Source: a virus | Length of the DNA stretch: 45,423 nt | IMG/VR virus record: IMGVR_UViG_3300025292_000005 | Coordinates: 1 to 45,423 of that record | Direction: 5' to 3' (one strand) | Shown here: positions 1 through 45,423 of the stretch, in pieces | How the letters are laid out: every line of letters begins with the position of its first letter | Numbering within the stretch: the first letter of the stretch is position 1 | Position numbers and translations under genes: made by a program | The notes under the pieces: model-generated | The model's input: only the letters and a program-made list of their open reading frames with translations | What the model was told of the DNA's origin: nothing | Databases searched by the model: none

Positions 1-127
1 ATCGTTCTGATGTCAAGCGGCCGGACGTCCGAACTCTTGGTCAGGCTTTCGACGCTCTTTGCAACCCCGCGCGCCTGGCAGTTCCCAATTACCCAGATGG
101 TCATGCGTCAAGCGCCTCTTCATCGCA
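1..127. repeat. Terminal direct repeat copy 1 (identical to 45297..45423)
   Basis: Letter-for-letter identity read from the sequence. It lies inside coding sequence and joins two ORFs seamlessly. Confidence 0.9.
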
Positions 128-1144
128 CACGACCGCTTCGATACTACGCATCTCCTGCTCTGCCTCGCGGACATCGACCGGCCTGGGGCGCGGCGAGGCG
201 GTTGCCGCTTCAGACGGCGAGAAGAAGTGACGACCGAAAATCCTCATGACGTGAGCAACCCCCTCGCTGGTAACCTCCCGAAGATCCTCCGCAAGATAGC
301 GATGACGGGAATGCTGGCCCGTGATGATCTCGTATGATGGGAAGTAAAAGGACTGAGCATCCGCGCGGGTGACATGCTCGGCAACGACCCGCAATGCGGA
401 CTTGCTGTAGGTCGTTGCGACAAGCACATGCTTCTTTTCGTAGGTCGCCACCAGAGGGACCGGTGAAACCGTGAAGATCATTCGAAGCGCCGGGTTAATC
501 GTGCGGACGTAGCGTGTGAAGATACGAAGATCCGCAATCATTTCCCCAACGTCGAAGTTGTGGTATTCGTAGTCGTCGAAACTTTCCGGGCTCCCGGCCA
601 CACCCGGGGCCAACGGAAAGACTGCGCCGTCCAGCTTCGAGCGCCAGCCTTCCGTCAGCCCCAATGTGAAGATAAATACGTCTGCCGTGTCGAACATGGC
701 TCTCACAGCGGCGAGATGGGTGTCTCTATCAGCATGGAGTGATTCGACTGTCGCAAACCCGTCCGGTTCCACCTGTGGACGGAATGGATCGACATATTTC
801 CCGTCTTGTCGGGTCCATACATCATCGATGGGCACGAAAAGACCGTAGGCCCTCTGGAAGAGCTGCACAAGTTGCCGCGGCGTGTAGATGTTACCGAAGC
901 GAGCAGGGAAAACCTGATAGTTCCGATCGGGGTCGCCGTCCTCCGTGACGAGGTAATGATAGCCGCTCGACGAGAGGTTCCGGGCGATGTGCTGCGCGAA
1001 GCAACTGCCAGCGGTCGCGATTCTATCCTGAGGCGAGAGCGTGAAAGGAACCGATACGACAGGATCGACGTCGTCAGGATGGATTGACGCTACCGACTTT
1101 CGCCAATTGGAATAGGGCGGCAAACCTTTATATGGATGGGTCAT
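101..1144 (-). CDS. GSCFA-family protein (SGNH/GDSL-like hydrolase or acyltransferase candidate)
   Basis: 347-aa ORF with the family-naming motif TAGSCFAQHI near the N-terminus. Its TGA stop (101-103) overlaps as ATGA the ATG at 104 (=45400) of the next gene across the circular junction. Confidence 0.8.
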   Translation of the reverse strand: MTHPYKGLPPYSNWRKSVASIHPDDVDPVVSVPFTLSPQDRIATAGSCFAQHIARNLSSSGYHYLVTEDGDPDRNYQVFPARFGNIYTPRQLVQLFQRAYGLFVPIDDVWTRQDGKYVDPFRPQVEPDGFATVESLHADRDTHLAAVRAMFDTADVFIFTLGLTEGWRSKLDGAVFPLAPGVAGSPESFDDYEYHNFDVGEMIADLRIFTRYVRTINPALRMIFTVSPVPLVATYEKKHVLVATTYSKSALRVVAEHVTRADAQSFYFPSYEIITGQHSRHRYLAEDLREVTSEGVAHVMRIFGRHFFSPSEAATASPRPRPVDVREAEQEMRSIEAVVCDEEALDA

Positions 1145-1204
1145 ATGTCACCGAAATATAAAACTGTCGGTGACATTAGACCGGGGCAATGGAAGACGGC
1201 AACC

Positions 1205-1477
1205 CTAGATTTCTCTTGTGGCTTCTTCCAGCACTGCTCGCGCCTGTTCTTCGGTGTCATCCATATCTTCGTGCAGCACGACAGTTTTCCCGTCGATGAT
1301 CCACTTTCGCTCCGCCTTCCGATAGGTTGCCGCGAACTTGTGGGTTCCGTGGTGCATGGAAGCCAAAGCAGCTTTGAAGGCTTCTTCCTGGGTATCGTCC
1401 ACGTCGGCCGGGAGCGTTACATCGTATGCTCCGATCTGCCAGCGCCGTTCATCGATTTTTTTGATATCCATCATCAT
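1205..1477 (-). CDS. Hypothetical protein (90 aa) downstream of the tailspike
   Basis: ATG preceded by AAGGA. Acidic protein on the same strand as the late operon. No recognisable motif. Confidence 0.55.
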   Translation of the reverse strand: MMMDIKKIDERRWQIGAYDVTLPADVDDTQEEAFKAALASMHHGTHKFAATYRKAERKWIIDGKTVVLHEDMDDTEEQARAVLEEATREI

Positions 1478-1489
1478 GGGCTCTATCCT

Positions 1490-3331
1490 TTAGCTAATGC
1501 ACGTGAAGGTGTATACGAACTGGCGCGATGCGCCGGATCGGTTCTCGATTTGGACAACGCCATTGTTGCAACTGATGGTAACTTGGCCATCAACCCCTGT
1601 TGTTCCGGTCAGCACGGAAGTAGAGAGAGCTATCGATGTCCCATTGGTGCCGGCCGCACGGCAAAGATGGGTTCCCGATGCTCGTATTTTCGCCCTTGCC
1701 CATAGCTGGTCCGCACTGGTCGTATCCATTTCAAACACGCCCTCGGTGAGCGAAGGCGGGGTAATGGAAGTAACTGCGTCATCTGCAACTGAGACGGCCC
1801 CTGATCTATACCCAGGCGCCACGACCTCACCCACGTTGGTGACGGTGAAAATGGGGGTCAGATCGGTATTGCTCCGATACCCGATAAACATTGCACCAGC
1901 GCCCCCGCCATGGGATTGGAAGCCGGCTGTTAAAGGCTTCAGCGGCTGTCCTGTGCCTGTCCTCAAGCTGTATCCAAAACTGACCGCACCGGTTTCACCA
2001 GAAATCCCGGAGCCGCCCGCCTGAAAACCTGCCGTGCAGCCATCAGATACATGCGACCGGACGCCGACAGCCTCAGTAACTGCGTTTCCATTGCTGTAGA
2101 TTGTGGCGAGAAGGCCGGTGAGAAGACCGGTAAACCCTGAAGCAGGAGCCGCTTCGGTGAACGCGTACATTGCGCGAAGGTTTCCCCCGCCGCCAAGCGC
2201 CGTTACCGATCCCTTATAAGCACGGATGTCGTGGTTAATGTTGGTCGTATCGGTCGTGAGATGGGCGCTGTACCCCCTGAACTCGGCTTCCGAGCCAACA
2301 ATCCCGTCTGGAAGATGGGCCTCAACATGATAGGCATATTGGCGAGTGCTGCCTGTTACCTGAGTGTTCCCGAAATCTGAGTATTCGTGAACCCTGGCAT
2401 TCCGGTTCGTTTGGATAGTGCTTTCCGCTAAGCTGAAGACCCCGTTTCTAAGAACCTGTCCTGGGAAAGACGTACCGTTGCCAAAGGTGGTGTCCGGCTC
2501 GACTCTCGTCCGGCAGTCGAAGGTCACAGCCTTATCACCGACCGTGAGCGAGCTTGCGACAAGTGCGGAGAAGTCGCCGGACGGAACACCGATCACCCCG
2601 CCCCCAACCGGAAGCGCGTCAATCGCCGCCTGAAACGCCGTCAGCAATGCTCCCGCAGATCCGCCCGAGACAGCCCCGTAATAGGTAACATCGACCGGGC
2701 GGGTAGCCATGGCAAGGTTGCTCTTGGCGGTCAGCTTGTTTGCGAGATCGGAGAGGTTTTGTGCCTTCTGCGCAGCACTATCAGCAAGGGCGAGCGAGGC
2801 TATTGAGGCTGCATTCAGCGCTACCGTGCGGTTTGCGGACAGGTCGCCGCCGCCGGTGAGACCCGTTCCCGCCGTCAACGTGCGAGAGGTCTGGACGGCA
2901 TTGACGATGCGGGTATCGTCGCCGGCCGCTACAGTACCGGCCGTGGTGCCAACATCAAGGGCGGCAGCGTCCCCAAGATCTCCTGGCTGAACGGCGCTGT
3001 CAGCGGTAGCCCCTTGCGCCGCCGTCGCGAATGCGGTGGCATCCTGCGCGGCAGCAGTGCCAAGCGTAGGAAGGTTGCCGAGATCGTTATAATCCCCGCT
3101 GATCCCCGCCGTAGAAACCTGCGCGGTGATCGCCTGCTTGGTGGTCAAAGGCGTCATAGCCTTGGACGGATTTGTCCCCGCCTCTGCTTCGGCTTGAGAG
3201 GCGAGCGGGCGGCCAGTATCCACGAGGGTCTGGATCGTGACCTTCTCGGTTGCCGCTCCGTCTACGGCGACGTTGAGGGTCGCGACCGGAGAGGCGGCCG
3301 TGGGTAATTGGTTAATGCGAATATCCGCCAA
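1490..3331 (-). CDS. Tailspike/tail fibre with pectate-lyase-like beta-helix (depolymerase candidate)
   Basis: The ORF track extends to a GTG at 3427. AGGAGA lies 6 nt upstream of an in-frame TTG at 3331, giving MADIRINQLPTA, a typical fibre N-terminus. The motif VDVTYYGAVSGG..AFQAAIDALP..GGVIGVPSGDF resembles the pectate_lyase_3 entry motif. Confidence 0.75.
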   Translation of the reverse strand: MADIRINQLPTAASPVATLNVAVDGAATEKVTIQTLVDTGRPLASQAEAEAGTNPSKAMTPLTTKQAITAQVSTAGISGDYNDLGNLPTLGTAAAQDATAFATAAQGATADSAVQPGDLGDAAALDVGTTAGTVAAGDDTRIVNAVQTSRTLTAGTGLTGGGDLSANRTVALNAASIASLALADSAAQKAQNLSDLANKLTAKSNLAMATRPVDVTYYGAVSGGSAGALLTAFQAAIDALPVGGGVIGVPSGDFSALVASSLTVGDKAVTFDCRTRVEPDTTFGNGTSFPGQVLRNGVFSLAESTIQTNRNARVHEYSDFGNTQVTGSTRQYAYHVEAHLPDGIVGSEAEFRGYSAHLTTDTTNINHDIRAYKGSVTALGGGGNLRAMYAFTEAAPASGFTGLLTGLLATIYSNGNAVTEAVGVRSHVSDGCTAGFQAGGSGISGETGAVSFGYSLRTGTGQPLKPLTAGFQSHGGGAGAMFIGYRSNTDLTPIFTVTNVGEVVAPGYRSGAVSVADDAVTSITPPSLTEGVFEMDTTSADQLWARAKIRASGTHLCRAAGTNGTSIALSTSVLTGTTGVDGQVTISCNNGVVQIENRSGASRQFVYTFTCIS

Positions 3332-3441
3332 AGTGGATCTCCTATTGATCTGAGAGCCACAACCAGCCAGAATCACGAACGCGCCGAAGGCTTGCAGGCC
3401 GACGACGCGCTCTAACCAAGCCAACACGGACGAGGTGTCAG

Positions 3442-4140
3442 ATGGCTATGAAATTCAAAGCATGTTGTGTTGAAGGTTGCAACAACTGCGCTTCACAAGA
3501 AAGAGGCGGAAGGCGTGGCCTTTGCTCGTCTCATTACTGGCGATGGAAAAGATCTAGACAAGGCTTGAAGAGATGTTCGGTAGGCGGCTGCTCAACTTCA
3601 TCGACGACCAAAGGGATGTGCTCAATGCACTACCACCGGTTTCGGACATTTGGCGATCCGATGAAAGGCCGAACCCCTAACGGAGCCCCTCAGCGATATT
3701 TCGATGAAGTCGTTCTGGTCTACGGCGGCGACGAGTGCTTGATGTGGCCTTACGCGAAGGACAATCAGGGATATGCAAGAATGTTCGACGGAAAACGAAT
3801 GAAAAGCGTCTCCAGAATGGCCTGCGAGAAAGCCAACGGAGAGGCCCCTGATGGGAAGCCTCACGCGGCGCATGCCTGTGGCAATGGGCATTTAGGGTGC
3901 GTTTCTAAGGTGCACATTCGGTGGGCGTCGGTATCCGACAACATGAACGACAAAGTGAAACATGGGACCAGTAACCGCGGAATACGCTGCGCATCTGCAA
4001 AGTTATCAGAACAAGACGTTAAGGACATACGATCGTCTAAAGGCATCCATTCCCAATACGTAATCGCGCATAAGTATGGGATAAACCAATCAACAGTCAG
4101 CGATATCATGACTGGAAAGCTCTGGGCTTGGCTTCCATGA
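3442..4140 (+). CDS. HNH homing endonuclease (free-standing, antisense to the tail genes)
   Basis: 232 aa, with GAGGTG RBS before the ATG. N-terminal repeated C..GC...C..HY.R zinc modules, then HACGNGHLGCV..H..W....DN (His-Me finger). C-terminal HTH-like tail. Confidence 0.8.
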   Translation: MAMKFKACCVEGCNNCASQERGGRRGLCSSHYWRWKRSRQGLKRCSVGGCSTSSTTKGMCSMHYHRFRTFGDPMKGRTPNGAPQRYFDEVVLVYGGDECLMWPYAKDNQGYARMFDGKRMKSVSRMACEKANGEAPDGKPHAAHACGNGHLGCVSKVHIRWASVSDNMNDKVKHGTSNRGIRCASAKLSEQDVKDIRSSKGIHSQYVIAHKYGINQSTVSDIMTGKLWAWLP

Positions 4141-4154
4141 AGGTTTATCGGCCA

Positions 4155-5237
4155 TTATTTCACCCTCATGTATGCCTTGACGGCGACGTTTTTCATGCGC
4201 GTTTCTGTGGAGGTTCGGGCCGAACGAGATAGGTCGAAATCGACGACGTAAGATGTAGCCGTGCCGCTACCGCCGCCTCGGCTCCAGCTGTCTTGAGCCG
4301 ACCCTGATCGGAATGGATCATCAGGCGTTCCAGATACCAAGGTTGATGCCGCATTAGCGGACGTGACATTCTGCATGGCATCGTTCTGGAGAGTGCCGGC
4401 AGTCGTGCCGGGGCGAAGAATGCGGCCTTCCGAGTTCAGCAACCGCACGGTCTGCCCGTTCATAGGAGATCCAGCAACTGAGATCACCGCCGACGCCAGG
4501 ACAAGAGGAGCCGTCCCGATGACGGATTCAGTCGTCAGCTTGCCGTTGTTGAATTGCCCTACTCCCGTAAGGCCAGCCGTCAGCTCGATATAGACGACGT
4601 CGGTTGCCGAGACGGGCGGGATATCCACGCCGGTTAGGGACGTATCGACCATGTAAACTTCGCCTATACCCTTGTAGGCCCATATGCCGCCCGTGATGTA
4701 GGCAACGAACGTGGTCGCGCTTGTGCGATAGATCTGAGCCTTTTGGCCCTTTGACAATGTGATGGTGGTGAGGCCGTTGATCGTTTCCGTGCCATTCGGG
4801 TCGATGATAACCGATCCACCATCTGCCCAAGCCTCGATATACCAAGTGCTGCGGAGGTCAGCCCCTGCGTCGATTGAGAGGGTTGCAGACGACCCGGTAA
4901 ACCGGAATGTCGTGTTGAAATCGGCATCGACGGCGGTATAGCTGGACGATCGGCTCGACAATTCTCCGCCAAGTTCGGAGACGGCCGCATCAAAGGTGGA
5001 TTTGTTGACCGCGTCCCCATCTGCTGTAGGGTTCCCGATATTGACGACGCGGAAGCCGTTCATGTTCAGCTGACCGCTCATCGGAGCTACGCCTGAGCGA
5101 AGGATCACCTGGCTCAGCATGCTCGCGATGTCTTCCAAGGGCGGATTGTGCTGGCTTGAAAGAATAGTTTGGCCGTCTACGGCAAGATATCCGGGGACGA
5201 GGGAGGCATTCCCGTTCGAATCAAATGGCATTGGCAT
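4155..5237 (-). CDS. Tail fibre protein with C-terminal tail-collar-like domain
   Basis: N-terminus VDGQTILSSQHNPPLEDIASMLSQVILRSGVAPMSGQLNMNGFRVVNIGNPTADGDAVNKS is typical of phage fibres. The C-terminus TETRMKNVAVKAYMRV resembles a collar domain. Confidence 0.75.
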   Translation of the reverse strand: MPMPFDSNGNASLVPGYLAVDGQTILSSQHNPPLEDIASMLSQVILRSGVAPMSGQLNMNGFRVVNIGNPTADGDAVNKSTFDAAVSELGGELSSRSSSYTAVDADFNTTFRFTGSSATLSIDAGADLRSTWYIEAWADGGSVIIDPNGTETINGLTTITLSKGQKAQIYRTSATTFVAYITGGIWAYKGIGEVYMVDTSLTGVDIPPVSATDVVYIELTAGLTGVGQFNNGKLTTESVIGTAPLVLASAVISVAGSPMNGQTVRLLNSEGRILRPGTTAGTLQNDAMQNVTSANAASTLVSGTPDDPFRSGSAQDSWSRGGGSGTATSYVVDFDLSRSARTSTETRMKNVAVKAYMRVK

Positions 5238-5246
5238 GTCCCCATG

Positions 5247-5272
5247 CGAAAAAGGCCCCGCGGTTGCGAGGC
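5247..5272 (-). terminator. Possible intrinsic terminator/attenuator upstream of the tail-fibre gene
   Basis: Minus strand reads GCCUCGC-AACC-GCGGGGC followed by CUUUUUC. It lies in a 200-bp lower-GC gap between genes. Confidence 0.35.
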
Positions 5273-5438
5273 TGGGTGAAGTCGGATATGTTCGGGAAGG
5301 CGGCTTACATTGAGGGACAGCTATTGAAGCTATTTCAGCTTGCCGTGTTTTTGGGGTTTCTCATATGCAATATCCATTTCCAGTGGGGAGCTACAGGTAT
5401 TGCAGCTCCTGTGGCTGGGGGGATGATTGCCTATTACG

Positions 5439-7034
5439 CTACCGGTCTGGTAATCGCTGTTGCTGACTTTGTCCGAGAAGGGCCTCGATCACTGCTGCGT
5501 ACTGCCCCGGGCTACCTAGACGCGTTTGCTCCAAAAGAGCGTTCGCGAGGTATCTCTGAACAGGAGAGGACATAAGGGCCCTCCCTGCCACCATCGGCAG
5601 CGCTGCCCCAGCCAATGCGCCTGCTACCCCAGCCATAGGCCCGCCGGCCGCCGTAGCGGCTATACCGCCACCAGCCCCGGTGATGCCGCCAAGGGTTCTT
5701 GCATTGAGCCTGGTTGCCGTTCCACTGTCTGGAAGCGGTCGCATGACAGCTTCCCCGGATCTGGCCAAGTCAGCAAAATCACCTTGCCCGCGAGCATAGG
5801 CACGGCGACCCTGCTGGACTACGGCGTTCCTGAGCGATGATGGGGAAATAAGGCCAGAGGCCGCGTTCTCGCCCGCTCCCGTAGCGGCCTTCTCCAGAAC
5901 AAGCATATTCCGATACTGTGTGCGGGCGCTCTGCCACGCGCCGAGATCGTTCGGGTTTGCCTGGGTAATGCTGCGTTCCATGGCATCGTCAAGAGCGTCC
6001 CGGATGCCTTGAAGGGCTTCCTTGCGATCTATGTCGTTGGTACCGCGGATCATCTTGGCAAGCCGCGAGGTGGTTCGCTGGAAAAAGTCACCCGCGATCG
6101 GGCCTGTCGTAGCCTTCGCAGTGAGGTCGCTGACCAAGTCTTCCACGATTGGAGACCGAGCACTTTCGGGCGTCACGCTCACATACTGACGGTAGGTATT
6201 CCCGAGGTCTTGACCGAATTGTGGATCAGGGATGATCTGGTTTCGAGAAGCAAGATTATCGAAATCCTTACCGATGCGCGTAAAGGCATCGTCGATGACC
6301 TCTGGCGTTGCTCTTTCGGCATCGATCCCTGCGCGACGGAGTGCGGCGGCGGTGAATTGTTCGCCTTGACGCTCCATTACGTTCGCCGCGCTCCCGCCCC
6401 CAAGCTCGCTTTCCATGGCCCGAAGGTTCCGGCTTCCGGTAATCTGCCCTGCTGTCGGCTGCACCCCCTCAGAACGCAGTATTTCTGACGCCGCCTGACG
6501 TTCGGGAGAGACACCTATAGGAGTAATAGCCCTTCGAACAACGGATGGGGTAATGAGCGCGGCCGCAATGCGAGCATATGGCTCGACAACACTTCCCTCC
6601 GTAAGTTGCCCAGCTGCCTCGCTCGTCAACGCTGGCGCGACACCGTTCACAAGCAGATTGGACGGGTTAACGCCTCCAAAGAGTGCCGCGCCAGGAAGAA
6701 ACTCACCGACCGTGGAAGCGTACTCACCTGTGGTCGTGGTTGGTTTATAGTCCGTCGCACCCCCGGATACAGCAGAAAGGCCGGCTCGGGCATTTTGGGA
6801 ATTAAACGGATTTTGAGGTGGAGCTTTCATACCCGTTACGTAGCTTACGCCCTGATCAAACAGGTTATTGAGCGTCCCAGGTAGTCCGATCAGGTCCGCC
6901 GCACCACGGGCAACGCCAGATGCCAAGGATGCCCCCGCATCTTTGATGGTCTCGCCCCATCCTCCGCCCTGCTCCATTTCCCGGCGACGACGGGCCTGCG
7001 CTATGGCGATAGCCTTTTGCTGCTCTAGGTTCAC
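5439..7034 (-). CDS. Internal virion/ejection protein (531 aa)
   Basis: Occupies the position after the nozzle and other internal proteins. The C-terminus is a Gly/Ala-rich hydrophobic tract (GITGAGGGIAATAAGGPMAGVAGALAGAALPMVAG), consistent with membrane insertion. Confidence 0.55.
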   Translation of the reverse strand: MNLEQQKAIAIAQARRRREMEQGGGWGETIKDAGASLASGVARGAADLIGLPGTLNNLFDQGVSYVTGMKAPPQNPFNSQNARAGLSAVSGGATDYKPTTTTGEYASTVGEFLPGAALFGGVNPSNLLVNGVAPALTSEAAGQLTEGSVVEPYARIAAALITPSVVRRAITPIGVSPERQAASEILRSEGVQPTAGQITGSRNLRAMESELGGGSAANVMERQGEQFTAAALRRAGIDAERATPEVIDDAFTRIGKDFDNLASRNQIIPDPQFGQDLGNTYRQYVSVTPESARSPIVEDLVSDLTAKATTGPIAGDFFQRTTSRLAKMIRGTNDIDRKEALQGIRDALDDAMERSITQANPNDLGAWQSARTQYRNMLVLEKAATGAGENAASGLISPSSLRNAVVQQGRRAYARGQGDFADLARSGEAVMRPLPDSGTATRLNARTLGGITGAGGGIAATAAGGPMAGVAGALAGAALPMVAGRALMSSPVQRYLANALLEQTRLGSPGQYAAVIEALLGQSQQQRLPDR

Positions 7035-9055
7035 TGGAAAAGCCTCCGCTGCTCAGGCGTCATATATTTCCAGTCCTCTGGGTCAACGCCCTGCGGCACG
7101 TCTTCGGGACCAGACTTAAGCTGACGGGTCTGCTCGAATATGGCATCACCAACCTTAGGACCATGGATAACGCGAAGGAGGGTCTTTTCGTAATTGTCGA
7201 GAGCCTTCTCAACTTGCTCGCGCCCTGCATTCGGATCGATAGCTCCAGCGGCGGCCGCAAGCATCGCGCCTTCCTTCTCTGTCACGCTTCCAAGTGCGCC
7301 GCCGGTCGGGCTGGCCTGACGCATGGCGGTCAGGTTCTCGATTGTGGCGTTGGAGGTCAGGACGCCGATCTGACGACGAAGCTCAGCAGCATCGCTTTCC
7401 GTGAGGTTTGCGGCCATGCGGCCCAGAGTGCCGGTCGTCATAGTCCCGTTCTTGAGCAGATTTCTGGCCTCGGAAGCGGCATTCGTGATAACATCGGTAG
7501 CAGTTTCCTTCCGGCCACCTTGCGTTTCTCTCGCCTTGAGTGCCTGCTCCATTTCAAGAGCTGCGGGAGAGCCTGGAATGGGCTGGATCGAGGTAATTCT
7601 CCCTTGATCGTCACGGAGAGCCTGATAACCGGCTGGAATGCTCCCTTCATTATTAATGGTGATCCCTTTATCGCCACCCGAAAGCATGAATTTCTGATAA
7701 TCGGGCGTCCCCGGCTGAAGACCGGCCTGCTCCGCTCTCAGCTGAAGGGATCGAACACTATCTGGGACCTTCGCGTTAGGATTTTGAAGAGCATCAATCT
7801 CCAATTGGCTTTTCCGCAGTCCAAGCTGATAGGCAGGATCAGCTTGCTTGAGCTGCATTTCCTGCTGTGCCTGCTGCTGGGCAATCTGCTGTTGCAAGAG
7901 CGCCTTGGCGACAGCCTGGGTCTGCGGGCTCGCACGAGGATCGGTCAAAGCGCGGATAATCGCCGGGTTGATGCCCGGAGCCTGCCTCTGGGGCTGCGGT
8001 CCAGTGAGGGCCTGGGCTACCTGCTGCGGTGGAACCGCTGCGACGGCTGGCGGTGAGGCGATGGTCGTCGGCGCAGGAAGCGCGGGGGCATCCGGTTGGG
8101 CGCTCACCATGGGATCGACATAGCCGGATGCCGGCGCAGCAGCCTCAATTGCTGCCGCAGCGGGGGGCATGCTGGAGGAGGATAAAGCTGCCATAGCAGC
8201 CTGAGGAGAGGCCGAGGCAACTTGTGTCGGTTGGCCGCCGATAGCGGACAACACTAGCGACTCTGGGTATAGGCGCCCCTTCTGGCCGTGTTCTTGCAGA
8301 ATGAGAGCTTGCATGAATTTAGCGGCGCGCTGAGGGTCATTGAAGCCAATGTCCTCATCCGGCCGGATGCCCATGGTGCGCGCTACGTTCGCTGCAGCCT
8401 GGAAATTGCCAGGGGTCCAGCCCATATCTCCGGCGATCATCTGGTTGGGCGTCAGTTTGCCGCCAGCGTATTTCTTACCGAGAAGCGAATACATCGCCCT
8501 CATGCCGGACTCGGGCGTGTCAAAGACCGCCTGTGGGTCTCCCTGGTCGGTGTTTACCGATGGGCCGACGATGCCGGGAACCCTTTGGCCTACATACTTG
8601 ATATTGCCGGGATTGTTGTTCCGCATACCCGCCGGGAGCGTGGCACGGCGCGCATCGTCCGATAGATATGCGCCAAGTTCTGTCCCATCGTTGGCAAAAA
8701 CCGGCGTGTTGGCCGCGACCACCGCTGGGCTGGTCGCGGCCATCTCATTGCCGGCGCCCGTCGTGGTCGGCATTGCTGCGGCCGCCGGCACAGACGTTGC
8801 GGCCCCGCCAAGCAGGGTATTAATGATGCTGTCGTTATAGGCGCTGTTATCCTTCTCAGCGCCGGTGGCAACACGGTCGTCGATTGCGCCCATGACGCCC
8901 TGCGCCACACGCGCCAGGCCCTGCGACCAATGCCCGACCGGGGAGAAGTCCATACCCTGCCTCATCAGGGCGGCGGCAATCTTCCGCTGCGCCTCGATCT
9001 GGTCGGGGGTGAGCTTGGTTCCGCCCTGCCCCCACAGGAAAGGTTCTGCAGCCAT
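7031..9055 (-). CDS. Large internal virion/ejection protein (674 aa) with conserved NNNPGNI motif
   Basis: ATGA-type overlap with both neighbours. Ala/Pro-rich linkers, the motif MRNNNPGNIKY and a C-terminal coiled region. A cell-wall-acting role is only inferred. Confidence 0.55.
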   Translation of the reverse strand: MAAEPFLWGQGGTKLTPDQIEAQRKIAAALMRQGMDFSPVGHWSQGLARVAQGVMGAIDDRVATGAEKDNSAYNDSIINTLLGGAATSVPAAAAMPTTTGAGNEMAATSPAVVAANTPVFANDGTELGAYLSDDARRATLPAGMRNNNPGNIKYVGQRVPGIVGPSVNTDQGDPQAVFDTPESGMRAMYSLLGKKYAGGKLTPNQMIAGDMGWTPGNFQAAANVARTMGIRPDEDIGFNDPQRAAKFMQALILQEHGQKGRLYPESLVLSAIGGQPTQVASASPQAAMAALSSSSMPPAAAAIEAAAPASGYVDPMVSAQPDAPALPAPTTIASPPAVAAVPPQQVAQALTGPQPQRQAPGINPAIIRALTDPRASPQTQAVAKALLQQQIAQQQAQQEMQLKQADPAYQLGLRKSQLEIDALQNPNAKVPDSVRSLQLRAEQAGLQPGTPDYQKFMLSGGDKGITINNEGSIPAGYQALRDDQGRITSIQPIPGSPAALEMEQALKARETQGGRKETATDVITNAASEARNLLKNGTMTTGTLGRMAANLTESDAAELRRQIGVLTSNATIENLTAMRQASPTGGALGSVTEKEGAMLAAAAGAIDPNAGREQVEKALDNYEKTLLRVIHGPKVGDAIFEQTRQLKSGPEDVPQGVDPEDWKYMTPEQRRLFQ

Positions 9056-9981
9056 TATGCGGCCTCCGTCGCGATGCGATAGTCAACCATCTTGAACCCG
9101 TTCGGCTGCTCGAATACCGCTTCCGGTGCCATCTGCTCGACTTCATCCGCCATGAGGCCGATCTCTGTGACGTTGGATCCGCGCATCTTGTAGGCATAGA
9201 CGGGCAAGCCGTTATCCAGACGGCCGACGCGGCGAATGTCCGTCTTGAGGCGGCGATCGGAATACTTGATGCCTGCGGTGAGCCCCGTTCCGAGGAGGCC
9301 GAACAGTCCGCCCATCTGTGCTTGAGAGTTCGCAAGCTTTGCCTGATACTGCTGGTTCACAAGCCCAGTATAATCGACGCCACCAACCCCCGTCTGCGGC
9401 GTCTGGTTCATCTGAGGCATGGAGACTTGAGACCCCGACATGAGAGCGGAGATCTCGTTGATCGGCTGGTTTCGCTGCTGCAAAGCTTCGGTGAAGGCTT
9501 GCTGGCGGCCATTGAGCATTAACTGGTTGTAGGCATCGTTCTTTGTCTGCCCAAAGCTATCCATTTGCTGCCGGTAAGCTTCAGTGCCGGGGCGGATGCC
9601 GGACGAAATTAGCTGGGTGCGCAGTTTTTCCTGATCAGCGGCAAATCTAGGATCAAGGCGCTGAGCGCCAAGGTCATATGCCCAGTTCTCTGCATCCTGG
9701 TTGTTGTATTCGAACGGGGTGTTGAGCAGATCCCTAATTTTCCCCGACTGCTCGTTCGCGATCGAGCCTAGGTTAAGGCTCGCCTTGTCTGTCTGTTCCT
9801 TGATCGCCTGCTGTTGCGGAGAAAGCGTCGTGGTCTGGGTATAGGTCGGCGTCTCTACCCATTTGCCAGTACTGTCCTGGAAACGGCTCGTTCCTGTCTG
9901 GTCGTATTTTATGGTGCCATCGGGGCCGACTTGATTTACAGCGTTTAGCTGCATCTGCGTGATGGCCGTATCTCTGTTCAT
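9055..9981 (-). CDS. Virion protein with C-terminal peptidase S74 intramolecular-chaperone domain
   Basis: The C-terminus YSDRRLKTDIRRVGRLDNGLPVYAYKMRG...IGLMADEVEQMAPEAVF....GFKMVDY matches the S74 autoproteolytic chaperone pattern. The N-terminus is Gln-rich. Confidence 0.65.
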   Translation of the reverse strand: MNRDTAITQMQLNAVNQVGPDGTIKYDQTGTSRFQDSTGKWVETPTYTQTTTLSPQQQAIKEQTDKASLNLGSIANEQSGKIRDLLNTPFEYNNQDAENWAYDLGAQRLDPRFAADQEKLRTQLISSGIRPGTEAYRQQMDSFGQTKNDAYNQLMLNGRQQAFTEALQQRNQPINEISALMSGSQVSMPQMNQTPQTGVGGVDYTGLVNQQYQAKLANSQAQMGGLFGLLGTGLTAGIKYSDRRLKTDIRRVGRLDNGLPVYAYKMRGSNVTEIGLMADEVEQMAPEAVFEQPNGFKMVDYRIATEAA

Positions 9982-10101
9982 GCCGGCTTGGGCTTGCGCA
10001 GTAGCTACGGGGTCAGGAGCTTTGGGGCTAGAAACCAGTTTACTATCCTCCCATTCTCTGATACGCTAAGCAAATCAATGCAACAGCGTGGGGAAGTTGA
10101 A

Positions 10102-10743
10102 ATGGAAATAAGCCGTGCCGACGAAGGACGTTTCTGGCTTAAGGTTGATCGTAAATCACCAGACGAATGCTGGCTTTGGTTGGACAAATCAAAACATTGG
10201 AAAGGCTACGGTCTATTTACAATCGCAACCGGAAAACCGGGTGGACGGAAGCTTGTTGCATCCAGAGTCGCCTGCTTTCTCCAACATGGGGCACCCACAT
10301 TCGAAAAAGCGAAGGCTCTGCATTCCTGTGATAATCCGCCCTGCTGCAACCCTGCTCACTTGAGATGGGGGACGCAGCGGGATAACGTTGCCGACGCAAA
10401 AGAGAGAAAGCGACACGTCAACCCACCGGACACTCACTCTCACCCCGAGTGGAATTCAAAGCGTCTCGCCGCGATGCCCAAAGGAGAAAAGCTCCACAAT
10501 CAATCTCTTACGGAACACCAGGCGCGCGAAATATTCCGGCTTCACATGAGCCACCACAACGTTACTCAGATTTCTGAACAACTCGGGATCAAAAAACATG
10601 TTGTGGCCGACGTTTGCCGGGGTCGATCATGGCAGCATCTTCCAGATGCACCCTCGACTGATGAACTGAAGAAGGGCGGCGTTCGTCGCGGCTTCAATCA
10701 GTTTTCCCAAAGCGGTAATCCTCTTTCAGAATGCCGACGATAA
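10102..10743 (+). CDS. HNH homing endonuclease (second copy type, antisense to the structural genes)
   Basis: HSCDNPPCCNPAHLRWGTQRDNVADA is an HNH_3-type motif, with a C-terminal HTH (NVTQISEQLGIKKHVVADV). Start chosen at the ATG after GGGGAAG. The ORF track starts at 9988 and another ATG lies at 10078. Confidence 0.8.
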   Translation: MEISRADEGRFWLKVDRKSPDECWLWLDKSKHWKGYGLFTIATGKPGGRKLVASRVACFLQHGAPTFEKAKALHSCDNPPCCNPAHLRWGTQRDNVADAKERKRHVNPPDTHSHPEWNSKRLAAMPKGEKLHNQSLTEHQAREIFRLHMSHHNVTQISEQLGIKKHVVADVCRGRSWQHLPDAPSTDELKKGGVRRGFNQFSQSGNPLSECRR

Positions 10744-11083
10744 AGGCGTCTCTCGACGGACCAAAATGGTTGCGCAGCAGGCCCTCGACCCGCCCGCCAA
10801 GACGCTCCGCCAAGCCAACGACGTGCGCCTGTTCGGTCAGAGCCGTCATTCGTTCGCATCGCAGCTGTTCAAACACGTAATGCCCGACCTCCCGACAGAA
10901 TGACCGTGTCCATCCATGTCCAGCGATCGACACATGGACATCAGCCCCTTCGAACACATTGAAGAGTGCTCCGGCGATGATCTCGCCGTTTTTCTCAATC
11001 CCCATGACTGTGAACGGCGGGACGAATGCCTTTCCAACAGCGCTTGAGACAAACTGCGCGACCCTATCGTCAGAGACGATCAC
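10694..11083 (-). CDS. Small GNAT-like acetyltransferase-fold protein (129 aa)
   Basis: The pattern GIEKNGEIIAGALFNVFEGADVHVSIAG...R....YVFEQLRCERMTA......N.....LAERLGGRVEGLLRNHFG resembles phage GNAT-family proteins. ATGA-type overlap with the nozzle gene. Confidence 0.45.
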   Translation of the reverse strand: MIVSDDRVAQFVSSAVGKAFVPPFTVMGIEKNGEIIAGALFNVFEGADVHVSIAGHGWTRSFCREVGHYVFEQLRCERMTALTEQAHVVGLAERLGGRVEGLLRNHFGPSRDAFIVGILKEDYRFGKTD

Positions 11084-12987
11084 GTTATGACATCCGCAGT
11101 TTCGTAGGTGAGTTCCAGGCGAATAATCTCAGTGTCGAGAGGGATCAGCGATCCACTGGTGATCTGAACGGCAGGCGCCATCACATAGGCGTAGCCGGAA
11201 ACAGAGGTCCAGCTCTGTTGAACTCGCAGGCTCGATGCCTGCCCCCAGACTGCGGCACCCCAAAGGCCAACACCCCATTGCGAACCGCCTTGAACCGGGC
11301 TTGCCGAAGGCGGCGAAGGAAGGTTGACGATGTAATCTTCCGACACAGAAAGCTGCGGCGCGATGTCCTGGGGACCACGGGTGACTGCGCGGGCAATTTT
11401 GGCAATCTTACGAGAACCGGAACTGCCGAAATCGATAAACAACGGCACATACACCGCAGTATATGTCTGGCCCTGATCGAGGCCGGTGATATTTGCCTCG
11501 ACCACCTTCCCGTCAGTGGAGCCGAAGAACAGACGCCCGTTGAAGACCTCAAGGCATGTACCGTTCCAGTTGGTGAACTTTGCCCAGGCTCCGGTTCTGG
11601 CGTTCGCTACATACATTTCCGGCGGCTGCTCATTGACGGTCGGCAGGGCGACGACCACCATTTGGCTTTCCGGCCAAACAATAGCGCTCCAAGGCGTCGA
11701 GCGGCGGAAGGAGACGGCGTCATTCCATGCGGTTTCGATCGGGAAGGAGACGGCAGAAGGCGAGAGGGCCGCTTGATCCCGCTGAATTGCCTGAGAAAGA
11801 GGCACAAAGCCGATATCCGTTGCGATCACCAGATCACCGCCAGCTCTGATCCAAGCATTCGGGCCAAGGGGACGGCCAATCCGATATGTGCCGACCTTAT
11901 TCCAGTTCTCAGCCGACGACGGGTCATTGCCTTGATAGACGGCGACTTCGCCCTGATCGGAGATAAACACGCATTGTTCCGAAAGACCGCCAGACCCGGA
12001 ACTGTCCAAAGACCACGAGGCTCCGAAGAGCAGCTTCCCGCCAAGGGTAAACACCCCACCCAGCGGAAACATTGTTGCCTCTCCGCTGATCTGGTCTACC
12101 GGCAGATACCACGCGTTCATGCTGTCCTTTTCGACAAAGAACAGGCGGTTTTTGTAGACCCAGACGTAATCAAGGTCTTCGGTTTCGACGCCCTCAAAGC
12201 CCGTATAATACGGAACAGCCACGCCATTCACGGTGGCTTCGCCAGCGGTCGAGGTGATGGTCTCGTTATCCTGGAAAGTGCCTACGGCATCCGCCAGATA
12301 AAGCGTCCCGGCCGAGCCATCCGAATCCACATGGGCCACAAACCCTGTCGCACCCGAAGTGCCGCCTGTGACGGTCTCGCCAACCTCGAATGGAGTTACT
12401 TCCGCGTCGAATGCGAGCGTATAGATGCCGTATTGATCAATCGGGAACCAAAGCGATCCGTCATAGATCTGCATCGGGTCCTCGCCGTTGACGATGACGA
12501 GAAAGGTTCCGCCGGTCGTGGCGAACTGCGTATCGACCCAATCGCCACCATTTTGGTCCTCGATCACTTCAAGTCCACTTGTGGACAACTGACCGATATT
12601 GTCTCCCTCGTCAGTGACGATATGGTCGCCTTCATCGGTCGAAAGCGTATAGTTGAATGCCGAGGTGATGACGGTAATGTCGTATACGGTCGTTTCGTTG
12701 GCCGCGAAGAACTTGCGATTGTTGCCGTTGTTGTAGGAAAACAGCGCCGTAACATCGAGATCACCAGCCCCCAAGGTGGCATAGACGGCCGACCCTCTGC
12801 GGATAATGCCCCCAGTTGCCGTGGGGAAGATGTTTTCAAGGACGGTCGCACCTTGAGGCCCAGGCTGGGGCGCGGCGAGGTTCTGGTTTGACAACCAACC
12901 CGCTACGGCGGCCGGGAACGGCATCATAGGGGAAGAGTTAGGCGGCGACGGCCTACGGCGCGCTGGCTGAGCAGGGGCTCTGAACAT
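11080..12987 (-). CDS. Tail nozzle / tail tubular protein B-like
   Basis: About 635 aa, immediately after the adaptor-like gene. The ATG at 12987 overlaps the upstream TGA by 1 nt. The ORF track starts at 13008. Confidence 0.6.
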   Translation of the reverse strand: MFRAPAQPARRRPSPPNSSPMMPFPAAVAGWLSNQNLAAPQPGPQGATVLENIFPTATGGIIRRGSAVYATLGAGDLDVTALFSYNNGNNRKFFAANETTVYDITVITSAFNYTLSTDEGDHIVTDEGDNIGQLSTSGLEVIEDQNGGDWVDTQFATTGGTFLVIVNGEDPMQIYDGSLWFPIDQYGIYTLAFDAEVTPFEVGETVTGGTSGATGFVAHVDSDGSAGTLYLADAVGTFQDNETITSTAGEATVNGVAVPYYTGFEGVETEDLDYVWVYKNRLFFVEKDSMNAWYLPVDQISGEATMFPLGGVFTLGGKLLFGASWSLDSSGSGGLSEQCVFISDQGEVAVYQGNDPSSAENWNKVGTYRIGRPLGPNAWIRAGGDLVIATDIGFVPLSQAIQRDQAALSPSAVSFPIETAWNDAVSFRRSTPWSAIVWPESQMVVVALPTVNEQPPEMYVANARTGAWAKFTNWNGTCLEVFNGRLFFGSTDGKVVEANITGLDQGQTYTAVYVPLFIDFGSSGSRKIAKIARAVTRGPQDIAPQLSVSEDYIVNLPSPPSASPVQGGSQWGVGLWGAAVWGQASSLRVQQSWTSVSGYAYVMAPAVQITSGSLIPLDTEIIRLELTYETADVIT

Positions 12988-13685
12988 CAGCCAAGCTCCC
13001 AGGGCCAAGCGATCGGTATGTTTCCGAAACGAGGAGTCCCCTTGCGGATGACACGGGACCCCTTGTCTCGCGCTGCAGCTTCGCTGAATGCCTTATCGAA
13101 GTTGGCTTGGTCTGCGCCGTATTCGAGGTTCTTCATCTCCCTCCAACGCCAGATAACCCCAAGCGTCAGAAGGCGTTCATCGAGAACGAACGTATCGGTA
13201 TCCGTCGTGAAGGCGAGTTTCGGGGTGCCGGTATTGTCCCGAGCAATGAGATTGGAGACATATGGGAACATCGCGCGGGCGCCACTGGCCGGCGGAGGCG
13301 CAAACTGGAATTGGTCTCCGAATAGCATCCACCAACCAGGAGGTGTAGCCCCCAGATAGAAACCGTTCTGGATCGCAATCCACGTATTCATATCTGGGAC
13401 GTTGGTGTAGTTCCAAAACCAACTTGCACCGTCAGCCATGGCCTGCCCAAGCAGCATACGGTCGTAATCATCCGGCTTATCGAAGGCGGTCGTCGTACCG
13501 TCCCCGGTAAAAGTGTGGATTTTGGTGAGGCCCTGCCAGTCCGCGCTCCCGCATATATCGACGGCCACATCGTTCAGGAGATTGGTCATCTCCGTCTCAA
13601 AGGTGGCCGTCGAAGAAAAGAACGTCGTCGGCTTGCGGCTGATCAGCCTGACCGATGCGTTCTGCAGTGCCGTGAGGGCGCTCAT
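12987..13685 (-). CDS. Head-tail adaptor / tail tubular protein A-like
   Basis: 232 aa, positioned between the capsid block and the nozzle as in T7-like gene order. No independent motif. Confidence 0.45.
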   Translation of the reverse strand: MSALTALQNASVRLISRKPTTFFSSTATFETEMTNLLNDVAVDICGSADWQGLTKIHTFTGDGTTTAFDKPDDYDRMLLGQAMADGASWFWNYTNVPDMNTWIAIQNGFYLGATPPGWWMLFGDQFQFAPPPASGARAMFPYVSNLIARDNTGTPKLAFTTDTDTFVLDERLLTLGVIWRWREMKNLEYGADQANFDKAFSEAAARDKGSRVIRKGTPRFGNIPIAWPWELG

Positions 13686-13688
13686 GTA

Positions 13689-14402
13689 TCAGGCTGCCAG
13701 GTCGCGGGCCATGGACAGCAGCGTCTCACGGCTCGGATTGCCTCGCGGGCGCCCCTGCTGGGTCTTGTTCGCAATCCAGTCCTTGAGCTTGTCCTCGTCC
13801 ATTGAAGAGAACTCGTCATCGGCAACCTGAATAGCCTCCTCGACCTGTTCGGGCGTGGTTTCCTGTGCGGGGATAGCCTTCTTCAGCCGTTCGATCTCTG
13901 CCCGCAGCACGTCGATCTCCGAGGCGGTCACCTCCCCCTTGGCACGGTCAGCCATGAAGGCGCCGGCCATTCGCTTCAGGTCGTTGGCGCTCATGCCGAG
14001 GTTCTTGAGGTTTTGGCCTTCCAGATGATGGAGGCTTTCAATCGAATAGATCTTGAGCGCGCGGCAAAGCGAAAGCTGGGCTTGGGAAATGCCGTGAGAC
14101 TTCAGCATTTCGAGCGGAGTGCCAGCCGCCTTCTGCTCGCCACCTTCCAGGAAAGCGCGGTATTGCTCTGCCCATCGCTCCGCATAGGTGATAACCTTGT
14201 GGCCGTCGCGCTTCCAGAATGCGTTGACGGGGAAGACGGGGGAATAGAGCTTGGAGCCGGCGAAACGAACCTCAACGGCTTCGATTGTCTTCATAACCGC
14301 CTGTCCTTCGCGCTCGGAAGCCGGAACGTCTTCGACGGTCAGATGCTTGAACACGGGCGTGATTGTGATTTCACGAGTATCGATCGGAACACTGAGTGCC
14401 AT
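13689..14402 (-). CDS. Putative virion-associated protein (237 aa)
   Basis: Sits in the structural operon with AAGGA before the ATG. No motif recognised. Confidence 0.5.
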   Translation of the reverse strand: MALSVPIDTREITITPVFKHLTVEDVPASEREGQAVMKTIEAVEVRFAGSKLYSPVFPVNAFWKRDGHKVITYAERWAEQYRAFLEGGEQKAAGTPLEMLKSHGISQAQLSLCRALKIYSIESLHHLEGQNLKNLGMSANDLKRMAGAFMADRAKGEVTASEIDVLRAEIERLKKAIPAQETTPEQVEEAIQVADDEFSSMDEDKLKDWIANKTQQGRPRGNPSRETLLSMARDLAA

Positions 14403-14427
14403 GTGTCTTGTCCTTGTCTGAGGAGGA

Positions 14428-14456
14428 AAGGAAAAGGGCGGCCCTAAGACCGCCCC
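14428..14456 (-). terminator. Intrinsic terminator after the capsid/decoration genes
   Basis: Minus strand reads GGGGCGG-UCUUAGGG-CCGCCCU followed by UUUCCUUUCC. Confidence 0.55.
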
Positions 14457-14463
14457 TCATTGG

Positions 14464-14817
14464 TTAGGCCGGAACGGCGTTGTAGGCACCGCGGCGGACG
14501 TGGAAGTAATCCCCGCTGGTGATCGCCGTATTGACCGGGGTGTAGAACCCGCCGGCACCTGTCGCGACGGTGTAGGACGGGAAGGTGATCGTCACCTGCG
14601 TCCCGGTCGTGGCCGTTGCTGCGATGTTGGCGGATGCCTTGACCCAGATGTATTCGCCGCCGTCGTCGCCCATCTCGACATTGCCGAGCTTGTAGGACGG
14701 TTCGACATCGGTGGCCGCAGTGTTGATGCCCATGTCCCAATAGGGAAGCCCGGTGAAGACATCGTCGAGCTGAGGGCCGAGCTGCGGGGTCGTGCGGAAG
14801 GGAACAGAGTTCGCCAT
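14464..14817 (-). CDS. Putative capsid decoration/cement protein (117 aa)
   Basis: Small gene directly downstream of the major capsid gene, with AAAGGAG RBS. The position parallels small staple proteins of epsilon15-type podoviruses. Confidence 0.45.
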   Translation of the reverse strand: MANSVPFRTTPQLGPQLDDVFTGLPYWDMGINTAATDVEPSYKLGNVEMGDDGGEYIWVKASANIAATATTGTQVTITFPSYTVATGAGGFYTPVNTAITSGDYFHVRRGAYNAVPA

Positions 14818-14835
14818 TGCTTTTCTCCTTTCCTG

Positions 14836-15849
14836 TTACGCCGTCGTTTCGAGACGGACAGTGAAGAGCGGATTTTCAAGGACCATCTGGCCGGACCAGA
14901 CGATGCCCTGGGCAACCGCATCCTGGTTGATGGGACGGAGACCGTCGCCAGGATGGAACGGCACGAACGACTGGCCCGGGAACTCGTAGATCGAGAGGGC
15001 AGAGGTATCGATGCCGAATGCGGTATCTGCTGGCATGACATTGCCAACGCCACCGGCTGCGACGAGATCGACGAGGCCGGCAGGAGTGTGATAGGCCATG
15101 CTCTGGTAGCCAAGACGCGCAGAACGCTCGGTTGCGAGGCGCTGATGCGCAACGAACGAGGCGGACACGGCCTGGTAAGAGTTGGCGTCGAAGATCCACA
15201 GATCCGGGTACTGGCCGTTGCGCGACCGGTTGAGTGCGATGCGCTCAAGGATCGGGCGGGCAGTAGTAGCGTCCCAGGTCGTGCCGATGTCGGTAAAGTC
15301 CGTGGTGGCATTGAACGAGGATGTGCGCCAGTTGGCGACTTCCGCGCGGTCGATGCCGCCATAGGTGCCGGTGTTGGCAACGATCGGGATGGCGCCGCCA
15401 AAGCCGATCATCTGCCGGCCGCCCGAGCCCGTGCCGTCACCGACGATCGAGGTCTCGAACTCCTCCCGGACGCTCTTTTCCGCAGCACGGACGTAGAACG
15501 CCATGAGATCGATTACCTCTTCTTCCCCACGGGTGTAGAGAAGTTCGGTGCCCGTCAGCGAGAACATGGCGACGACACGAGACCAGTTGAAGACTGCCGA
15601 GTTCAGCAGTTCCTTCGGAGTGATCTCGATCTTATCGTAGCCCGTGAACCACTGCGCCTGCAGCTTGTCGAACTCGATCGGAATCCGAAGCTCAGGGCCT
15701 CCGGCGCGCTTGACCGAAATCCGGCCCTGGTCGCGAAGGATGCGGGTGAGAGGGGTTGCATTGTAGACGATATCCTGAATTTCCCGCTGCCTTTTGGCAA
15801 CGGCCGCCGTCAGGAGCTGGCGGTAATGGCGGTCATCAACGATGGCCAT
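14836..15849 (-). CDS. Major capsid protein
   Basis: 337 aa, immediately after the scaffold gene, with AAAGGAAG RBS. Size and position fit an HK97-fold capsid protein. Confidence 0.8.
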   Translation of the reverse strand: MAIVDDRHYRQLLTAAVAKRQREIQDIVYNATPLTRILRDQGRISVKRAGGPELRIPIEFDKLQAQWFTGYDKIEITPKELLNSAVFNWSRVVAMFSLTGTELLYTRGEEEVIDLMAFYVRAAEKSVREEFETSIVGDGTGSGGRQMIGFGGAIPIVANTGTYGGIDRAEVANWRTSSFNATTDFTDIGTTWDATTARPILERIALNRSRNGQYPDLWIFDANSYQAVSASFVAHQRLATERSARLGYQSMAYHTPAGLVDLVAAGGVGNVMPADTAFGIDTSALSIYEFPGQSFVPFHPGDGLRPINQDAVAQGIVWSGQMVLENPLFTVRLETTA

Positions 15850-15865
15850 TGTCGCTTCCTTTCAA

Positions 15866-17113
15866 TTACGCGAGCTTGCGCATCTCTTTGCGCAGCATTT
15901 CGCGAAGGTCGGTTTCGGGTTCATCGGTAGCGGTATCGACTCCATCGGAGGGAGCGCCACGGACGGATTTCTTGCCGGCGTCAGGATTTACAGGACGGGC
16001 GGGTTCAGCACTGGAATGCGCCGCTTCTGCCTGCGGAGCGGATTGTGAAGACGGGTTTCCGCCAGCCATCCGATATGCTTCCGCAAGCTTCTGCTCTGGC
16101 GACAAGCCGGTGCCGTAAATCTTCTCGATCACGCCAGACCCGAGGATTTCAGCAATCTTCGGTTCAAGAGCGTGATAGTCAGGGTTCGCTTCCGCAAACC
16201 GAGTGATGAGCGGAACAATGGTCTGCTCCGCCTTCATGTTCTGGATTTCAGCTCGCAGCGCCTCGATCTCATGGTTGGTCTGAGGCTGTTGTTGCTGGGG
16301 CATCACCGGCGCCTGAACGGCCTGCTGGTATGCCTGAGGGTTATTGACGATGTGATGAGCGACCTCGATCAAGGTAATGGGCGATCCATCCGCCTTCCGG
16401 GGGCCAATCTCGCGAAGGACTGCCTCAAGGCCGGCAATCGGATTGCGGGCAATCGCCTGCTCTACCTCCGTGACCTTGGCCAGGCTGTCCTTCAGCTCGC
16501 GGCCGTTACTCTTGGCCAGTTCGTCATATTGACGGATAGGCTCATAGCGCTCCGTTGCGGCGCGGTGCTTCTGGATCTCAGTCTCATATTCCTGCGAGAC
16601 GCGGTGGACTTCCGCCTTGACTTCGTTAGGCACATTGGCCCACTTTGTGCGGGCTTCCGGGAGGAACCGAGCGGGCGGCTCTGCATGCTTGCGCCCCTCA
16701 GACTGGCGATCATCCGATCCGGCCCGCTCGGTTGCGGCCTTTTCGGGCGCGCCCTTGTCTGCCTTCGGCTCTTCTGCCTTGGCAAATTTCCCATCTTCGG
16801 CACGGGCTTTCGCCGGCTTTTCCTCGTCCTTCTTGTCGCCCTTGGCCTCGTCGGCTTTCGCCTTGGCGTCCTTCGCCGCGGTATCAGCCTTTTCCTTTGC
16901 GGATTTCTCGGCTTCGGCATCCGCTTCCTTGAGGCGCTTGCTTTCGCTCTCCAGAACGTCTTCGATCGATTGAGACTTCGGCTCGTCGGTCTTGGGCTCC
17001 GTGAGATTGGGCTGGCCGCCACCGCTGGGAGTGCTGACGGTCTGAGGGTTCAGGACGGTAGACGGCGGATCAAGCGCAACCGTCCCCGGCTGCAATGCCG
17101 TGGTGTTATCCAT
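15866..17113 (-). CDS. Scaffolding protein
   Basis: Lys/Glu/Ala-rich, low-complexity helical protein between portal and capsid. The ATG at 17113 follows AAGGGAA. The ORF track starts at 17173. Confidence 0.7.
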   Translation of the reverse strand: MDNTTALQPGTVALDPPSTVLNPQTVSTPSGGGQPNLTEPKTDEPKSQSIEDVLESESKRLKEADAEAEKSAKEKADTAAKDAKAKADEAKGDKKDEEKPAKARAEDGKFAKAEEPKADKGAPEKAATERAGSDDRQSEGRKHAEPPARFLPEARTKWANVPNEVKAEVHRVSQEYETEIQKHRAATERYEPIRQYDELAKSNGRELKDSLAKVTEVEQAIARNPIAGLEAVLREIGPRKADGSPITLIEVAHHIVNNPQAYQQAVQAPVMPQQQQPQTNHEIEALRAEIQNMKAEQTIVPLITRFAEANPDYHALEPKIAEILGSGVIEKIYGTGLSPEQKLAEAYRMAGGNPSSQSAPQAEAAHSSAEPARPVNPDAGKKSVRGAPSDGVDTATDEPETDLREMLRKEMRKLA

Positions 17114-17142
17114 GGGGATTCCCTTGTCTGAGGAGGGGGTGA

Positions 17143-17487
17143 TTAGTCGAGAGAGACCACATTGGGGCGCCATCCGGCGTCCAGTTCTGCCTTTGCAGCG
17201 CGGATATCGTCGCGGAGCTGCTTTTCGTCTGTCTTATGTTCTACCCAAGGCATCTGCTCGTTACCGAGTTCGATGAAATCAATGCCGTGGGGGTTGCCGC
17301 TGGCCTTGTGTGATGCGGACAAAGCGGCTTTGGAGGTGTACCACTTGCCGTCAGCGCACGACTGAACCGGCTCGTCGAAATCCCGCACCAGCATCGGGCA
17401 CGGGAAAGATGAACGCTCCCTAGGACCTTCAGGCACCCGGCGGTAAACCTTCCGCCCGTTGCCCAGATCGAGCCATGCTTTCATCAC
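17143..17487 (-). CDS. Hypothetical protein (about 114 aa)
   Basis: GTG at 17487 or ATG at 17484, overlapping the upstream stop. Lies in the head-module operon. Confidence 0.55.
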   Translation of the reverse strand: MMKAWLDLGNGRKVYRRVPEGPRERSSFPCPMLVRDFDEPVQSCADGKWYTSKAALSASHKASGNPHGIDFIELGNEQMPWVEHKTDEKQLRDDIRAAKAELDAGWRPNVVSLD

Positions 17488-17759
17488 GGAGCAATAACGC
17501 CGGCCGTGCGAAGGGCTGCGAGGATTGCATTCACTTTCGTGACAGTCGTGGGCAAATCTGCCCCGCCGGCCAGGTCTGCGATTGCCGTCTGCTGAAGAAC
17601 GCCGCCGCGGATAGTAGCGGTCGGGGTGCGATTGCCGGCCATTGCGGTCGTGCTGGTCGTGCCGATCTGGAGAGTGCCAGTATTCAACTGATTGGCGACT
17701 TCCTTGGCGAGCGGAGGCACCATGCCAAGCTCAACCAGTCTGCGGACGTTTGCTGCCAT
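17484..17759 (-). CDS. Hypothetical head-module protein (91 aa)
   Basis: ATG at 17759 after GAGGAA. The ORF-track N-terminal extension overlaps the upstream gene. The C-terminus is VNAILAALRTAGVIAP. Confidence 0.5.
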   Translation of the reverse strand: MAANVRRLVELGMVPPLAKEVANQLNTGTLQIGTTSTTAMAGNRTPTATIRGGVLQQTAIADLAGGADLPTTVTKVNAILAALRTAGVIAP

Positions 17760-17763
17760 GCTC

Positions 17764-17955
17764 TTATTCCTCTTCGGGTTCGGGTTCGGGCAAGCCGTCG
17801 ATGATGAGCGGTATGCCGTTGGCTTCAACGATGACAATGGGAGTCCCGAGGCCATTCGTGGCGACGGTTGCGAGGGGCGCGTTTCCCTGGACCGGAATTA
17901 CCGGGATGCCGAGCCCGTTTGTGGCGATGACGACGGGGAAACCGCTAACTGCCAT
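17764..17955 (-). CDS. Small repeat protein (63 aa) with three ATNGLGxPVxxV-like repeats and an acidic PEPEPEEE tail
   Basis: ATG at 17955 overlaps the end of the portal gene. The repeats are VIATNGLGIPVIPV, VATNGLGTPIVIV and EANGIPLIIDG. Confidence 0.5.
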   Translation of the reverse strand: MAVSGFPVVIATNGLGIPVIPVQGNAPLATVATNGLGTPIVIVEANGIPLIIDGLPEPEPEEE

Positions 17956-20383
17956 TCTGGCTCTCCCTCTTCGCCTGCTGCTCGGCAAGCGTCATTTGCC
18001 TGTCGGTGCTGCGCTCGGTGAAGTCCTGCTGACGATCTGCGCGGCTTTCCGCCCTTTCGCCCTGTTGCTCCGTGAACGACTGTTGGCGCTCGCTCATTTC
18101 GGCGTTCCGGTCGCTATCGATCGCCTGACGCTGCTGTTCCTGAGCGCTCATGGCCTGATCAGTCTGGCGCATCTGGATATCGGCCGAGGTCTTGATGTCC
18201 TCGCGCTGCTCTTTGTGCGCCTCAAGGCCGAGCTTTTGCTGAGCCAGCATGATATCGGCATAGATCTTCTCGATACGGGCCGACGTTTCCGCGATACTCC
18301 CGCGGGTGCTCTCGACCTCAAGACCAAAGCGCTGCTGATCAGCCTGCGCATTGGCCTGGGCCTCTGCCGCCTTCAACTGGATTTCCTGTGTGGCCTTCTG
18401 CGTATCGGCCTGTACCTTCGCAACCGCAGCCTCTGCCTTCTTCAATTCGGCCTGGGCAAGTTGGAGGTTCGCTTGGGCAAGCGCTTTGTCGCCTTCCGAA
18501 TTGCCCTGTTGCTGGGCGGCCGCGGCCATCTGCGGAGCGGCATCGATAAACTCGTCGATGATGCTGTTCAGTTCACGCCCGACCCGGTACGGCTGCAGGG
18601 CGAACTTCAGCATTTCACCGGCAAGCTTTGCACCCGCCTCCCCCATAGCCGCCATTCCGGCCAGTCCTTGGGAAGCGCCCATGAACGTGGTCAGGAATTC
18701 GTTGCGGCTCGCCTTCTCCTGCATTTCATCCGTCAGGATGGTGGAGTCTGTCGCGATCTCGAACGCGAAACCCCTCGCCTTGTCGTCTCGCAGCAGCTTC
18801 ATCACATCCTCGATCGGGACGCGCTCGCTCTCCTGCTTGATCAACGGGGCATACTTGCCAATGATTTCCTGTTGCGCCTGCTGAAATTGCTGTTGCGCTT
18901 CCTGCGGGTTGATCTGCTGGCCGCTCTGCTTCGCCTGTTCCGCTGCCTGCTTGGCCTTATCGCCAAGGGCCTTCAGCTCATCCTTGGCGTCGGACTCCAT
19001 TTCCTCGATGGTCTTCTTGATCTCCGATTTGGTTGGGATCTCCATCTGCGACATTTCGAGAAGCGTATCCTGGTCGAAGTTCTCGGCCATGATTTCCGCG
19101 CTGATCTGTGTTATATCGCGGGCTATGCGCTGCAGCTCGTCGCATTTCTCGCGAACGCGTACAGAACCGTATTGGCTCTTGAGCTGCTGGGCGCCAAGCG
19201 TTTCCTCCGCCTCAGTCTCCCCGCGCATGATATCGGAGATACCCGACAGCCGGTCGTAATCCGAGAACAGTTCTCGCCGCGCCTCGATCAGTCCGGTAAT
19301 AGCTGTGGCGATCTGGTCAAGCGGAAGCCATTGGACGAAATTGGCCGCGCCTCCCGATGCCATCAGCGCCGCACCCGGTACAGGGATTAGCATCATGGAG
19401 TTGGTATCGTCGCGAATGACCTGTTCGACGGCGTCGGCAACATCGCCGCCAGCCGGGATAAGCCCCTTCATGCGAACCGAGTCGAGGAGATCGTAGATGC
19501 GCCGCGTCAGGCTGTTGATCTTCCTGAAATGGCCCTGATACCGTGTGTAATCGGGCACAGGAACGAGGGTGCGCGGCTTCAACGTCCCATAGGCAGGGCG
19601 CGGGCACGGGAAGAAGCCGCGGAGCTTGAGGTGCGGCTTGTCCTTGTCCAGCATGACACTGACGCCATCGGCAACCCAATAGACTTTCTTGTCCGTCTTG
19701 TGCCAGACTTCCCATACGCCCGCCTTGCGGGAGTGATCAGCCGTGCCATCCATCTCGCCTACGGGCTTTGGAGCGCTCAGCGTCGCATCCTTGTACGCAT
19801 CGCCGCTGCTCTTCTTGAACCGCTTGCGCATTTCGGCCTTGGTCATCCAGGCGCGACGGGCTACCCATGGCACCTCAGACCATTTGCGGGCCGGCGGGTG
19901 CAGGAAGTCCTTGCGGTCAAGATGCTCAACGCATACCTTCTTGCCGTCCTCGTCCTCGTATGTGACCCACATCTGGCCGCGATTATAGAATATGAGATCG
20001 TCGCGGGTGCAGAGCATCGCCTCGTCGATGCAGGTGCGATCGAATGCAGACGTGACAGACCGCTCCAGAAGCTCAGCCGTGGTATTCGGCAGCGGACGAC
20101 GGTCCTTGAACTGTGGCGAGACGACTGGCTGCGGCGGGCGGGCATAGACGGCCGGCTTCATGATCTCCATGGATGACCAGAACAGGTCATAGTCGGGATC
20201 GAGCCATTCGCCTTCTACCTGCCCTTCGCGGCTATAGACCTCGTCGATCCGATCGCACAGCGCCTGCCATGCGTTCATCGCATGTTCGGCCTTCTTGATC
20301 GCTGAGAGAACGCGCGCAGACGACTTCGCATCGCCCTCTACCTCTAGGGTGTCGGCGTGTTCTTCTTCGATGATGTCGGTCAA
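17945..20383 (-). CDS. Portal protein
   Basis: Large ORF directly after TerL. TTG at 20383 overlaps the TerL stop (TTGA) and follows AAGAGG. The ORF track extends to 20536, inside terL. Long Gln/Ala/Glu-rich coiled C-terminus. Confidence 0.8.
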   Translation of the reverse strand: MTDIIEEEHADTLEVEGDAKSSARVLSAIKKAEHAMNAWQALCDRIDEVYSREGQVEGEWLDPDYDLFWSSMEIMKPAVYARPPQPVVSPQFKDRRPLPNTTAELLERSVTSAFDRTCIDEAMLCTRDDLIFYNRGQMWVTYEDEDGKKVCVEHLDRKDFLHPPARKWSEVPWVARRAWMTKAEMRKRFKKSSGDAYKDATLSAPKPVGEMDGTADHSRKAGVWEVWHKTDKKVYWVADGVSVMLDKDKPHLKLRGFFPCPRPAYGTLKPRTLVPVPDYTRYQGHFRKINSLTRRIYDLLDSVRMKGLIPAGGDVADAVEQVIRDDTNSMMLIPVPGAALMASGGAANFVQWLPLDQIATAITGLIEARRELFSDYDRLSGISDIMRGETEAEETLGAQQLKSQYGSVRVREKCDELQRIARDITQISAEIMAENFDQDTLLEMSQMEIPTKSEIKKTIEEMESDAKDELKALGDKAKQAAEQAKQSGQQINPQEAQQQFQQAQQEIIGKYAPLIKQESERVPIEDVMKLLRDDKARGFAFEIATDSTILTDEMQEKASRNEFLTTFMGASQGLAGMAAMGEAGAKLAGEMLKFALQPYRVGRELNSIIDEFIDAAPQMAAAAQQQGNSEGDKALAQANLQLAQAELKKAEAAVAKVQADTQKATQEIQLKAAEAQANAQADQQRFGLEVESTRGSIAETSARIEKIYADIMLAQQKLGLEAHKEQREDIKTSADIQMRQTDQAMSAQEQQRQAIDSDRNAEMSERQQSFTEQQGERAESRADRQQDFTERSTDRQMTLAEQQAKRESQNGS

Positions 20384-21756
20384 TAGCGCCTCTTCTGCCC
20401 TGGCAGGGCTGGAGCAATCGCGTAGCCGTCGTCTATGGTGGAGAAGACGGGCTTGGGCTTTTCGGGCTTGGGCTCTGGAATGTTGCGCCATGCCATGGCG
20501 AGGTAGCGAAAGGCGTCGGACAGATGCGACGACCAATCATGTACTTCCGTCGCCTTATATGTCTTCTTATCGTCGTCCCACTCGCGCCGGTACTGCTCTA
20601 GCGCTGAGATACCTTGTTCCTCTGTGCGAGGATGGAACAAACAGCGGGCCAATGTCTTGCGAACCGCATTGATGCCATCCAGCTTCGAAGCGAGCGGTAC
20701 GACCTGCGGATGAAGGCCTAGCCCCTGCATCGTCTCAACGCGGGTTCGGCCTGTGCCCCATTCCTTCACGCGGGCATCATGCGGGACAAAGTCAACGCCG
20801 TCCTTCCATCCATGCAGGGCTTTGCGCTGCTCTATGATCTCTGCATAATGATCGACACCCGCGCCAGACTGCGAATAGCAATCGAGGATGAACACCTGCA
20901 TTCCGACGACCTGGAACCACCAAATCGAGGTATCGTCTTTCACCCCGATGTCCCAGGCGCGATGAACCGGACGCTCCGGGTCGTGAACACAATCGGTTGA
21001 GATGCGCCCTTCCTTGCGGACGTTGACCATCTCACGGGCATAGAATGCGCCGAGGATCGCGGCATTGAACGAGCACTCATATTCCTGCTCGAACTGCGCT
21101 CTGCCTATGTCCTCGCCGTAGAGAGCAATGTATTCCGCTAGGCTTTCTTCCAGCTGTTGGGGCGAAAGAGCCTTGGTATCGTAGATGCTGAGAACTTCAG
21201 CGAACCACCGCGGGTTACCAGCAGCCATTTCCAGCATGGACTTGGCGTGGTTGCGACCGCGAGGCGTGGTGATGAACGCAGCCCAACCGTCGTTCTCTTC
21301 AAGCATCGGCCGGATGTAAGCCCATGAAGAAGGATTAGCCAAAGCCCACTCAGATCCGACAAACCCAGCGACACCAGCGCCAACTAGGCTGTTATATCGG
21401 TCAGAGCCGATTGCCTGCCATGTCGAGCCATTCAGGAAGCGGATGAACATCTCCTGCTCATTCGTGCTATCCCGCAGATCGTGAGGGAACGCCTCGTCGA
21501 TCCTTCGTTTGCCGGTATGAGGATTGACCGCTGCCCAGATGGCCTTGCGAGCTTGGGCGTATTCCGGCAGGCAATGCCAGTACGACCCGACGCGCTCGAA
21601 TGCCGCTACAGCAGTGCGGTGCAGAAGCACGTCATCCTTCCCTGCGCGACGATGCCATATGCCAATCGCTCGCTTGCCGCCCTTCTCAAGATAATCCCAC
21701 AAGGGGCGCTGGTATGAACGTGGCTGCCAGTTATTCGGCAGATATACCCGTGGCAC
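20380..21756 (-). CDS. terL: Terminase large subunit
   Basis: 458 aa with Walker A-like HRRAGKD. The C-terminal nuclease region carries acidic residues (WDIGVKDDTSIWW). Position is upstream of the portal gene. Confidence 0.9.
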   Translation of the reverse strand: MPRVYLPNNWQPRSYQRPLWDYLEKGGKRAIGIWHRRAGKDDVLLHRTAVAAFERVGSYWHCLPEYAQARKAIWAAVNPHTGKRRIDEAFPHDLRDSTNEQEMFIRFLNGSTWQAIGSDRYNSLVGAGVAGFVGSEWALANPSSWAYIRPMLEENDGWAAFITTPRGRNHAKSMLEMAAGNPRWFAEVLSIYDTKALSPQQLEESLAEYIALYGEDIGRAQFEQEYECSFNAAILGAFYAREMVNVRKEGRISTDCVHDPERPVHRAWDIGVKDDTSIWWFQVVGMQVFILDCYSQSGAGVDHYAEIIEQRKALHGWKDGVDFVPHDARVKEWGTGRTRVETMQGLGLHPQVVPLASKLDGINAVRKTLARCLFHPRTEEQGISALEQYRREWDDDKKTYKATEVHDWSSHLSDAFRYLAMAWRNIPEPKPEKPKPVFSTIDDGYAIAPALPGQKRRY

Positions 21757-22034
21757 TATTTGCTGAACCGGTTGATAACCACTTGCACCGGGCCACCATC
21801 CTCACCCGTCACCTGCATAGGAAGCACCTTGCCAAGCAATGCCATGAAGGGCCCAGGGTTCTGCACGGCCTGGACCTGGAGATATGCAATGAGGCCACCA
21901 TTGCCGTCTTCATCTACCTTTTTACCAGCAAGTTCGGCTGCCTGGAGGATCGCATCCTTCAAGAGCGCGGTCGTCTTGTTCGGTGTGCCTTTCTTGCGGC
22001 CGGTCTTTGACCTATCCAAACCTACTTTAGGCAT
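21756..22034 (-). CDS. Putative terminase small subunit / DNA-binding protein
   Basis: 92 aa. The basic N-terminus GRKKGTPNKTTALLKDAILQAAE is common in small proteins upstream of terL. GAGGTG RBS. Confidence 0.5.
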   Translation of the reverse strand: MPKVGLDRSKTGRKKGTPNKTTALLKDAILQAAELAGKKVDEDGNGGLIAYLQVQAVQNPGPFMALLGKVLPMQVTGEDGGPVQVVINRFSK

Positions 22035-22042
22035 GTCTCACC

Positions 22043-22234
22043 TCAGACACTAACGCCCAGCAACGGCAGCGCCCGCATCAGAATGATCAGCACCGCAATC
22101 AGGATGAGCAACACCCGGGCGATCTGCTTGAACCGCGCGTCCATCGGGATCATGTCGAGGAGCATTGCCAGGAGATAGGCGACGATGCCGACAACGATGA
22201 TCAGCACGAGAAGCCCTATCAGACCTTCGATCAT
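22043..22234 (-). CDS. Small two-TM membrane protein, first gene of the late operon
   Basis: 63 aa and very hydrophobic, with AAGGAG RBS. Confidence 0.6.
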   Translation of the reverse strand: MIEGLIGLLVLIIVVGIVAYLLAMLLDMIPMDARFKQIARVLLILIAVLIILMRALPLLGVSV

Positions 22235-22269
22235 TTCGAACTCCTTGCATTTCTGTAGTTACGGATTAG

Positions 22270-22289
22270 AATTATGTAGCTACATAATT
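22270..22289. promoter_or_regulatory. 20-bp perfect palindrome AATTATGTAGCTACATAATT (operator candidate) in a divergent promoter region
   Basis: Read directly. It lies between the late-operon start (22234) and the BrnA-like gene start (22303) and contains the -10-like hexamer CATAAT. Confidence 0.6.
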
Positions 22290-22302
22290 GGAGACGGCCA
22301 CG

Positions 22303-22560
22303 ATGGCTATTCGATATTCAGTGACGACCGCCCACAAGACTGAGCTTTCCGAACGAGCGGCCAAGATCGCGCCAATCAAAACAGTCATCCCAGCGCCAGA
22401 ACATCAGGTGCGTAACCGGCCGGGAAGAAAGCCCTCGACCAAATCGAAGCACCTGCTGACCTTGCGGCTCGACCCCGATATTATTGAGTATTTCCGGTCT
22501 ACCGGCGAAGGCTGGCAAACCAGGATGAATGATGCTTTGCGAAAGGCTATGGAGCCTTGA
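22303..22560 (+). CDS. BrnA-family antitoxin-like protein (orphan, no BrnT partner)
   Basis: The C-terminus LTLRLDPDIIEYFRSTGEGWQTRMNDALRKAM matches the BrnA pattern (RLD..v...F...G.GyQTRiN..LR). ATG at 22303 follows GGAG. Confidence 0.7.
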   Translation: MAIRYSVTTAHKTELSERAAKIAPIKTVIPAPEHQVRNRPGRKPSTKSKHLLTLRLDPDIIEYFRSTGEGWQTRMNDALRKAMEP

Positions 22561-22597
22561 GGCTCACGCTCTTTCCTTTCGCTGGGTTGGGGAGTGG

Positions 22598-22783
22598 TTA
22601 GGCGGGTCGTCGGACGCCAATCGCCTTGACGCGATGCCGCTCGCGCAGACGAACGAAGCCGCACTGGTGTTCGAATTTTTCAGGCGCCTCAACAGTCATC
22701 GACCATAGAGGCTGGACGTCTTCACTGCTGTAAGCGACCTCATCCCACCAAGCTTTGCTTTGCGAAGCGGCGTTCTCGGACAT
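22598..22783 (-). CDS. Hypothetical protein (61 aa)
   Basis: ATG at 22783 after GGAGAG. The ORF-track start at 22795 sits in the terminator U-tract. Confidence 0.4.
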   Translation of the reverse strand: MSENAASQSKAWWDEVAYSSEDVQPLWSMTVEAPEKFEHQCGFVRLRERHRVKAIGVRRPA

Positions 22784-22795
22784 AACTCTCTCCAT

Positions 22796-22826
22796 AGAAA
22801 ACCCGCCCTGCGTTAACAGGACGGGC
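22796..22826 (-). terminator. Intrinsic terminator on the minus strand
   Basis: CCCGUCCUG-UUAACG-CAGGGCGGG followed by UUUUCUAU. Confidence 0.55.
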
Positions 22827-22842
22827 TGATGGGTACGGGAAG
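22827..22842. repeat. 16-bp direct repeat TGATGGGTACGGGAAG, left copy
   Basis: Exact second copy at 23206..23221. The pair brackets the Arc-like gene. Confidence 0.8.
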
Positions 22843-22856
22843 CTCCTCTATTTACA

Positions 22857-22867
22857 TAGAAATTCTA
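22857..22867. promoter_or_regulatory. TAGAA-A-TTCTA palindrome (Arc/Mnt-style TAGA-box operator candidate)
   Basis: Read directly, about 35 bp upstream of the Arc-like start codon. Confidence 0.4.
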
Positions 22868-22902
22868 CCGTGATACCATCAAAGCAGTATCAGGAGATGA
22901 CT

Positions 22903-23208
22903 ATGTCAAATAGCAATCAGGCCGACCACAAATTCATGTTGCGCGTCCCGTCGCAGTTAGCGAGCAGGGTAAAAGAATGGGCCGCGAAGAATGGGCGATC
23001 TATGAACTCTGAGATCACGTTCGCCCTAGAAAAAGCCTACCCTCAACCTCCAGAGCCGGAGAGCCTGAACAAATCTCTTGCCCTTGCTTCAAAAGAGGTC
23101 CTTGAATCATGGGAGGGTGCTTTAAAGGCATTGGGCCAAGACCCGAAAGGCAACCATCAGCTTATGCGGCTGAAAAAAGCAATCGACACTGCCCTTAAAG
23201 ACTATTGA
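22903..23208 (+). CDS. Arc/MetJ-type ribbon-helix-helix DNA-binding protein
   Basis: KFMLRVPSQLASRVKEWAAKNGRSMNSEITFALEKAY fits the Arc-family RHH pattern. AGGAG lies 6 nt before the ATG at 22903. Confidence 0.7.
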   Translation: MSNSNQADHKFMLRVPSQLASRVKEWAAKNGRSMNSEITFALEKAYPQPPEPESLNKSLALASKEVLESWEGALKALGQDPKGNHQLMRLKKAIDTALKDY

Positions 23209-23221
23209 TGGGTACGGGAAG
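23206..23221. repeat. 16-bp direct repeat TGATGGGTACGGGAAG, right copy
   Basis: Exact copy of 22827..22842. It overlaps the Arc-like stop codon. Confidence 0.8.
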
Positions 23222-23836
23222 TCGCGGCGTAACGTTGGGCATCCGCGCTTTGATCTGCCACCGACCCTTTCGGGCTTCCCGATATGTAGATGATCTCCGA
23301 ACATGCGCTACGGCCAAGAGCACAGACGCCGTTTGCATGGGCGGTTTGAGCCAGATCACCATGTGGCTCGGGAAGGCGGATCGCTCAACTCCGCTGTCTG
23401 CATTCCTCTAGCGCGTAAACGCTAACGGCTCTTCCCGATTAGTCGGGCATTCTCGCCCTGTGCCGCTTCTATGAGATCCAGCGGCGGAAACTTGACACGC
23501 GGATTTTACAAGGCCGTGTATCCTTGCTTCAGGTTTTCAGCGCGCTCCCGAAGATTAGGTCTTTCCCTCGTCACGATTTGGAGTCGTGGCCCCGGATCCA
23601 GCCAAATCGTCCAGATATCCGGGCAGCCCGTTGAGGCTATTGCCTCGAATGGCTTTGGAATACTCCCTGGCTTGTTCCGTCTAACTGGCGGAGTCACCAG
23701 CTTCGATCCAACGCTATATTCCAAACTGGAAATTTAGGCGGTCTTTTCCCATAGCCCCGGATCATCACCAGGACGTGGGCCGGCGAAACCGCTCTGAACA
23801 CCCACATAGATCACGCGCAAATCAGTTGCGCACAAT

Positions 23837-24469
23837 CTAGCTTGCCTGACGCAGATTTTCAAGCGGGATGTCAACACTCGCGAATCCGTTCAGTGTGTCA
23901 ATCACAGCTTTCACCTTCCCGCGCGACGACGGACCCAGAACGCGGGCAAGCATCCCTTCAAATGGCGCTCCGTCTGCGATCTTGGCTATGGTGTTGGCCG
24001 GGAACATTTCCTCCACCTCTCGGCGTGTTAGCTTGTTCTGTGCGGCCAATTCTCGTCTGATGCGCTGCTCTCGACGGGCGACGAAGTTCTGGTGAGCCTC
24101 GTCTTCCGCATCGCGCATCGCTTCGATGTCACTGGCGCTGAACCGGACAGGAGGCATATCCTTGACGGGCTTGAGGAGGCACATGACGCCGTCGATCGCC
24201 CTCACCTCCTCGAAATTCATGCGAGGAAGGCTGACGAAGGTATAGCCAACCAGCATCGGGAAGCGCTTCTCCATCCACTGCTTTGTGCGATGGTGCTTTG
24301 TTTCGATGCTGAAGGCTGGCATGAAACACTCGACGCCTTCCTTCCGCAGATTGCGCTCGATCATGGTCTCAAGACGATATTGCTCATTCGCTGCATCCCA
24401 CTTGGATGCCATGCGCTGATAGCCTGGTTTCGTTCGTATCGCGTACCAATGGGTATTTGCCGCCGCCAT
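23837..24469 (-). CDS. NusG/RfaH-like transcription antiterminator
   Basis: NGN-like N-terminus HWYAIRTKPGYQ...EGVECFMP...FPMLVGYTFVSL and a KOW-like C-terminus IADGAPFEGMLARVLG..RGKVKAVIDTLNG. ATG at 24469 follows GAGGAA. The ORF track extends spuriously to 24763. Confidence 0.8.
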   Translation of the reverse strand: MAAANTHWYAIRTKPGYQRMASKWDAANEQYRLETMIERNLRKEGVECFMPAFSIETKHHRTKQWMEKRFPMLVGYTFVSLPRMNFEEVRAIDGVMCLLKPVKDMPPVRFSASDIEAMRDAEDEAHQNFVARREQRIRRELAAQNKLTRREVEEMFPANTIAKIADGAPFEGMLARVLGPSSRGKVKAVIDTLNGFASVDIPLENLRQAS

Positions 24470-24480
24470 GCTGTTCCTCG

Positions 24481-24597
24481 CTATATGAAAATCGCAATTG
24501 CAATGAGTAGAGTGGCACACAGAAAAATAGCCCCGACGCTTGCAGGATGCCGCCATGCATCGAAAAACCCGCGCCAGAAAGAAGGCCAATGCATCAT
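24481..24597 (-). CDS. 38-aa hydrophobic micro-protein
   Basis: MMHWPSFWRGFFDAWRHPASVGAIFLCATLLIAIAIFI. Its ATG overlaps the LuxR-type gene stop as ATGA. Confidence 0.4.
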   Translation of the reverse strand: MMHWPSFWRGFFDAWRHPASVGAIFLCATLLIAIAIFI

Positions 24598-24812
24598 GCG
24601 ATCCACCCGCTGCGAATTGCTTTGGAGACAATCGCCGAATCCTTTCTGACGACCTTGGCTCGATCGCAGGCTTCTCGGATCTGTTGGCATACGAAAGCTT
24701 CTGAAACACCAAATTTCTGTGCCACGAATTTCCGAACATTTCCGTCGGCCAACAGTGCGACAATCTCTGTTTGGCGAGGGGTAAGGGGGTTGATTGTTAC
24801 ATTCTGGTTCAT
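24594..24812 (-). CDS. LuxR/GerE-type HTH transcriptional regulator (72 aa)
   Basis: LTPRQTEIVALLADGNVRKFVAQKFGVSEAFVCQQI matches the GerE HTH pattern. ATGA overlap with the upstream gene. Confidence 0.7.
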   Translation of the reverse strand: MNQNVTINPLTPRQTEIVALLADGNVRKFVAQKFGVSEAFVCQQIREACDRAKVVRKDSAIVSKAIRSGWIA

Positions 24813-25210
24813 CTCATCACCTCAATATCGTATCCCATGCCTCGAAGACTTGCGGCGGCGCTCTTGTCGCCCTTCATCGCCTTGCGAAGTAGATCCATCT
24901 TTTCCTTTGCCACCCGCGGCGCTTCAGGCTTCGGAACGGGCGGCTCGATCTTCGGCCGGCGCTGTGCTGCCAGCATGCTTGCTTCGTCCCGGCACCGCTC
25001 GGCAAACTCTGCGCAGGACGGGGCGAAGGCGTTGTTCTCGCGCTTCACCTTGCCCTGCATGTAGGCTATAGAGGCGTTTCTGATGGCTTCGAACTGAATA
25101 TCGTGCGTGGCCAGCAGATACGCCCCAAGCTGGGCATCGGGATCAGTGACGGTTGAGGCTGGGAAGCCCGAAAGCATCGCTGAGATAACCGTGGCTGGCG
25201 TTGAAGTCAT
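24809..25210 (-). CDS. Hypothetical early protein (133 aa)
   Basis: ATG after AAGGGA. Overlaps the upstream gene by 68 nt. Confidence 0.5.
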   Translation of the reverse strand: MTSTPATVISAMLSGFPASTVTDPDAQLGAYLLATHDIQFEAIRNASIAYMQGKVKRENNAFAPSCAEFAERCRDEASMLAAQRRPKIEPPVPKPEAPRVAKEKMDLLRKAMKGDKSAAASLRGMGYDIEVMR

Positions 25211-25475
25211 TTGCGGCGTCCCTTATCGTCCTGCGTCCGTTTCGGTTGGTGGTCGGGTCCGGCTCATCCCAATAGCTTTCAGCCCGGAGCCATGTCGCCG
25301 GGTATGGGACGAACTGAGGATCGCGCCGGCTGAGATCCGCGAGGTTGCGCGCCAGGCCGCTCATGATGTCCTCGACCGTATGGCCCTTCTTCAGGGCTTG
25401 GTTCCATGCCTTCTCTGCATCGCCGCGGGCTTTCTTTCGGGGGTAAACGCTGTAAAAGTCTGCGAATTGGCTCAT
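25143..25475 (-). CDS. Hypothetical early protein with YPRKKARGDAEKAW...PYPATWL..E.W motif
   Basis: This motif is common in phage replication-region proteins. GAGG RBS. Confidence 0.5.
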   Translation of the reverse strand: MSQFADFYSVYPRKKARGDAEKAWNQALKKGHTVEDIMSGLARNLADLSRRDPQFVPYPATWLRAESYWDEPDPTTNRNGRRTIRDAANDFNASHGYLSDAFGLPSLNRH

Positions 25476-25477
25476 TG

Positions 25478-25864
25478 CTAAACCTCGATTATCTTTGTCA
25501 TGGGATGCATCGCGTGGACGATGGCCCGCTTCAGTTTGTACTCAGGGGTACGAAATCCTTTGGCATCCTCGATCACGCGGCGTTCGCCATCGAAATAGGC
25601 GAAATCCGCCACATAGGTCGCCTGACGGCCGCTGTCGTAGAGGACAGGGCGAGTGCCGCAGAAGAGCTTGAACCGGGGCTGGCATTCGAGGTGGGATATA
25701 TGGCCCGCCTTCTCCAGAAGCTTCAGCTCCTGATACCGCTTGCCTTCCTTGATGCTGTCGAACGTCCGGCCGTCGATCATGACCTTCTTGTTCCGGTATT
25801 TCGGCTGCTTCTTGGGGCGATCGGCGATCTGGCGAAGCTGGGCGGAGGAGATGCGCTCGTTCAT
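25478..25864 (-). CDS. DUF1064-family protein (putative nuclease/resolvase-like)
   Basis: KYRNKKVMIDGRTFDSIKEGKRYQELKLLEKAGHISHLE.Q..F.......YVADFAYF......IEDAKG..T.EYKLK matches the DUF1064 pattern. The ATG at 25864 is in ATGA overlap. Confidence 0.7.
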   Translation of the reverse strand: MNERISSAQLRQIADRPKKQPKYRNKKVMIDGRTFDSIKEGKRYQELKLLEKAGHISHLECQPRFKLFCGTRPVLYDSGRQATYVADFAYFDGERRVIEDAKGFRTPEYKLKRAIVHAMHPMTKIIEV

Positions 25865-26064
25865 CGCGTCCACCCTCCCCAGCTTTCGAAGCTCTCCCTC
25901 GCCTTCTCCCGTGAAAGCCGGTATGGCTCCGTCTTCTGCTCACCCATCGACGCAAGCGCGTTGTAAATCACGCTCTCATGCACCTTCATGATCAGGGCTA
26001 TGTCGGCGGTGTCCTTGCCGTCGCTCCAGAGGTCGAGCATTCTCTTGCTGTCGGGTGCGTTCAC
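25861..26064 (-). CDS. Small HTH-like protein
   Basis: MLDLWSDGKDTADIALIMKVHESVIYNALA is HTH-like. The start is uncertain (GTG 26064 after GGGAG, or ATG 26040). The ORF-track start at 26169 overlaps the methylase gene. Confidence 0.4.
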   Translation of the reverse strand: MNAPDSKRMLDLWSDGKDTADIALIMKVHESVIYNALASMGEQKTEPYRLSREKARESFESWGGWTR

Positions 26065-26101
26065 TGTCCCGCTCCCTCTGTAGATCGCTTGTCGAGGGGC
26101 T

Positions 26102-26674
26102 TCATGCTGCCACCTCGTCAAACTTGGTTGCTTCATTGCCGAACGAATGCCAGCCGGGGCGGCTCTCACGGGCGAACACGTCGGCGCGGCGAGCTTGCGG
26201 CATTACCCGATCGCACATGGCATAGAATTCGTCTGGCTTTCGGCTGTGTTCTCGGGCGATTCCGTCGAATATCGTTTGAGGAATCGCCGTCTGTTTGGGG
26301 TTCCCGAGCGTGGCAACAACTACGACCTCTCCGGTCGTGCGGACACGATAACCAGTGCCCATTCGGATCTTGCCGGCCGGCGTCGTCTTGCGCCACATCA
26401 GCACCGACTTGTATTCGAAGCCCCATGCCTTGACGCACTCGATCGCCAAAGGCAGTTGCGGCGCGGTCGCCCAGCAGTAGAGAAGGCAGTCCATCGACGC
26501 GAGCTTCCCCACAGGCATGGCCAGGATATCGGCATCATTCATCAGGTCATATTTTGCGAGAGCCGACTTCTTCGCGCCTTCCTTGCTGTAGAGATCAAAA
26601 CCCCAAGGGGGATCAATCACCAACAGTTCGTAGTGCAGCGGAATCAGAGGATCGAAGAACCAGCCGCTCTCCAT
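26102..26674 (-). CDS. MT-A70-family DNA N6-adenine methyltransferase
   Basis: Catalytic DPPW motif (LLVIDPPWGF), with downstream patterns and size typical of phage MT-A70 methylases. Confidence 0.85.
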   Translation of the reverse strand: MESGWFFDPLIPLHYELLVIDPPWGFDLYSKEGAKKSALAKYDLMNDADILAMPVGKLASMDCLLYCWATAPQLPLAIECVKAWGFEYKSVLMWRKTTPAGKIRMGTGYRVRTTGEVVVVATLGNPKQTAIPQTIFDGIAREHSRKPDEFYAMCDRVMPQARRADVFARESRPGWHSFGNEATKFDEVAA

Positions 26675-26678
26675 CGTC

Positions 26679-26876
26679 TCAGTCCTCTTCCTTCATGGGG
26701 TGGGAGGGGGTGGAAAGCGCCGGGCGGTTATGGCCCGGGCATGGATCAACACGATCCAGCCCAGCGAATGTGCATCCGCAATCGTGACAGACGCCACCAG
26801 CGCTCCATTCGTGGAACTTGTGCCCCTCCATTTGAGGCTGGCGCGCCTGTGCCTGCGGTGTGTGTTCCTTGCTCAT
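26679..26876 (-). CDS. Small Cys/His-rich protein (65 aa)
   Basis: ATGA overlap with the upstream gene. HKFHEWSAGGVCHDCGC...CPGH suggests metal binding. Confidence 0.45.
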   Translation of the reverse strand: MSKEHTPQAQARQPQMEGHKFHEWSAGGVCHDCGCTFAGLDRVDPCPGHNRPALSTPSHPMKEED

Positions 26877-27136
26877 TCGTCGCGGTCCTTCCGAAGTTGG
26901 TCGCCTTTTGCCGTAAGTCCGTATCCGGCCCCGTGGGGTTCACCGTCATCAGTCCAAGAGCATCGGTAAAATTCCAGCAGCCCCTTGCGAGCCAATCCGC
27001 GCACTGCTCTGCGGACCTTCGTCCGATCTATTTCGGCACGTTGCGCAACGGTGCTGAACGAGATAACGCTGAAATCGACATCGCAATCTTTCCATGCGCG
27101 GAAGGCCTTGGCCTCGTATCCCGTCAGCCTCATCAC
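26873..27136 (-). CDS. Winged-helix (MarR-like) DNA-binding protein
   Basis: ISFSTVAQRAEIDRTKVRRAVRGLARKGLLE. Start is GTG 27136 or ATG 27133. Confidence 0.5.
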   Translation of the reverse strand: MMRLTGYEAKAFRAWKDCDVDFSVISFSTVAQRAEIDRTKVRRAVRGLARKGLLEFYRCSWTDDGEPHGAGYGLTAKGDQLRKDRDE

Positions 27137-27502
27137 TCACGCCTCTTCTGCTTCAGCTTTGCCAACTGCAGGCACAGCCATTCTCGCGCCCGTCGAAACA
27201 GGCTCTTGGTTAGTCTCTTCATGATTTATCCCTAGACGAGCCGCCCTGTAACGTTCGGCTGCTTCCTCGTTAGCTACGCAGGCCTTGTCATAGGCGATCA
27301 TGAGCGCCCGATAGACTGACCCCGCAACGTCCTTCATCTCTGCCGTCTTGTATTGAAGGCGGAACAGGTAGCTTTCTGGAATGCCAGTATTCTTTGCCAG
27401 CCGGTAACGGGCTGATTTTTCCTTATCGCCACGGCCGCGAAACTCTCTGTTCATGAGAGCGTCGGCCCAGCCTTTTGCTTCACTTAACGCCAAACTTGTC
27501 AT
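27137..27502 (-). CDS. Hypothetical early protein (121 aa)
   Basis: ATG at 27502 after GAGGATAAG. The ORF track extends to 27553. Confidence 0.5.
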   Translation of the reverse strand: MTSLALSEAKGWADALMNREFRGRGDKEKSARYRLAKNTGIPESYLFRLQYKTAEMKDVAGSVYRALMIAYDKACVANEEAAERYRAARLGINHEETNQEPVSTGARMAVPAVGKAEAEEA

Positions 27503-27521
27503 CTTATCCTCGGAAGCGTTC

Positions 27522-27537
27522 TTTCCGGATCCGGAAA
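27522..27537. promoter_or_regulatory. 16-bp perfect palindrome TTTCCGGATCCGGAAA
   Basis: Read directly, 20 nt upstream of the start codon at 27502. Confidence 0.5.
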
Positions 27538-27828
27538 ACCATTTTCCTAACATTCGTCATTTCCTGTGCGATTGATGATCCGCCAACGACGGAGCTTTCA
27601 GATGCACAGGACTTCAATTGAAGATGCAGAAACCGGCCATCCGGGAAGATATTCGGTCTCTGCATCTGGTCCGCCGCTCGCGGGTGCCGTTGTTCTTTCT
27701 TTTCCTCTTCCCTGCCCAACTGCCGCCATGGCTTGGGAAGATGAGGCCAGCTTGCCTGAAGATCCGCCGTCAATAGGCGAGCTGGCCGTCCGTATCGTGG
27801 GGAACTTCAAGCTCCCTAGATTGTTTGT

Positions 27829-27877
27829 GAGAGTGGCCGGCCCGGAGGGGGAGGACTAAAGCCGGCCACTCTCTTTT
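27829..27877 (+). terminator. 13-bp perfect GC-rich inverted repeat followed by TTTT on the plus strand
   Basis: GAGAGTGGCCGGC, a 19-nt loop, GCCGGCCACTCTC, then TTTT. The orientation fits plus-strand termination inside a minus-strand operon. Confidence 0.4.
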
Positions 27878-27903
27878 GATCGCTAGGTGGGAGGACCCCG
27901 CGA

Positions 27904-28065
27904 TCAAACTGCTTTGTCGAGGAAGATGGCTTCCGTGCCGGTCTCCTGGCGGTCAATGCGCTCAAGGGATTTTGCTCTGGAGAACCAAGCGGCCGTCACG
28001 ATCGCTAGGCCGAACCAGACAATGCCGGCGATGACGCCAAGGCCGAATGTGGTGAGCGTGGTCAT
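27904..28065 (-). CDS. 53-aa single-TM membrane protein (below the ORF-track size cutoff)
   Basis: MTTLTTFGLGVIAGIVWFGLAIVTAAWFSRAKSLERIDRQETGTEAIFLDKAV, with GGAGAG RBS. Confidence 0.5.
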   Translation of the reverse strand: MTTLTTFGLGVIAGIVWFGLAIVTAAWFSRAKSLERIDRQETGTEAIFLDKAV

Positions 28066-28069
28066 GGCG

Positions 28070-28312
28070 TTACTCTCCGTTGGTGAAGTGGTTGGGGACT
28101 ACTCGGTAGGCGATGATGTCGCTGTTTTTACCCAGGTGGGTCCACCGGAGATCGGCCGCCCTAAATTCCTCTGGACGCCAGATCGCATCAGGCTCCGTAT
28201 CGCATCGCCGTTTGAAATCTACGACCGTATCAGGAGCAACCGGGCAGATACCTCCCTCGTGCTCGATCCATTCGGCAGCTTCGAGCGCCTTCTCGTGTCT
28301 CTCGTCGGTCAT
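28070..28312 (-). CDS. Hypothetical early protein (80 aa)
   Basis: ATG at 28312 in ATGA overlap with the upstream stop. Confidence 0.5.
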   Translation of the reverse strand: MTDERHEKALEAAEWIEHEGGICPVAPDTVVDFKRRCDTEPDAIWRPEEFRAADLRWTHLGKNSDIIAYRVVPNHFTNGE

Positions 28313-28626
28313 GTTGGGGTTCCTTTCGGAGCGGCGGGGAGAGGCATCCAATGCGTGGGCTGACGCGGGTACGAAACCGGGTATCGGTCTACTTTGATCA
28401 TCGGCCCAAATTTAAAGTCGCCCCGCTTGTTGCGCTCAGATGGAAAGTAAAGGATGTGCTCCCCGCGCGACGCCGTGCTGATGTCTTGCCACTGGTCACG
28501 CTGGCGTTCTGCGAAGATGGCGGCGGCGATGATTTGGATGTCTTCGCCACCGAATGTCGGGGCTTCGAGCGCTGCATCAAATGCCTTTTCCGCCGCATCC
28601 ATGATGTCTTTCGGGATGTCGCTCAT
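28309..28626 (-). CDS. DUF551-like protein
   Basis: C-terminal PTHWMPLPAAP signature shared with the ORF at 29165..29428. Confidence 0.55.
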   Translation of the reverse strand: MSDIPKDIMDAAEKAFDAALEAPTFGGEDIQIIAAAIFAERQRDQWQDISTASRGEHILYFPSERNKRGDFKFGPMIKVDRYPVSYPRQPTHWMPLPAAPKGTPT

Positions 28627-28854
28627 CTACTCGCTCTCCTTATTCTGGGAGGGTTGGCGGGTGTTCCACAGGGCAATAGCCTTGGAAGGGTCGAGATCGG
28701 CAGCGCCAGTCACGCCGCAGACGCAGGCAACACGGTATGCGCGTTTGCCGATCGCGCTCTTGAACTCGGTAAGGTATACGCCGGCGTCCATGGTGGCGTT
28801 GTCGTCGCTGTCGTCATGGCCACTGAAAGGGCACGGAAGAAGGGACCCGCTCAC
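28627..28854 (-). CDS. Lar-family restriction-alleviation-like protein with a degenerate zinc ribbon
   Basis: LLPCPFSGHDD......YRVACVCGVTG.....KAIALWNTR parallels Lar (PCPFCG...C..CG....eAi.aWNrR), but the second Cys is replaced by Ser. GTG start in GTGA overlap. Confidence 0.55.
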   Translation of the reverse strand: MSGSLLPCPFSGHDDSDDNATMDAGVYLTEFKSAIGKRAYRVACVCGVTGAADLDPSKAIALWNTRQPSQNKESE

Positions 28855-28973
28855 TTCGCACCTTCCTTCGCCTTGGCCGCAAACCGGCTCGGGCCTTTCG
28901 GGTTATGACGGTCTCTGCCTTCTATGGAGCGCTGAGCGAATATGTCGTCGAGGGGCTTGGGGATGGGGGTCAT
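28851..28973 (-). CDS. 40-aa basic micro-protein
   Basis: MTPIPKPLDDIFAQRSIEGRDRHNPKGPSRFAAKAKEGAK, with ATGA and GTGA coupling on both sides. Confidence 0.4.
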   Translation of the reverse strand: MTPIPKPLDDIFAQRSIEGRDRHNPKGPSRFAAKAKEGAK

Positions 28974-29158
28974 GGCTTCACGACGCCTAGGGCAACGGCC
29001 ACCTTGACACCTTCACGGGTCAGGAAATTCCAGCCATCATGACGATCGACATAGCCAACCTTCACCAGTTCATCTCGATCAGACTTGCTGATGAGATCGC
29101 CGTCCCAAACGAGGCCCTTGATAGCCATATGCATGATTGTTTCGGTACGGTTGCTCAT
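28970..29158 (-). CDS. Hypothetical early protein (62 aa)
   Basis: GAGG RBS, within the operon. Confidence 0.5.
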   Translation of the reverse strand: MSNRTETIMHMAIKGLVWDGDLISKSDRDELVKVGYVDRHDGWNFLTREGVKVAVALGVVKP

Positions 29159-29164
29159 TGCCCC

Positions 29165-29428
29165 TCACTCTCCGTTTCCGTTTGCCGGTGGCTGTGGAAG
29201 AGGCATCCAGTGGGTGGCGCTGGCACAAAGACGGCTCCTGATGCCGATAGATTCAAACCACCCCGCCGGGCGTTGAAGATGAAGTGTCCCGAACCTGTCG
29301 GCATATGCCTCTCTCTGCGCGCGCCACGAAACAATAGACGGGAGACACACACCGTCAGTGATGAGTATGTAATGGACAGCGTCCTCATTCGTCTTCGGAG
29401 CCGTCTCGATTGGTTGCCACTCGCTCAT
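29165..29428 (-). CDS. DUF551-family protein
   Basis: MSEWQPIETAPK... and C-terminal THWMPLPQPP. ATG at 29428 in ATGA overlap. Confidence 0.65.
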   Translation of the reverse strand: MSEWQPIETAPKTNEDAVHYILITDGVCLPSIVSWRAQREAYADRFGTLHLQRPAGWFESIGIRSRLCASATHWMPLPQPPANGNGE

Positions 29429-29730
29429 GATGCCGCCTCCGTGGCCCAATCTGGTGTTGGTAGCCGTGCCTCAACCAAGGCGTCGAAAGCCATGCTCCTA
29501 GCCTCCTCGTCCTTCGAAAAGGCAAGCGTATGCCACCCGTAAAGAGCCGTTTGAGCCTGGATGAGATCGAGCAATTTTTCCCAAACACCAGTTTCCTTGA
29601 GGAGCTTCACCCTGTTCGAACCGGCATTCTTGCCTTTGAACCCAAGATCATGGGAGGCAACCCAATCCGGCCCCATGCCAAAATGGCGGGCAAGCATCAT
29701 GTCATCATCGATAGACCAACGTCTGCTCAT
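29425..29730 (-). CDS. Hypothetical early protein (101 aa)
   Basis: Stop-start overlap with both neighbours. Confidence 0.5.
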   Translation of the reverse strand: MSRRWSIDDDMMLARHFGMGPDWVASHDLGFKGKNAGSNRVKLLKETGVWEKLLDLIQAQTALYGWHTLAFSKDEEARSMAFDALVEARLPTPDWATEAAS

Positions 29731-30263
29731 CAGTTCGCCTCTATATGTTTGGCTTTGGAGAGTTTCGCCTGATGATTAGACGCTGGCGAAATCCAGTCGG
29801 CCGGGAGGTTCTTGAGGTTGGAAAACCCGAGAACCTGTCTCCGCTTCTTCGGTATGGAATTGATCTGGACGTAGAGTTGCGTCATGCCTCCGTTGCGAGT
29901 GATGCAGCCCGGGAAGAGCGTTTCAGCAGCCGTCCAGTAATCGTCCTCCCCCTTGAGCATGGACGTTTTGACGCCTCTCGCCCCGAGCATCGCCCGGAGC
30001 CCTTCATGGGCGAATGCAGAGTTTGCAGCCCGTCGCTGCGATCTTTCCGCCAGCAGCTTTTCCAGTTCAGAGAGAAGCTTGCGCCCGTTCTCTTCGGTCT
30101 GGCTGTTGAAGTTGAACCCGCCGTGCTCGGCCAATTCCGCGTCTCGAATGTCGGTCGCGACACATACCGCGGCCCAATAGTGCGTCAGCGCCGGATCGCT
30201 CAGGTTCGCTTGCTGGAACCGCAGACGGGTGGCGCAGAGCGGATAAGCGGAGACATTCAACAT
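29730..30263 (-). CDS. Hypothetical early protein (177 aa)
   Basis: The ATG at 30263 overlaps the upstream stop by 1 nt. The ORF track extends to 30299. Confidence 0.5.
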   Translation of the reverse strand: MLNVSAYPLCATRLRFQQANLSDPALTHYWAAVCVATDIRDAELAEHGGFNFNSQTEENGRKLLSELEKLLAERSQRRAANSAFAHEGLRAMLGARGVKTSMLKGEDDYWTAAETLFPGCITRNGGMTQLYVQINSIPKKRRQVLGFSNLKNLPADWISPASNHQAKLSKAKHIEAN

Positions 30264-30547
30264 CACTGTGCCGCCTCCAACTCCAACACCCTCGCCCAAG
30301 CATCCTTGCGGAGTTGTTCCAAACGCTTGGTGTACTGGTCGGATGCTTCAATATGAGCCGCAGGGAATGCAATCTTCCTGCAGGCATTCCAGCACTCGAC
30401 GAGGCGCTCCCCGTCTATCCCCTCCTTTGGAAAGGAAACGATCGGTCTTTCGGAGTTGCCGAGGCAAATGTGGAACATCTCTATCCCGGCAGAATCCGGC
30501 TCTTCAACCCAAAAGGTAAGCTGCGGGAAAGCCTTAAATTCGCTCAT
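30263..30547 (-). CDS. Hypothetical early protein (94 aa)
   Basis: ATGA-type coupling to the Cro-like gene. Confidence 0.5.
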   Translation of the reverse strand: MSEFKAFPQLTFWVEEPDSAGIEMFHICLGNSERPIVSFPKEGIDGERLVECWNACRKIAFPAAHIEASDQYTKRLEQLRKDAWARVLELEAAQ

Positions 30548-30774
30548 GCCGCCGTCTCCCGAGCTGCAAGGTTAGCCACGTACAACTCGTCTGGACTGGT
30601 TTCTGCTAGCGACATGAGTAGCGGCCAGTGACGGTCCGGGATGCCAATTTTCGACCACTTGTAGACTGCGTCATAAGTCAAAGGACGCTTTCCAGAAGCG
30701 TCTACTGGCCCGCTTGCTTCGCTGATCCTACGGGCCCCGCCCGCCGCCGTGATGATGTCTGCTATGGTTCTCAT
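30544..30774 (-). CDS. Cro-like / YdaS-type HTH regulator, first gene of the leftward early operon
   Basis: IADIITAAGGARRISEASG.......YDAVYKWSKIGIPDRHW resembles the YdaS/Cro family. Divergent from the CI-like gene. Confidence 0.6.
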   Translation of the reverse strand: MRTIADIITAAGGARRISEASGPVDASGKRPLTYDAVYKWSKIGIPDRHWPLLMSLAETSPDELYVANLAARETAA

Positions 30775-30788
30775 GCCTGCCTTTATAC

Positions 30789-30801
30789 GGAATTAAATTC
30801 C
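30789..30801. promoter_or_regulatory. Operator candidate GGAATTAAATTCC (perfect 5-3-5 palindrome)
   Basis: Lies in the 84-bp CI/Cro intergenic region. A near-identical copy sits at 31929..31942. Confidence 0.6.
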
Positions 30802-30828
30802 ATCTTTCAAGCACGGATTTCAGTAACC

Positions 30829-30843
30829 TTGAATTATTTTCAA
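30829..30843. promoter_or_regulatory. Operator candidate TTGAATTATTTTCAA
   Basis: TTGAA/TTCAA inverted repeat in the CI/Cro intergenic region. Confidence 0.45.
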
Positions 30844-30858
30844 AGATAAGACTCCGGT

Positions 30859-31440
30859 ATGGATTGGTCTTCGCGCTTACACAGAACGTTCGAGAAAACC
30901 GGCTGGAGCAAGATGGAGCTCTCGCGGCGCTCTGGCGTGTCTTACGACAACGTCAACAAATACCTGGCCGGAAAGGTCGAGAAGCCACGGGGCGCAACCC
31001 TGTCTGCGTTGGCTCGGGCTTTGGAGGTGGACGAGTTGTGGCTGGAGAAAGGTATTGACCCGGACAACCCTACTCGTCTTGTGCCCCTGAAGGGATTTAT
31101 CGGCGCTGGCGGCCACATTGAAGCTATCGAGCAAGGCCCAGAAGAGATCGAGGCTCCCGCCGACTCCCATCCCGACACCGTGGCGGCAGAGATCAGGGGT
31201 GACTCTCAATTGCCTGTCCTACATGACGGATGGATCATATACTGGTCGATCGCCAAACCGGCTTATGAGATGATAAACCAGCTCGCCGTTGTCCAACTTT
31301 CTGACGGCCGCATCATGGTCAAGACGCTTCGGAATGGGTCTAAGCCAGGAATGTACACCCTCACCAGTTTCAACGCTGCAGATATCGTTGATGTGCCGGT
31401 CGATTGGGCTGCGAAGATCGATTGGATCAAGCCCCGTTGA
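30859..31440 (+). CDS. CI-like repressor (XRE HTH plus S24 LexA-like autocleavage domain)
   Basis: N-terminal HTH WSKMELSRRSGVSYDNVNKYLAG, an Ala-Gly candidate cleavage site in IGAGGH, a GDSQLP Ser motif and a downstream MVKTL Lys. Confidence 0.85.
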   Translation: MDWSSRLHRTFEKTGWSKMELSRRSGVSYDNVNKYLAGKVEKPRGATLSALARALEVDELWLEKGIDPDNPTRLVPLKGFIGAGGHIEAIEQGPEEIEAPADSHPDTVAAEIRGDSQLPVLHDGWIIYWSIAKPAYEMINQLAVVQLSDGRIMVKTLRNGSKPGMYTLTSFNAADIVDVPVDWAAKIDWIKPR

Positions 31441-31534
31441 GTCTAATTTTTAGACTACATAGATATTAGGTCTTTATCTTTATCTTCCTTAAGAGAATAT
31501 ATAGACCTAATATCTCTGGGTCTAATTTTTAGAC
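31441..31534. repeat. AT-rich nested palindromic element exactly filling the gap between two convergent stop codons
   Basis: GTCTAATTTTTAGAC at 31441-31455 and again at 31520-31534. The 13-bp inverted repeat AGATATTAGGTCT (31461-31473) / AGACCTAATATCT (31503-31515) lies between them. Confidence 0.85.
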
Positions 31535-31858
31535 TCAATTTTCCCGAGAACGCCTCCAGACTTCGTCTCCGGTGAAGGGCATTGAGTAGAAGCTCCCCTC
31601 AGCGTGATACGTCTCCACGGTCAGGAAACCCGCCTTCTTGAGCTCTTTAATGGCATTGGCAAGAGTTCCCCTGCTCATGTGGGCGTTCTCGCAAAGCCAT
31701 TCATACCTGGGCCTGACCCGTTCTCGGGTGTCAGGCTGCAAGAAGGTTGCAAACAACAATCCCACCCGAACGGCGGCCGAACCCACCTCGTCGCACCGAG
31801 CGAGTTCATAAAGCCAATCGACCCGGTTTTTGTGCCACTGCGCAACGTAATCATCCAT
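31535..31858 (-). CDS. Winged-helix DNA-binding protein (second repressor or initiator candidate)
   Basis: AHMSRGTLANAIKELKKAGFL is wHTH-like. GAGGGGG RBS. Flanked on both sides by AT-rich repeat-bearing DNA. Confidence 0.55.
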   Translation of the reverse strand: MDDYVAQWHKNRVDWLYELARCDEVGSAAVRVGLLFATFLQPDTRERVRPRYEWLCENAHMSRGTLANAIKELKKAGFLTVETYHAEGSFYSMPFTGDEVWRRSREN

Positions 31859-31872
31859 ACCCCCTCATAGCA

Positions 31873-31942
31873 TTGGAATTTTTTTCCGTCTATCCATGTT
31901 GGAATTTTTTTCAACATTGGCGTTGACATTGAATTTAATTCC
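31873..31942. promoter_or_regulatory. Repeat cluster: TTGGAATTTTTTTC x2 (31873-31886, 31899-31912) plus TTGAATTTAATTCC (31929-31942)
   Basis: Read directly in the divergent region between the wHTH gene and the rightward operon. The third site is the reverse complement of the CI/Cro operator with one mismatch. Confidence 0.65.
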
Positions 31943-32000
31943 ATGCGATAACTCCTCAACACCACAGCGAGGCAAGACCTTCGCAAACGAGGAGAAGACG

Positions 32001-32252
32001 ATGGCTTACTGGACGGTAGTTGGGGACGCCCGCAACGACGCAGCCAAGGCACGCGACTGGCGCGCTCATACCGCTCAGACGGATTGGGACGCCGAAATGC
32101 TCCGCTTGGAAAAGGAAGCTGAACTTATTCGCGACACCGAAATTGGGCCGCGTGCCGACCGGAAGGTCGAAGCTCTGCGCCGTGAATGGAAGTCAGCTTT
32201 CTACAACAAGTATTTTGCAGAGCACGGGCGTCAACATCCCGATTTGCTTTGA
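32001..32252 (+). CDS. Hypothetical protein (83 aa), first gene of the rightward early operon
   Basis: ATG at 32001 after GAGGAGAAG. The ORF track starts at 31896. Confidence 0.55.
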   Translation: MAYWTVVGDARNDAAKARDWRAHTAQTDWDAEMLRLEKEAELIRDTEIGPRADRKVEALRREWKSAFYNKYFAEHGRQHPDLL

Positions 32253-32336
32253 TCCCCTTCGATATCCGCCCCTCACCGGACGGATATCGAATTGGACCAC
32301 CGGTCTGCAAGACCAGATCGATAAACGGAACTGGAG

Positions 32337-32774
32337 ATGAAGATGGACAGCATCAAAGACAGGCTTGAGCAGGCGAACGTCAGGATCGATAAACTAATCT
32401 GGATCCCAGGCGCCGTCGCTGCGATGTCAATCCCGGAAGATCTCAAGGACCTAATCGTCGATGAGCTCTATAACGGCGACCACGCGCAGGTCATTGCGAA
32501 GCTGCCTAGGCTGGCAGGAGTTCTGTCGAGCGCCGATGAGCCGGACGAGGACTGGATCAACGAAGTCCTTTATCCCGAATCTGGCTTCTTCGCCAAGCTG
32601 GCTCGGCCCATTCCGACGCAATTCTACAGCGAAACAAGCCATGAATTTTCATGGGGATATTACCAGATTAAATGGGTTCATGTCGACGACATGGACGAGC
32701 TAACCGCGCTTGCGGAGGCGTTTTCCGAAGATGTGGTCAAGCGCGCTTACCTGAAATCTCAAGCGACCGACTGA
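32337..32774 (+). CDS. Hypothetical early protein (145 aa)
   Basis: GGAG precedes it. The ATG at 32343 may be the true start. Confidence 0.5.
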   Translation: MKMDSIKDRLEQANVRIDKLIWIPGAVAAMSIPEDLKDLIVDELYNGDHAQVIAKLPRLAGVLSSADEPDEDWINEVLYPESGFFAKLARPIPTQFYSETSHEFSWGYYQIKWVHVDDMDELTALAEAFSEDVVKRAYLKSQATD

Positions 32775-32805
32775 ACCCACACTCTCCCTCGTAAGGAACA
32801 CGTAC

Positions 32806-33093
32806 ATGGCAGACAGCAAGCAGAGTTTCACACCGGGACCGTGGACGTTTAAGCGAGACGCCCAGTACTATTTTTCGGTCTATTCTGACGCCGGCCAGAG
32901 AGTTGCGACAGCAAGCGACTTGATAGCGGACAAGGGCAAAGCGAATGCCCAATTGATTTCCGCTGCTCCCGACCTTTTGGCGGCGCTGAAGGATCTAGCC
33001 GACTACCACAGTGCGGACCTGAATAGCGATTTCGGCAATGAGGCTGCGCGCATGCACCGCGCTCTCGAAGCCATCGCCAAGGCAGGAGGCTGA
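32806..33093 (+). CDS. Hypothetical early protein (95 aa)
   Basis: GPW...ANAQLISAAPDLLAALKDL is a motif common in small phage proteins. Confidence 0.5.
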   Translation: MADSKQSFTPGPWTFKRDAQYYFSVYSDAGQRVATASDLIADKGKANAQLISAAPDLLAALKDLADYHSADLNSDFGNEAARMHRALEAIAKAGG

Positions 33094-33094
33094 A

Positions 33095-33349
33095 ATGTCC
33101 TTCGTCACCCGCTTCCACATCTCCCGGCTGACCGATGCGAACGCCACGGAATACTACGCCCTGACCAATGATCGGGACGACTGGACGCGGGATCGTCGTG
33201 ACGCCGTTGAGTTCTCCACCTTCGAAAGAGCCGCGCGCCGTGCTGATCGTGTCGGCGGCGAGGCCTTCGAGTTCACCCGACCGGCAACCGCCCTTGAGGT
33301 GCTGATGCTGAGCCGTCCCATCCAAATTCACCTTCAAGCTGCGGAGTAA
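33095..33349 (+). CDS. Hypothetical early protein (84 aa)
   Basis: ATG at 33095 after AGGAGG. The ORF track starts at 33038, inside the upstream gene. Confidence 0.5.
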   Translation: MSFVTRFHISRLTDANATEYYALTNDRDDWTRDRRDAVEFSTFERAARRADRVGGEAFEFTRPATALEVLMLSRPIQIHLQAAE

Positions 33350-33353
33350 GATT

Positions 33354-33578
33354 ATGAACGAGAAGATCAATTTCGCAATGGCCAAGTATGCGGCTGCAGA
33401 AGTCCTCGAAGGGCTGATCGCCACGCAACACGCCGAGAAGTACCGCGATATCCACCTCGACACGGTCGAACAGAACTTCGTCGATCTCGCCCGCGAGCTT
33501 GGTTTCGCCGTCTACCCACTCCCTGCCTACATCGACACCCTTCCCCGTGGGGCCTCTCTTGCTGAGGAGGCGCGGTGA
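33354..33578 (+). CDS. Hypothetical early protein (74 aa)
   Basis: Lies in the operon with stop-start coupling to the next gene. Confidence 0.5.
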   Translation: MNEKINFAMAKYAAAEVLEGLIATQHAEKYRDIHLDTVEQNFVDLARELGFAVYPLPAYIDTLPRGASLAEEAR

Positions 33579-34012
33579 TGTCTGCCGAATTGACGCACAT
33601 TGCCTGCCCCTGCACGACGTTCGAACAGGACGAGGATTGCCCTGTCGGTATGCCGTCCCTGCTTTGCAGCGTCTGCGACGGGAAGGGCGTTGCCACGATT
33701 GATGACGTCGTCGCCCTTGCGGCCGAGATGCTGAAGGTCGCTGAACAGGTTGGCGAACTGGAAGATCCATTCGCGGCATGGGAGAGCATCGAACTCCTCA
33801 AGTCTGGTTCTCTTGTGGGCAGAACAGAAAATCAGCCGCGCTGTGGCGTTATTGGCTGGCCGCCGCTTAAGAAGGCTCTTTGGGATGCGGTGATAGCGAC
33901 AAATGTCAATTCCCCTCACTACATCAGTGCTTGGGATTTGACTGACCGTCTTTATGCGGCCGCTCTTTCCGCCACCTCCCCCACCCTTCCGGTAGGAGGA
34001 AGCGATGAGTAG
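33578..34012 (+). CDS. Protein with N-terminal CxC...CPVG.PSLLC..CDGKG zinc-finger-like motif
   Basis: IACPCTTFEQDEDCPVGMPSLLCSVCDGKGV (DnaJ-type CxxCxGxG-like). GAGGAGG RBS. A GTG at 33575 is also possible. Confidence 0.5.
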   Translation: MSAELTHIACPCTTFEQDEDCPVGMPSLLCSVCDGKGVATIDDVVALAAEMLKVAEQVGELEDPFAAWESIELLKSGSLVGRTENQPRCGVIGWPPLKKALWDAVIATNVNSPHYISAWDLTDRLYAAALSATSPTLPVGGSDE

Positions 34013-34355
34013 CCTAGACGCAAGACGCGCTGCTGACGAAGAAATGCCAGAGCGGATTTGGGCCGTGAAATCCATCAGGCCCGGTTGCGTGGTTAGCTTT
34101 GACACGCCGAGCCTGGATTACAACAACGAATATATCCGTGCCGATCTGGCTAATGCCAAGGACGCCGAGATCGCGCGGCTCCGCCATCTGCTTAAACAGC
34201 GTGACCGGATGGCCGAGGCGTCTCGGAAGTTCTGGGTCAGGGCGGCGAAGAAGGCCATGGCGCCGAAGGGGGACTTTAGCGAGCTGCGCAATCGCGTCGA
34301 GCTTTCGGAAGCCGAACCCATGCAGATCACCCAATCTGGAGGTGACGATGCGTGA
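34005..34355 (+). CDS. Hypothetical early protein (116 aa)
   Basis: The ATG overlaps the end of the upstream gene. Confidence 0.5.
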   Translation: MSSLDARRAADEEMPERIWAVKSIRPGCVVSFDTPSLDYNNEYIRADLANAKDAEIARLRHLLKQRDRMAEASRKFWVRAAKKAMAPKGDFSELRNRVELSEAEPMQITQSGGDDA

Positions 34356-34494
34356 CACCCTCACCCAACAGATAGCCCTCGTCGGAACATTCGCTCTCGT
34401 AGGCGCCCTTATCTGCTTCGGAGCTTCCTATGGGGCTGATGAAAGCAAGAGGCTGGCGAAAATCAATCAGGAGGTTTCTGTCACATGGCGGTAG
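34348..34494 (+). CDS. 48-aa single-TM protein
   Basis: MRDTLTQQIALVGTFALVGALICFGASYG..., with GGAGGTGACG before the ATG. Confidence 0.45.
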   Translation: MRDTLTQQIALVGTFALVGALICFGASYGADESKRLAKINQEVSVTWR

Positions 34495-34685
34495 CTGAGG
34501 AATACGCCCGTCACGCCCGCTGGTGCCGGCAACATGCCGAAGAGTACCGCAAGGACGCTGACGAGGCTTTGAAGCAATACCTCCCGAGCATCGGAGAGAG
34601 AACCTACCGCGAATGCATGGAAGAGGCTGCTCAGTTTGACGAAGAAGCGGCCTGGTACGAACAACAAGCGAGGTCTTGGCAATGA
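34485..34685 (+). CDS. Hypothetical helical protein (66 aa)
   Basis: Lies in the operon and is coupled by ATGA to the next gene. Confidence 0.45.
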   Translation: MAVAEEYARHARWCRQHAEEYRKDADEALKQYLPSIGERTYRECMEEAAQFDEEAAWYEQQARSWQ

Positions 34686-35425
34686 GCGCAGTCGCATCCA
34701 TCGGGCATAATGGACCACCAGAGCCTACCCCCTTCGAGCTTTCGAAGCAAGAGATAACCGATCTCTACGCCGAGGCCAAACTATGGCTGGACGGGGAGCC
34801 CGTCACCACCCAGCAGCAGGCCGACGCACTCAGCACCTTGAAGGACAAAATCAAGAAGGCGGCGAAGACTGCTGACGAAAACCGCAAGCTCGACATCAAG
34901 CCGTATCAGGAGGAAGTAGACGCCATCCAAGCGGCCTATAACGAACTGATCGGCAAGAACAAGAGCGTTACCGGACTCGCTGTCAAGGCTGAGGAAGCTG
35001 TCAACGCCGCCCTGAAGCCGTATCTTCTCGAACTGGACAGGAAGCAGCAAGAAGCCGCCCGCCTCGCCCGCGAGGAAGCCGACCGGAAGCGGGAGGAAGC
35101 CCTTGCCGCCATACGCCAGCGCGACGAGGCCAACCTCGCGGAACGCGAACAAGCCGAATTGCTCGTCAGGCAGGCCAAGGAAGCCGACGAGGCAGCTCGC
35201 AAGGCGGAAGGCGCCAAGGCTCACGCCAAGGGCGAAGGACGCGCCACCGGGCTCCGTACCGTCCACCGCGCCGTCATGACAGACGCCAAGGAAGCTGCGG
35301 CATGGGTATGGGTGACGCGCCGCGACGAGCTGATGGTCTTCATTCAGGACCAAGCCGACAAGGCTGTGCGCGCCGGTACCCGCAAAATCCAGGGGTTCGA
35401 TATCGTTGAGGAGAAGGTGCTGTGA
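34682..35425 (+). CDS. Hypothetical coiled-coil protein (247 aa)
   Basis: N-terminal SIGHNGPPEP motif and a central Glu/Ala/Arg/Lys coiled region. ATG at 34682 in ATGA overlap. Confidence 0.55.
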   Translation: MSAVASIGHNGPPEPTPFELSKQEITDLYAEAKLWLDGEPVTTQQQADALSTLKDKIKKAAKTADENRKLDIKPYQEEVDAIQAAYNELIGKNKSVTGLAVKAEEAVNAALKPYLLELDRKQQEAARLAREEADRKREEALAAIRQRDEANLAEREQAELLVRQAKEADEAARKAEGAKAHAKGEGRATGLRTVHRAVMTDAKEAAAWVWVTRRDELMVFIQDQADKAVRAGTRKIQGFDIVEEKVL

Positions 35426-36360
35426 AGGCCAAGACCATCAAGAAAGTCATAAAGGCCAAGGTCGATGACTGGATTTCCTCCATAGAGGACGAGACGGTCC
35501 GTGGCCTGGCGGCAAAGAACACTGTGGTTACAGGCGGGTGCATCGCATCCATGCTTCTGAACGAGGAGGTCAACGATTTCGACCTCTACTTCACGAACAA
35601 GGAAACGACCGTAGCCGTAGCGAAATATTACGTCAGCCGGTTCCATTCCAAAAACAAGGCTGGGATCGAAGTCCCGATCTATGTTGACCACGATACAGAC
35701 CGAGTTCGGATCGTAGTCAAGTCCGCCGGGATCGCCAGCGAGGAAGGCTCGGAAAAGCCTTATGAGTATTTTGAAGGCCGTCCTGACGACGCGGCCGGCG
35801 AGTATGTCAGCGAAGTTCTCGGCGATGCGGGTGACATAGAGCAGGCTTTGGAAGAAACCACGGAAGCCGCTCTGGCGGTTGATGACGGCAAGCCAAAGTA
35901 TAGGCCGGTGTTCCTGTCTACGAACGCAATCACCCTTAGTCATAAGGTGCAGATCGTCCTTCGCTTCTACGGAAGCGCCGACAAGATCCACGAGAACTAC
36001 GACTACGTGCACTGCACAAATTACTGGACCAATAATGACGATGAGTTGGTCCTGAGGCAGCCGGCCCTTGAAAGCCTTCTGGCGAAAGAACTTCGCTATG
36101 TCGGCAGCAAGTACCCGATTTGCTCCGTCATTCGGCTTCGGAAGTTCATCAAGCGTGGGTGGACCGTCAACGCCGGCCAAATCCTCAAGATGATGCTGCA
36201 GATCAGCGAGTTGGATCTCAAGGACCACGCGGTCCTTCAGGACCAGCTTACCGGCGTGGATGCAGCGTATTTCGTTCAGCTCGTCTCGAAGGTGAAAGAG
36301 AAAGACCCGGAAAAGGTCAACTCCGCTTACCTCGTTGAAATCATAGATCGGATGTTCTGA
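35422..36360 (+). CDS. Pol-beta-superfamily nucleotidyltransferase, CCA-adding/poly(A)-polymerase head-domain-like
   Basis: VVTGGCIASMLLNEEVNDFDLYFT parallels GGxVRDxLLGxxxxDxDhxT. The downstream FLSTNAITL parallels the RRDFTINAL motif. GTG start in GTGA overlap after GAGGAGAAGG. Confidence 0.5.
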   Translation: MKAKTIKKVIKAKVDDWISSIEDETVRGLAAKNTVVTGGCIASMLLNEEVNDFDLYFTNKETTVAVAKYYVSRFHSKNKAGIEVPIYVDHDTDRVRIVVKSAGIASEEGSEKPYEYFEGRPDDAAGEYVSEVLGDAGDIEQALEETTEAALAVDDGKPKYRPVFLSTNAITLSHKVQIVLRFYGSADKIHENYDYVHCTNYWTNNDDELVLRQPALESLLAKELRYVGSKYPICSVIRLRKFIKRGWTVNAGQILKMMLQISELDLKDHAVLQDQLTGVDAAYFVQLVSKVKEKDPEKVNSAYLVEIIDRMF

Positions 36361-37151
36361 TGACGCAGTTTACCGATATCCAGATTGACTCGCTCAAGGC
36401 ACCCCTTGCGCGTGATGCGGTGAAAACCCGCGAACAAGGCAAATCCACCCTCTCCTATATCGAGGCATGGCATGCGATCGACGAGGCCAACCGCATTTTC
36501 GGTTTCGACGCGTGGGACCGGGAGACTGTCGAGTGCCGTTGCGTCATGGAGCGGGAACGCAAGATCGGTCAAGGCCAGTATCAGCGCGACGGCTGGGGCG
36601 TGACGTACACCGCCAAGGTTCGCATCACCGTAGGTCGCATCATCCGCGAAGGAACCGGAGCCGGCCACGGCATCGATGCAGACCTTGGGCTTGCCCATGA
36701 GAGCGCCATCAAGGAGGCGGAGTCCGACGCAATGAAGCGCGCGCTCATGACATTCGGAAACCCGTTCGGCCTGGCGCTCTACGACAAGACGCAATCGAAC
36801 GTGGAAGGTACGACGCCGCCCACCAGCCAGCCTCCTAAGCAGGAAACCCAGAAAGCCGCGTCAAAGGATCAGACCAATAGGGAGCTTTACGCCAAGCTCG
36901 TCGAGGACATGCGCCTCTGCAAAGCCACGGCGGATCTTGCGCGGTGGTGGAAGGACGCCGAGTGCGTTCAGTTTCGCAAGAAACTCCCGAGCGACTGGCA
37001 GAAGAATCTTCATGATGAGTTCGTGGCCTTGGGCTTCGAACTGAAACGGGAGGAAGATGCGGGGAAGGTCGTAGACGACATCCAAGACACCTTCCCAGGA
37101 TCAACCGTAGTTAACGAGCGCATCATGCACCCGCTCATGGCAGGAGAATAG
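36360..37151 (+). CDS. Rad52/Sak-type single-strand annealing protein
   Basis: [25 protein letters not shown]...GTGAGHG...[31 protein letters not shown]. Confidence 0.8.
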
Positions 37152-37155
37152 CAAC

Positions 37156-37581
37156 ATGGCCGGTAGCGTGAACAAAGTTATCCTCGTCGGCAACGTCGGA
37201 GCCGATCCAGAAATCCGCCGCACTCAGTCAGGCTCGGCAATCGGAAACCTGCGCATCGCCACCTCCGAGACATGGAGGGATAAGAACACCGGCGAGAAGA
37301 AGGAACGCACGGAGTGGCACTCGGTCGTGGTCTTCACCGAAGGCTTGGTCAAGGTCGTTGAGCAATACGTCAAGAAGGGCTCGAAACTCTATATCGAGGG
37401 TCAGCTCCAGACCCGGAAGTGGCAGGACCAGAGCGGGAATGATCGGTATTCGACCGAGATCGTCTTGCAGGGCTTTAACGCCGTCCTGACCATGCTCGAC
37501 GGCCCCAGTGGTGGTGAACGCCAATCTCAGCCAAGCCGGTCATTGAGCGAAGACCTCAGTGACGACGTACCTTTTCTGTGA
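37156..37581 (+). CDS. ssb: Single-stranded DNA-binding protein
   Basis: [16 protein letters not shown]....G....[23 protein letters not shown], with the acidic tail DLSDDVPFL. Confidence 0.9.
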
Positions 37582-37589
37582 GGTGAGGT

Positions 37590-38033
37590 ATGGCCGAACG
37601 CTTCGTCCTCATCAACGACCACGTAAGAAGGAATGCCTTGGCAGCGGTCAACTCCGCCCCGGTCGGGTTCACCGTGGCTGTTGCCGAGCCGAAGCGTTCC
37701 ACAGACCAGAACGCCAAGTTCCACGCCATTTGCACCGACATCGCCAATTCCCATGCATCCGTATGGGCTGGCAAAAAGAGGAATGCGGACGAGTGGAAGG
37801 TTCTGCTTGTCTCGGCCCACACCAAGGCGACGGCCGGCGAGGTCGAGTTCGTTCCCGGCCTCGAAGGCGAGTTCGTCAACATCCGGGAAAGCACCTCCCG
37901 AATGTCTGTTGGCCGCGCGGCCAGCCTTATCACCTATGCGATTGCCTTTTGCGACGAACATGGCGTCGTCCTCAAGGAAACGACCAAGCACGGCTTCATA
38001 CGCGAAGCCGCCAATGATCGGAGATCAGCATGA
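37590..38033 (+). CDS. ninB: NinB/Orf-family recombination mediator
   Basis: EPKRSTDQNAKFHAICTDIA....W.G......EWK.LL is typical of NinB. Confidence 0.7.
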   Translation: MAERFVLINDHVRRNALAAVNSAPVGFTVAVAEPKRSTDQNAKFHAICTDIANSHASVWAGKKRNADEWKVLLVSAHTKATAGEVEFVPGLEGEFVNIRESTSRMSVGRAASLITYAIAFCDEHGVVLKETTKHGFIREAANDRRSA

Positions 38034-38281
38034 CCACTACCCACGTCAAAGCCCACACTCGCACCAAGCCCGAAAAGCCGAAGGCGTACATCTATACCCA
38101 CATGGCTATGTTCTCCCGACGCTCCGACGCGATCATGTTCGCCCAGCGTCATGGCGTCCTTCTCGTCTCGGAAGACGACGTCCGTCTTCATGCTCCGATC
38201 CCAGAGCCAGCACATGGTGCCAGGCTATCCCTGTCGCAGATCAGCAATCAGTTGAAGCAGTTGTTAGGGAGGCGTTCATGA
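38030..38281 (+). CDS. Hypothetical protein (83 aa)
   Basis: ATGA overlaps on both sides. Confidence 0.45.
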   Translation: MTTTHVKAHTRTKPEKPKAYIYTHMAMFSRRSDAIMFAQRHGVLLVSEDDVRLHAPIPEPAHGARLSLSQISNQLKQLLGRRS

Positions 38282-38682
38282 GCGGCTTTCGCATCGCGGC
38301 GAATACTCAGCCATTCGTCATCCCAAAGCGGCGCCCGGAGAAGAAGCCTGATTTCATCCGGTGGCTTCATTTGCTCCCCTGTGCGGTTTCCGACCGATAT
38401 GGCGTAGAGGCTGCACATGTCTCCTACGCCGACCCCTGGTACGGCTGCTATGGGCGAGGCAAGGGCACGAAGGTTCCTGACCTATTCGCCGTGCCGCTTC
38501 ACCCAGAGGAGCATAGGCGGCAGCACAACGGGAATGAAAGAGCCTACTGGGAGGCGACCGGGATAAACCCGCACGAACTCAGCCTCTGCTTGTTCGCGAT
38601 CTACAGCATGTACGATTCAGATTCCGCCGTCGAGCGCGCTACCGCCCGCATCCGGGCGGGCATCGAAAGGGTAAAGTCATGA
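38278..38682 (+). CDS. DUF968-like prophage protein (HNH/zinc-like motif)
   Basis: FIRWLHLLPCAV.....EAAHV....GRGKGTKVPDLFAVPLHPEEHRRQH. ATG at 38278 after GGGAGG. The long ORF-track extension from 37633 is rejected. Confidence 0.45.
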   Translation: MSGFRIAANTQPFVIPKRRPEKKPDFIRWLHLLPCAVSDRYGVEAAHVSYADPWYGCYGRGKGTKVPDLFAVPLHPEEHRRQHNGNERAYWEATGINPHELSLCLFAIYSMYDSDSAVERATARIRAGIERVKS

Positions 38683-38879
38683 CCAACCTACAGATCATTC
38701 GAGATCGCATGCAGCATCTGACATACAGCGAGATAATGATGATAGCCGAGTGGTTCGCCGCCATTGATAAACCAGGTGATGAACTGAACGATTCATCTTT
38801 CTGGGCATACTCCCTCAATGAGTGGGCTCACAACGCGGTCTTCCCTGAAGACGATGACAGCGCCGAGGACCAGCCATGA
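38679..38879 (+). CDS. Hypothetical acidic protein (66 aa)
   Basis: ATGA overlaps on both sides. Confidence 0.45.
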   Translation: MTNLQIIRDRMQHLTYSEIMMIAEWFAAIDKPGDELNDSSFWAYSLNEWAHNAVFPEDDDSAEDQP

Positions 38880-39574
38880 CCGTCACACCAGACCAAGCCA
38901 TAGCGCAGATCCGGGAGGCTTTAGAAAAGGTCGAAGTTTGCGAGTGGTTCGTGGACCCGAAGCCAACCAACAGTGGCCTTACCCGCGTCGATGACGGCAA
39001 GTCATCCGGCATCTTCCCCATTCGCGGGGAGACTTTCGAGATGGAATACGTCGCCGCCTGCAATCCTCAGAACATGAGTGTCCTCCTAGCAGAAATCGAC
39101 GCCCTTCAACATGACATAGAACGCCATGTCGATATCGCCGCCGCCCTCGCATCCCAAGCACAGAGCGGGGAGACGGTGGAGACACCAGCGCCCTCATCAC
39201 TTTTGGTGGGGTCGGCGGAGCCAGATGGCTGGATCTGCGAAGATGAGTTCACGCTTGAAGCCGATCAGCGCGATGAGTGGGTCGAGGAAGGCCTTGAACC
39301 GAAGCCTTTCTATTTCGCACCCCCGGCACCTCAGACACAAATGCAGTGGACGCATGTGAAGCGGTCACCGGAGGCCGCCGGCGCGAACTTGTATAAGCTC
39401 CGGGGAGCGCCAATCCCATCACCCGCACCGAGGGAGGTGGTGGCTTGCGACTGCACGAAAGTCGCTCAGGATGAAACCTGCCCTGTCGGCTATCCTTCTC
39501 TGCTTTGCGATGAATGCGACGGGAAGGGCGTAGTTCCGGCCCCCTCCACCCCCAACAGCGGGGAGACGAGATGA
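38876..39574 (+). CDS. Protein with C-terminal CDC...CPVGYPSLLCDECDGKG zinc-finger-like motif (paralogous motif to 33578..34012)
   Basis: The motif was read from the translation. The matching DNA segment 39479-39531 is about three-quarters identical to 33638-33690. Confidence 0.5.
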   Translation: MTVTPDQAIAQIREALEKVEVCEWFVDPKPTNSGLTRVDDGKSSGIFPIRGETFEMEYVAACNPQNMSVLLAEIDALQHDIERHVDIAAALASQAQSGETVETPAPSSLLVGSAEPDGWICEDEFTLEADQRDEWVEEGLEPKPFYFAPPAPQTQMQWTHVKRSPEAAGANLYKLRGAPIPSPAPREVVACDCTKVAQDETCPVGYPSLLCDECDGKGVVPAPSTPNSGETR

Positions 39575-39948
39575 CGACGCCTCTTGACGAAGCGATATCG
39601 CCAGCCGGGGCCGTTGCCAAGCTTCAGGCGGTCGGCATATCAATATCGGAGCGGACGCTGCGAGAACGAGCCCGCTCCCTTGGAGCCTGCCGGGTTATAG
39701 GCAAGGCGATGTTTCTGATGCCATCTGATCTAGACACAATCATAACCGCCGCAAAGCCGGAGCCCATTTCATGCCAGACGTCTACAAAAGGAAAGGCAGC
39801 GACGTCTGGCAGTTTGAGTTCACTGTGGACGGAGTCCGATACAGACGATCTTCTAAGACGAGTGACCGCCGCCTCGCCGAGGACATCGCGATCAAGGCAG
39901 AAGACAGGGTCCGTCGTGCCGCTGTCCACGGCGCGGAAGCGGTCCTAA
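39571..39948 (+). CDS. Excisionase-like HTH protein (ORF overlaps int by 178 nt)
   Basis: VAKLQAVGISISERTLRERARSLGACRVIGKAMFLMPSDLDTII is HTH-like. ATGA coupling upstream, positioned directly before int. Confidence 0.4.
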   Translation: MTTPLDEAISPAGAVAKLQAVGISISERTLRERARSLGACRVIGKAMFLMPSDLDTIITAAKPEPISCQTSTKGKAATSGSLSSLWTESDTDDLLRRVTAASPRTSRSRQKTGSVVPLSTARKRS

Positions 39949-40736
39949 CCTTCCCCGAAGCCGTTGCTGAATATGTGAACGATGGCAAGAGCGGACGCTT
40001 CACAGCCCCGCTCATCCGGCATTTCCGAAAATGGAAGATGAAGGACATCACCGGCCCCGAAATCCGCAAGGCCGCTAAGATCATATATCCCGACGCTTCG
40101 CCATCGACATGGAACCGACAGGTCATAACCCCGATGCGGGCGATCATCAATCACGTCGCAGAGGCCAAGCGGCTCCCGAAGATATCGGTGACGCGCTTCA
40201 AGGAAGAGACCAAGCGCCGGCCGGCCGGGAATACCGACTGGCTCAAGGCTTTCTCCAAGACGGCTCGGAAGCTCAACATGCCGGAGACCGCGGCACTCGC
40301 CCGGTTCCTGTTCGAGACCGCCACCCGCGTTTCTGAGGCCTGCCGCCTTACGTGGGACGACGTAGACCTGCAGCTCGGCGTGGCATATCTGGAAAAGACA
40401 AAGACGGTTCCGAGGAAGGTTTTCCTGACCCGGGCCATGGTCATCGACCTAGCTAACATCCGAAGCCTTCACCCGACCAGGGTATTCGTCGCCGCCAACC
40501 GATCGACGGTAAAGAAGCGCATTGACAAGGTGATCAAGGAAGCTGGTCTCGTGCGCCTCACAAGCCATGAGCTAGGGCGCCATGGCTTCGCTACGGAGAT
40601 GATCGTGAGGAACGGCGTGGACATTGCCACGACGGCAGATCACGGCGGCTGGAAGTCGCGCAGACTGCTGATGGAGACCTATGTGGAGGGGGATGCGGAT
40701 CGGGAAGTTATCGACCGCGTTTTTGGCAAGAAATGA
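39771..40736 (+). CDS. int: Tyrosine recombinase integrase
   Basis: N-terminus MPDVYKRKGSDVWQFEFTVDGVRYRRSSKT. Catalytic region TATRVSEACRL, SHELGRHGFAT and LLMETYV (R..HxxR..Y). Confidence 0.9.
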   Translation: MPDVYKRKGSDVWQFEFTVDGVRYRRSSKTSDRRLAEDIAIKAEDRVRRAAVHGAEAVLTFPEAVAEYVNDGKSGRFTAPLIRHFRKWKMKDITGPEIRKAAKIIYPDASPSTWNRQVITPMRAIINHVAEAKRLPKISVTRFKEETKRRPAGNTDWLKAFSKTARKLNMPETAALARFLFETATRVSEACRLTWDDVDLQLGVAYLEKTKTVPRKVFLTRAMVIDLANIRSLHPTRVFVAANRSTVKKRIDKVIKEAGLVRLTSHELGRHGFATEMIVRNGVDIATTADHGGWKSRRLLMETYVEGDADREVIDRVFGKK

Positions 40737-40841
40737 CCTCGATGGCACAGCCAAGTCACAGTCACAGTTCCGAAACAAAATTCTTGACAAGAAAAGTGAA
40801 TGGAATCAATTCGGTAGCTGTGGTACAAGAGAATAAGTTAA

Positions 40842-40885
40842 CTCCCTTAGCAGGGGAGCGCCTTCGACCACTCGGCCACCTCTCC
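40842..40885 (-). other. attP core candidate: 5-prime half of tRNA-Ser(GCU) (acceptor 5-prime strand, D-arm, anticodon stem-loop), not a complete tRNA
   Basis: Minus strand reads GGAGAGGTGGCCGAGTGGTCGAAGGCGCTCCCCTGCTAAGGGAG. Similarity stops right after the anticodon stem, with no variable arm, T-arm or 3-prime acceptor following. Confidence 0.7.
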
Positions 40886-41010
40886 GGTAACGCCCTGATA
40901 GGGGCAATGCCTTTGCTGATCAAGCGTTTTTTCGTCATTTCCGAAAGACTCCTTATAATAGGACCTTGCGGAATACTGCAGGTGGAACCGGAACGGTGCG
41001 GGAACGAGTC

Positions 41011-41036
41011 GGCACAAACGGCACATCCACGGCACA
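41011..41036. repeat. Three GGCACA direct repeats (41011, 41020, 41031), integrase arm-type site candidates
   Basis: Read directly. A further GGCACAG lies at 40744-40750, on the other side of the core. Confidence 0.4.
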
Positions 41037-41124
41037 GTGGATTTCTGATTCGTTCCGCGAATCACTTGAAAGGAGGTGGTGCCCCTTGAATATCGACCCA
41101 GTTCGTAAGCTAGGATTGTAACCC

Positions 41125-41142
41125 GCCCCTCTTCGGAGGGGC
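41125..41142 (+). promoter_or_regulatory. Stable stem-loop GCCCCTC-TTCG-GAGGGGC immediately upstream of the RBS of the next gene
   Basis: Read directly. No U-tract on either strand. Confidence 0.45.
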
Positions 41143-41156
41143 CACAGGAGATGAGA

Positions 41157-41645
41157 ATGGCAGCCGCTGCCTTGGCCGAAGAAACAGACCCGATCCTGCA
41201 CTTGCTCCCAGACGATCAGATGGAGCGTGTGCTGGGGCAGCACATGTGCGACATCGACCCGAGTTTTCTCGGCTTCACCGCCATTTATCTTGCGCTCGCC
41301 GGGATAATCCCGAAGCACTGGACTATCATTGACCTAGGATGCGCGTACTCGCCGCAAGCATTCGTTTTCAAGGATCACAAGGCGTATATCGGTGTCGATC
41401 TTTACACCAAGGAGCGTTTTGCCTCTGCGAACACGCGGCACTACGAAATGCCAATCGCAGACTTCATCGAAAAGCACGCCGATTCATTCGAGAAGGATAC
41501 CACATTTGCGATCTGCTCTTATGTGCCGCCATGGCATAGCGACAACATGGCGTTAGCGCGCGCTGCCTTCAAAAATGTGTTTACCTACTACCCGGCAGGG
41601 TCAGCGCCTAACGTTCCATTTAGCCACAGGATAAGAAAGGAATAG
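41157..41645 (+). CDS. Hypothetical protein with weak class-I methyltransferase-like motifs
   Basis: TIIDLGCAYSPQ (motif-I-like), YIGVDL and ICSYVPPW (PPW-like). AGGAG lies 6 nt before the ATG at 41157. The ORF track starts at 41151. Confidence 0.35.
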   Translation: MAAAALAEETDPILHLLPDDQMERVLGQHMCDIDPSFLGFTAIYLALAGIIPKHWTIIDLGCAYSPQAFVFKDHKAYIGVDLYTKERFASANTRHYEMPIADFIEKHADSFEKDTTFAICSYVPPWHSDNMALARAAFKNVFTYYPAGSAPNVPFSHRIRKE

Positions 41646-41649
41646 GTAG

Positions 41650-41811
41650 ATGAGAGAAGCTTTTCTGATCGCTGGTAAGATCGCGACGGGGCAGGCAACG
41701 GAGCGAGACAGGGTGAGGCTGCAACACCTGTTGGCCGACAAGGCGGCGTCGATGCGGAAGCCCCTAAAGCTGAGGTCGTCTTTAGCCCGGACCTCACAGA
41801 GGGATAGGTAG
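41650..41811 (+). CDS. 53-aa basic micro-protein
   Basis: MREAFLIAGKIATGQATERDRVRLQHLLADKAASMRKPLKLRSSLARTSQRDR. Its stop TAG directly abuts the next ATG (TAGATG). Confidence 0.35.
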   Translation: MREAFLIAGKIATGQATERDRVRLQHLLADKAASMRKPLKLRSSLARTSQRDR

Positions 41812-41964
41812 ATGACTGAGCGATACCGCACCGGTGAACCTAACCCGCCATGGGATGATCCTACCTCAACGAAAAGCTGGCAAGTATGGCAAGAGCCGTG
41901 GTTCCGCGCGCGACATCCAATACACTACCGTATTAACGTCTGGCTAGAAAAATGGGGATGGTAG
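41812..41964 (+). CDS. 50-aa Trp-rich micro-protein
   Basis: MTERYRTGEPNPPWDDPTSTKSWQVWQEPWFRARHPIHYRINVWLEKWGW, with TAGATG junctions on both sides. Confidence 0.4.
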   Translation: MTERYRTGEPNPPWDDPTSTKSWQVWQEPWFRARHPIHYRINVWLEKWGW

Positions 41965-42276
41965 ATGACTGAGACCATGGTGGAGAGAGTTGCCCGGGCG
42001 ATTTGGAGGACTAGGGAGAACCAGTTCCCGGCTCGGGTTCGCAGGCCAGAGCCCGACACCTTCGACAATGCATCGGGAGCGTGGGATATGGTTCTTGATC
42101 AGGCTCGCGCCGCGATCGAGGAAATGCGGGAGCCTACCATGGAAATGATCGACATGAGCTGCGCAGCCTGGATTAAGCTATACCCCGGGTTTGAGGGAGA
42201 TAGGCCTCAACCGAAAGCAGGAGAAGTTGCGTCAACAATATACATCGCCGCCATCGACGCGGCTTTAAAGGAGTGA
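41965..42276 (+). CDS. Hypothetical protein (103 aa)
   Basis: Starts MTE in the same GGTAGATGACTGAG context as the previous ORF. Confidence 0.55.
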   Translation: MTETMVERVARAIWRTRENQFPARVRRPEPDTFDNASGAWDMVLDQARAAIEEMREPTMEMIDMSCAAWIKLYPGFEGDRPQPKAGEVASTIYIAAIDAALKE

Positions 42277-42279
42277 GAG

Positions 42280-42471
42280 ATGGCGAGCCGGGTTGACCAG
42301 TATATCGTCTACCTAGGAAACAAGCCTAGATCTGTGTGGGCCTACCGAGAGCAGGCTTGCGAGAGCGCCGTGAGGTTGGCGCATGAGACAAAGAAGGCGG
42401 CTCGGGTGATTAAGCATACGACAAGCGGCGAGACATTCCTTGTCCACACGGCCAGTCCACAAAAGCCATGA
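42280..42471 (+). CDS. Hypothetical protein (63 aa)
   Basis: GGAGTGAGAG precedes the ATG. Confidence 0.5.
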   Translation: MASRVDQYIVYLGNKPRSVWAYREQACESAVRLAHETKKAARVIKHTTSGETFLVHTASPQKP

Positions 42472-42557
42472 ACACCCGCACCACCCACATAGCCACAGCC
42501 TGCACCCTTGCTATCCTTATTGGGGTGCCGATAGCTGCTTGGCTCGGGTGGCTCTAG
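42468..42557 (+). CDS. 29-aa hydrophobic micro-protein
   Basis: MNTRTTHIATACTLAILIGVPIAAWLGWL, with ATGA overlap with the upstream gene. Confidence 0.3.
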   Translation: MNTRTTHIATACTLAILIGVPIAAWLGWL

Positions 42558-42979
42558 CGGGAGCGCCCTTGCTGTGCTGCCTCTAACCTCTGCACGATTT
42601 CCTTGACGACCTTGATGTCCGACGCCTGTTGGTTGAAACCTGATTGCAGATCCCGGATGGAAGTGGTGATCGTCACGGCCGACTGTTCAGCCACCGTCAC
42701 GCGATAGGTGAGATTGTCGATCTTCCGATCCACCTCGTTGCCGCGGACTTCCTCAGCCCGTAAACGTTCGTTGAAGCTGGCTGTCGTCGCCCTGGTATCC
42801 GCAAGCCGCTCCTTGTGGTACTCATCATGAGCTTTCTGCCAGTTCTTGAGCTCCTGGATATCCCGGGTAGTGTTGGCCCACATCCACCCTACCCCGCCTA
42901 TGATGGTGACGAACTGCACCAAGCTTATCAGGGTGTTGAGGTTCCATTCTAACTTCGCTGCTTTTCTCGGAAGCTGCAT
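42554..42979 (-). CDS. N-terminal TM plus coiled-coil protein (about 141 aa), function unknown
   Basis: TM segment LISLVQFVTIIGGVGWMWA, then a heptad-like helical region. ATG at 42979 after GGGAAA, with an AT-rich upstream region. The ORF-track TTG start is at 42997. Confidence 0.55.
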   Translation of the reverse strand: MQLPRKAAKLEWNLNTLISLVQFVTIIGGVGWMWANTTRDIQELKNWQKAHDEYHKERLADTRATTASFNERLRAEEVRGNEVDRKIDNLTYRVTVAEQSAVTITTSIRDLQSGFNQQASDIKVVKEIVQRLEAAQQGRSR

Positions 42980-43134
42980 ATCATCGTTTCCCGTCAAGAC
43001 CCCGCGCCCTTTTCATATATGCAAGTAAGAATTGAGAAATCGGAGGCAGGTATATTGTTCCTAGCCATCGCGATCCCTGTTCGATCGAGTTGGTCAGACC
43101 TGGCGCTCTGGGTCACAACAGAGCGTCGGGTCGC

Positions 43135-43341
43135 TTACTTCCAGCAGCCTTTCGAGGCGCCGAATTTATTATGGCTTGCTACCTGCTCGGCAAACTGGCG
43201 ATCGGTCTTGAGTATCGCTACCGCCGTCGGCAGGCTCGCCCGTAGTTTCTGCCATCCGTCGCATACACTCTGTGGTTTCGTCGTCTGACAAGCCGAGAGC
43301 AGCACAGAGAGCGCCAGCATCAGAGGCGGTAACTTGGTCAT
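43135..43341 (-). CDS. o-spanin (outer-membrane lipoprotein), overlapped architecture
   Basis: MTKLPPLMLALSVLLSAC has a lipobox. It starts inside the i-spanin gene in another frame and extends 34 nt past its end. AAGGAA RBS. Confidence 0.7.
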   Translation of the reverse strand: MTKLPPLMLALSVLLSACQTTKPQSVCDGWQKLRASLPTAVAILKTDRQFAEQVASHNKFGASKGCWK

Positions 43342-43513
43342 TGATCGCGTTCCTTTCGCGAAGGACTGTGACGGAGGTCTGGAGAGCGGCAGTTGCCGCA
43401 GCTTGCCGAGCTTCCGATTGGCCGATCCATTTAGCCGGATAGAAGGCAATAGCCGCGCCAAGGACGATTGCTGCCGGGAGCTTGATCACGTCGGGGATAA
43501 GGGAGAGGATCAT
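43169..43513 (-). CDS. i-spanin
   Basis: N-terminal TM (LPAAIVLGAAIAFYPA) with a periplasmic helical domain. ATGA overlap with the endolysin stop. Confidence 0.7.
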   Translation of the reverse strand: MILSLIPDVIKLPAAIVLGAAIAFYPAKWIGQSEARQAAATAALQTSVTVLRERNAINDQVTASDAGALCAALGLSDDETTECMRRMAETTGEPADGGSDTQDRSPVCRAGSKP

Positions 43514-43977
43514 GCTCCCTCCAGGCAGTATTCACGCTCTTTCTGACGGCGCTTGGTGAGCCCCGGAAATCGAATGCCGGCGGCCTTATCCCACTTGAGC
43601 AGCGCGTCACAACCGGCTTTGGTCTCGCCCACGTTGATGAGCTTCACGACACTCGAACCGCAAGCCCCCTTGACACCGACGTTATAGGCGAAGGAAATAA
43701 GCGCTACGTATCGCTTGTCCGGCAGAGGAACCGTGACGCAGCGATCGATGCCCGCAGCGTATTCCTGTAAGGAATCCTCCAGCATCGCCTTGCACTGAGC
43801 GATCGTGTAGTGATCCCCGGGCTGAACGCCTTTGGTCTCGCCGTAGCAGACGGTCCAAGGCGGTCCTTTCGTCGCCGGATCGGGATACGCGTTCTGGCGG
43901 AGGCCTTCAAAGCCACCAACAAGGGTAGCGGCGAGCGCGGCGACGGCCCCGCCCTTCTTCAAGCGACTACTTGGCAT
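43510..43977 (-). CDS. SAR-type endolysin (GH24 / T4-lysozyme family)
   Basis: N-terminal weakly hydrophobic Ala/Gly-rich segment GGAVAALAATLVGG, followed by FEGLRQNAYPDPATKGPPWTVCYGET (Glu-x8-Asp...Thr). Confidence 0.85.
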   Translation of the reverse strand: MPSSRLKKGGAVAALAATLVGGFEGLRQNAYPDPATKGPPWTVCYGETKGVQPGDHYTIAQCKAMLEDSLQEYAAGIDRCVTVPLPDKRYVALISFAYNVGVKGACGSSVVKLINVGETKAGCDALLKWDKAAGIRFPGLTKRRQKEREYCLEGA

Positions 43978-44167
43978 CGAGATTTCCTTGAGCGATGATT
44001 CTGGCTAGGGGAGAGATCATGAGAAAGACGATCGACAGCCAATTCGGTATCCAGGCGTCGAGATATGGGACGATGTACGGAGCCAGTTCCAACAGACCGG
44101 CCAGATAGACGCACCACATGGACAAAGAGCGCGCGAGGACGCGCCCCGGTCGGCTGATGATGTTCAT
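43967..44167 (-). CDS. Holin/pinholin candidate (66 aa, two TM)
   Basis: Two hydrophobic helices, positioned directly upstream of and overlapping the endolysin gene. GGAGAAAAGC RBS. Confidence 0.55.
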   Translation of the reverse strand: MNIISRPGRVLARSLSMWCVYLAGLLELAPYIVPYLDAWIPNWLSIVFLMISPLARIIAQGNLDAK

Positions 44168-44240
44168 GCTTTTCTCCAGGCAGCCGAAAGGCTCCGCGCG
44201 AAGTTGCGGTCCATGGGGGTTCCTTTTTTTTGGGGGGAAT

Positions 44241-44264
44241 GAAAAAGGCCCGCCGAAGCGAGCC
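44241..44264 (-). terminator. Intrinsic terminator ending the late/accessory operon
   Basis: Minus strand reads GGCUCGC-UUCG-GCGGGCC followed by UUUUUC. The G-U pair forms only in the minus-strand RNA. Confidence 0.65.
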
Positions 44265-44329
44265 TTTCTATTGTTCTCTATGTGGTGACTTAGCGACCGG
44301 TGAAGCCGATCGTCGGCAAGCCATTCCGC

Positions 44330-44527
44330 TTAATCATAAACCGGGACCATTTTTCTGACCTCTGCCTTAGAGATCTGCCGTCCGTTGGGTACGTTCGCTG
44401 CGACCCATTCATTGAAGCAGTGAGGGCACATAACCTCTTCATTTTCCTTGAGCGGAGAGGCATCTGCCACGAACTCGTGACCCTTCTCACACCTGAACGT
44501 CGCGACATATGGAACTTGATAGCTCAT
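44330..44527 (-). CDS. Small zinc-ribbon-like protein (65 aa)
   Basis: FRCEKGHEF......VMCPHCFNEW. AAGAGGTAAGG RBS. Confidence 0.55.
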   Translation of the reverse strand: MSYQVPYVATFRCEKGHEFVADASPLKENEEVMCPHCFNEWVAANVPNGRQISKAEVRKMVPVYD

Positions 44528-44542
44528 CCCTTACCTCTTTAG

Positions 44543-45400
44543 CTAGGCGGCTTTTGGTTTGATCAATTCGCGCTGGATGAATTCGCGGGCTTTATCGACC
44601 CGGATCGCTTCGTATCCATCCGACAGAATTCCGTAGCTGTCATAGGATTGCGCCACAAATTCCTGAAGATCGATGATCTCTCCGGCCCTTATCTGGAAAT
44701 CGAAGTTTCCAGCAATGTCATTCGAGATGCCGGGATAGACGGGCCATACGACGCCCTCGCCTAGCTCGTCGGGCGGGCAACCCGCATCACTATGAGTGGG
44801 AACGCCAGCCATATTAAGGGCCTGTTTCGCTACTTCGAAAAGTAGCTCAACCCAGGGGTGATTGATAGTATGCATGAATACCCCCCGAGAAAGAGCTTCG
44901 GAGTGATCGTGCCCGGCCTCGGCCATATGCTTTTTCAGGATCGGCAGCGTTGCGTCATATACACCTCGCAGGCCGAGAGACGCATACGTGAATCTGTTGA
45001 ACAAGGCGCATGCCCGCTGCTGACTTAGCCCCTCAAGATAAGCCGCCGCGACGATCGACGAGTGATAAGAGAACAAGGCCCCGTTTATATAGACCCCGTT
45101 GCACTTGATGTAGCAAAGATCGGGATGAAAACCGGCGAATCCGAATGATGGGAATGCCACCGCCCTGTAGCCGGAGGCGCGAAGCCTCTCGATAGAAAAG
45201 GGGCCAGCATGGTCGTCTGGCTTCTGGATCAGCAGAATGTCCGACCGGCTGACCTGTGAAGCCAGATTGGCCTTGCCCGCGTCGTCGGCCTGCATGATCG
45301 TTCTGATGTCAAGCGGCCGGACGTCCGAACTCTTGGTCAGGCTTTCGACGCTCTTTGCAACCCCGCGCGCCTGGCAGTTCCCAATTACCCAGATGGTCAT
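44543..45400 (-). CDS. WcbI-like polysaccharide-modification protein (putative acetyltransferase-like)
   Basis: N-terminal MTIWVIGNCQARGVA (GNCQ motif) and a size of about 285 aa resemble the WcbI family. Its start is ATGA-coupled to the GSCFA gene across the junction. Confidence 0.5.
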   Translation of the reverse strand: MTIWVIGNCQARGVAKSVESLTKSSDVRPLDIRTIMQADDAGKANLASQVSRSDILLIQKPDDHAGPFSIERLRASGYRAVAFPSFGFAGFHPDLCYIKCNGVYINGALFSYHSSIVAAAYLEGLSQQRACALFNRFTYASLGLRGVYDATLPILKKHMAEAGHDHSEALSRGVFMHTINHPWVELLFEVAKQALNMAGVPTHSDAGCPPDELGEGVVWPVYPGISNDIAGNFDFQIRAGEIIDLQEFVAQSYDSYGILSDGYEAIRVDKAREFIQRELIKPKAA

Positions 45401-45423
45401 GCGTCAAGCGCCTCTTCATCGCA
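45297..45423. repeat. Terminal direct repeat copy 2 (identical to 1..127)
   Basis: Letter-for-letter identity. Confidence 0.9.

Follow-up and report, generated by a model that had tools for sequence, protein, structure and literature searches.

Why a phage should carry two enzyme-like genes where its tail-fibre genes give way to lysis genes, and whether the products of these genes act singly or together, is the question raised by this locus. The window (the whole stretch of DNA that was analysed, 45,423 nucleotides) consists of a circular 45,296-bp phage genome plus a 127-bp assembly overlap, and the circle junction falls where the two genes meet. The features that close the circle and define the life style of the phage are as follows.

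1..127 = 45297-45423, no strand: terminal overlap, the assembly signature of a circular genome, containing a second copy of the start of the WcbI gene and of the end of the GSCFA gene
39771..40885, plus strand: region comprising the integrase gene and attP
39771-40736, plus strand: tyrosine integrase gene (PF00589)
about 40841-40885, plus strand: attP core, equal to the first 45 nt of a tRNA-Ser(GCU) gene

Because positions 1-127 are identical to 45297-45423, the contig represents a closed circle of 45,296 bp. The phage is temperate, given its integrase gene, an attP core matching tRNA-Ser(GCU) and an integrated copy seen at tRNA-Ser: metagenome contig L002 is identical to the window up to position 40841 and then continues into a full tRNA-Ser gene and non-phage DNA. 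Flanking host DNA is present on contigs ERZ27252043 k141_15084 and ERZ27252035 k141_17797. The carrier of the two genes appears to be a Perisivirus-like podophage, the host of which is probably hyphomicrobial (Rhizobiales). The two genes lie downstream of the late structural operon, in its orientation, and the gene order is as follows.

1490..3427, minus strand: distal (last) tail-fibre gene, 645 aa if read from the first GTG and 613 aa as called by JGI, with PHROG tail matches
1205..1477, minus strand: acidic 90-aa ORF (orf90) between the fibre and GSCFA genes, part of a block shared with locus L008
1146..1175, minus strand: inverted repeat TGTCACCGA-N12-TCGGTGACA, located 2 nt before the GSCFA start codon
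101..1144, minus strand: GSCFA-family gene, 347 aa (Pfam PF08885)
44543..45400, minus strand: WcbI-family gene, 285 aa (PF18588), with motifs GNC9Q, FHPD, YHS and MHTINH181P
44330..44527, minus strand: zinc-ribbon-like ORF, 65 aa, 15 nt past the WcbI stop, with weak Zn_ribbon matches below the Pfam cut-off
44244..44267, minus strand: terminator-like hairpin in the RNA fold, AAAGGCUCGC-UUCG-GCGGGCCUUU, then UUCAUU
43510..44167, minus strand: lysis cassette, made up of a holin-like ORF (66 aa, containing a hydrophobic segment) and a Phage_lysozyme endolysin gene (155 aa)

Across the circle junction, the TGA that ends the GSCFA gene and the ATG that begins the WcbI gene overlap as ATGA, because window positions 101-104 (TCAT) are the same DNA as 45397-45400. 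The translational coupling claimed in an earlier note on this DNA is therefore real, and the same junction is read through in independent metagenome contigs (L001-L004). Upstream, the inverted repeat folds as RNA with -22.4 kcal/mol (z=-3.7) and is largely kept in L008; as RNA it could mask the ribosome-binding region, serving as a translational control element, or it could be an operator. Homologues of orf90 were found only within its own phage lineage, and its product is possibly a fibre chaperone. Downstream, the zinc-ribbon ORF belongs to an orphan cluster and lies outside the block shared with L008 or L010; a 65-aa ORF that follows the fusion gene of locus L021 was considered as its homologue and shows no similarity to it. 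The terminator-like hairpin would end the fibre-cargo transcription unit ahead of the lysis cassette; a consensus terminator scanner made no call at this position.

The identity of the first gene is clear, in agreement with the earlier assignment to GSCFA: a Pfam HMM search matched PF08885 at full model length (1-237 of 237) with E=1.8e-51 and 175.6 bits, the cut-off being 25. The signature A45-G-S-C-F-A-Q-H52 (AGSCFAQHI) stands at the end of the first beta-strand, its residues G46, S47, C48, F49, A50 and Q51 being invariant across the 30 homologues of alignment A1, and the motif GSCFA recurs in 85 of 86 ORFs. The protein is laid out as an SGNH-like core with the motifs G46-S47-C48, F83-G84-N85 and E236-x-x-H239, followed by a flexible linker and the C-terminal tail VVC340DEEALDA. 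Conservation in the sequence alignment makes S47/C48, G84, N85 and E236-x-x-H239, all invariant or nearly so, candidates for the SGNH block residues. The AF2 model (pLDDT 84) has an SGNH-type alpha/beta fold, and Foldseek matched it with probability 1.0 to the CE3 esterase 2vpt, PatB (7tjb) and BT3161 (4h08), at E values of only ~1e-4 and target TM-scores of ~0.5, which bears out the SGNH relationship proposed earlier. Full-length identity to chromosomal bacterial enzymes reaches ~60%, and identity to PipG of Pseudomonas entomophila is 40% (E=2e-64). A 2022 review placed GSCFA among five SGNH families without known function or structure. To call the family uncharacterised, as the earlier note did, is now slightly outdated, since genetic work of 2025 established that an O-acetylation depends on PipG (PMC12828459).

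The second protein matches PF18588 (E=7e-29; 101.4 bits; cut-off 29.2), the family of WcbI, a putative capsule 2-O-acetyltransferase encoded in the CPS-I cluster of Burkholderia pseudomallei (PDB 4bqn/4bqo; PMC4104973). Profile comparison with 4bqn (E=7.6e-10) aligns C9 with Cys14, and the NHP motif containing H181 with the MNHP segment of Burkholderia WcbI, which is taken to hold His201. Both C9 (GNCQ) and H181 (NHP) are invariant in 16 WcbI homologues, the alignment of which is too divergent for deriving search patterns. The AF2 model (pLDDT 94) displays the N-terminal four-stranded alpha/beta lobe and the helical C-lobe of the WcbI fold, and is matched by Foldseek to 4bqn_A over its full length (E=7.7e-11; TM 0.67/0.63). 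Homology between the GSCFA and WcbI proteins, considered on account of a common G-S/N-C motif, found no support in hhalign (probability 4%). Separately, 4h08 is among the top structural matches of both models, a hint at most.

The association of the two families extends far beyond this phage. In a set of 80 bacterial species loci, 21 encode WcbI as the N-terminal part of a fusion with GSCFA, and in 17-19 the two genes are neighbours, in either order, which makes 38-40 of the 80 with a linked pair; most of the others (at least 22 further loci) encode a PipF-like GxSH SGNH partner instead. The fusions are confirmed by Pfam and include an FkbM-methyltransferase-WcbI-GSCFA protein; another natural fusion is the 655-aa protein of Sphingobium sp. 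CR28 (locus L067). Co-occurrence extends to other prophages, as the earlier note had proposed to check: the pair is adjacent or fused in 7 of 22 viral loci, and pairs or fusions adjoin tail-fibre or tail-spike genes in at least 10 phage contigs, among them podo-, Mu-like myo- and lambda-J-type sipho-prophages (IMG/VR prophage boundaries are predictions, and host flanks may be inside). A single-protein scan of IMG/VR returned nothing useful. Some WcbI genes stand alone, for instance in Methylorubrum, beside lpxD/bamA. The pair has no named PHROG or NCBIfam family, and neither the two proteins nor the fibre have a tblastn match in 50,697 GenBank phages. Together with the lack of PADLOC matches, by which an anti-phage defence system was rejected, these searches agree with the earlier statement that this is not a described phage conversion module.

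How the two proteins might work is suggested by two characterized relatives. PipF and PipG (with PipD) form an O-acetylation complex in pseudotetraivprolide biosynthesis (reported in 2025), in which an O-acetylation is lost on deletion of either pipG (GSCFA) or the neighbouring pipF, complementation of pipG succeeds only when pipF is supplied with it, and Cys47 of PipG is required, as shown by mutagenesis (PMC12828459). Burkholderia WcbI binds CoA and acetyl-CoA at Cys14/His201, with the thioester adjoining both residues, and was reported in 2013 to be without activity alone and to require 'an unidentified partner' (PMC4104973). Because of the natural fusions, the PipFG genetics and the inactivity of lone WcbI, we regard the phage proteins as two halves of one acyltransferase, and not as the two enzymes that the earlier note took them to be. 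Specifically, we propose with moderate confidence that the coupled genes encode the halves of a soluble cytoplasmic, acyl-CoA-dependent O-acyltransferase for lysogenic conversion of a receptor glycan, carried as cargo downstream of the last tail-fibre gene and ahead of the lysis genes. In such a complex, the WcbI half would bind acetyl-CoA through Cys9/His181, the counterparts of Burkholderia Cys14/His201 at the thioester, and the SGNH-fold GSCFA half would take up or position the acceptor and complete the transfer, a step for which the GSC motif and the invariant cysteine on the flexible C-terminal tail are candidates.

Conversely, the pair could be a hydrolase (esterase or thioesterase) that strips O-acyl groups off glycan precursors in the cytoplasm or splits acyl-CoA, such that the glycan of the lysogen would lose a substituent and not gain one. 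SGNH is primarily a hydrolase fold (PMC9487903), the best structural neighbours of the GSCFA model are mostly esterases (CE3, PAF-acetylhydrolase), and the FoldSeek and CLEAN results of PMC12828459 pointed to hydrolases as well. We nonetheless consider hydrolysis improbable: deletion of pipG led to loss, not gain, of an acetyl group, Burkholderia WcbI holds the acetyl-CoA thioester beside its Cys14/His201 pair, and the O-acetyltransferase PatB is itself among the top structural matches, SGNH-fold transferases being well established (PMC9487903).

Neither phage protein has a signal peptide or a membrane segment (maximum 19-residue hydropathy 1.3 for GSCFA and 1.0 for WcbI), and neither has a Pfam match to the acyltransferase-3 domain (AT3, PF01757). 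Lacking a membrane segment and an AT3 domain, the pair must act in the cytoplasm. The earlier note had also envisaged the GSCFA protein as a virion-associated deacetylase, helping the spike to strip O-acetyl groups from the receptor. Its gene does adjoin the fibre gene, SGNH esterase domains are known from phage tail spikes, and matches in BFVD include tail-spike proteins, with low TM scores. Against this role, which is barely credible, stand the absence from the protein of any N-terminal adaptor or structural domain and of a PHROG match, its full-length match to cytoplasmic bacterial enzymes, its fusion in many species with a protein of the acetyl-CoA-binding WcbI family, and the retention of the pair outside phages.

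The acceptor is suggested by genomic context. The 135 neighbours of the cellular pairs are enriched in GDP-mannose dehydratase/epimerase/RmlD, glycosyltransferases, methyltransferases, ABC transporters and Wza-type exporters, and the L008 and L010 loci count as further instances of a glycan-synthesis context. In the lysogen, a surface-polysaccharide intermediate would most likely be O-acetylated while still cytoplasmic, as in ABC-transporter-dependent O-antigen and capsule pathways, and O-acetylation would alter the receptor seen by the neighbouring fibre, leading to lysogenic conversion or superinfection exclusion. Seroconversion by O-acetyl editing, the other function envisaged in the earlier note, fits the cellular pairs in polysaccharide loci, the linkage to tail-fibre genes in unrelated phages, the co-moved fibre C-terminus and the integration at tRNA-Ser.

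An acceptor other than a surface polysaccharide, such as a small molecule, a peptide or a protein (the tail fibre, or a host defence or signalling molecule), would instead imply a role in fibre maturation, anti-defence or metabolism. This we regard as fairly unlikely, even though the only characterized GSCFA system acetylates a peptide natural product, the pair, the fibre C-terminus and orf90 have travelled as one block, and some cellular pairs, such as one in Terricaulis, lie outside obvious glycan loci. A Sinorhizobium meliloti Rm41 pSymB locus, in which a GSCFA + GNSH pair stands beside IS elements, showed no link to a named polysaccharide. Gene orientation points in the same direction, in that the late-operon strand, together with a promoter scan that found no sigma-70-like promoter in the 60 nt preceding the GSCFA gene, suggests that the pair is perhaps expressed late in the lytic cycle and not in the lysogen. 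What argues for a glycan is the enrichment of glycan synthesis and export genes around WcbI-type pairs, the fusion with an FkbM methyltransferase, the lack of PADLOC matches, the origin of the founding WcbI as a capsule gene and, with regard to fibre maturation, the persistence of an intact pair in L008, where the fibre is truncated, and in L010, where there are no phage genes at all.

The linkage to the fibre deserves closer consideration. The fibre protein had been described as a beta-helix tailspike, a description that found no confirmation: it has no Pfam, PDB sequence or GenBank-phage match, has weak matches to PHROG tail families only, and resembles in its N-terminus the tail-fibre-like gp28 of Brucella phage Tb, not the P22-like spike gp29 of that phage. 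The phage and L008 share a 2.95-kb block at 78% identity, which comprises the fibre C-terminus (the last ~240 codons, window 1490-2176), orf90, GSCFA and WcbI. In L008, orf90 is frameshifted in addition to the truncation of the fibre, and both enzyme genes are intact. If the glycan reading is true, a receptor-binding domain and the enzyme that 'changes the lock' move together, the cassette being linked to the receptor-binding end of the fibre. That the cassette is instead a passenger, selfish or neutral and of no use to phage or lysogen, would accord with the joint transfer of the two genes between chromosomes, plasmids and phages, in some cases next to IS elements. The pair is, however, under strong purifying selection (dN/dS 0.07-0.15), has kept all catalytic-type residues and has arrived next to tail-fibre genes independently in phages of unrelated types, so that we deem a mere passenger very improbable. 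Its G+C content (0.574 for GSCFA and 0.556 for WcbI) shows no anomaly relative to the genome (0.574) and thus gives no compositional sign of recent acquisition.

A bolder extension of the two-part acyltransferase, which we put forward tentatively as a possibility, is that GSCFA is the very partner that WcbI was reported to need, that the pair constitutes a thiol-based acyl relay, and that cassettes of GSCFA plus a WcbI- or PipF-type partner are a widespread, unrecognized class of receptor-editing cargo. Under the relay model, Cys9/His181 of WcbI would take the acyl group from acyl-CoA and pass it to Cys48 or Cys340 of GSCFA, and from there to a glycan hydroxyl, with the invariant Cys340 on its flexible acidic tail acting as a built-in swinging arm. 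Such cassettes would travel with tail-fibre genes in temperate phages of hosts that build their surface glycans in the cytoplasm.

Among phages, the closest known relatives of the carrier are the Brucella phages Tb, Pr and Wb (genus Perisivirus), with which it shares a collinear late module, including the major head protein (77% identical), the portal (58%), matching tail and ejection proteins, and fibre N-termini. By contrast, the Brucella phages are virulent and have no integrase, and their last tail gene (gp29, the P22-like spike gene) leads straight into the endolysin gene, 54 nt away in Tb, without the orf90/GSCFA/WcbI/zinc-ribbon cargo. This empty slot substantiates the earlier placement of the genes in a 'moron position' after the receptor-binding genes.

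As for the enzymes, the phage WcbI-like protein belongs to the same Pfam family as Burkholderia WcbI, has the same fold and conserves the Cys and His that flank the thioester. The two differ in sequence (~16% identity in the structural alignment, undetectable by pairwise phmmer) and in motif (GNCQ versus GSCQ); the phage gene is coupled, and its counterparts in many species fused, to GSCFA. The recurrent WcbI-GSCFA fusion names a protein to add to the assay of WcbI, a capsule enzyme of the melioidosis pathogen.

The PipFG system resembles the phage pair in that a GSCFA protein is encoded beside, and in the phage by analogy presumably depends on, a partner of ~240-290 aa, and PipG and the phage protein have the same GSC motif and C-terminal Cys-acidic tail. 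The partners are nevertheless distinct, PipF being a canonical SGNH protein (GDSH ... DxxH) and the phage partner having GNCQ and the partly helical WcbI fold. WcbI was rejected as a PipF homologue, as there is no BLASTP similarity and hhalign against GxSH partners covers 35 N-terminal columns with a probability of 47%. Moreover, the Pip genes lie in an NRPS/PKS cluster, act on a peptide natural product and need PipD, whereas the phage pair is found in phages and glycan loci; a third subunit resembling PipD (SpcZ-like) was discarded, with no tblastn or blastp match in the window or in those of the fetched loci L001-L114 that were searched. The GSCFA family thereby gains a probable function, in which it supplies one of the two components of an acyltransferase.

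The strategy itself has precedents among phages, and the locus is best read as serving it with a new type of enzyme. In Sf6-type phages, oac adjoins the tailspike gene. The phage pair is likewise temperate-phage cargo beside a receptor-binding gene, expected to O-acetylate the receptor glycan, and like OafA-type enzymes it combines a module for acyl-CoA, putative in the phage pair, with an SGNH module. The O-antigen O-acetyltransferases used by phages for seroconversion, Oac of Shigella phage Sf6 and OacB, and the related acyltransferase-3 OafA of Salmonella (PMC8952252, PMC7448272, PMC9558356) are, by sharp contrast, integral-membrane AT3 proteins that acetylate outside the cytoplasm. If its target is indeed a glycan, temperate phages would edit their receptors not only with the membrane AT3 enzymes of Shigella and Salmonella phages but also with a soluble cytoplasmic acetyltransferase, a mechanism that would suit hosts, many Rhizobiales among them, whose O-antigens or capsules depend on ABC transporters.

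The first 127 bases of the window are identical to its final 127, so the contig is a closed circle of 45,296 bp; its junction is read through by four independent metagenome contigs. The late genes lie on the minus strand from about 21.7 kb down to 1.5 kb and include those for the portal protein (PHROG, E = 5e-211), the major head protein (E = 1e-112), tail proteins, ejection proteins and two tail fibres. From the distal fibre, gene order continues across the junction as follows:

1490-3427 (-), distal tail-fibre gene, preceding orf90 in gene order
1205-1477 (-), orf90, an ORF of 90 aa between the distal fibre and GSCFA genes
101-1144 (-), GSCFA gene, 347 aa, full-length match to Pfam PF08885 (E = 1.8e-51)
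44543-45400 (-), WcbI-family gene, 285 aa, match to PF18588 (E = 7e-29), beyond the circle junction
directly beyond the WcbI gene, zinc-ribbon-like ORF, 65 aa
44244-44267, strong hairpin with a U-rich tail, beyond the zinc-ribbon-like ORF

Holin-like and endolysin genes come after the hairpin. The profile match and this gene order bear out the earlier note, which had placed a GSCFA gene beyond the fibre gene and a 90-aa ORF. Its claim of coupling to a WcbI-like gene also holds: TCAT at 101-104 and at 45397-45400 is one and the same DNA, so the GSCFA stop codon and the WcbI start codon overlap in ATGA, an arrangement hidden by the linear layout of the window. Elsewhere in the genome, an HNH-endonuclease-like ORF (3442-4140 (+), PHROG 59, E = 7e-19) separates the two tail-fibre genes and is encoded on the other strand; it could be a homing endonuclease sited at a junction where fibre modules recombine. 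The 642-aa product of 11080-13008 (-), in the structural module, matches PHROG 5107 ('amidase', E = 2e-161) as well as structural protein gp21 of Brucella phage Tb, and is probably a virion-borne cell-wall hydrolase. In the early region, adjoining the Rad52, SSB and NinB genes, 35422-36360 (+) encodes a 312-aa product with a precomputed Pfam match to the anti-Gabija protein Gad2 (PF26128).

The late module is collinear with that of phage Tb (genus Perisivirus), with 77% identity in the major head protein and 58% in the portal; matches extend to the tail proteins, the ejection proteins and the N-terminal ends of both fibres. Unlike the virulent Tb, the window phage has an integrase. Beside the integrase gene, at about 40841-40885, the phage carries the opening 45 nt of a tRNA-Ser(GCU) gene. 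An 85.9-kb ENA contig (L002) is identical to the window up to 40841, where it runs on into the whole tRNA-Ser(GCU) gene (L002 15556-15646) and unrelated host DNA; tRNA-Ser is therefore the integration site of the phage. In Tb, 54 nt separate the last tail gene from the endolysin gene, whereas the window phage carries orf90, the GSCFA and WcbI genes and the zinc-ribbon ORF in this fibre/lysis slot. Judged against Tb, the four-gene filling looks like a cargo ('moron') insertion, in line with the position after the receptor-binding genes proposed earlier.

Homologues of the GSCFA protein number in the thousands; among those from cells, the closest are about 60% identical and come from Alphaproteobacteria. 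The nearest cellular homologue of its faster-evolving WcbI partner is about 36% identical. A GSCFA profile scan with one genome per species gave at least 587 confirmed matches, of which the best 80 were retained; these loci are best-scoring relatives rather than a random sample, and ORF calling and partner classification in them are approximate. WcbI is fused N-terminally to GSCFA in 21 of the 80 and is adjacent on the same strand, downstream or upstream, in a further 17-19. In at least 22, the adjacent gene instead encodes a canonical SGNH protein, about 230-290 aa long, whose sequence opens with hh-G-x-S-H and closes with [DE]-x-x-H-M-N; about 20 stayed unclassified under crude criteria, several visibly with an SGNH-type partner. 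Pfam confirmed both domains in the fusions, for example in those of Sphingobium sp. CR28, Sporomusa rhizae and two prophage contigs. These fusions, the adjacency in both gene orders and the translational coupling indicate, at the level of gene organization, that GSCFA and WcbI are physical and functional partners.

Some loci show further elaboration. In a Stagnimonas MAG (L074 3508-7053), a single 1181-aa protein carries FkbM methyltransferase, WcbI and GSCFA domains (Pfam) and would be a three-domain glycan-decorating enzyme. Falsiroseomonas ponticola (L117 3382-8888) has three GSCFA genes inside 6 kb, two followed by a WcbI gene and the third by a gene for a 260-aa partner, close to a polysaccharide pyruvyl transferase gene; the cluster suggests pairs diversified in specificity. 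In Methylorubrum extorquens, a WcbI-family gene stands beside lpxD and bamA (L115/L116 8001-8996) with no GSCFA gene within 8 kb. With some members unpaired, WcbI proteins may act in more than one way.

Two published systems bear on function. A structural study of WcbI, which is encoded in the capsule cluster of Burkholderia pseudomallei (Vivoli et al. 2013, PMC4104973), showed binding of CoA and acetyl-CoA, with a Cys14-CoA disulfide and the acetyl carbonyl hydrogen-bonded to Cys14 and His201; no acetyltransferase activity was found in three assays, and the authors concluded that WcbI requires an unidentified acceptor-presenting partner. In a 2025 study on how pseudotetraivprolide is biosynthesised (PMC12828459), the final O-acetylation was lost on deleting pipG (a GSCFA gene), its always-adjacent neighbour pipF (encoding an SGNH protein) or pipD; pipG was complemented only jointly with pipF, and Cys47 in the GSC motif of PipG and Ser18 and His211 in PipF were required. 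PipG is 40% identical to the window GSCFA protein (E = 2e-64), which keeps the GSC motif. The WcbI-like protein gave a confident model (pLDDT 94) whose best PDB match is WcbI itself (E = 8e-11, TM 0.67); a profile of relatives aligns its invariant C9 to Cys14 and its NHP motif (H181) to the MNHP segment of WcbI, the expected site of His201. The GSCFA model (pLDDT 84) has an SGNH fold, as its earlier grouping with SGNH-type enzymes had anticipated, with carbohydrate esterases and the peptidoglycan O-acetyltransferase PatB as nearest structures; the candidate catalytic residue is either Ser47 or Cys48. No homology of WcbI to PipF or GSCFA was detectable.

From these papers, homologies and models we infer that the pair is a two-component O-acyltransferase, in which WcbI would form the half that handles acyl-CoA, and GSCFA the half responsible for transfer or for the acceptor. 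A literature search found no publication linking the two, and the wider value of this reading is that it names GSCFA as a candidate for the missing partner of WcbI. The PipG system, the sole characterised one with a GSCFA protein, modifies a peptide and depends on PipD, which a homology search did not find in the window or the fetched loci. At least 76 of 86 GSCFA proteins (L013-L114), and PipG, end in a flexible, variable linker followed by hh-Cys-[D/E]-E-E-x-L-D, regardless of partner type. This tail (codons at 101-130 in the window) appears to be a previously unnoted family-wide feature; the window protein has two cysteines only, C48 and tail C340. Speculatively, the tail could serve as a docking peptide or swing as an arm that carries the acyl group.

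Signal peptides and membrane segments are absent from both proteins, which would therefore act in the cytoplasm. For 40 cellular WcbI-type pairs, the two closest neighbours on either side were taken; the resulting 135 proteins are rich in 6-deoxy-sugar enzymes (GDP-mannose dehydratase/epimerase/RmlD, n = 6), glycosyltransferases, methyltransferases, ABC transporters and Wza-type exporters. Loci inspected one by one have the same glycan-gene surroundings. The context fits glycans that are built in the cytoplasm before ABC transporters export them, such as the Burkholderia capsule. Some pairs lie outside glycan loci.

In phages, GSCFA cassettes repeatedly adjoin receptor-binding genes. A two-pattern scan of IMG/VR, where prophage borders are predictions, gave 22 contigs with GSCFA genes. 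The cassette follows a 1127-aa fibre in a Mu-like prophage and lambda-J-type fibres in contigs L017, L030 and L031, and it lies beside fibre or spike genes in contigs L013, L018, L019, L021 and L022. The L021 prophage has a WcbI-GSCFA fusion region directly after the tail-fibre genes and, two genes past the fusion, a hexapeptide-repeat acetyltransferase gene (9208-9954), which adds another putative acyltransferase to this cargo region. The window shares an uninterrupted 2.95-kb block (78% identical), from about 240 codons before the fibre-gene end to exactly the WcbI stop codon, with a 41-kb contig (L008), in which the fibre is reduced to the block fragment and orf90 is frameshifted. The L008 pair is intact (amino-acid identity 88% for GSCFA, 75% for WcbI) and adjoins ABC-2 permease, methyltransferase and glycosyltransferase genes; dN/dS is 0.07-0.15 for the GSCFA and WcbI genes. 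The pair has no G+C anomaly, and a promoter scan found no sigma-70-type promoter upstream of the GSCFA gene. A perfect 9-bp inverted repeat with a 12-nt spacer (1146-1175 (-)) ends 2 nt before the GSCFA start codon and, as RNA (-22 kcal/mol, z = -3.7), covers the ribosome-binding region; largely kept in L008 and partly in L010, a pair-bearing locus without phage genes, it could be a translational control element or operator. Expression of the pair could be late rather than in lysogeny.

The simplest reading of its role in the phage is receptor editing, in which the lysogen would acetylate the glycan recognised by the linked fibre domain. O-acetylation is a classic route of lysogenic conversion. 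Searches of PHROG, PADLOC, NCBIfam and 50,697 GenBank phage genomes gave no match to either protein. The known phage O-acetylation enzymes for lysogenic conversion are membrane proteins of the acyltransferase-3 (AT3) type (PMC8952252, PMC7448272, PMC9558356), whereas the window pair has neither an AT3 domain nor a membrane segment; we rate the pair as a putative two-part enzyme, not recognised before, that would serve a known strategy.

Follow-up and report, generated by a model that had tools for sequence, protein, structure and literature searches.

Sf6 Oac is a prophage-encoded AT3 membrane acetyltransferase that modifies the receptor, and CUS-3 NeuO is a cytoplasmic, acetyl-CoA-dependent hexapeptide-repeat O-acetyltransferase of the K1 capsule that is encoded near the tailspike gene. 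As in the module described here, which joins a GSCFA-family gene to a WcbI-family gene, the acyl-modifying gene lies near a receptor-binding gene or an att end, and an altered surface glycan is expected. The predicted phage pair would also resemble NeuO in being cytoplasmic and acetyl-CoA dependent, but the enzyme families are unrelated to those of both Oac and NeuO.

PatA/PatB, AlgI/AlgJ/AlgX, OatA, and OafA/OafB follow the same logic as that proposed here for the phage pair, in which a donor-handling component is combined with SGNH delivery of the acyl group to a sugar. In those systems, however, the donor part is an integral-membrane MBOAT or AT3 protein and the action is periplasmic or extracellular, whereas both parts of the phage pair are soluble and the putative donor side has the unrelated WcbI fold; the pair is therefore not a member of the MBOAT/AT3-SGNH families. 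Neither an AT3 Pfam match (Acyl_transf_3, Oac/OafA type) nor a transmembrane segment was found in the two phage proteins. SGNH-based O-acetylation systems occur both fused and split, and many carbohydrate O-acetyltransferases and esterases are found among the SGNH families (PMC9487903). The same 2022 review gives the function and structure of GSCFA (Pfam PF08885) as not known (PMC9487903). GSCFA is one of five SGNH families without known activity.

In Burkholderia pseudomallei, capsule and virulence require WcbI (CPS-I; Pfam PF18588; PDB 4bqn/4bqo), and to our knowledge the wcb cluster contains no GSCFA gene. The protein binds CoA and acetyl-CoA, the latter tightly, with Cys14 forming a CoA adduct in the crystal, and it is inactive alone (PMC4104973). 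The cluster makes an O-acetylated capsule and holds no other candidate acetyltransferase, and the published model needs a further partner protein, which was proposed but not named in the structure paper (PMC4104973).

A GSCFA-WcbI gene pair in a temperate phage

The window, by which we mean the whole stretch of 45,423 nucleotides that was analyzed (IMG/VR record IMGVR_UViG_3300025292_000005), is a temperate phage with a circle of about 45.3 kb. Positions 1 to 127 are repeated base for base at positions 45297 to 45423, so that the contig represents a 45,296-bp circle in which the GSCFA gene (101-1144, minus strand) runs across the junction into the WcbI-family gene (44543-45400, minus strand). 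An integrase gene (39771-40736) lies next to the attP core (40841-40885, unstranded), which is part of a tRNA-Ser(GCU) gene carried by the phage. The assemblies L002, L006, and L007 match the window at 100% identity as far as position 40841 and diverge beyond it, with each junction spanned by a tRNA-Ser(GCU) gene called by ARAGORN, and circular forms are present in other assemblies. The integrase and the three host junctions establish that the phage integrates into tRNA-Ser(GCU) and exists as a prophage. The module is located between a tail fiber gene and the lysis cassette, 3.4 to 4.6 kb from the prophage end on the side of the attP core. Its GC and GC3 values resemble those of the rest of the phage, with no compositional anomaly, and an Rfam scan of the window gave no match.

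The first-pass annotation of this DNA had described a GSCFA gene crossing a circular junction and entering the next gene through an ATGA overlap, and both the terminal repeat and the sequence at the overlap (...GCGCTTGACGCATGACCATC...) confirm this; the coordinates it gave for the cassette (44241-45400) are correct but omit the GSCFA half at 101-1144. The GSCFA stop codon TGA (45399-45397) overlaps the WcbI start codon ATG (45400-45398), and an identical 4-nt overlap was found in the loci L008, L010, L011, L013, and L014. Translation of the WcbI gene is thus coupled to that of GSCFA.

The second gene of the pair encodes a protein of 285 aa with the N terminus MTIWVIGNCQ, which had been noted as resembling WcbI. 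Profile and structure searches bear this out. The protein matched Pfam PF18588 (WcbI) with an E value of 7.1e-29 over profile positions 2 to 204 of 205, at 101.4 bits against a cutoff of 29.2 bits. A PDB search with the single sequence returned nothing relevant and a profile search was needed; the profile of alignment A1 matched 4bqn/4bqo (E=7.6e-10). The WcbI fold consists of an N-terminal lobe with a four-stranded parallel sheet and a helical C-terminal lobe. The top Foldseek matches of the AlphaFold (AF2) model (pLDDT 94, pTM 0.89) were 4bqn_A/4bqo_A (E=7.7e-11; TM 0.67/0.63), with the next match scoring about 10^8 times worse. On these grounds, the 285-aa protein is a member of the WcbI family. 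Cys9, part of the GNCQ motif, does not vary among 16 homologs and aligns with Cys14 of WcbI in 4bqn, the residue of the CoA adduct, which sits in the CoA site at the C terminus of strand beta-1. Both the phage and the Burkholderia proteins are soluble (the phage protein has no transmembrane-like segment, with a maximum 19-residue hydropathy of 0.99) and both are associated with glycan synthesis. However, the two are only 16% identical in the structural alignment, and the phage protein is phage-borne and coupled to a GSCFA SGNH protein, to which its relatives elsewhere are fused, whereas for the Burkholderia protein a partner of this kind has not been reported.

The first gene of the pair encodes a GSCFA-family protein of the SGNH clan (347 aa) that matched Pfam PF08885 over its full length (E=1.8e-51, profile positions 1 to 237 of 237). 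The GSCFAQH motif is present, and its residues G46-S47-C48-F49-A50-Q51 are invariant in the homologs. Across 39 GSCFA homologs, S47 (of GSCFAQH), N85, G162, and H239 are invariant, while E236 is at least 90% conserved in an ExxH arrangement that resembles SGNH block V. These are candidates for the serine nucleophile, the Gly/Asn oxyanion residues, and the acid-x-x-His block that mark an SGNH fold. The best PDB fold matches to the AlphaFold model (pLDDT 83.7) were SGNH esterases, namely, CE3 2vpt, 4h08, GDSL esterases, and Ape1; the CE3, GDSL, and Ape1 matches had probabilities of 0.99 to 1.0, yet a TMq of only about 0.35. No transmembrane-like segment was found in this protein either (maximum 19-residue hydropathy, 1.30). 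We also considered whether WcbI might be distantly related to GSCFA or to the other SGNH-like partner described below (A5), but hhalign did not support this (probability of about 5%). The WcbI and GSCFA models do have a weak fold match to 4h08 in common, which is only a lead.

Pairing and fusion in bacteria

The comparative data suggest that the pairing of GSCFA with WcbI is widespread and obligate-looking, and often takes the form of one fused protein, a point that the first-pass annotation had missed. WcbI was present in 41 of the 80 bacterial genome loci that hold close GSCFA homologs. These linked loci comprised 23 in-frame WcbI-GSCFA fusions and 18 adjacent pairs, the latter with GSCFA preceding WcbI in 15 cases and following it in 3. 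Pfam matches among independently predicted proteins confirm that fusions occur in both orders and that there are also proteins with two to three copies of WcbI plus GSCFA. The pairwise identities of the two partners co-vary (r=0.55; 0 of 2,000 Mantel permutations). Two families without demonstrated activity are thereby linked through repeated fusion, overlap, and co-divergence, and this locus places the GSCFA family in the setting of a defined partner, of glycans, and of phages. As GSCFA and WcbI are often a single fused protein in bacteria, joint action is probable, and the two proteins probably act together in adding acyl groups to surface sugars or removing them. The remaining 39 GSCFA loci lacked WcbI, and 17 of them had another SGNH-like neighbor instead; GSCFA is thus not strictly dependent on WcbI. 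Most WcbI-family proteins stand alone, and one WcbI arrangement is a fusion to a CE4 polysaccharide deacetylase domain (P0278).

Among the 41 bacterial loci with linked genes, the neighbor families that recurred most were glycosyltransferases, GDP-mannose dehydratase/epimerase/RmlD-like enzymes, and methyltransferases, and other neighbors of the pair included PS_pyruv_trans, UDP-glucose dehydrogenase, and OpgC, although this enrichment in glycan genes is moderate and not exclusive. A role of the module in surface glycan modification or exclusion, as the first-pass annotation had proposed, is retained as the most plausible reading. We consider it fairly probable that GSCFA and WcbI constitute a soluble acyl system acting on a host glycan and carried as a lysogenic conversion module by a temperate phage. 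The two proteins would form one cytoplasmic enzyme system, with WcbI as the CoA- or acyl-CoA-binding component that carries the invariant cysteine and GSCFA as the SGNH-type serine acyltransferase or esterase component. The most likely activity of the pair would be O-acylation, and probably O-acetylation, of a polysaccharide of the host surface or of the precursor made in the cytoplasm, though it might instead serve in editing (deacylation). In the phage, the module would most likely serve as a lysogenic conversion gene set, and the altered glycan may be the one read by the neighboring tail fiber, so that the sensitivity of the lysogen to related phages would change. The analysis shows the assignments to families and folds, the coupling of the genes, the frequencies of fusion and adjacency, the temperate lifestyle, and the repeated location beside tail fibers. 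From these we infer the chemistry and the substrate, as well as that the module is expressed in the lysogen and confers exclusion.

A more specific proposal is made only tentatively. GSCFA may be the partner called for by the WcbI structure paper, for which it is a concrete candidate, and the pair may represent a new, fusable class of glycan O-acyltransferases with two soluble components, spread by temperate phages beside their tail fiber genes as a receptor-masking (superinfection exclusion) module. Under this proposal, the invariant cysteine of WcbI would be loaded from acetyl-CoA and would pass the acyl group on to the serine of GSCFA, from which it would reach the sugar.

Because partners of the SGNH and CE4 types are usually hydrolases, deacylation could be the net outcome. 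The pair would then have a de-acylating or editing function, in which GSCFA removes an O-acyl group from a host glycan or precursor and WcbI is a subunit that either regulates by sensing CoA or presents the substrate; the phage receptor would still be converted, by the loss of a decoration. The folds nearest to GSCFA are those of carbohydrate esterases, WcbI is also found fused to the CE4 deacetylase, and WcbI alone gave no acetyltransferase activity (PMC4104973), all of which suit this alternative. We nevertheless regard it as unlikely, given the tight binding of acetyl-CoA by WcbI and its location in an O-acetylated-capsule cluster without another candidate acetyltransferase (PMC4104973), as well as the several SGNH families that are bona fide O-acetyltransferases (PMC9487903). 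In addition, an invariant cysteine at the CoA site suits an acyl relay better than it suits regulation.

The 65-aa ORF and the flanking elements

Downstream of the WcbI gene, a 65-aa open reading frame (ORF) (44330-44527, minus strand) shares the transcription unit of the pair. It had been put forward as a zinc ribbon gene with a strong ribosome binding site. The ORF itself stands: it starts 15 nt past the WcbI stop codon, is preceded by a good Shine-Dalgarno sequence (AAGAGGTAAGGG-ATG), and has a coding-like composition (GC1/GC2/GC3 of 0.56/0.36/0.58). The zinc ribbon assignment is weak, as the matches to Pfam Zn_ribbon_8 (18.0 bits; cutoff, 34.4) and Zn_ribbon_Brz (18.3 bits; cutoff, 27.9) are below threshold and the ligand pattern is C13-x3-H17...C34-x2-C37, not two CxxC knuckles. 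Searches of 5.8 billion protein clusters returned only the ORF itself, PHROGs has no family for it, and none of the 111 other retrieved loci with GSCFA and/or WcbI contained it; it occurs only in copies of the same phage (L001 to L007). Nucleotide homology to L008 and L009 ends exactly at the WcbI stop codon.

These observations bear on the composition of the module. The first-pass annotation had envisaged a three-component cassette in which the zinc ribbon protein is a small metal-binding partner of both enzymes. The short distance to the WcbI gene, the good Shine-Dalgarno sequence, and the common terminator would fit such a cassette. The comparative data, however, already appear to largely refute it, and we regard it as most improbable: the ORF is an orphan that is missing from every other GSCFA/WcbI locus examined, bacterial or viral, the L008/L009 homology stops before it, and the zinc ribbon HMM scores are subthreshold. 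The ORF was accordingly rejected as a module component. Judged from locus comparisons, the functional unit appears to be the GSCFA-WcbI pair and not three genes, and the 65-aa Cys/His ORF appears to be a phage-specific orphan outside the conserved machine.

A UUCG-loop terminator had also been claimed to follow the 65-aa ORF, and an intrinsic-terminator-like hairpin was indeed found at 44238-44267 (minus strand), where it separates the module from the holin gene. It has a 10- to 12-bp stem, a UUCG loop, and a U-rich tail (AAAGGCUCGC-UUCG-GCGGGCCUUU at 44267-44244, followed by UUCAUU). The centroid hairpin has a free energy of -18.2 kcal/mol, and for the 76-nt stretch the z score is -2.2, with 5 of 200 shuffles folding equally well. 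It escaped a simple terminator scanner, since some of the U run pairs with an upstream A run. The hairpin would keep transcription of the module out of the holin and lysozyme genes.

Upstream of the module is a tail fiber gene (645 aa; 1490-3427, minus strand) with PHROG matches to minor tail, tailspike, and virion structural proteins; the attachment of the pair to the receptor-binding region, as claimed earlier, is therefore borne out, the genes following directly after the tail fiber in a temperate phage. Between the tail fiber gene and GSCFA is a 90-aa ORF (1205-1477, minus strand) that travels with the module in L008 and has only weak matches (DUF2188 and phrog_18346); it may encode a tail fiber accessory protein or chaperone. 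The 60-nt gap upstream of GSCFA contains a candidate promoter, TTGCCG-N18-TAATGT (1173-1202, minus strand). Its boxes, TTGCC[G/A]-N18-TAATGT, are kept in the window, L008, and L010, with the spacer diverged in L010, but this conservation amounts effectively to two independent sequences and the boxes fit the sigma-70 consensus poorly. A sigma-70 scan upstream of GSCFA called no promoter. A strong hairpin, AUGUCACCGA...UCGGUGACAU (1145-1176, minus strand), ends 1 nt before the GSCFA start codon, with a minimum free energy of -25.8 kcal/mol, a z score of -3.3, and 0 of 200 shuffles folding equally well. It is kept in L008, though not clearly in L010, and may be a translational or operator element.

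Recurrence beside tail fiber genes

Besides the window, no fewer than seven phage-like contigs have the pair beside tail fiber or tail genes (L013/L014, L097, L101, L103, L105, and L106), and in L100 it lies between an endolysin gene and an integrase gene. In contrast to this recurrence, a tblastn search with GSCFA and WcbI gave no match among 50,697 GenBank phage records, and PHROGs has no family for either protein. PADLOC defense models gave no match for GSCFA, WcbI, the 65-aa ORF, or the 90-aa ORF. The module recurs in temperate phages that have not been cultured and that belong to Alphaproteobacteria as well as to other groups. For phage biology, it is a candidate for receptor modification by enzymes of a new type.

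The arrangement of the genes in these contigs also bears on the timing of expression. The module of the window shares its strand with the late genes and the gaps downstream of the tail fiber are only 12 and 60 nt, so the module could be expressed only late. It might then be a late phage function and not a lysogenic conversion module, for example modification of the tail fiber or virion, or conditioning of the glycan during the lytic cycle that aids release or blocks readsorption of progeny to debris. The module is directly downstream of tail fiber genes on the same strand in the window, L013/L014, L101, and L105, it is co-inherited with the tail fiber C terminus and the 90-aa ORF in L008, and no convincing promoter was found. 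Against these points, in L097, L103, and L106 the module points toward the tail genes in a convergent orientation and is thus transcribed independently of them; in L013, the pair is bracketed by terminator-like hairpins, one of which, with 270 nt of noncoding DNA, sets it off from the upstream genes; bacterial chromosomes often carry this pair without surrounding phage genes; and in the window, the terminator separates it from the lysis genes. A purely late role therefore seems improbable to us, and lysogenic conversion is the reading that we retain.

The extent of the transferred DNA differs among loci. In L008, the co-traveling unit consists of the tail fiber C terminus, the 90-aa ORF, GSCFA, and WcbI, and in L010 it consists of GSCFA and WcbI only; the earlier claim of a self-contained cassette is thus not supported. 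The window and L008 are 79% identical at the nucleotide level over positions 2176 to 1, which includes the C-terminal ~230 codons of the tail fiber gene (1490-2176). L008 carries a frameshifted homolog of the 90-aa ORF upstream of GSCFA, and L010 carries a degenerate remnant. L008 had been a candidate for an independent bacterial polysaccharide cluster context, which blastn led us to reject; it is a related phage fragment, because it has the tail fiber C terminus and the 90-aa ORF in common with the window, followed by transposase debris.

The phage genome is a mosaic whose relatives have only the lysozyme in common with the window. Among 17 IMG/VR contigs with a related lysozyme, there was no synteny and the module was absent, and no close syntenic relative without the module was found. 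In Rhizobium phage RHph_Y1_10, which has a related lysozyme (71.5% nucleotide identity), the lysis genes are preceded by a Hexapep acyltransferase gene and followed by one annotated as encoding a protein of the SGNH hydrolase type, and this slot is therefore analogous to that of the module in the window. RHph_Y1_10 differs, however, in that these proteins belong to other families, WcbI and GSCFA are absent, and the genes are uncoupled.

Such mosaicism, together with the decay around the pair in L008 (the frameshifted 90-aa ORF and the transposase debris), would be expected if the pair were passenger DNA that was acquired with a tail fiber fragment by recombination and had no selected function in the phage. 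We consider this very unlikely. Both ORFs are intact and retain all of the family-invariant residues, and the module sequence is identical in at least seven assemblies. Moreover, unrelated phage backbones have repeatedly acquired the pair at the same kind of position, and it is intact in L008 and L010 despite the decaying surroundings.

The GSCFA and WcbI-family proteins

The gene for a 285-aa protein beginning MTIWVIGNCQ (44543-45400, minus strand) overlaps that of a GSCFA-family protein (101-1144, minus strand; Pfam PF08885, E=1.8e-51) by an ATGA across the circular junction. The 285-aa protein belongs to the WcbI family by Pfam (full-length match scoring 101.4 bits, cut-off 29.2), by profile search and by predicted fold. 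A profile built from 16 homologues matched PDB 4bqn/4bqo, the WcbI of Burkholderia pseudomallei (PMC4104973), at E=7.6e-10, and an AlphaFold model (pLDDT 94, pTM 0.89) had 4bqn_A/4bqo_A as its sole strong PDB matches (E=7.7e-11, TM 0.67). The resemblance to WcbI proposed in the first-pass annotation was thus borne out, with the profile and structure searches that it had called for both leading to the same entries. Cys9, in the GNCQ motif, is invariant in the family and aligns with WcbI Cys14, which lies in the ligand crevice and, in the crystal structure, bears a CoA adduct (PMC4104973). The sole structural study of WcbI reported tight binding of CoA and acetyl-CoA, found neither an acceptor site nor an activity, and led its authors to postulate an unidentified partner protein (PMC4104973). 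Our literature search found no partner identified in later papers.

GSCFA is listed among the SGNH families without known function or structure in a 2022 review (PMC9487903). The model of the GSCFA protein has an SGNH-like fold (pLDDT 83.7), with best matches to CE3 and GDSL esterases and to the peptidoglycan O-acetylesterase Ape1; S47, N85, G162 and H239 are invariant, and E236, in an ExxH block, is at least 90% conserved. No TM-like segment was found in either protein of the window, and both should therefore be cytoplasmic. The C terminus of GSCFA (...CDEEALD, residues 340 to 347, window 101-124) is invariant or nearly so in 39 homologues. It is preceded by a linker (residues 312 to 339) that was modelled with low confidence and is probably disordered; this tail may serve for docking or cap the active site, or may reflect constraint from the overlapping downstream start.

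Linkage of the two families in bacteria

An exhaustive HMMER search returned 3,170 WcbI-family cluster representatives, the majority of them stand-alone proteins. In the closest relatives of the window protein (P0002 to P0005), GSCFA lies directly upstream in every case with an identical 4-nt overlap. When 80 loci with close GSCFA homologues, taken from GTDB species representatives, were scanned with the WcbI HMM, WcbI was present in 41, as in-frame WcbI-GSCFA fusions (23 loci), as GSCFA followed by WcbI, the window order (15 loci), or as WcbI followed by GSCFA (3 loci). Pfam scans of long WcbI-family proteins recovered WcbI and GSCFA fused in either order, as well as proteins with two to three WcbI domains, GSCFA and DUF4214. 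Over 51 linked pairs, identity between WcbI proteins correlates with identity between their GSCFA partners (r=0.55, a value reached in 0 of 2,000 Mantel permutations), a relation to which shared phylogeny contributes. WcbI is much the faster-evolving of the two (mean identity 28%, versus 52% for GSCFA). Falsiroseomonas ponticola carries two tandem GSCFA-WcbI pairs. Because repeated fusion, translational coupling and codivergence are classic evidence of shared function, we infer that GSCFA and WcbI form one unit.

This linkage bears on the explicit question of the partner postulated for WcbI. Since no later paper in our search names that partner and GSCFA has no known function, GSCFA is a concrete candidate for it, at least in this branch of the family. 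The B. pseudomallei wcb cluster is not known to contain a GSCFA gene. WcbI is missing from 39 of the 80 GSCFA loci, and in 17 of these a different protein of ~250 aa with SGNH-like blocks (GxSH, GGNxHN and DATHAN) is encoded directly upstream of GSCFA (5198-5989 in locus L024, 5248-5994 in L027, 5258-5998 in L081, and 12 more in alignment A5). This uncharacterized neighbor had no match in Pfam and no homology to WcbI in hhalign; it may be an alternative GSCFA partner.

A census of 150 proteins flanking the pair at the 41 linked bacterial loci found group-1 glycosyltransferases, GDP-mannose dehydratase/epimerase/RmlD-like enzymes and SAM methyltransferases to be the most recurrent neighbor families, with polysaccharide pyruvyl transferase, UDP-glucose dehydrogenase and OpgC also present. 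The enrichment in glycan genes is moderate.

Some other arrangements were observed. The tandem pairs of F. ponticola (L011, 5382-10888) are accompanied by a third, divergent GSCFA gene near a polysaccharide pyruvyl transferase gene, and further fusions join WcbI domains to a CE4 polysaccharide deacetylase (one protein) and to long TPR arrays (P0278, P0242).

The pair in phage-like contigs

The window is circular, with bases 1-127 repeated exactly at 45297-45423 (unit, 45,296 bp). Identical copies of its WcbI protein occur on at least 10 contigs, several of them ~45 kb and equal in length to the window. Three copies of the phage (L002, from an 85.9-kb contig, L006 and L007) match the window at 100% identity as far as 40841 and diverge beyond it, with a tRNA-Ser(GCU) gene lying across each of the junctions (window 40841-40885; L002 14516-14606; L006 4532-4622; L007 4539-4629). 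The window has a tyrosine integrase gene at 39771-40736. This temperate phage integrates into the tRNA-Ser(GCU) gene, and the host junction of the prophage is present in these three assemblies, the circular form in others. The module therefore lies 3.4 to 4.6 kb from one prophage end. It is separated from the tail-fiber gene (1490-3427, minus strand; PHROG tail matches) by a 90-aa ORF (1205-1477, minus strand).

Searches of PHROGs and of 50,697 GenBank phage genomes found neither family. The pair nevertheless adjoins tail-fiber or tail genes in the window, in IMG/VR contigs L097, L101, L103, L105 and L106, and in L013/L014, a prophage with a Mu-like baseplate unrelated to the window phage; in L100 it lies between endolysin and integrase. 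Pair and tail genes are oriented convergently in L097, L103 and L106, and in L013 the pair has 270 nt of noncoding DNA upstream and lies between two GC-rich hairpins (7556-7600 and 9855-9897), each followed by the same TTCTGCGTTCGGGGG tail. The convergent and hairpin-bracketed arrangements suggest an independent transcription unit. The L013 hairpins with their common TTCTGCGTTCGGGGG look like a duplicated terminator marking an insertion.

Gene context thus points to glycans and the phage receptor, and the best reading is that GSCFA and WcbI would constitute a soluble two-protein glycan acyl-modification enzyme, probably a lysogenic-conversion module beside the receptor-binding gene. Receptor-modifying phage morons such as Oac or NeuO are known; what is new here is the GSCFA-WcbI enzyme pair in such a putative role, the concept in phage biology being already familiar. 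Rhizobium phage RHph_Y1_10 (L119), whose lysozyme is related to that of the window, has a hexapeptide-repeat acyltransferase (7168-7725) upstream of its lysis genes, in a slot equivalent to that of the pair. Downstream (4048-5406) it encodes an annotated "SGNH hydrolase-type protein" without a Pfam match.

In the related phage fragment L008, apparent degraded-transposase fragments, seen by reading the sequence, lie directly 3' of the WcbI stop (10860-11800), and the 90-aa ORF upstream carries a frameshift; the pair is intact amid these decaying surroundings.

Flanking elements and expression

All elements named in the first-pass annotation were located where it had placed them, and its interpretation of them is partly supported; its inclusion of a zinc-ribbon ORF in the functional unit is not. 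This 65-aa Cys/His ORF (44330-44527, minus strand) matched only itself in a search of 5.8 billion protein clusters and, among 118 loci searched, is confined to copies of the window phage. The 78% identity of the window with L008 and L009 stops precisely at the WcbI stop codon, before the ORF, and its zinc-ribbon HMM scores are subthreshold. The ORF may be a real gene, with its coding-like GC pattern and a good Shine-Dalgarno sequence, and is an orphan unrelated to the GSCFA-WcbI enzyme.

Past this ORF, a terminator hairpin, AAAGGCUCGC-UUCG-GCGGGCCUUU followed by UUCAUU (44267-44238, minus strand; -18.2 kcal/mol), would shield the lysis genes from transcription of the module. The lysis cassette, also on the minus strand, comprises a holin-like gene (43967-44167), a lysozyme gene (43510-43977) and genes for an Rz-like protein and a protein of 114 aa. 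A terminator ahead of these genes would make sense if the module were expressed in the lysogen.

In the 60-nt gap 5' of GSCFA, TTGCCG-N18-TAATGT is a poor consensus match that the promoter scanner did not call; both boxes are kept in L008 and in locus L010, with a diverged spacer in the latter. A stable hairpin at 1145-1176 (minus strand; -25.8 kcal/mol, z=-3.3, with 0 of 200 shuffles folding equally well), also kept in L008, stops 1 nt short of the GSCFA start codon and would cover any ribosome-binding site.

Elsewhere in the window, two early-region genes share an 89-nt direct repeat (33602-33690 and 39443-39531, 73% identity) that codes for a Cys-rich peptide motif with CxxC. A 232-aa Cys/His-rich gene (3442-4140, plus strand), on the opposite strand within the tail-gene block, may encode an HNH-type endonuclease; its homologues in L120 and L124 lie near lysis genes.
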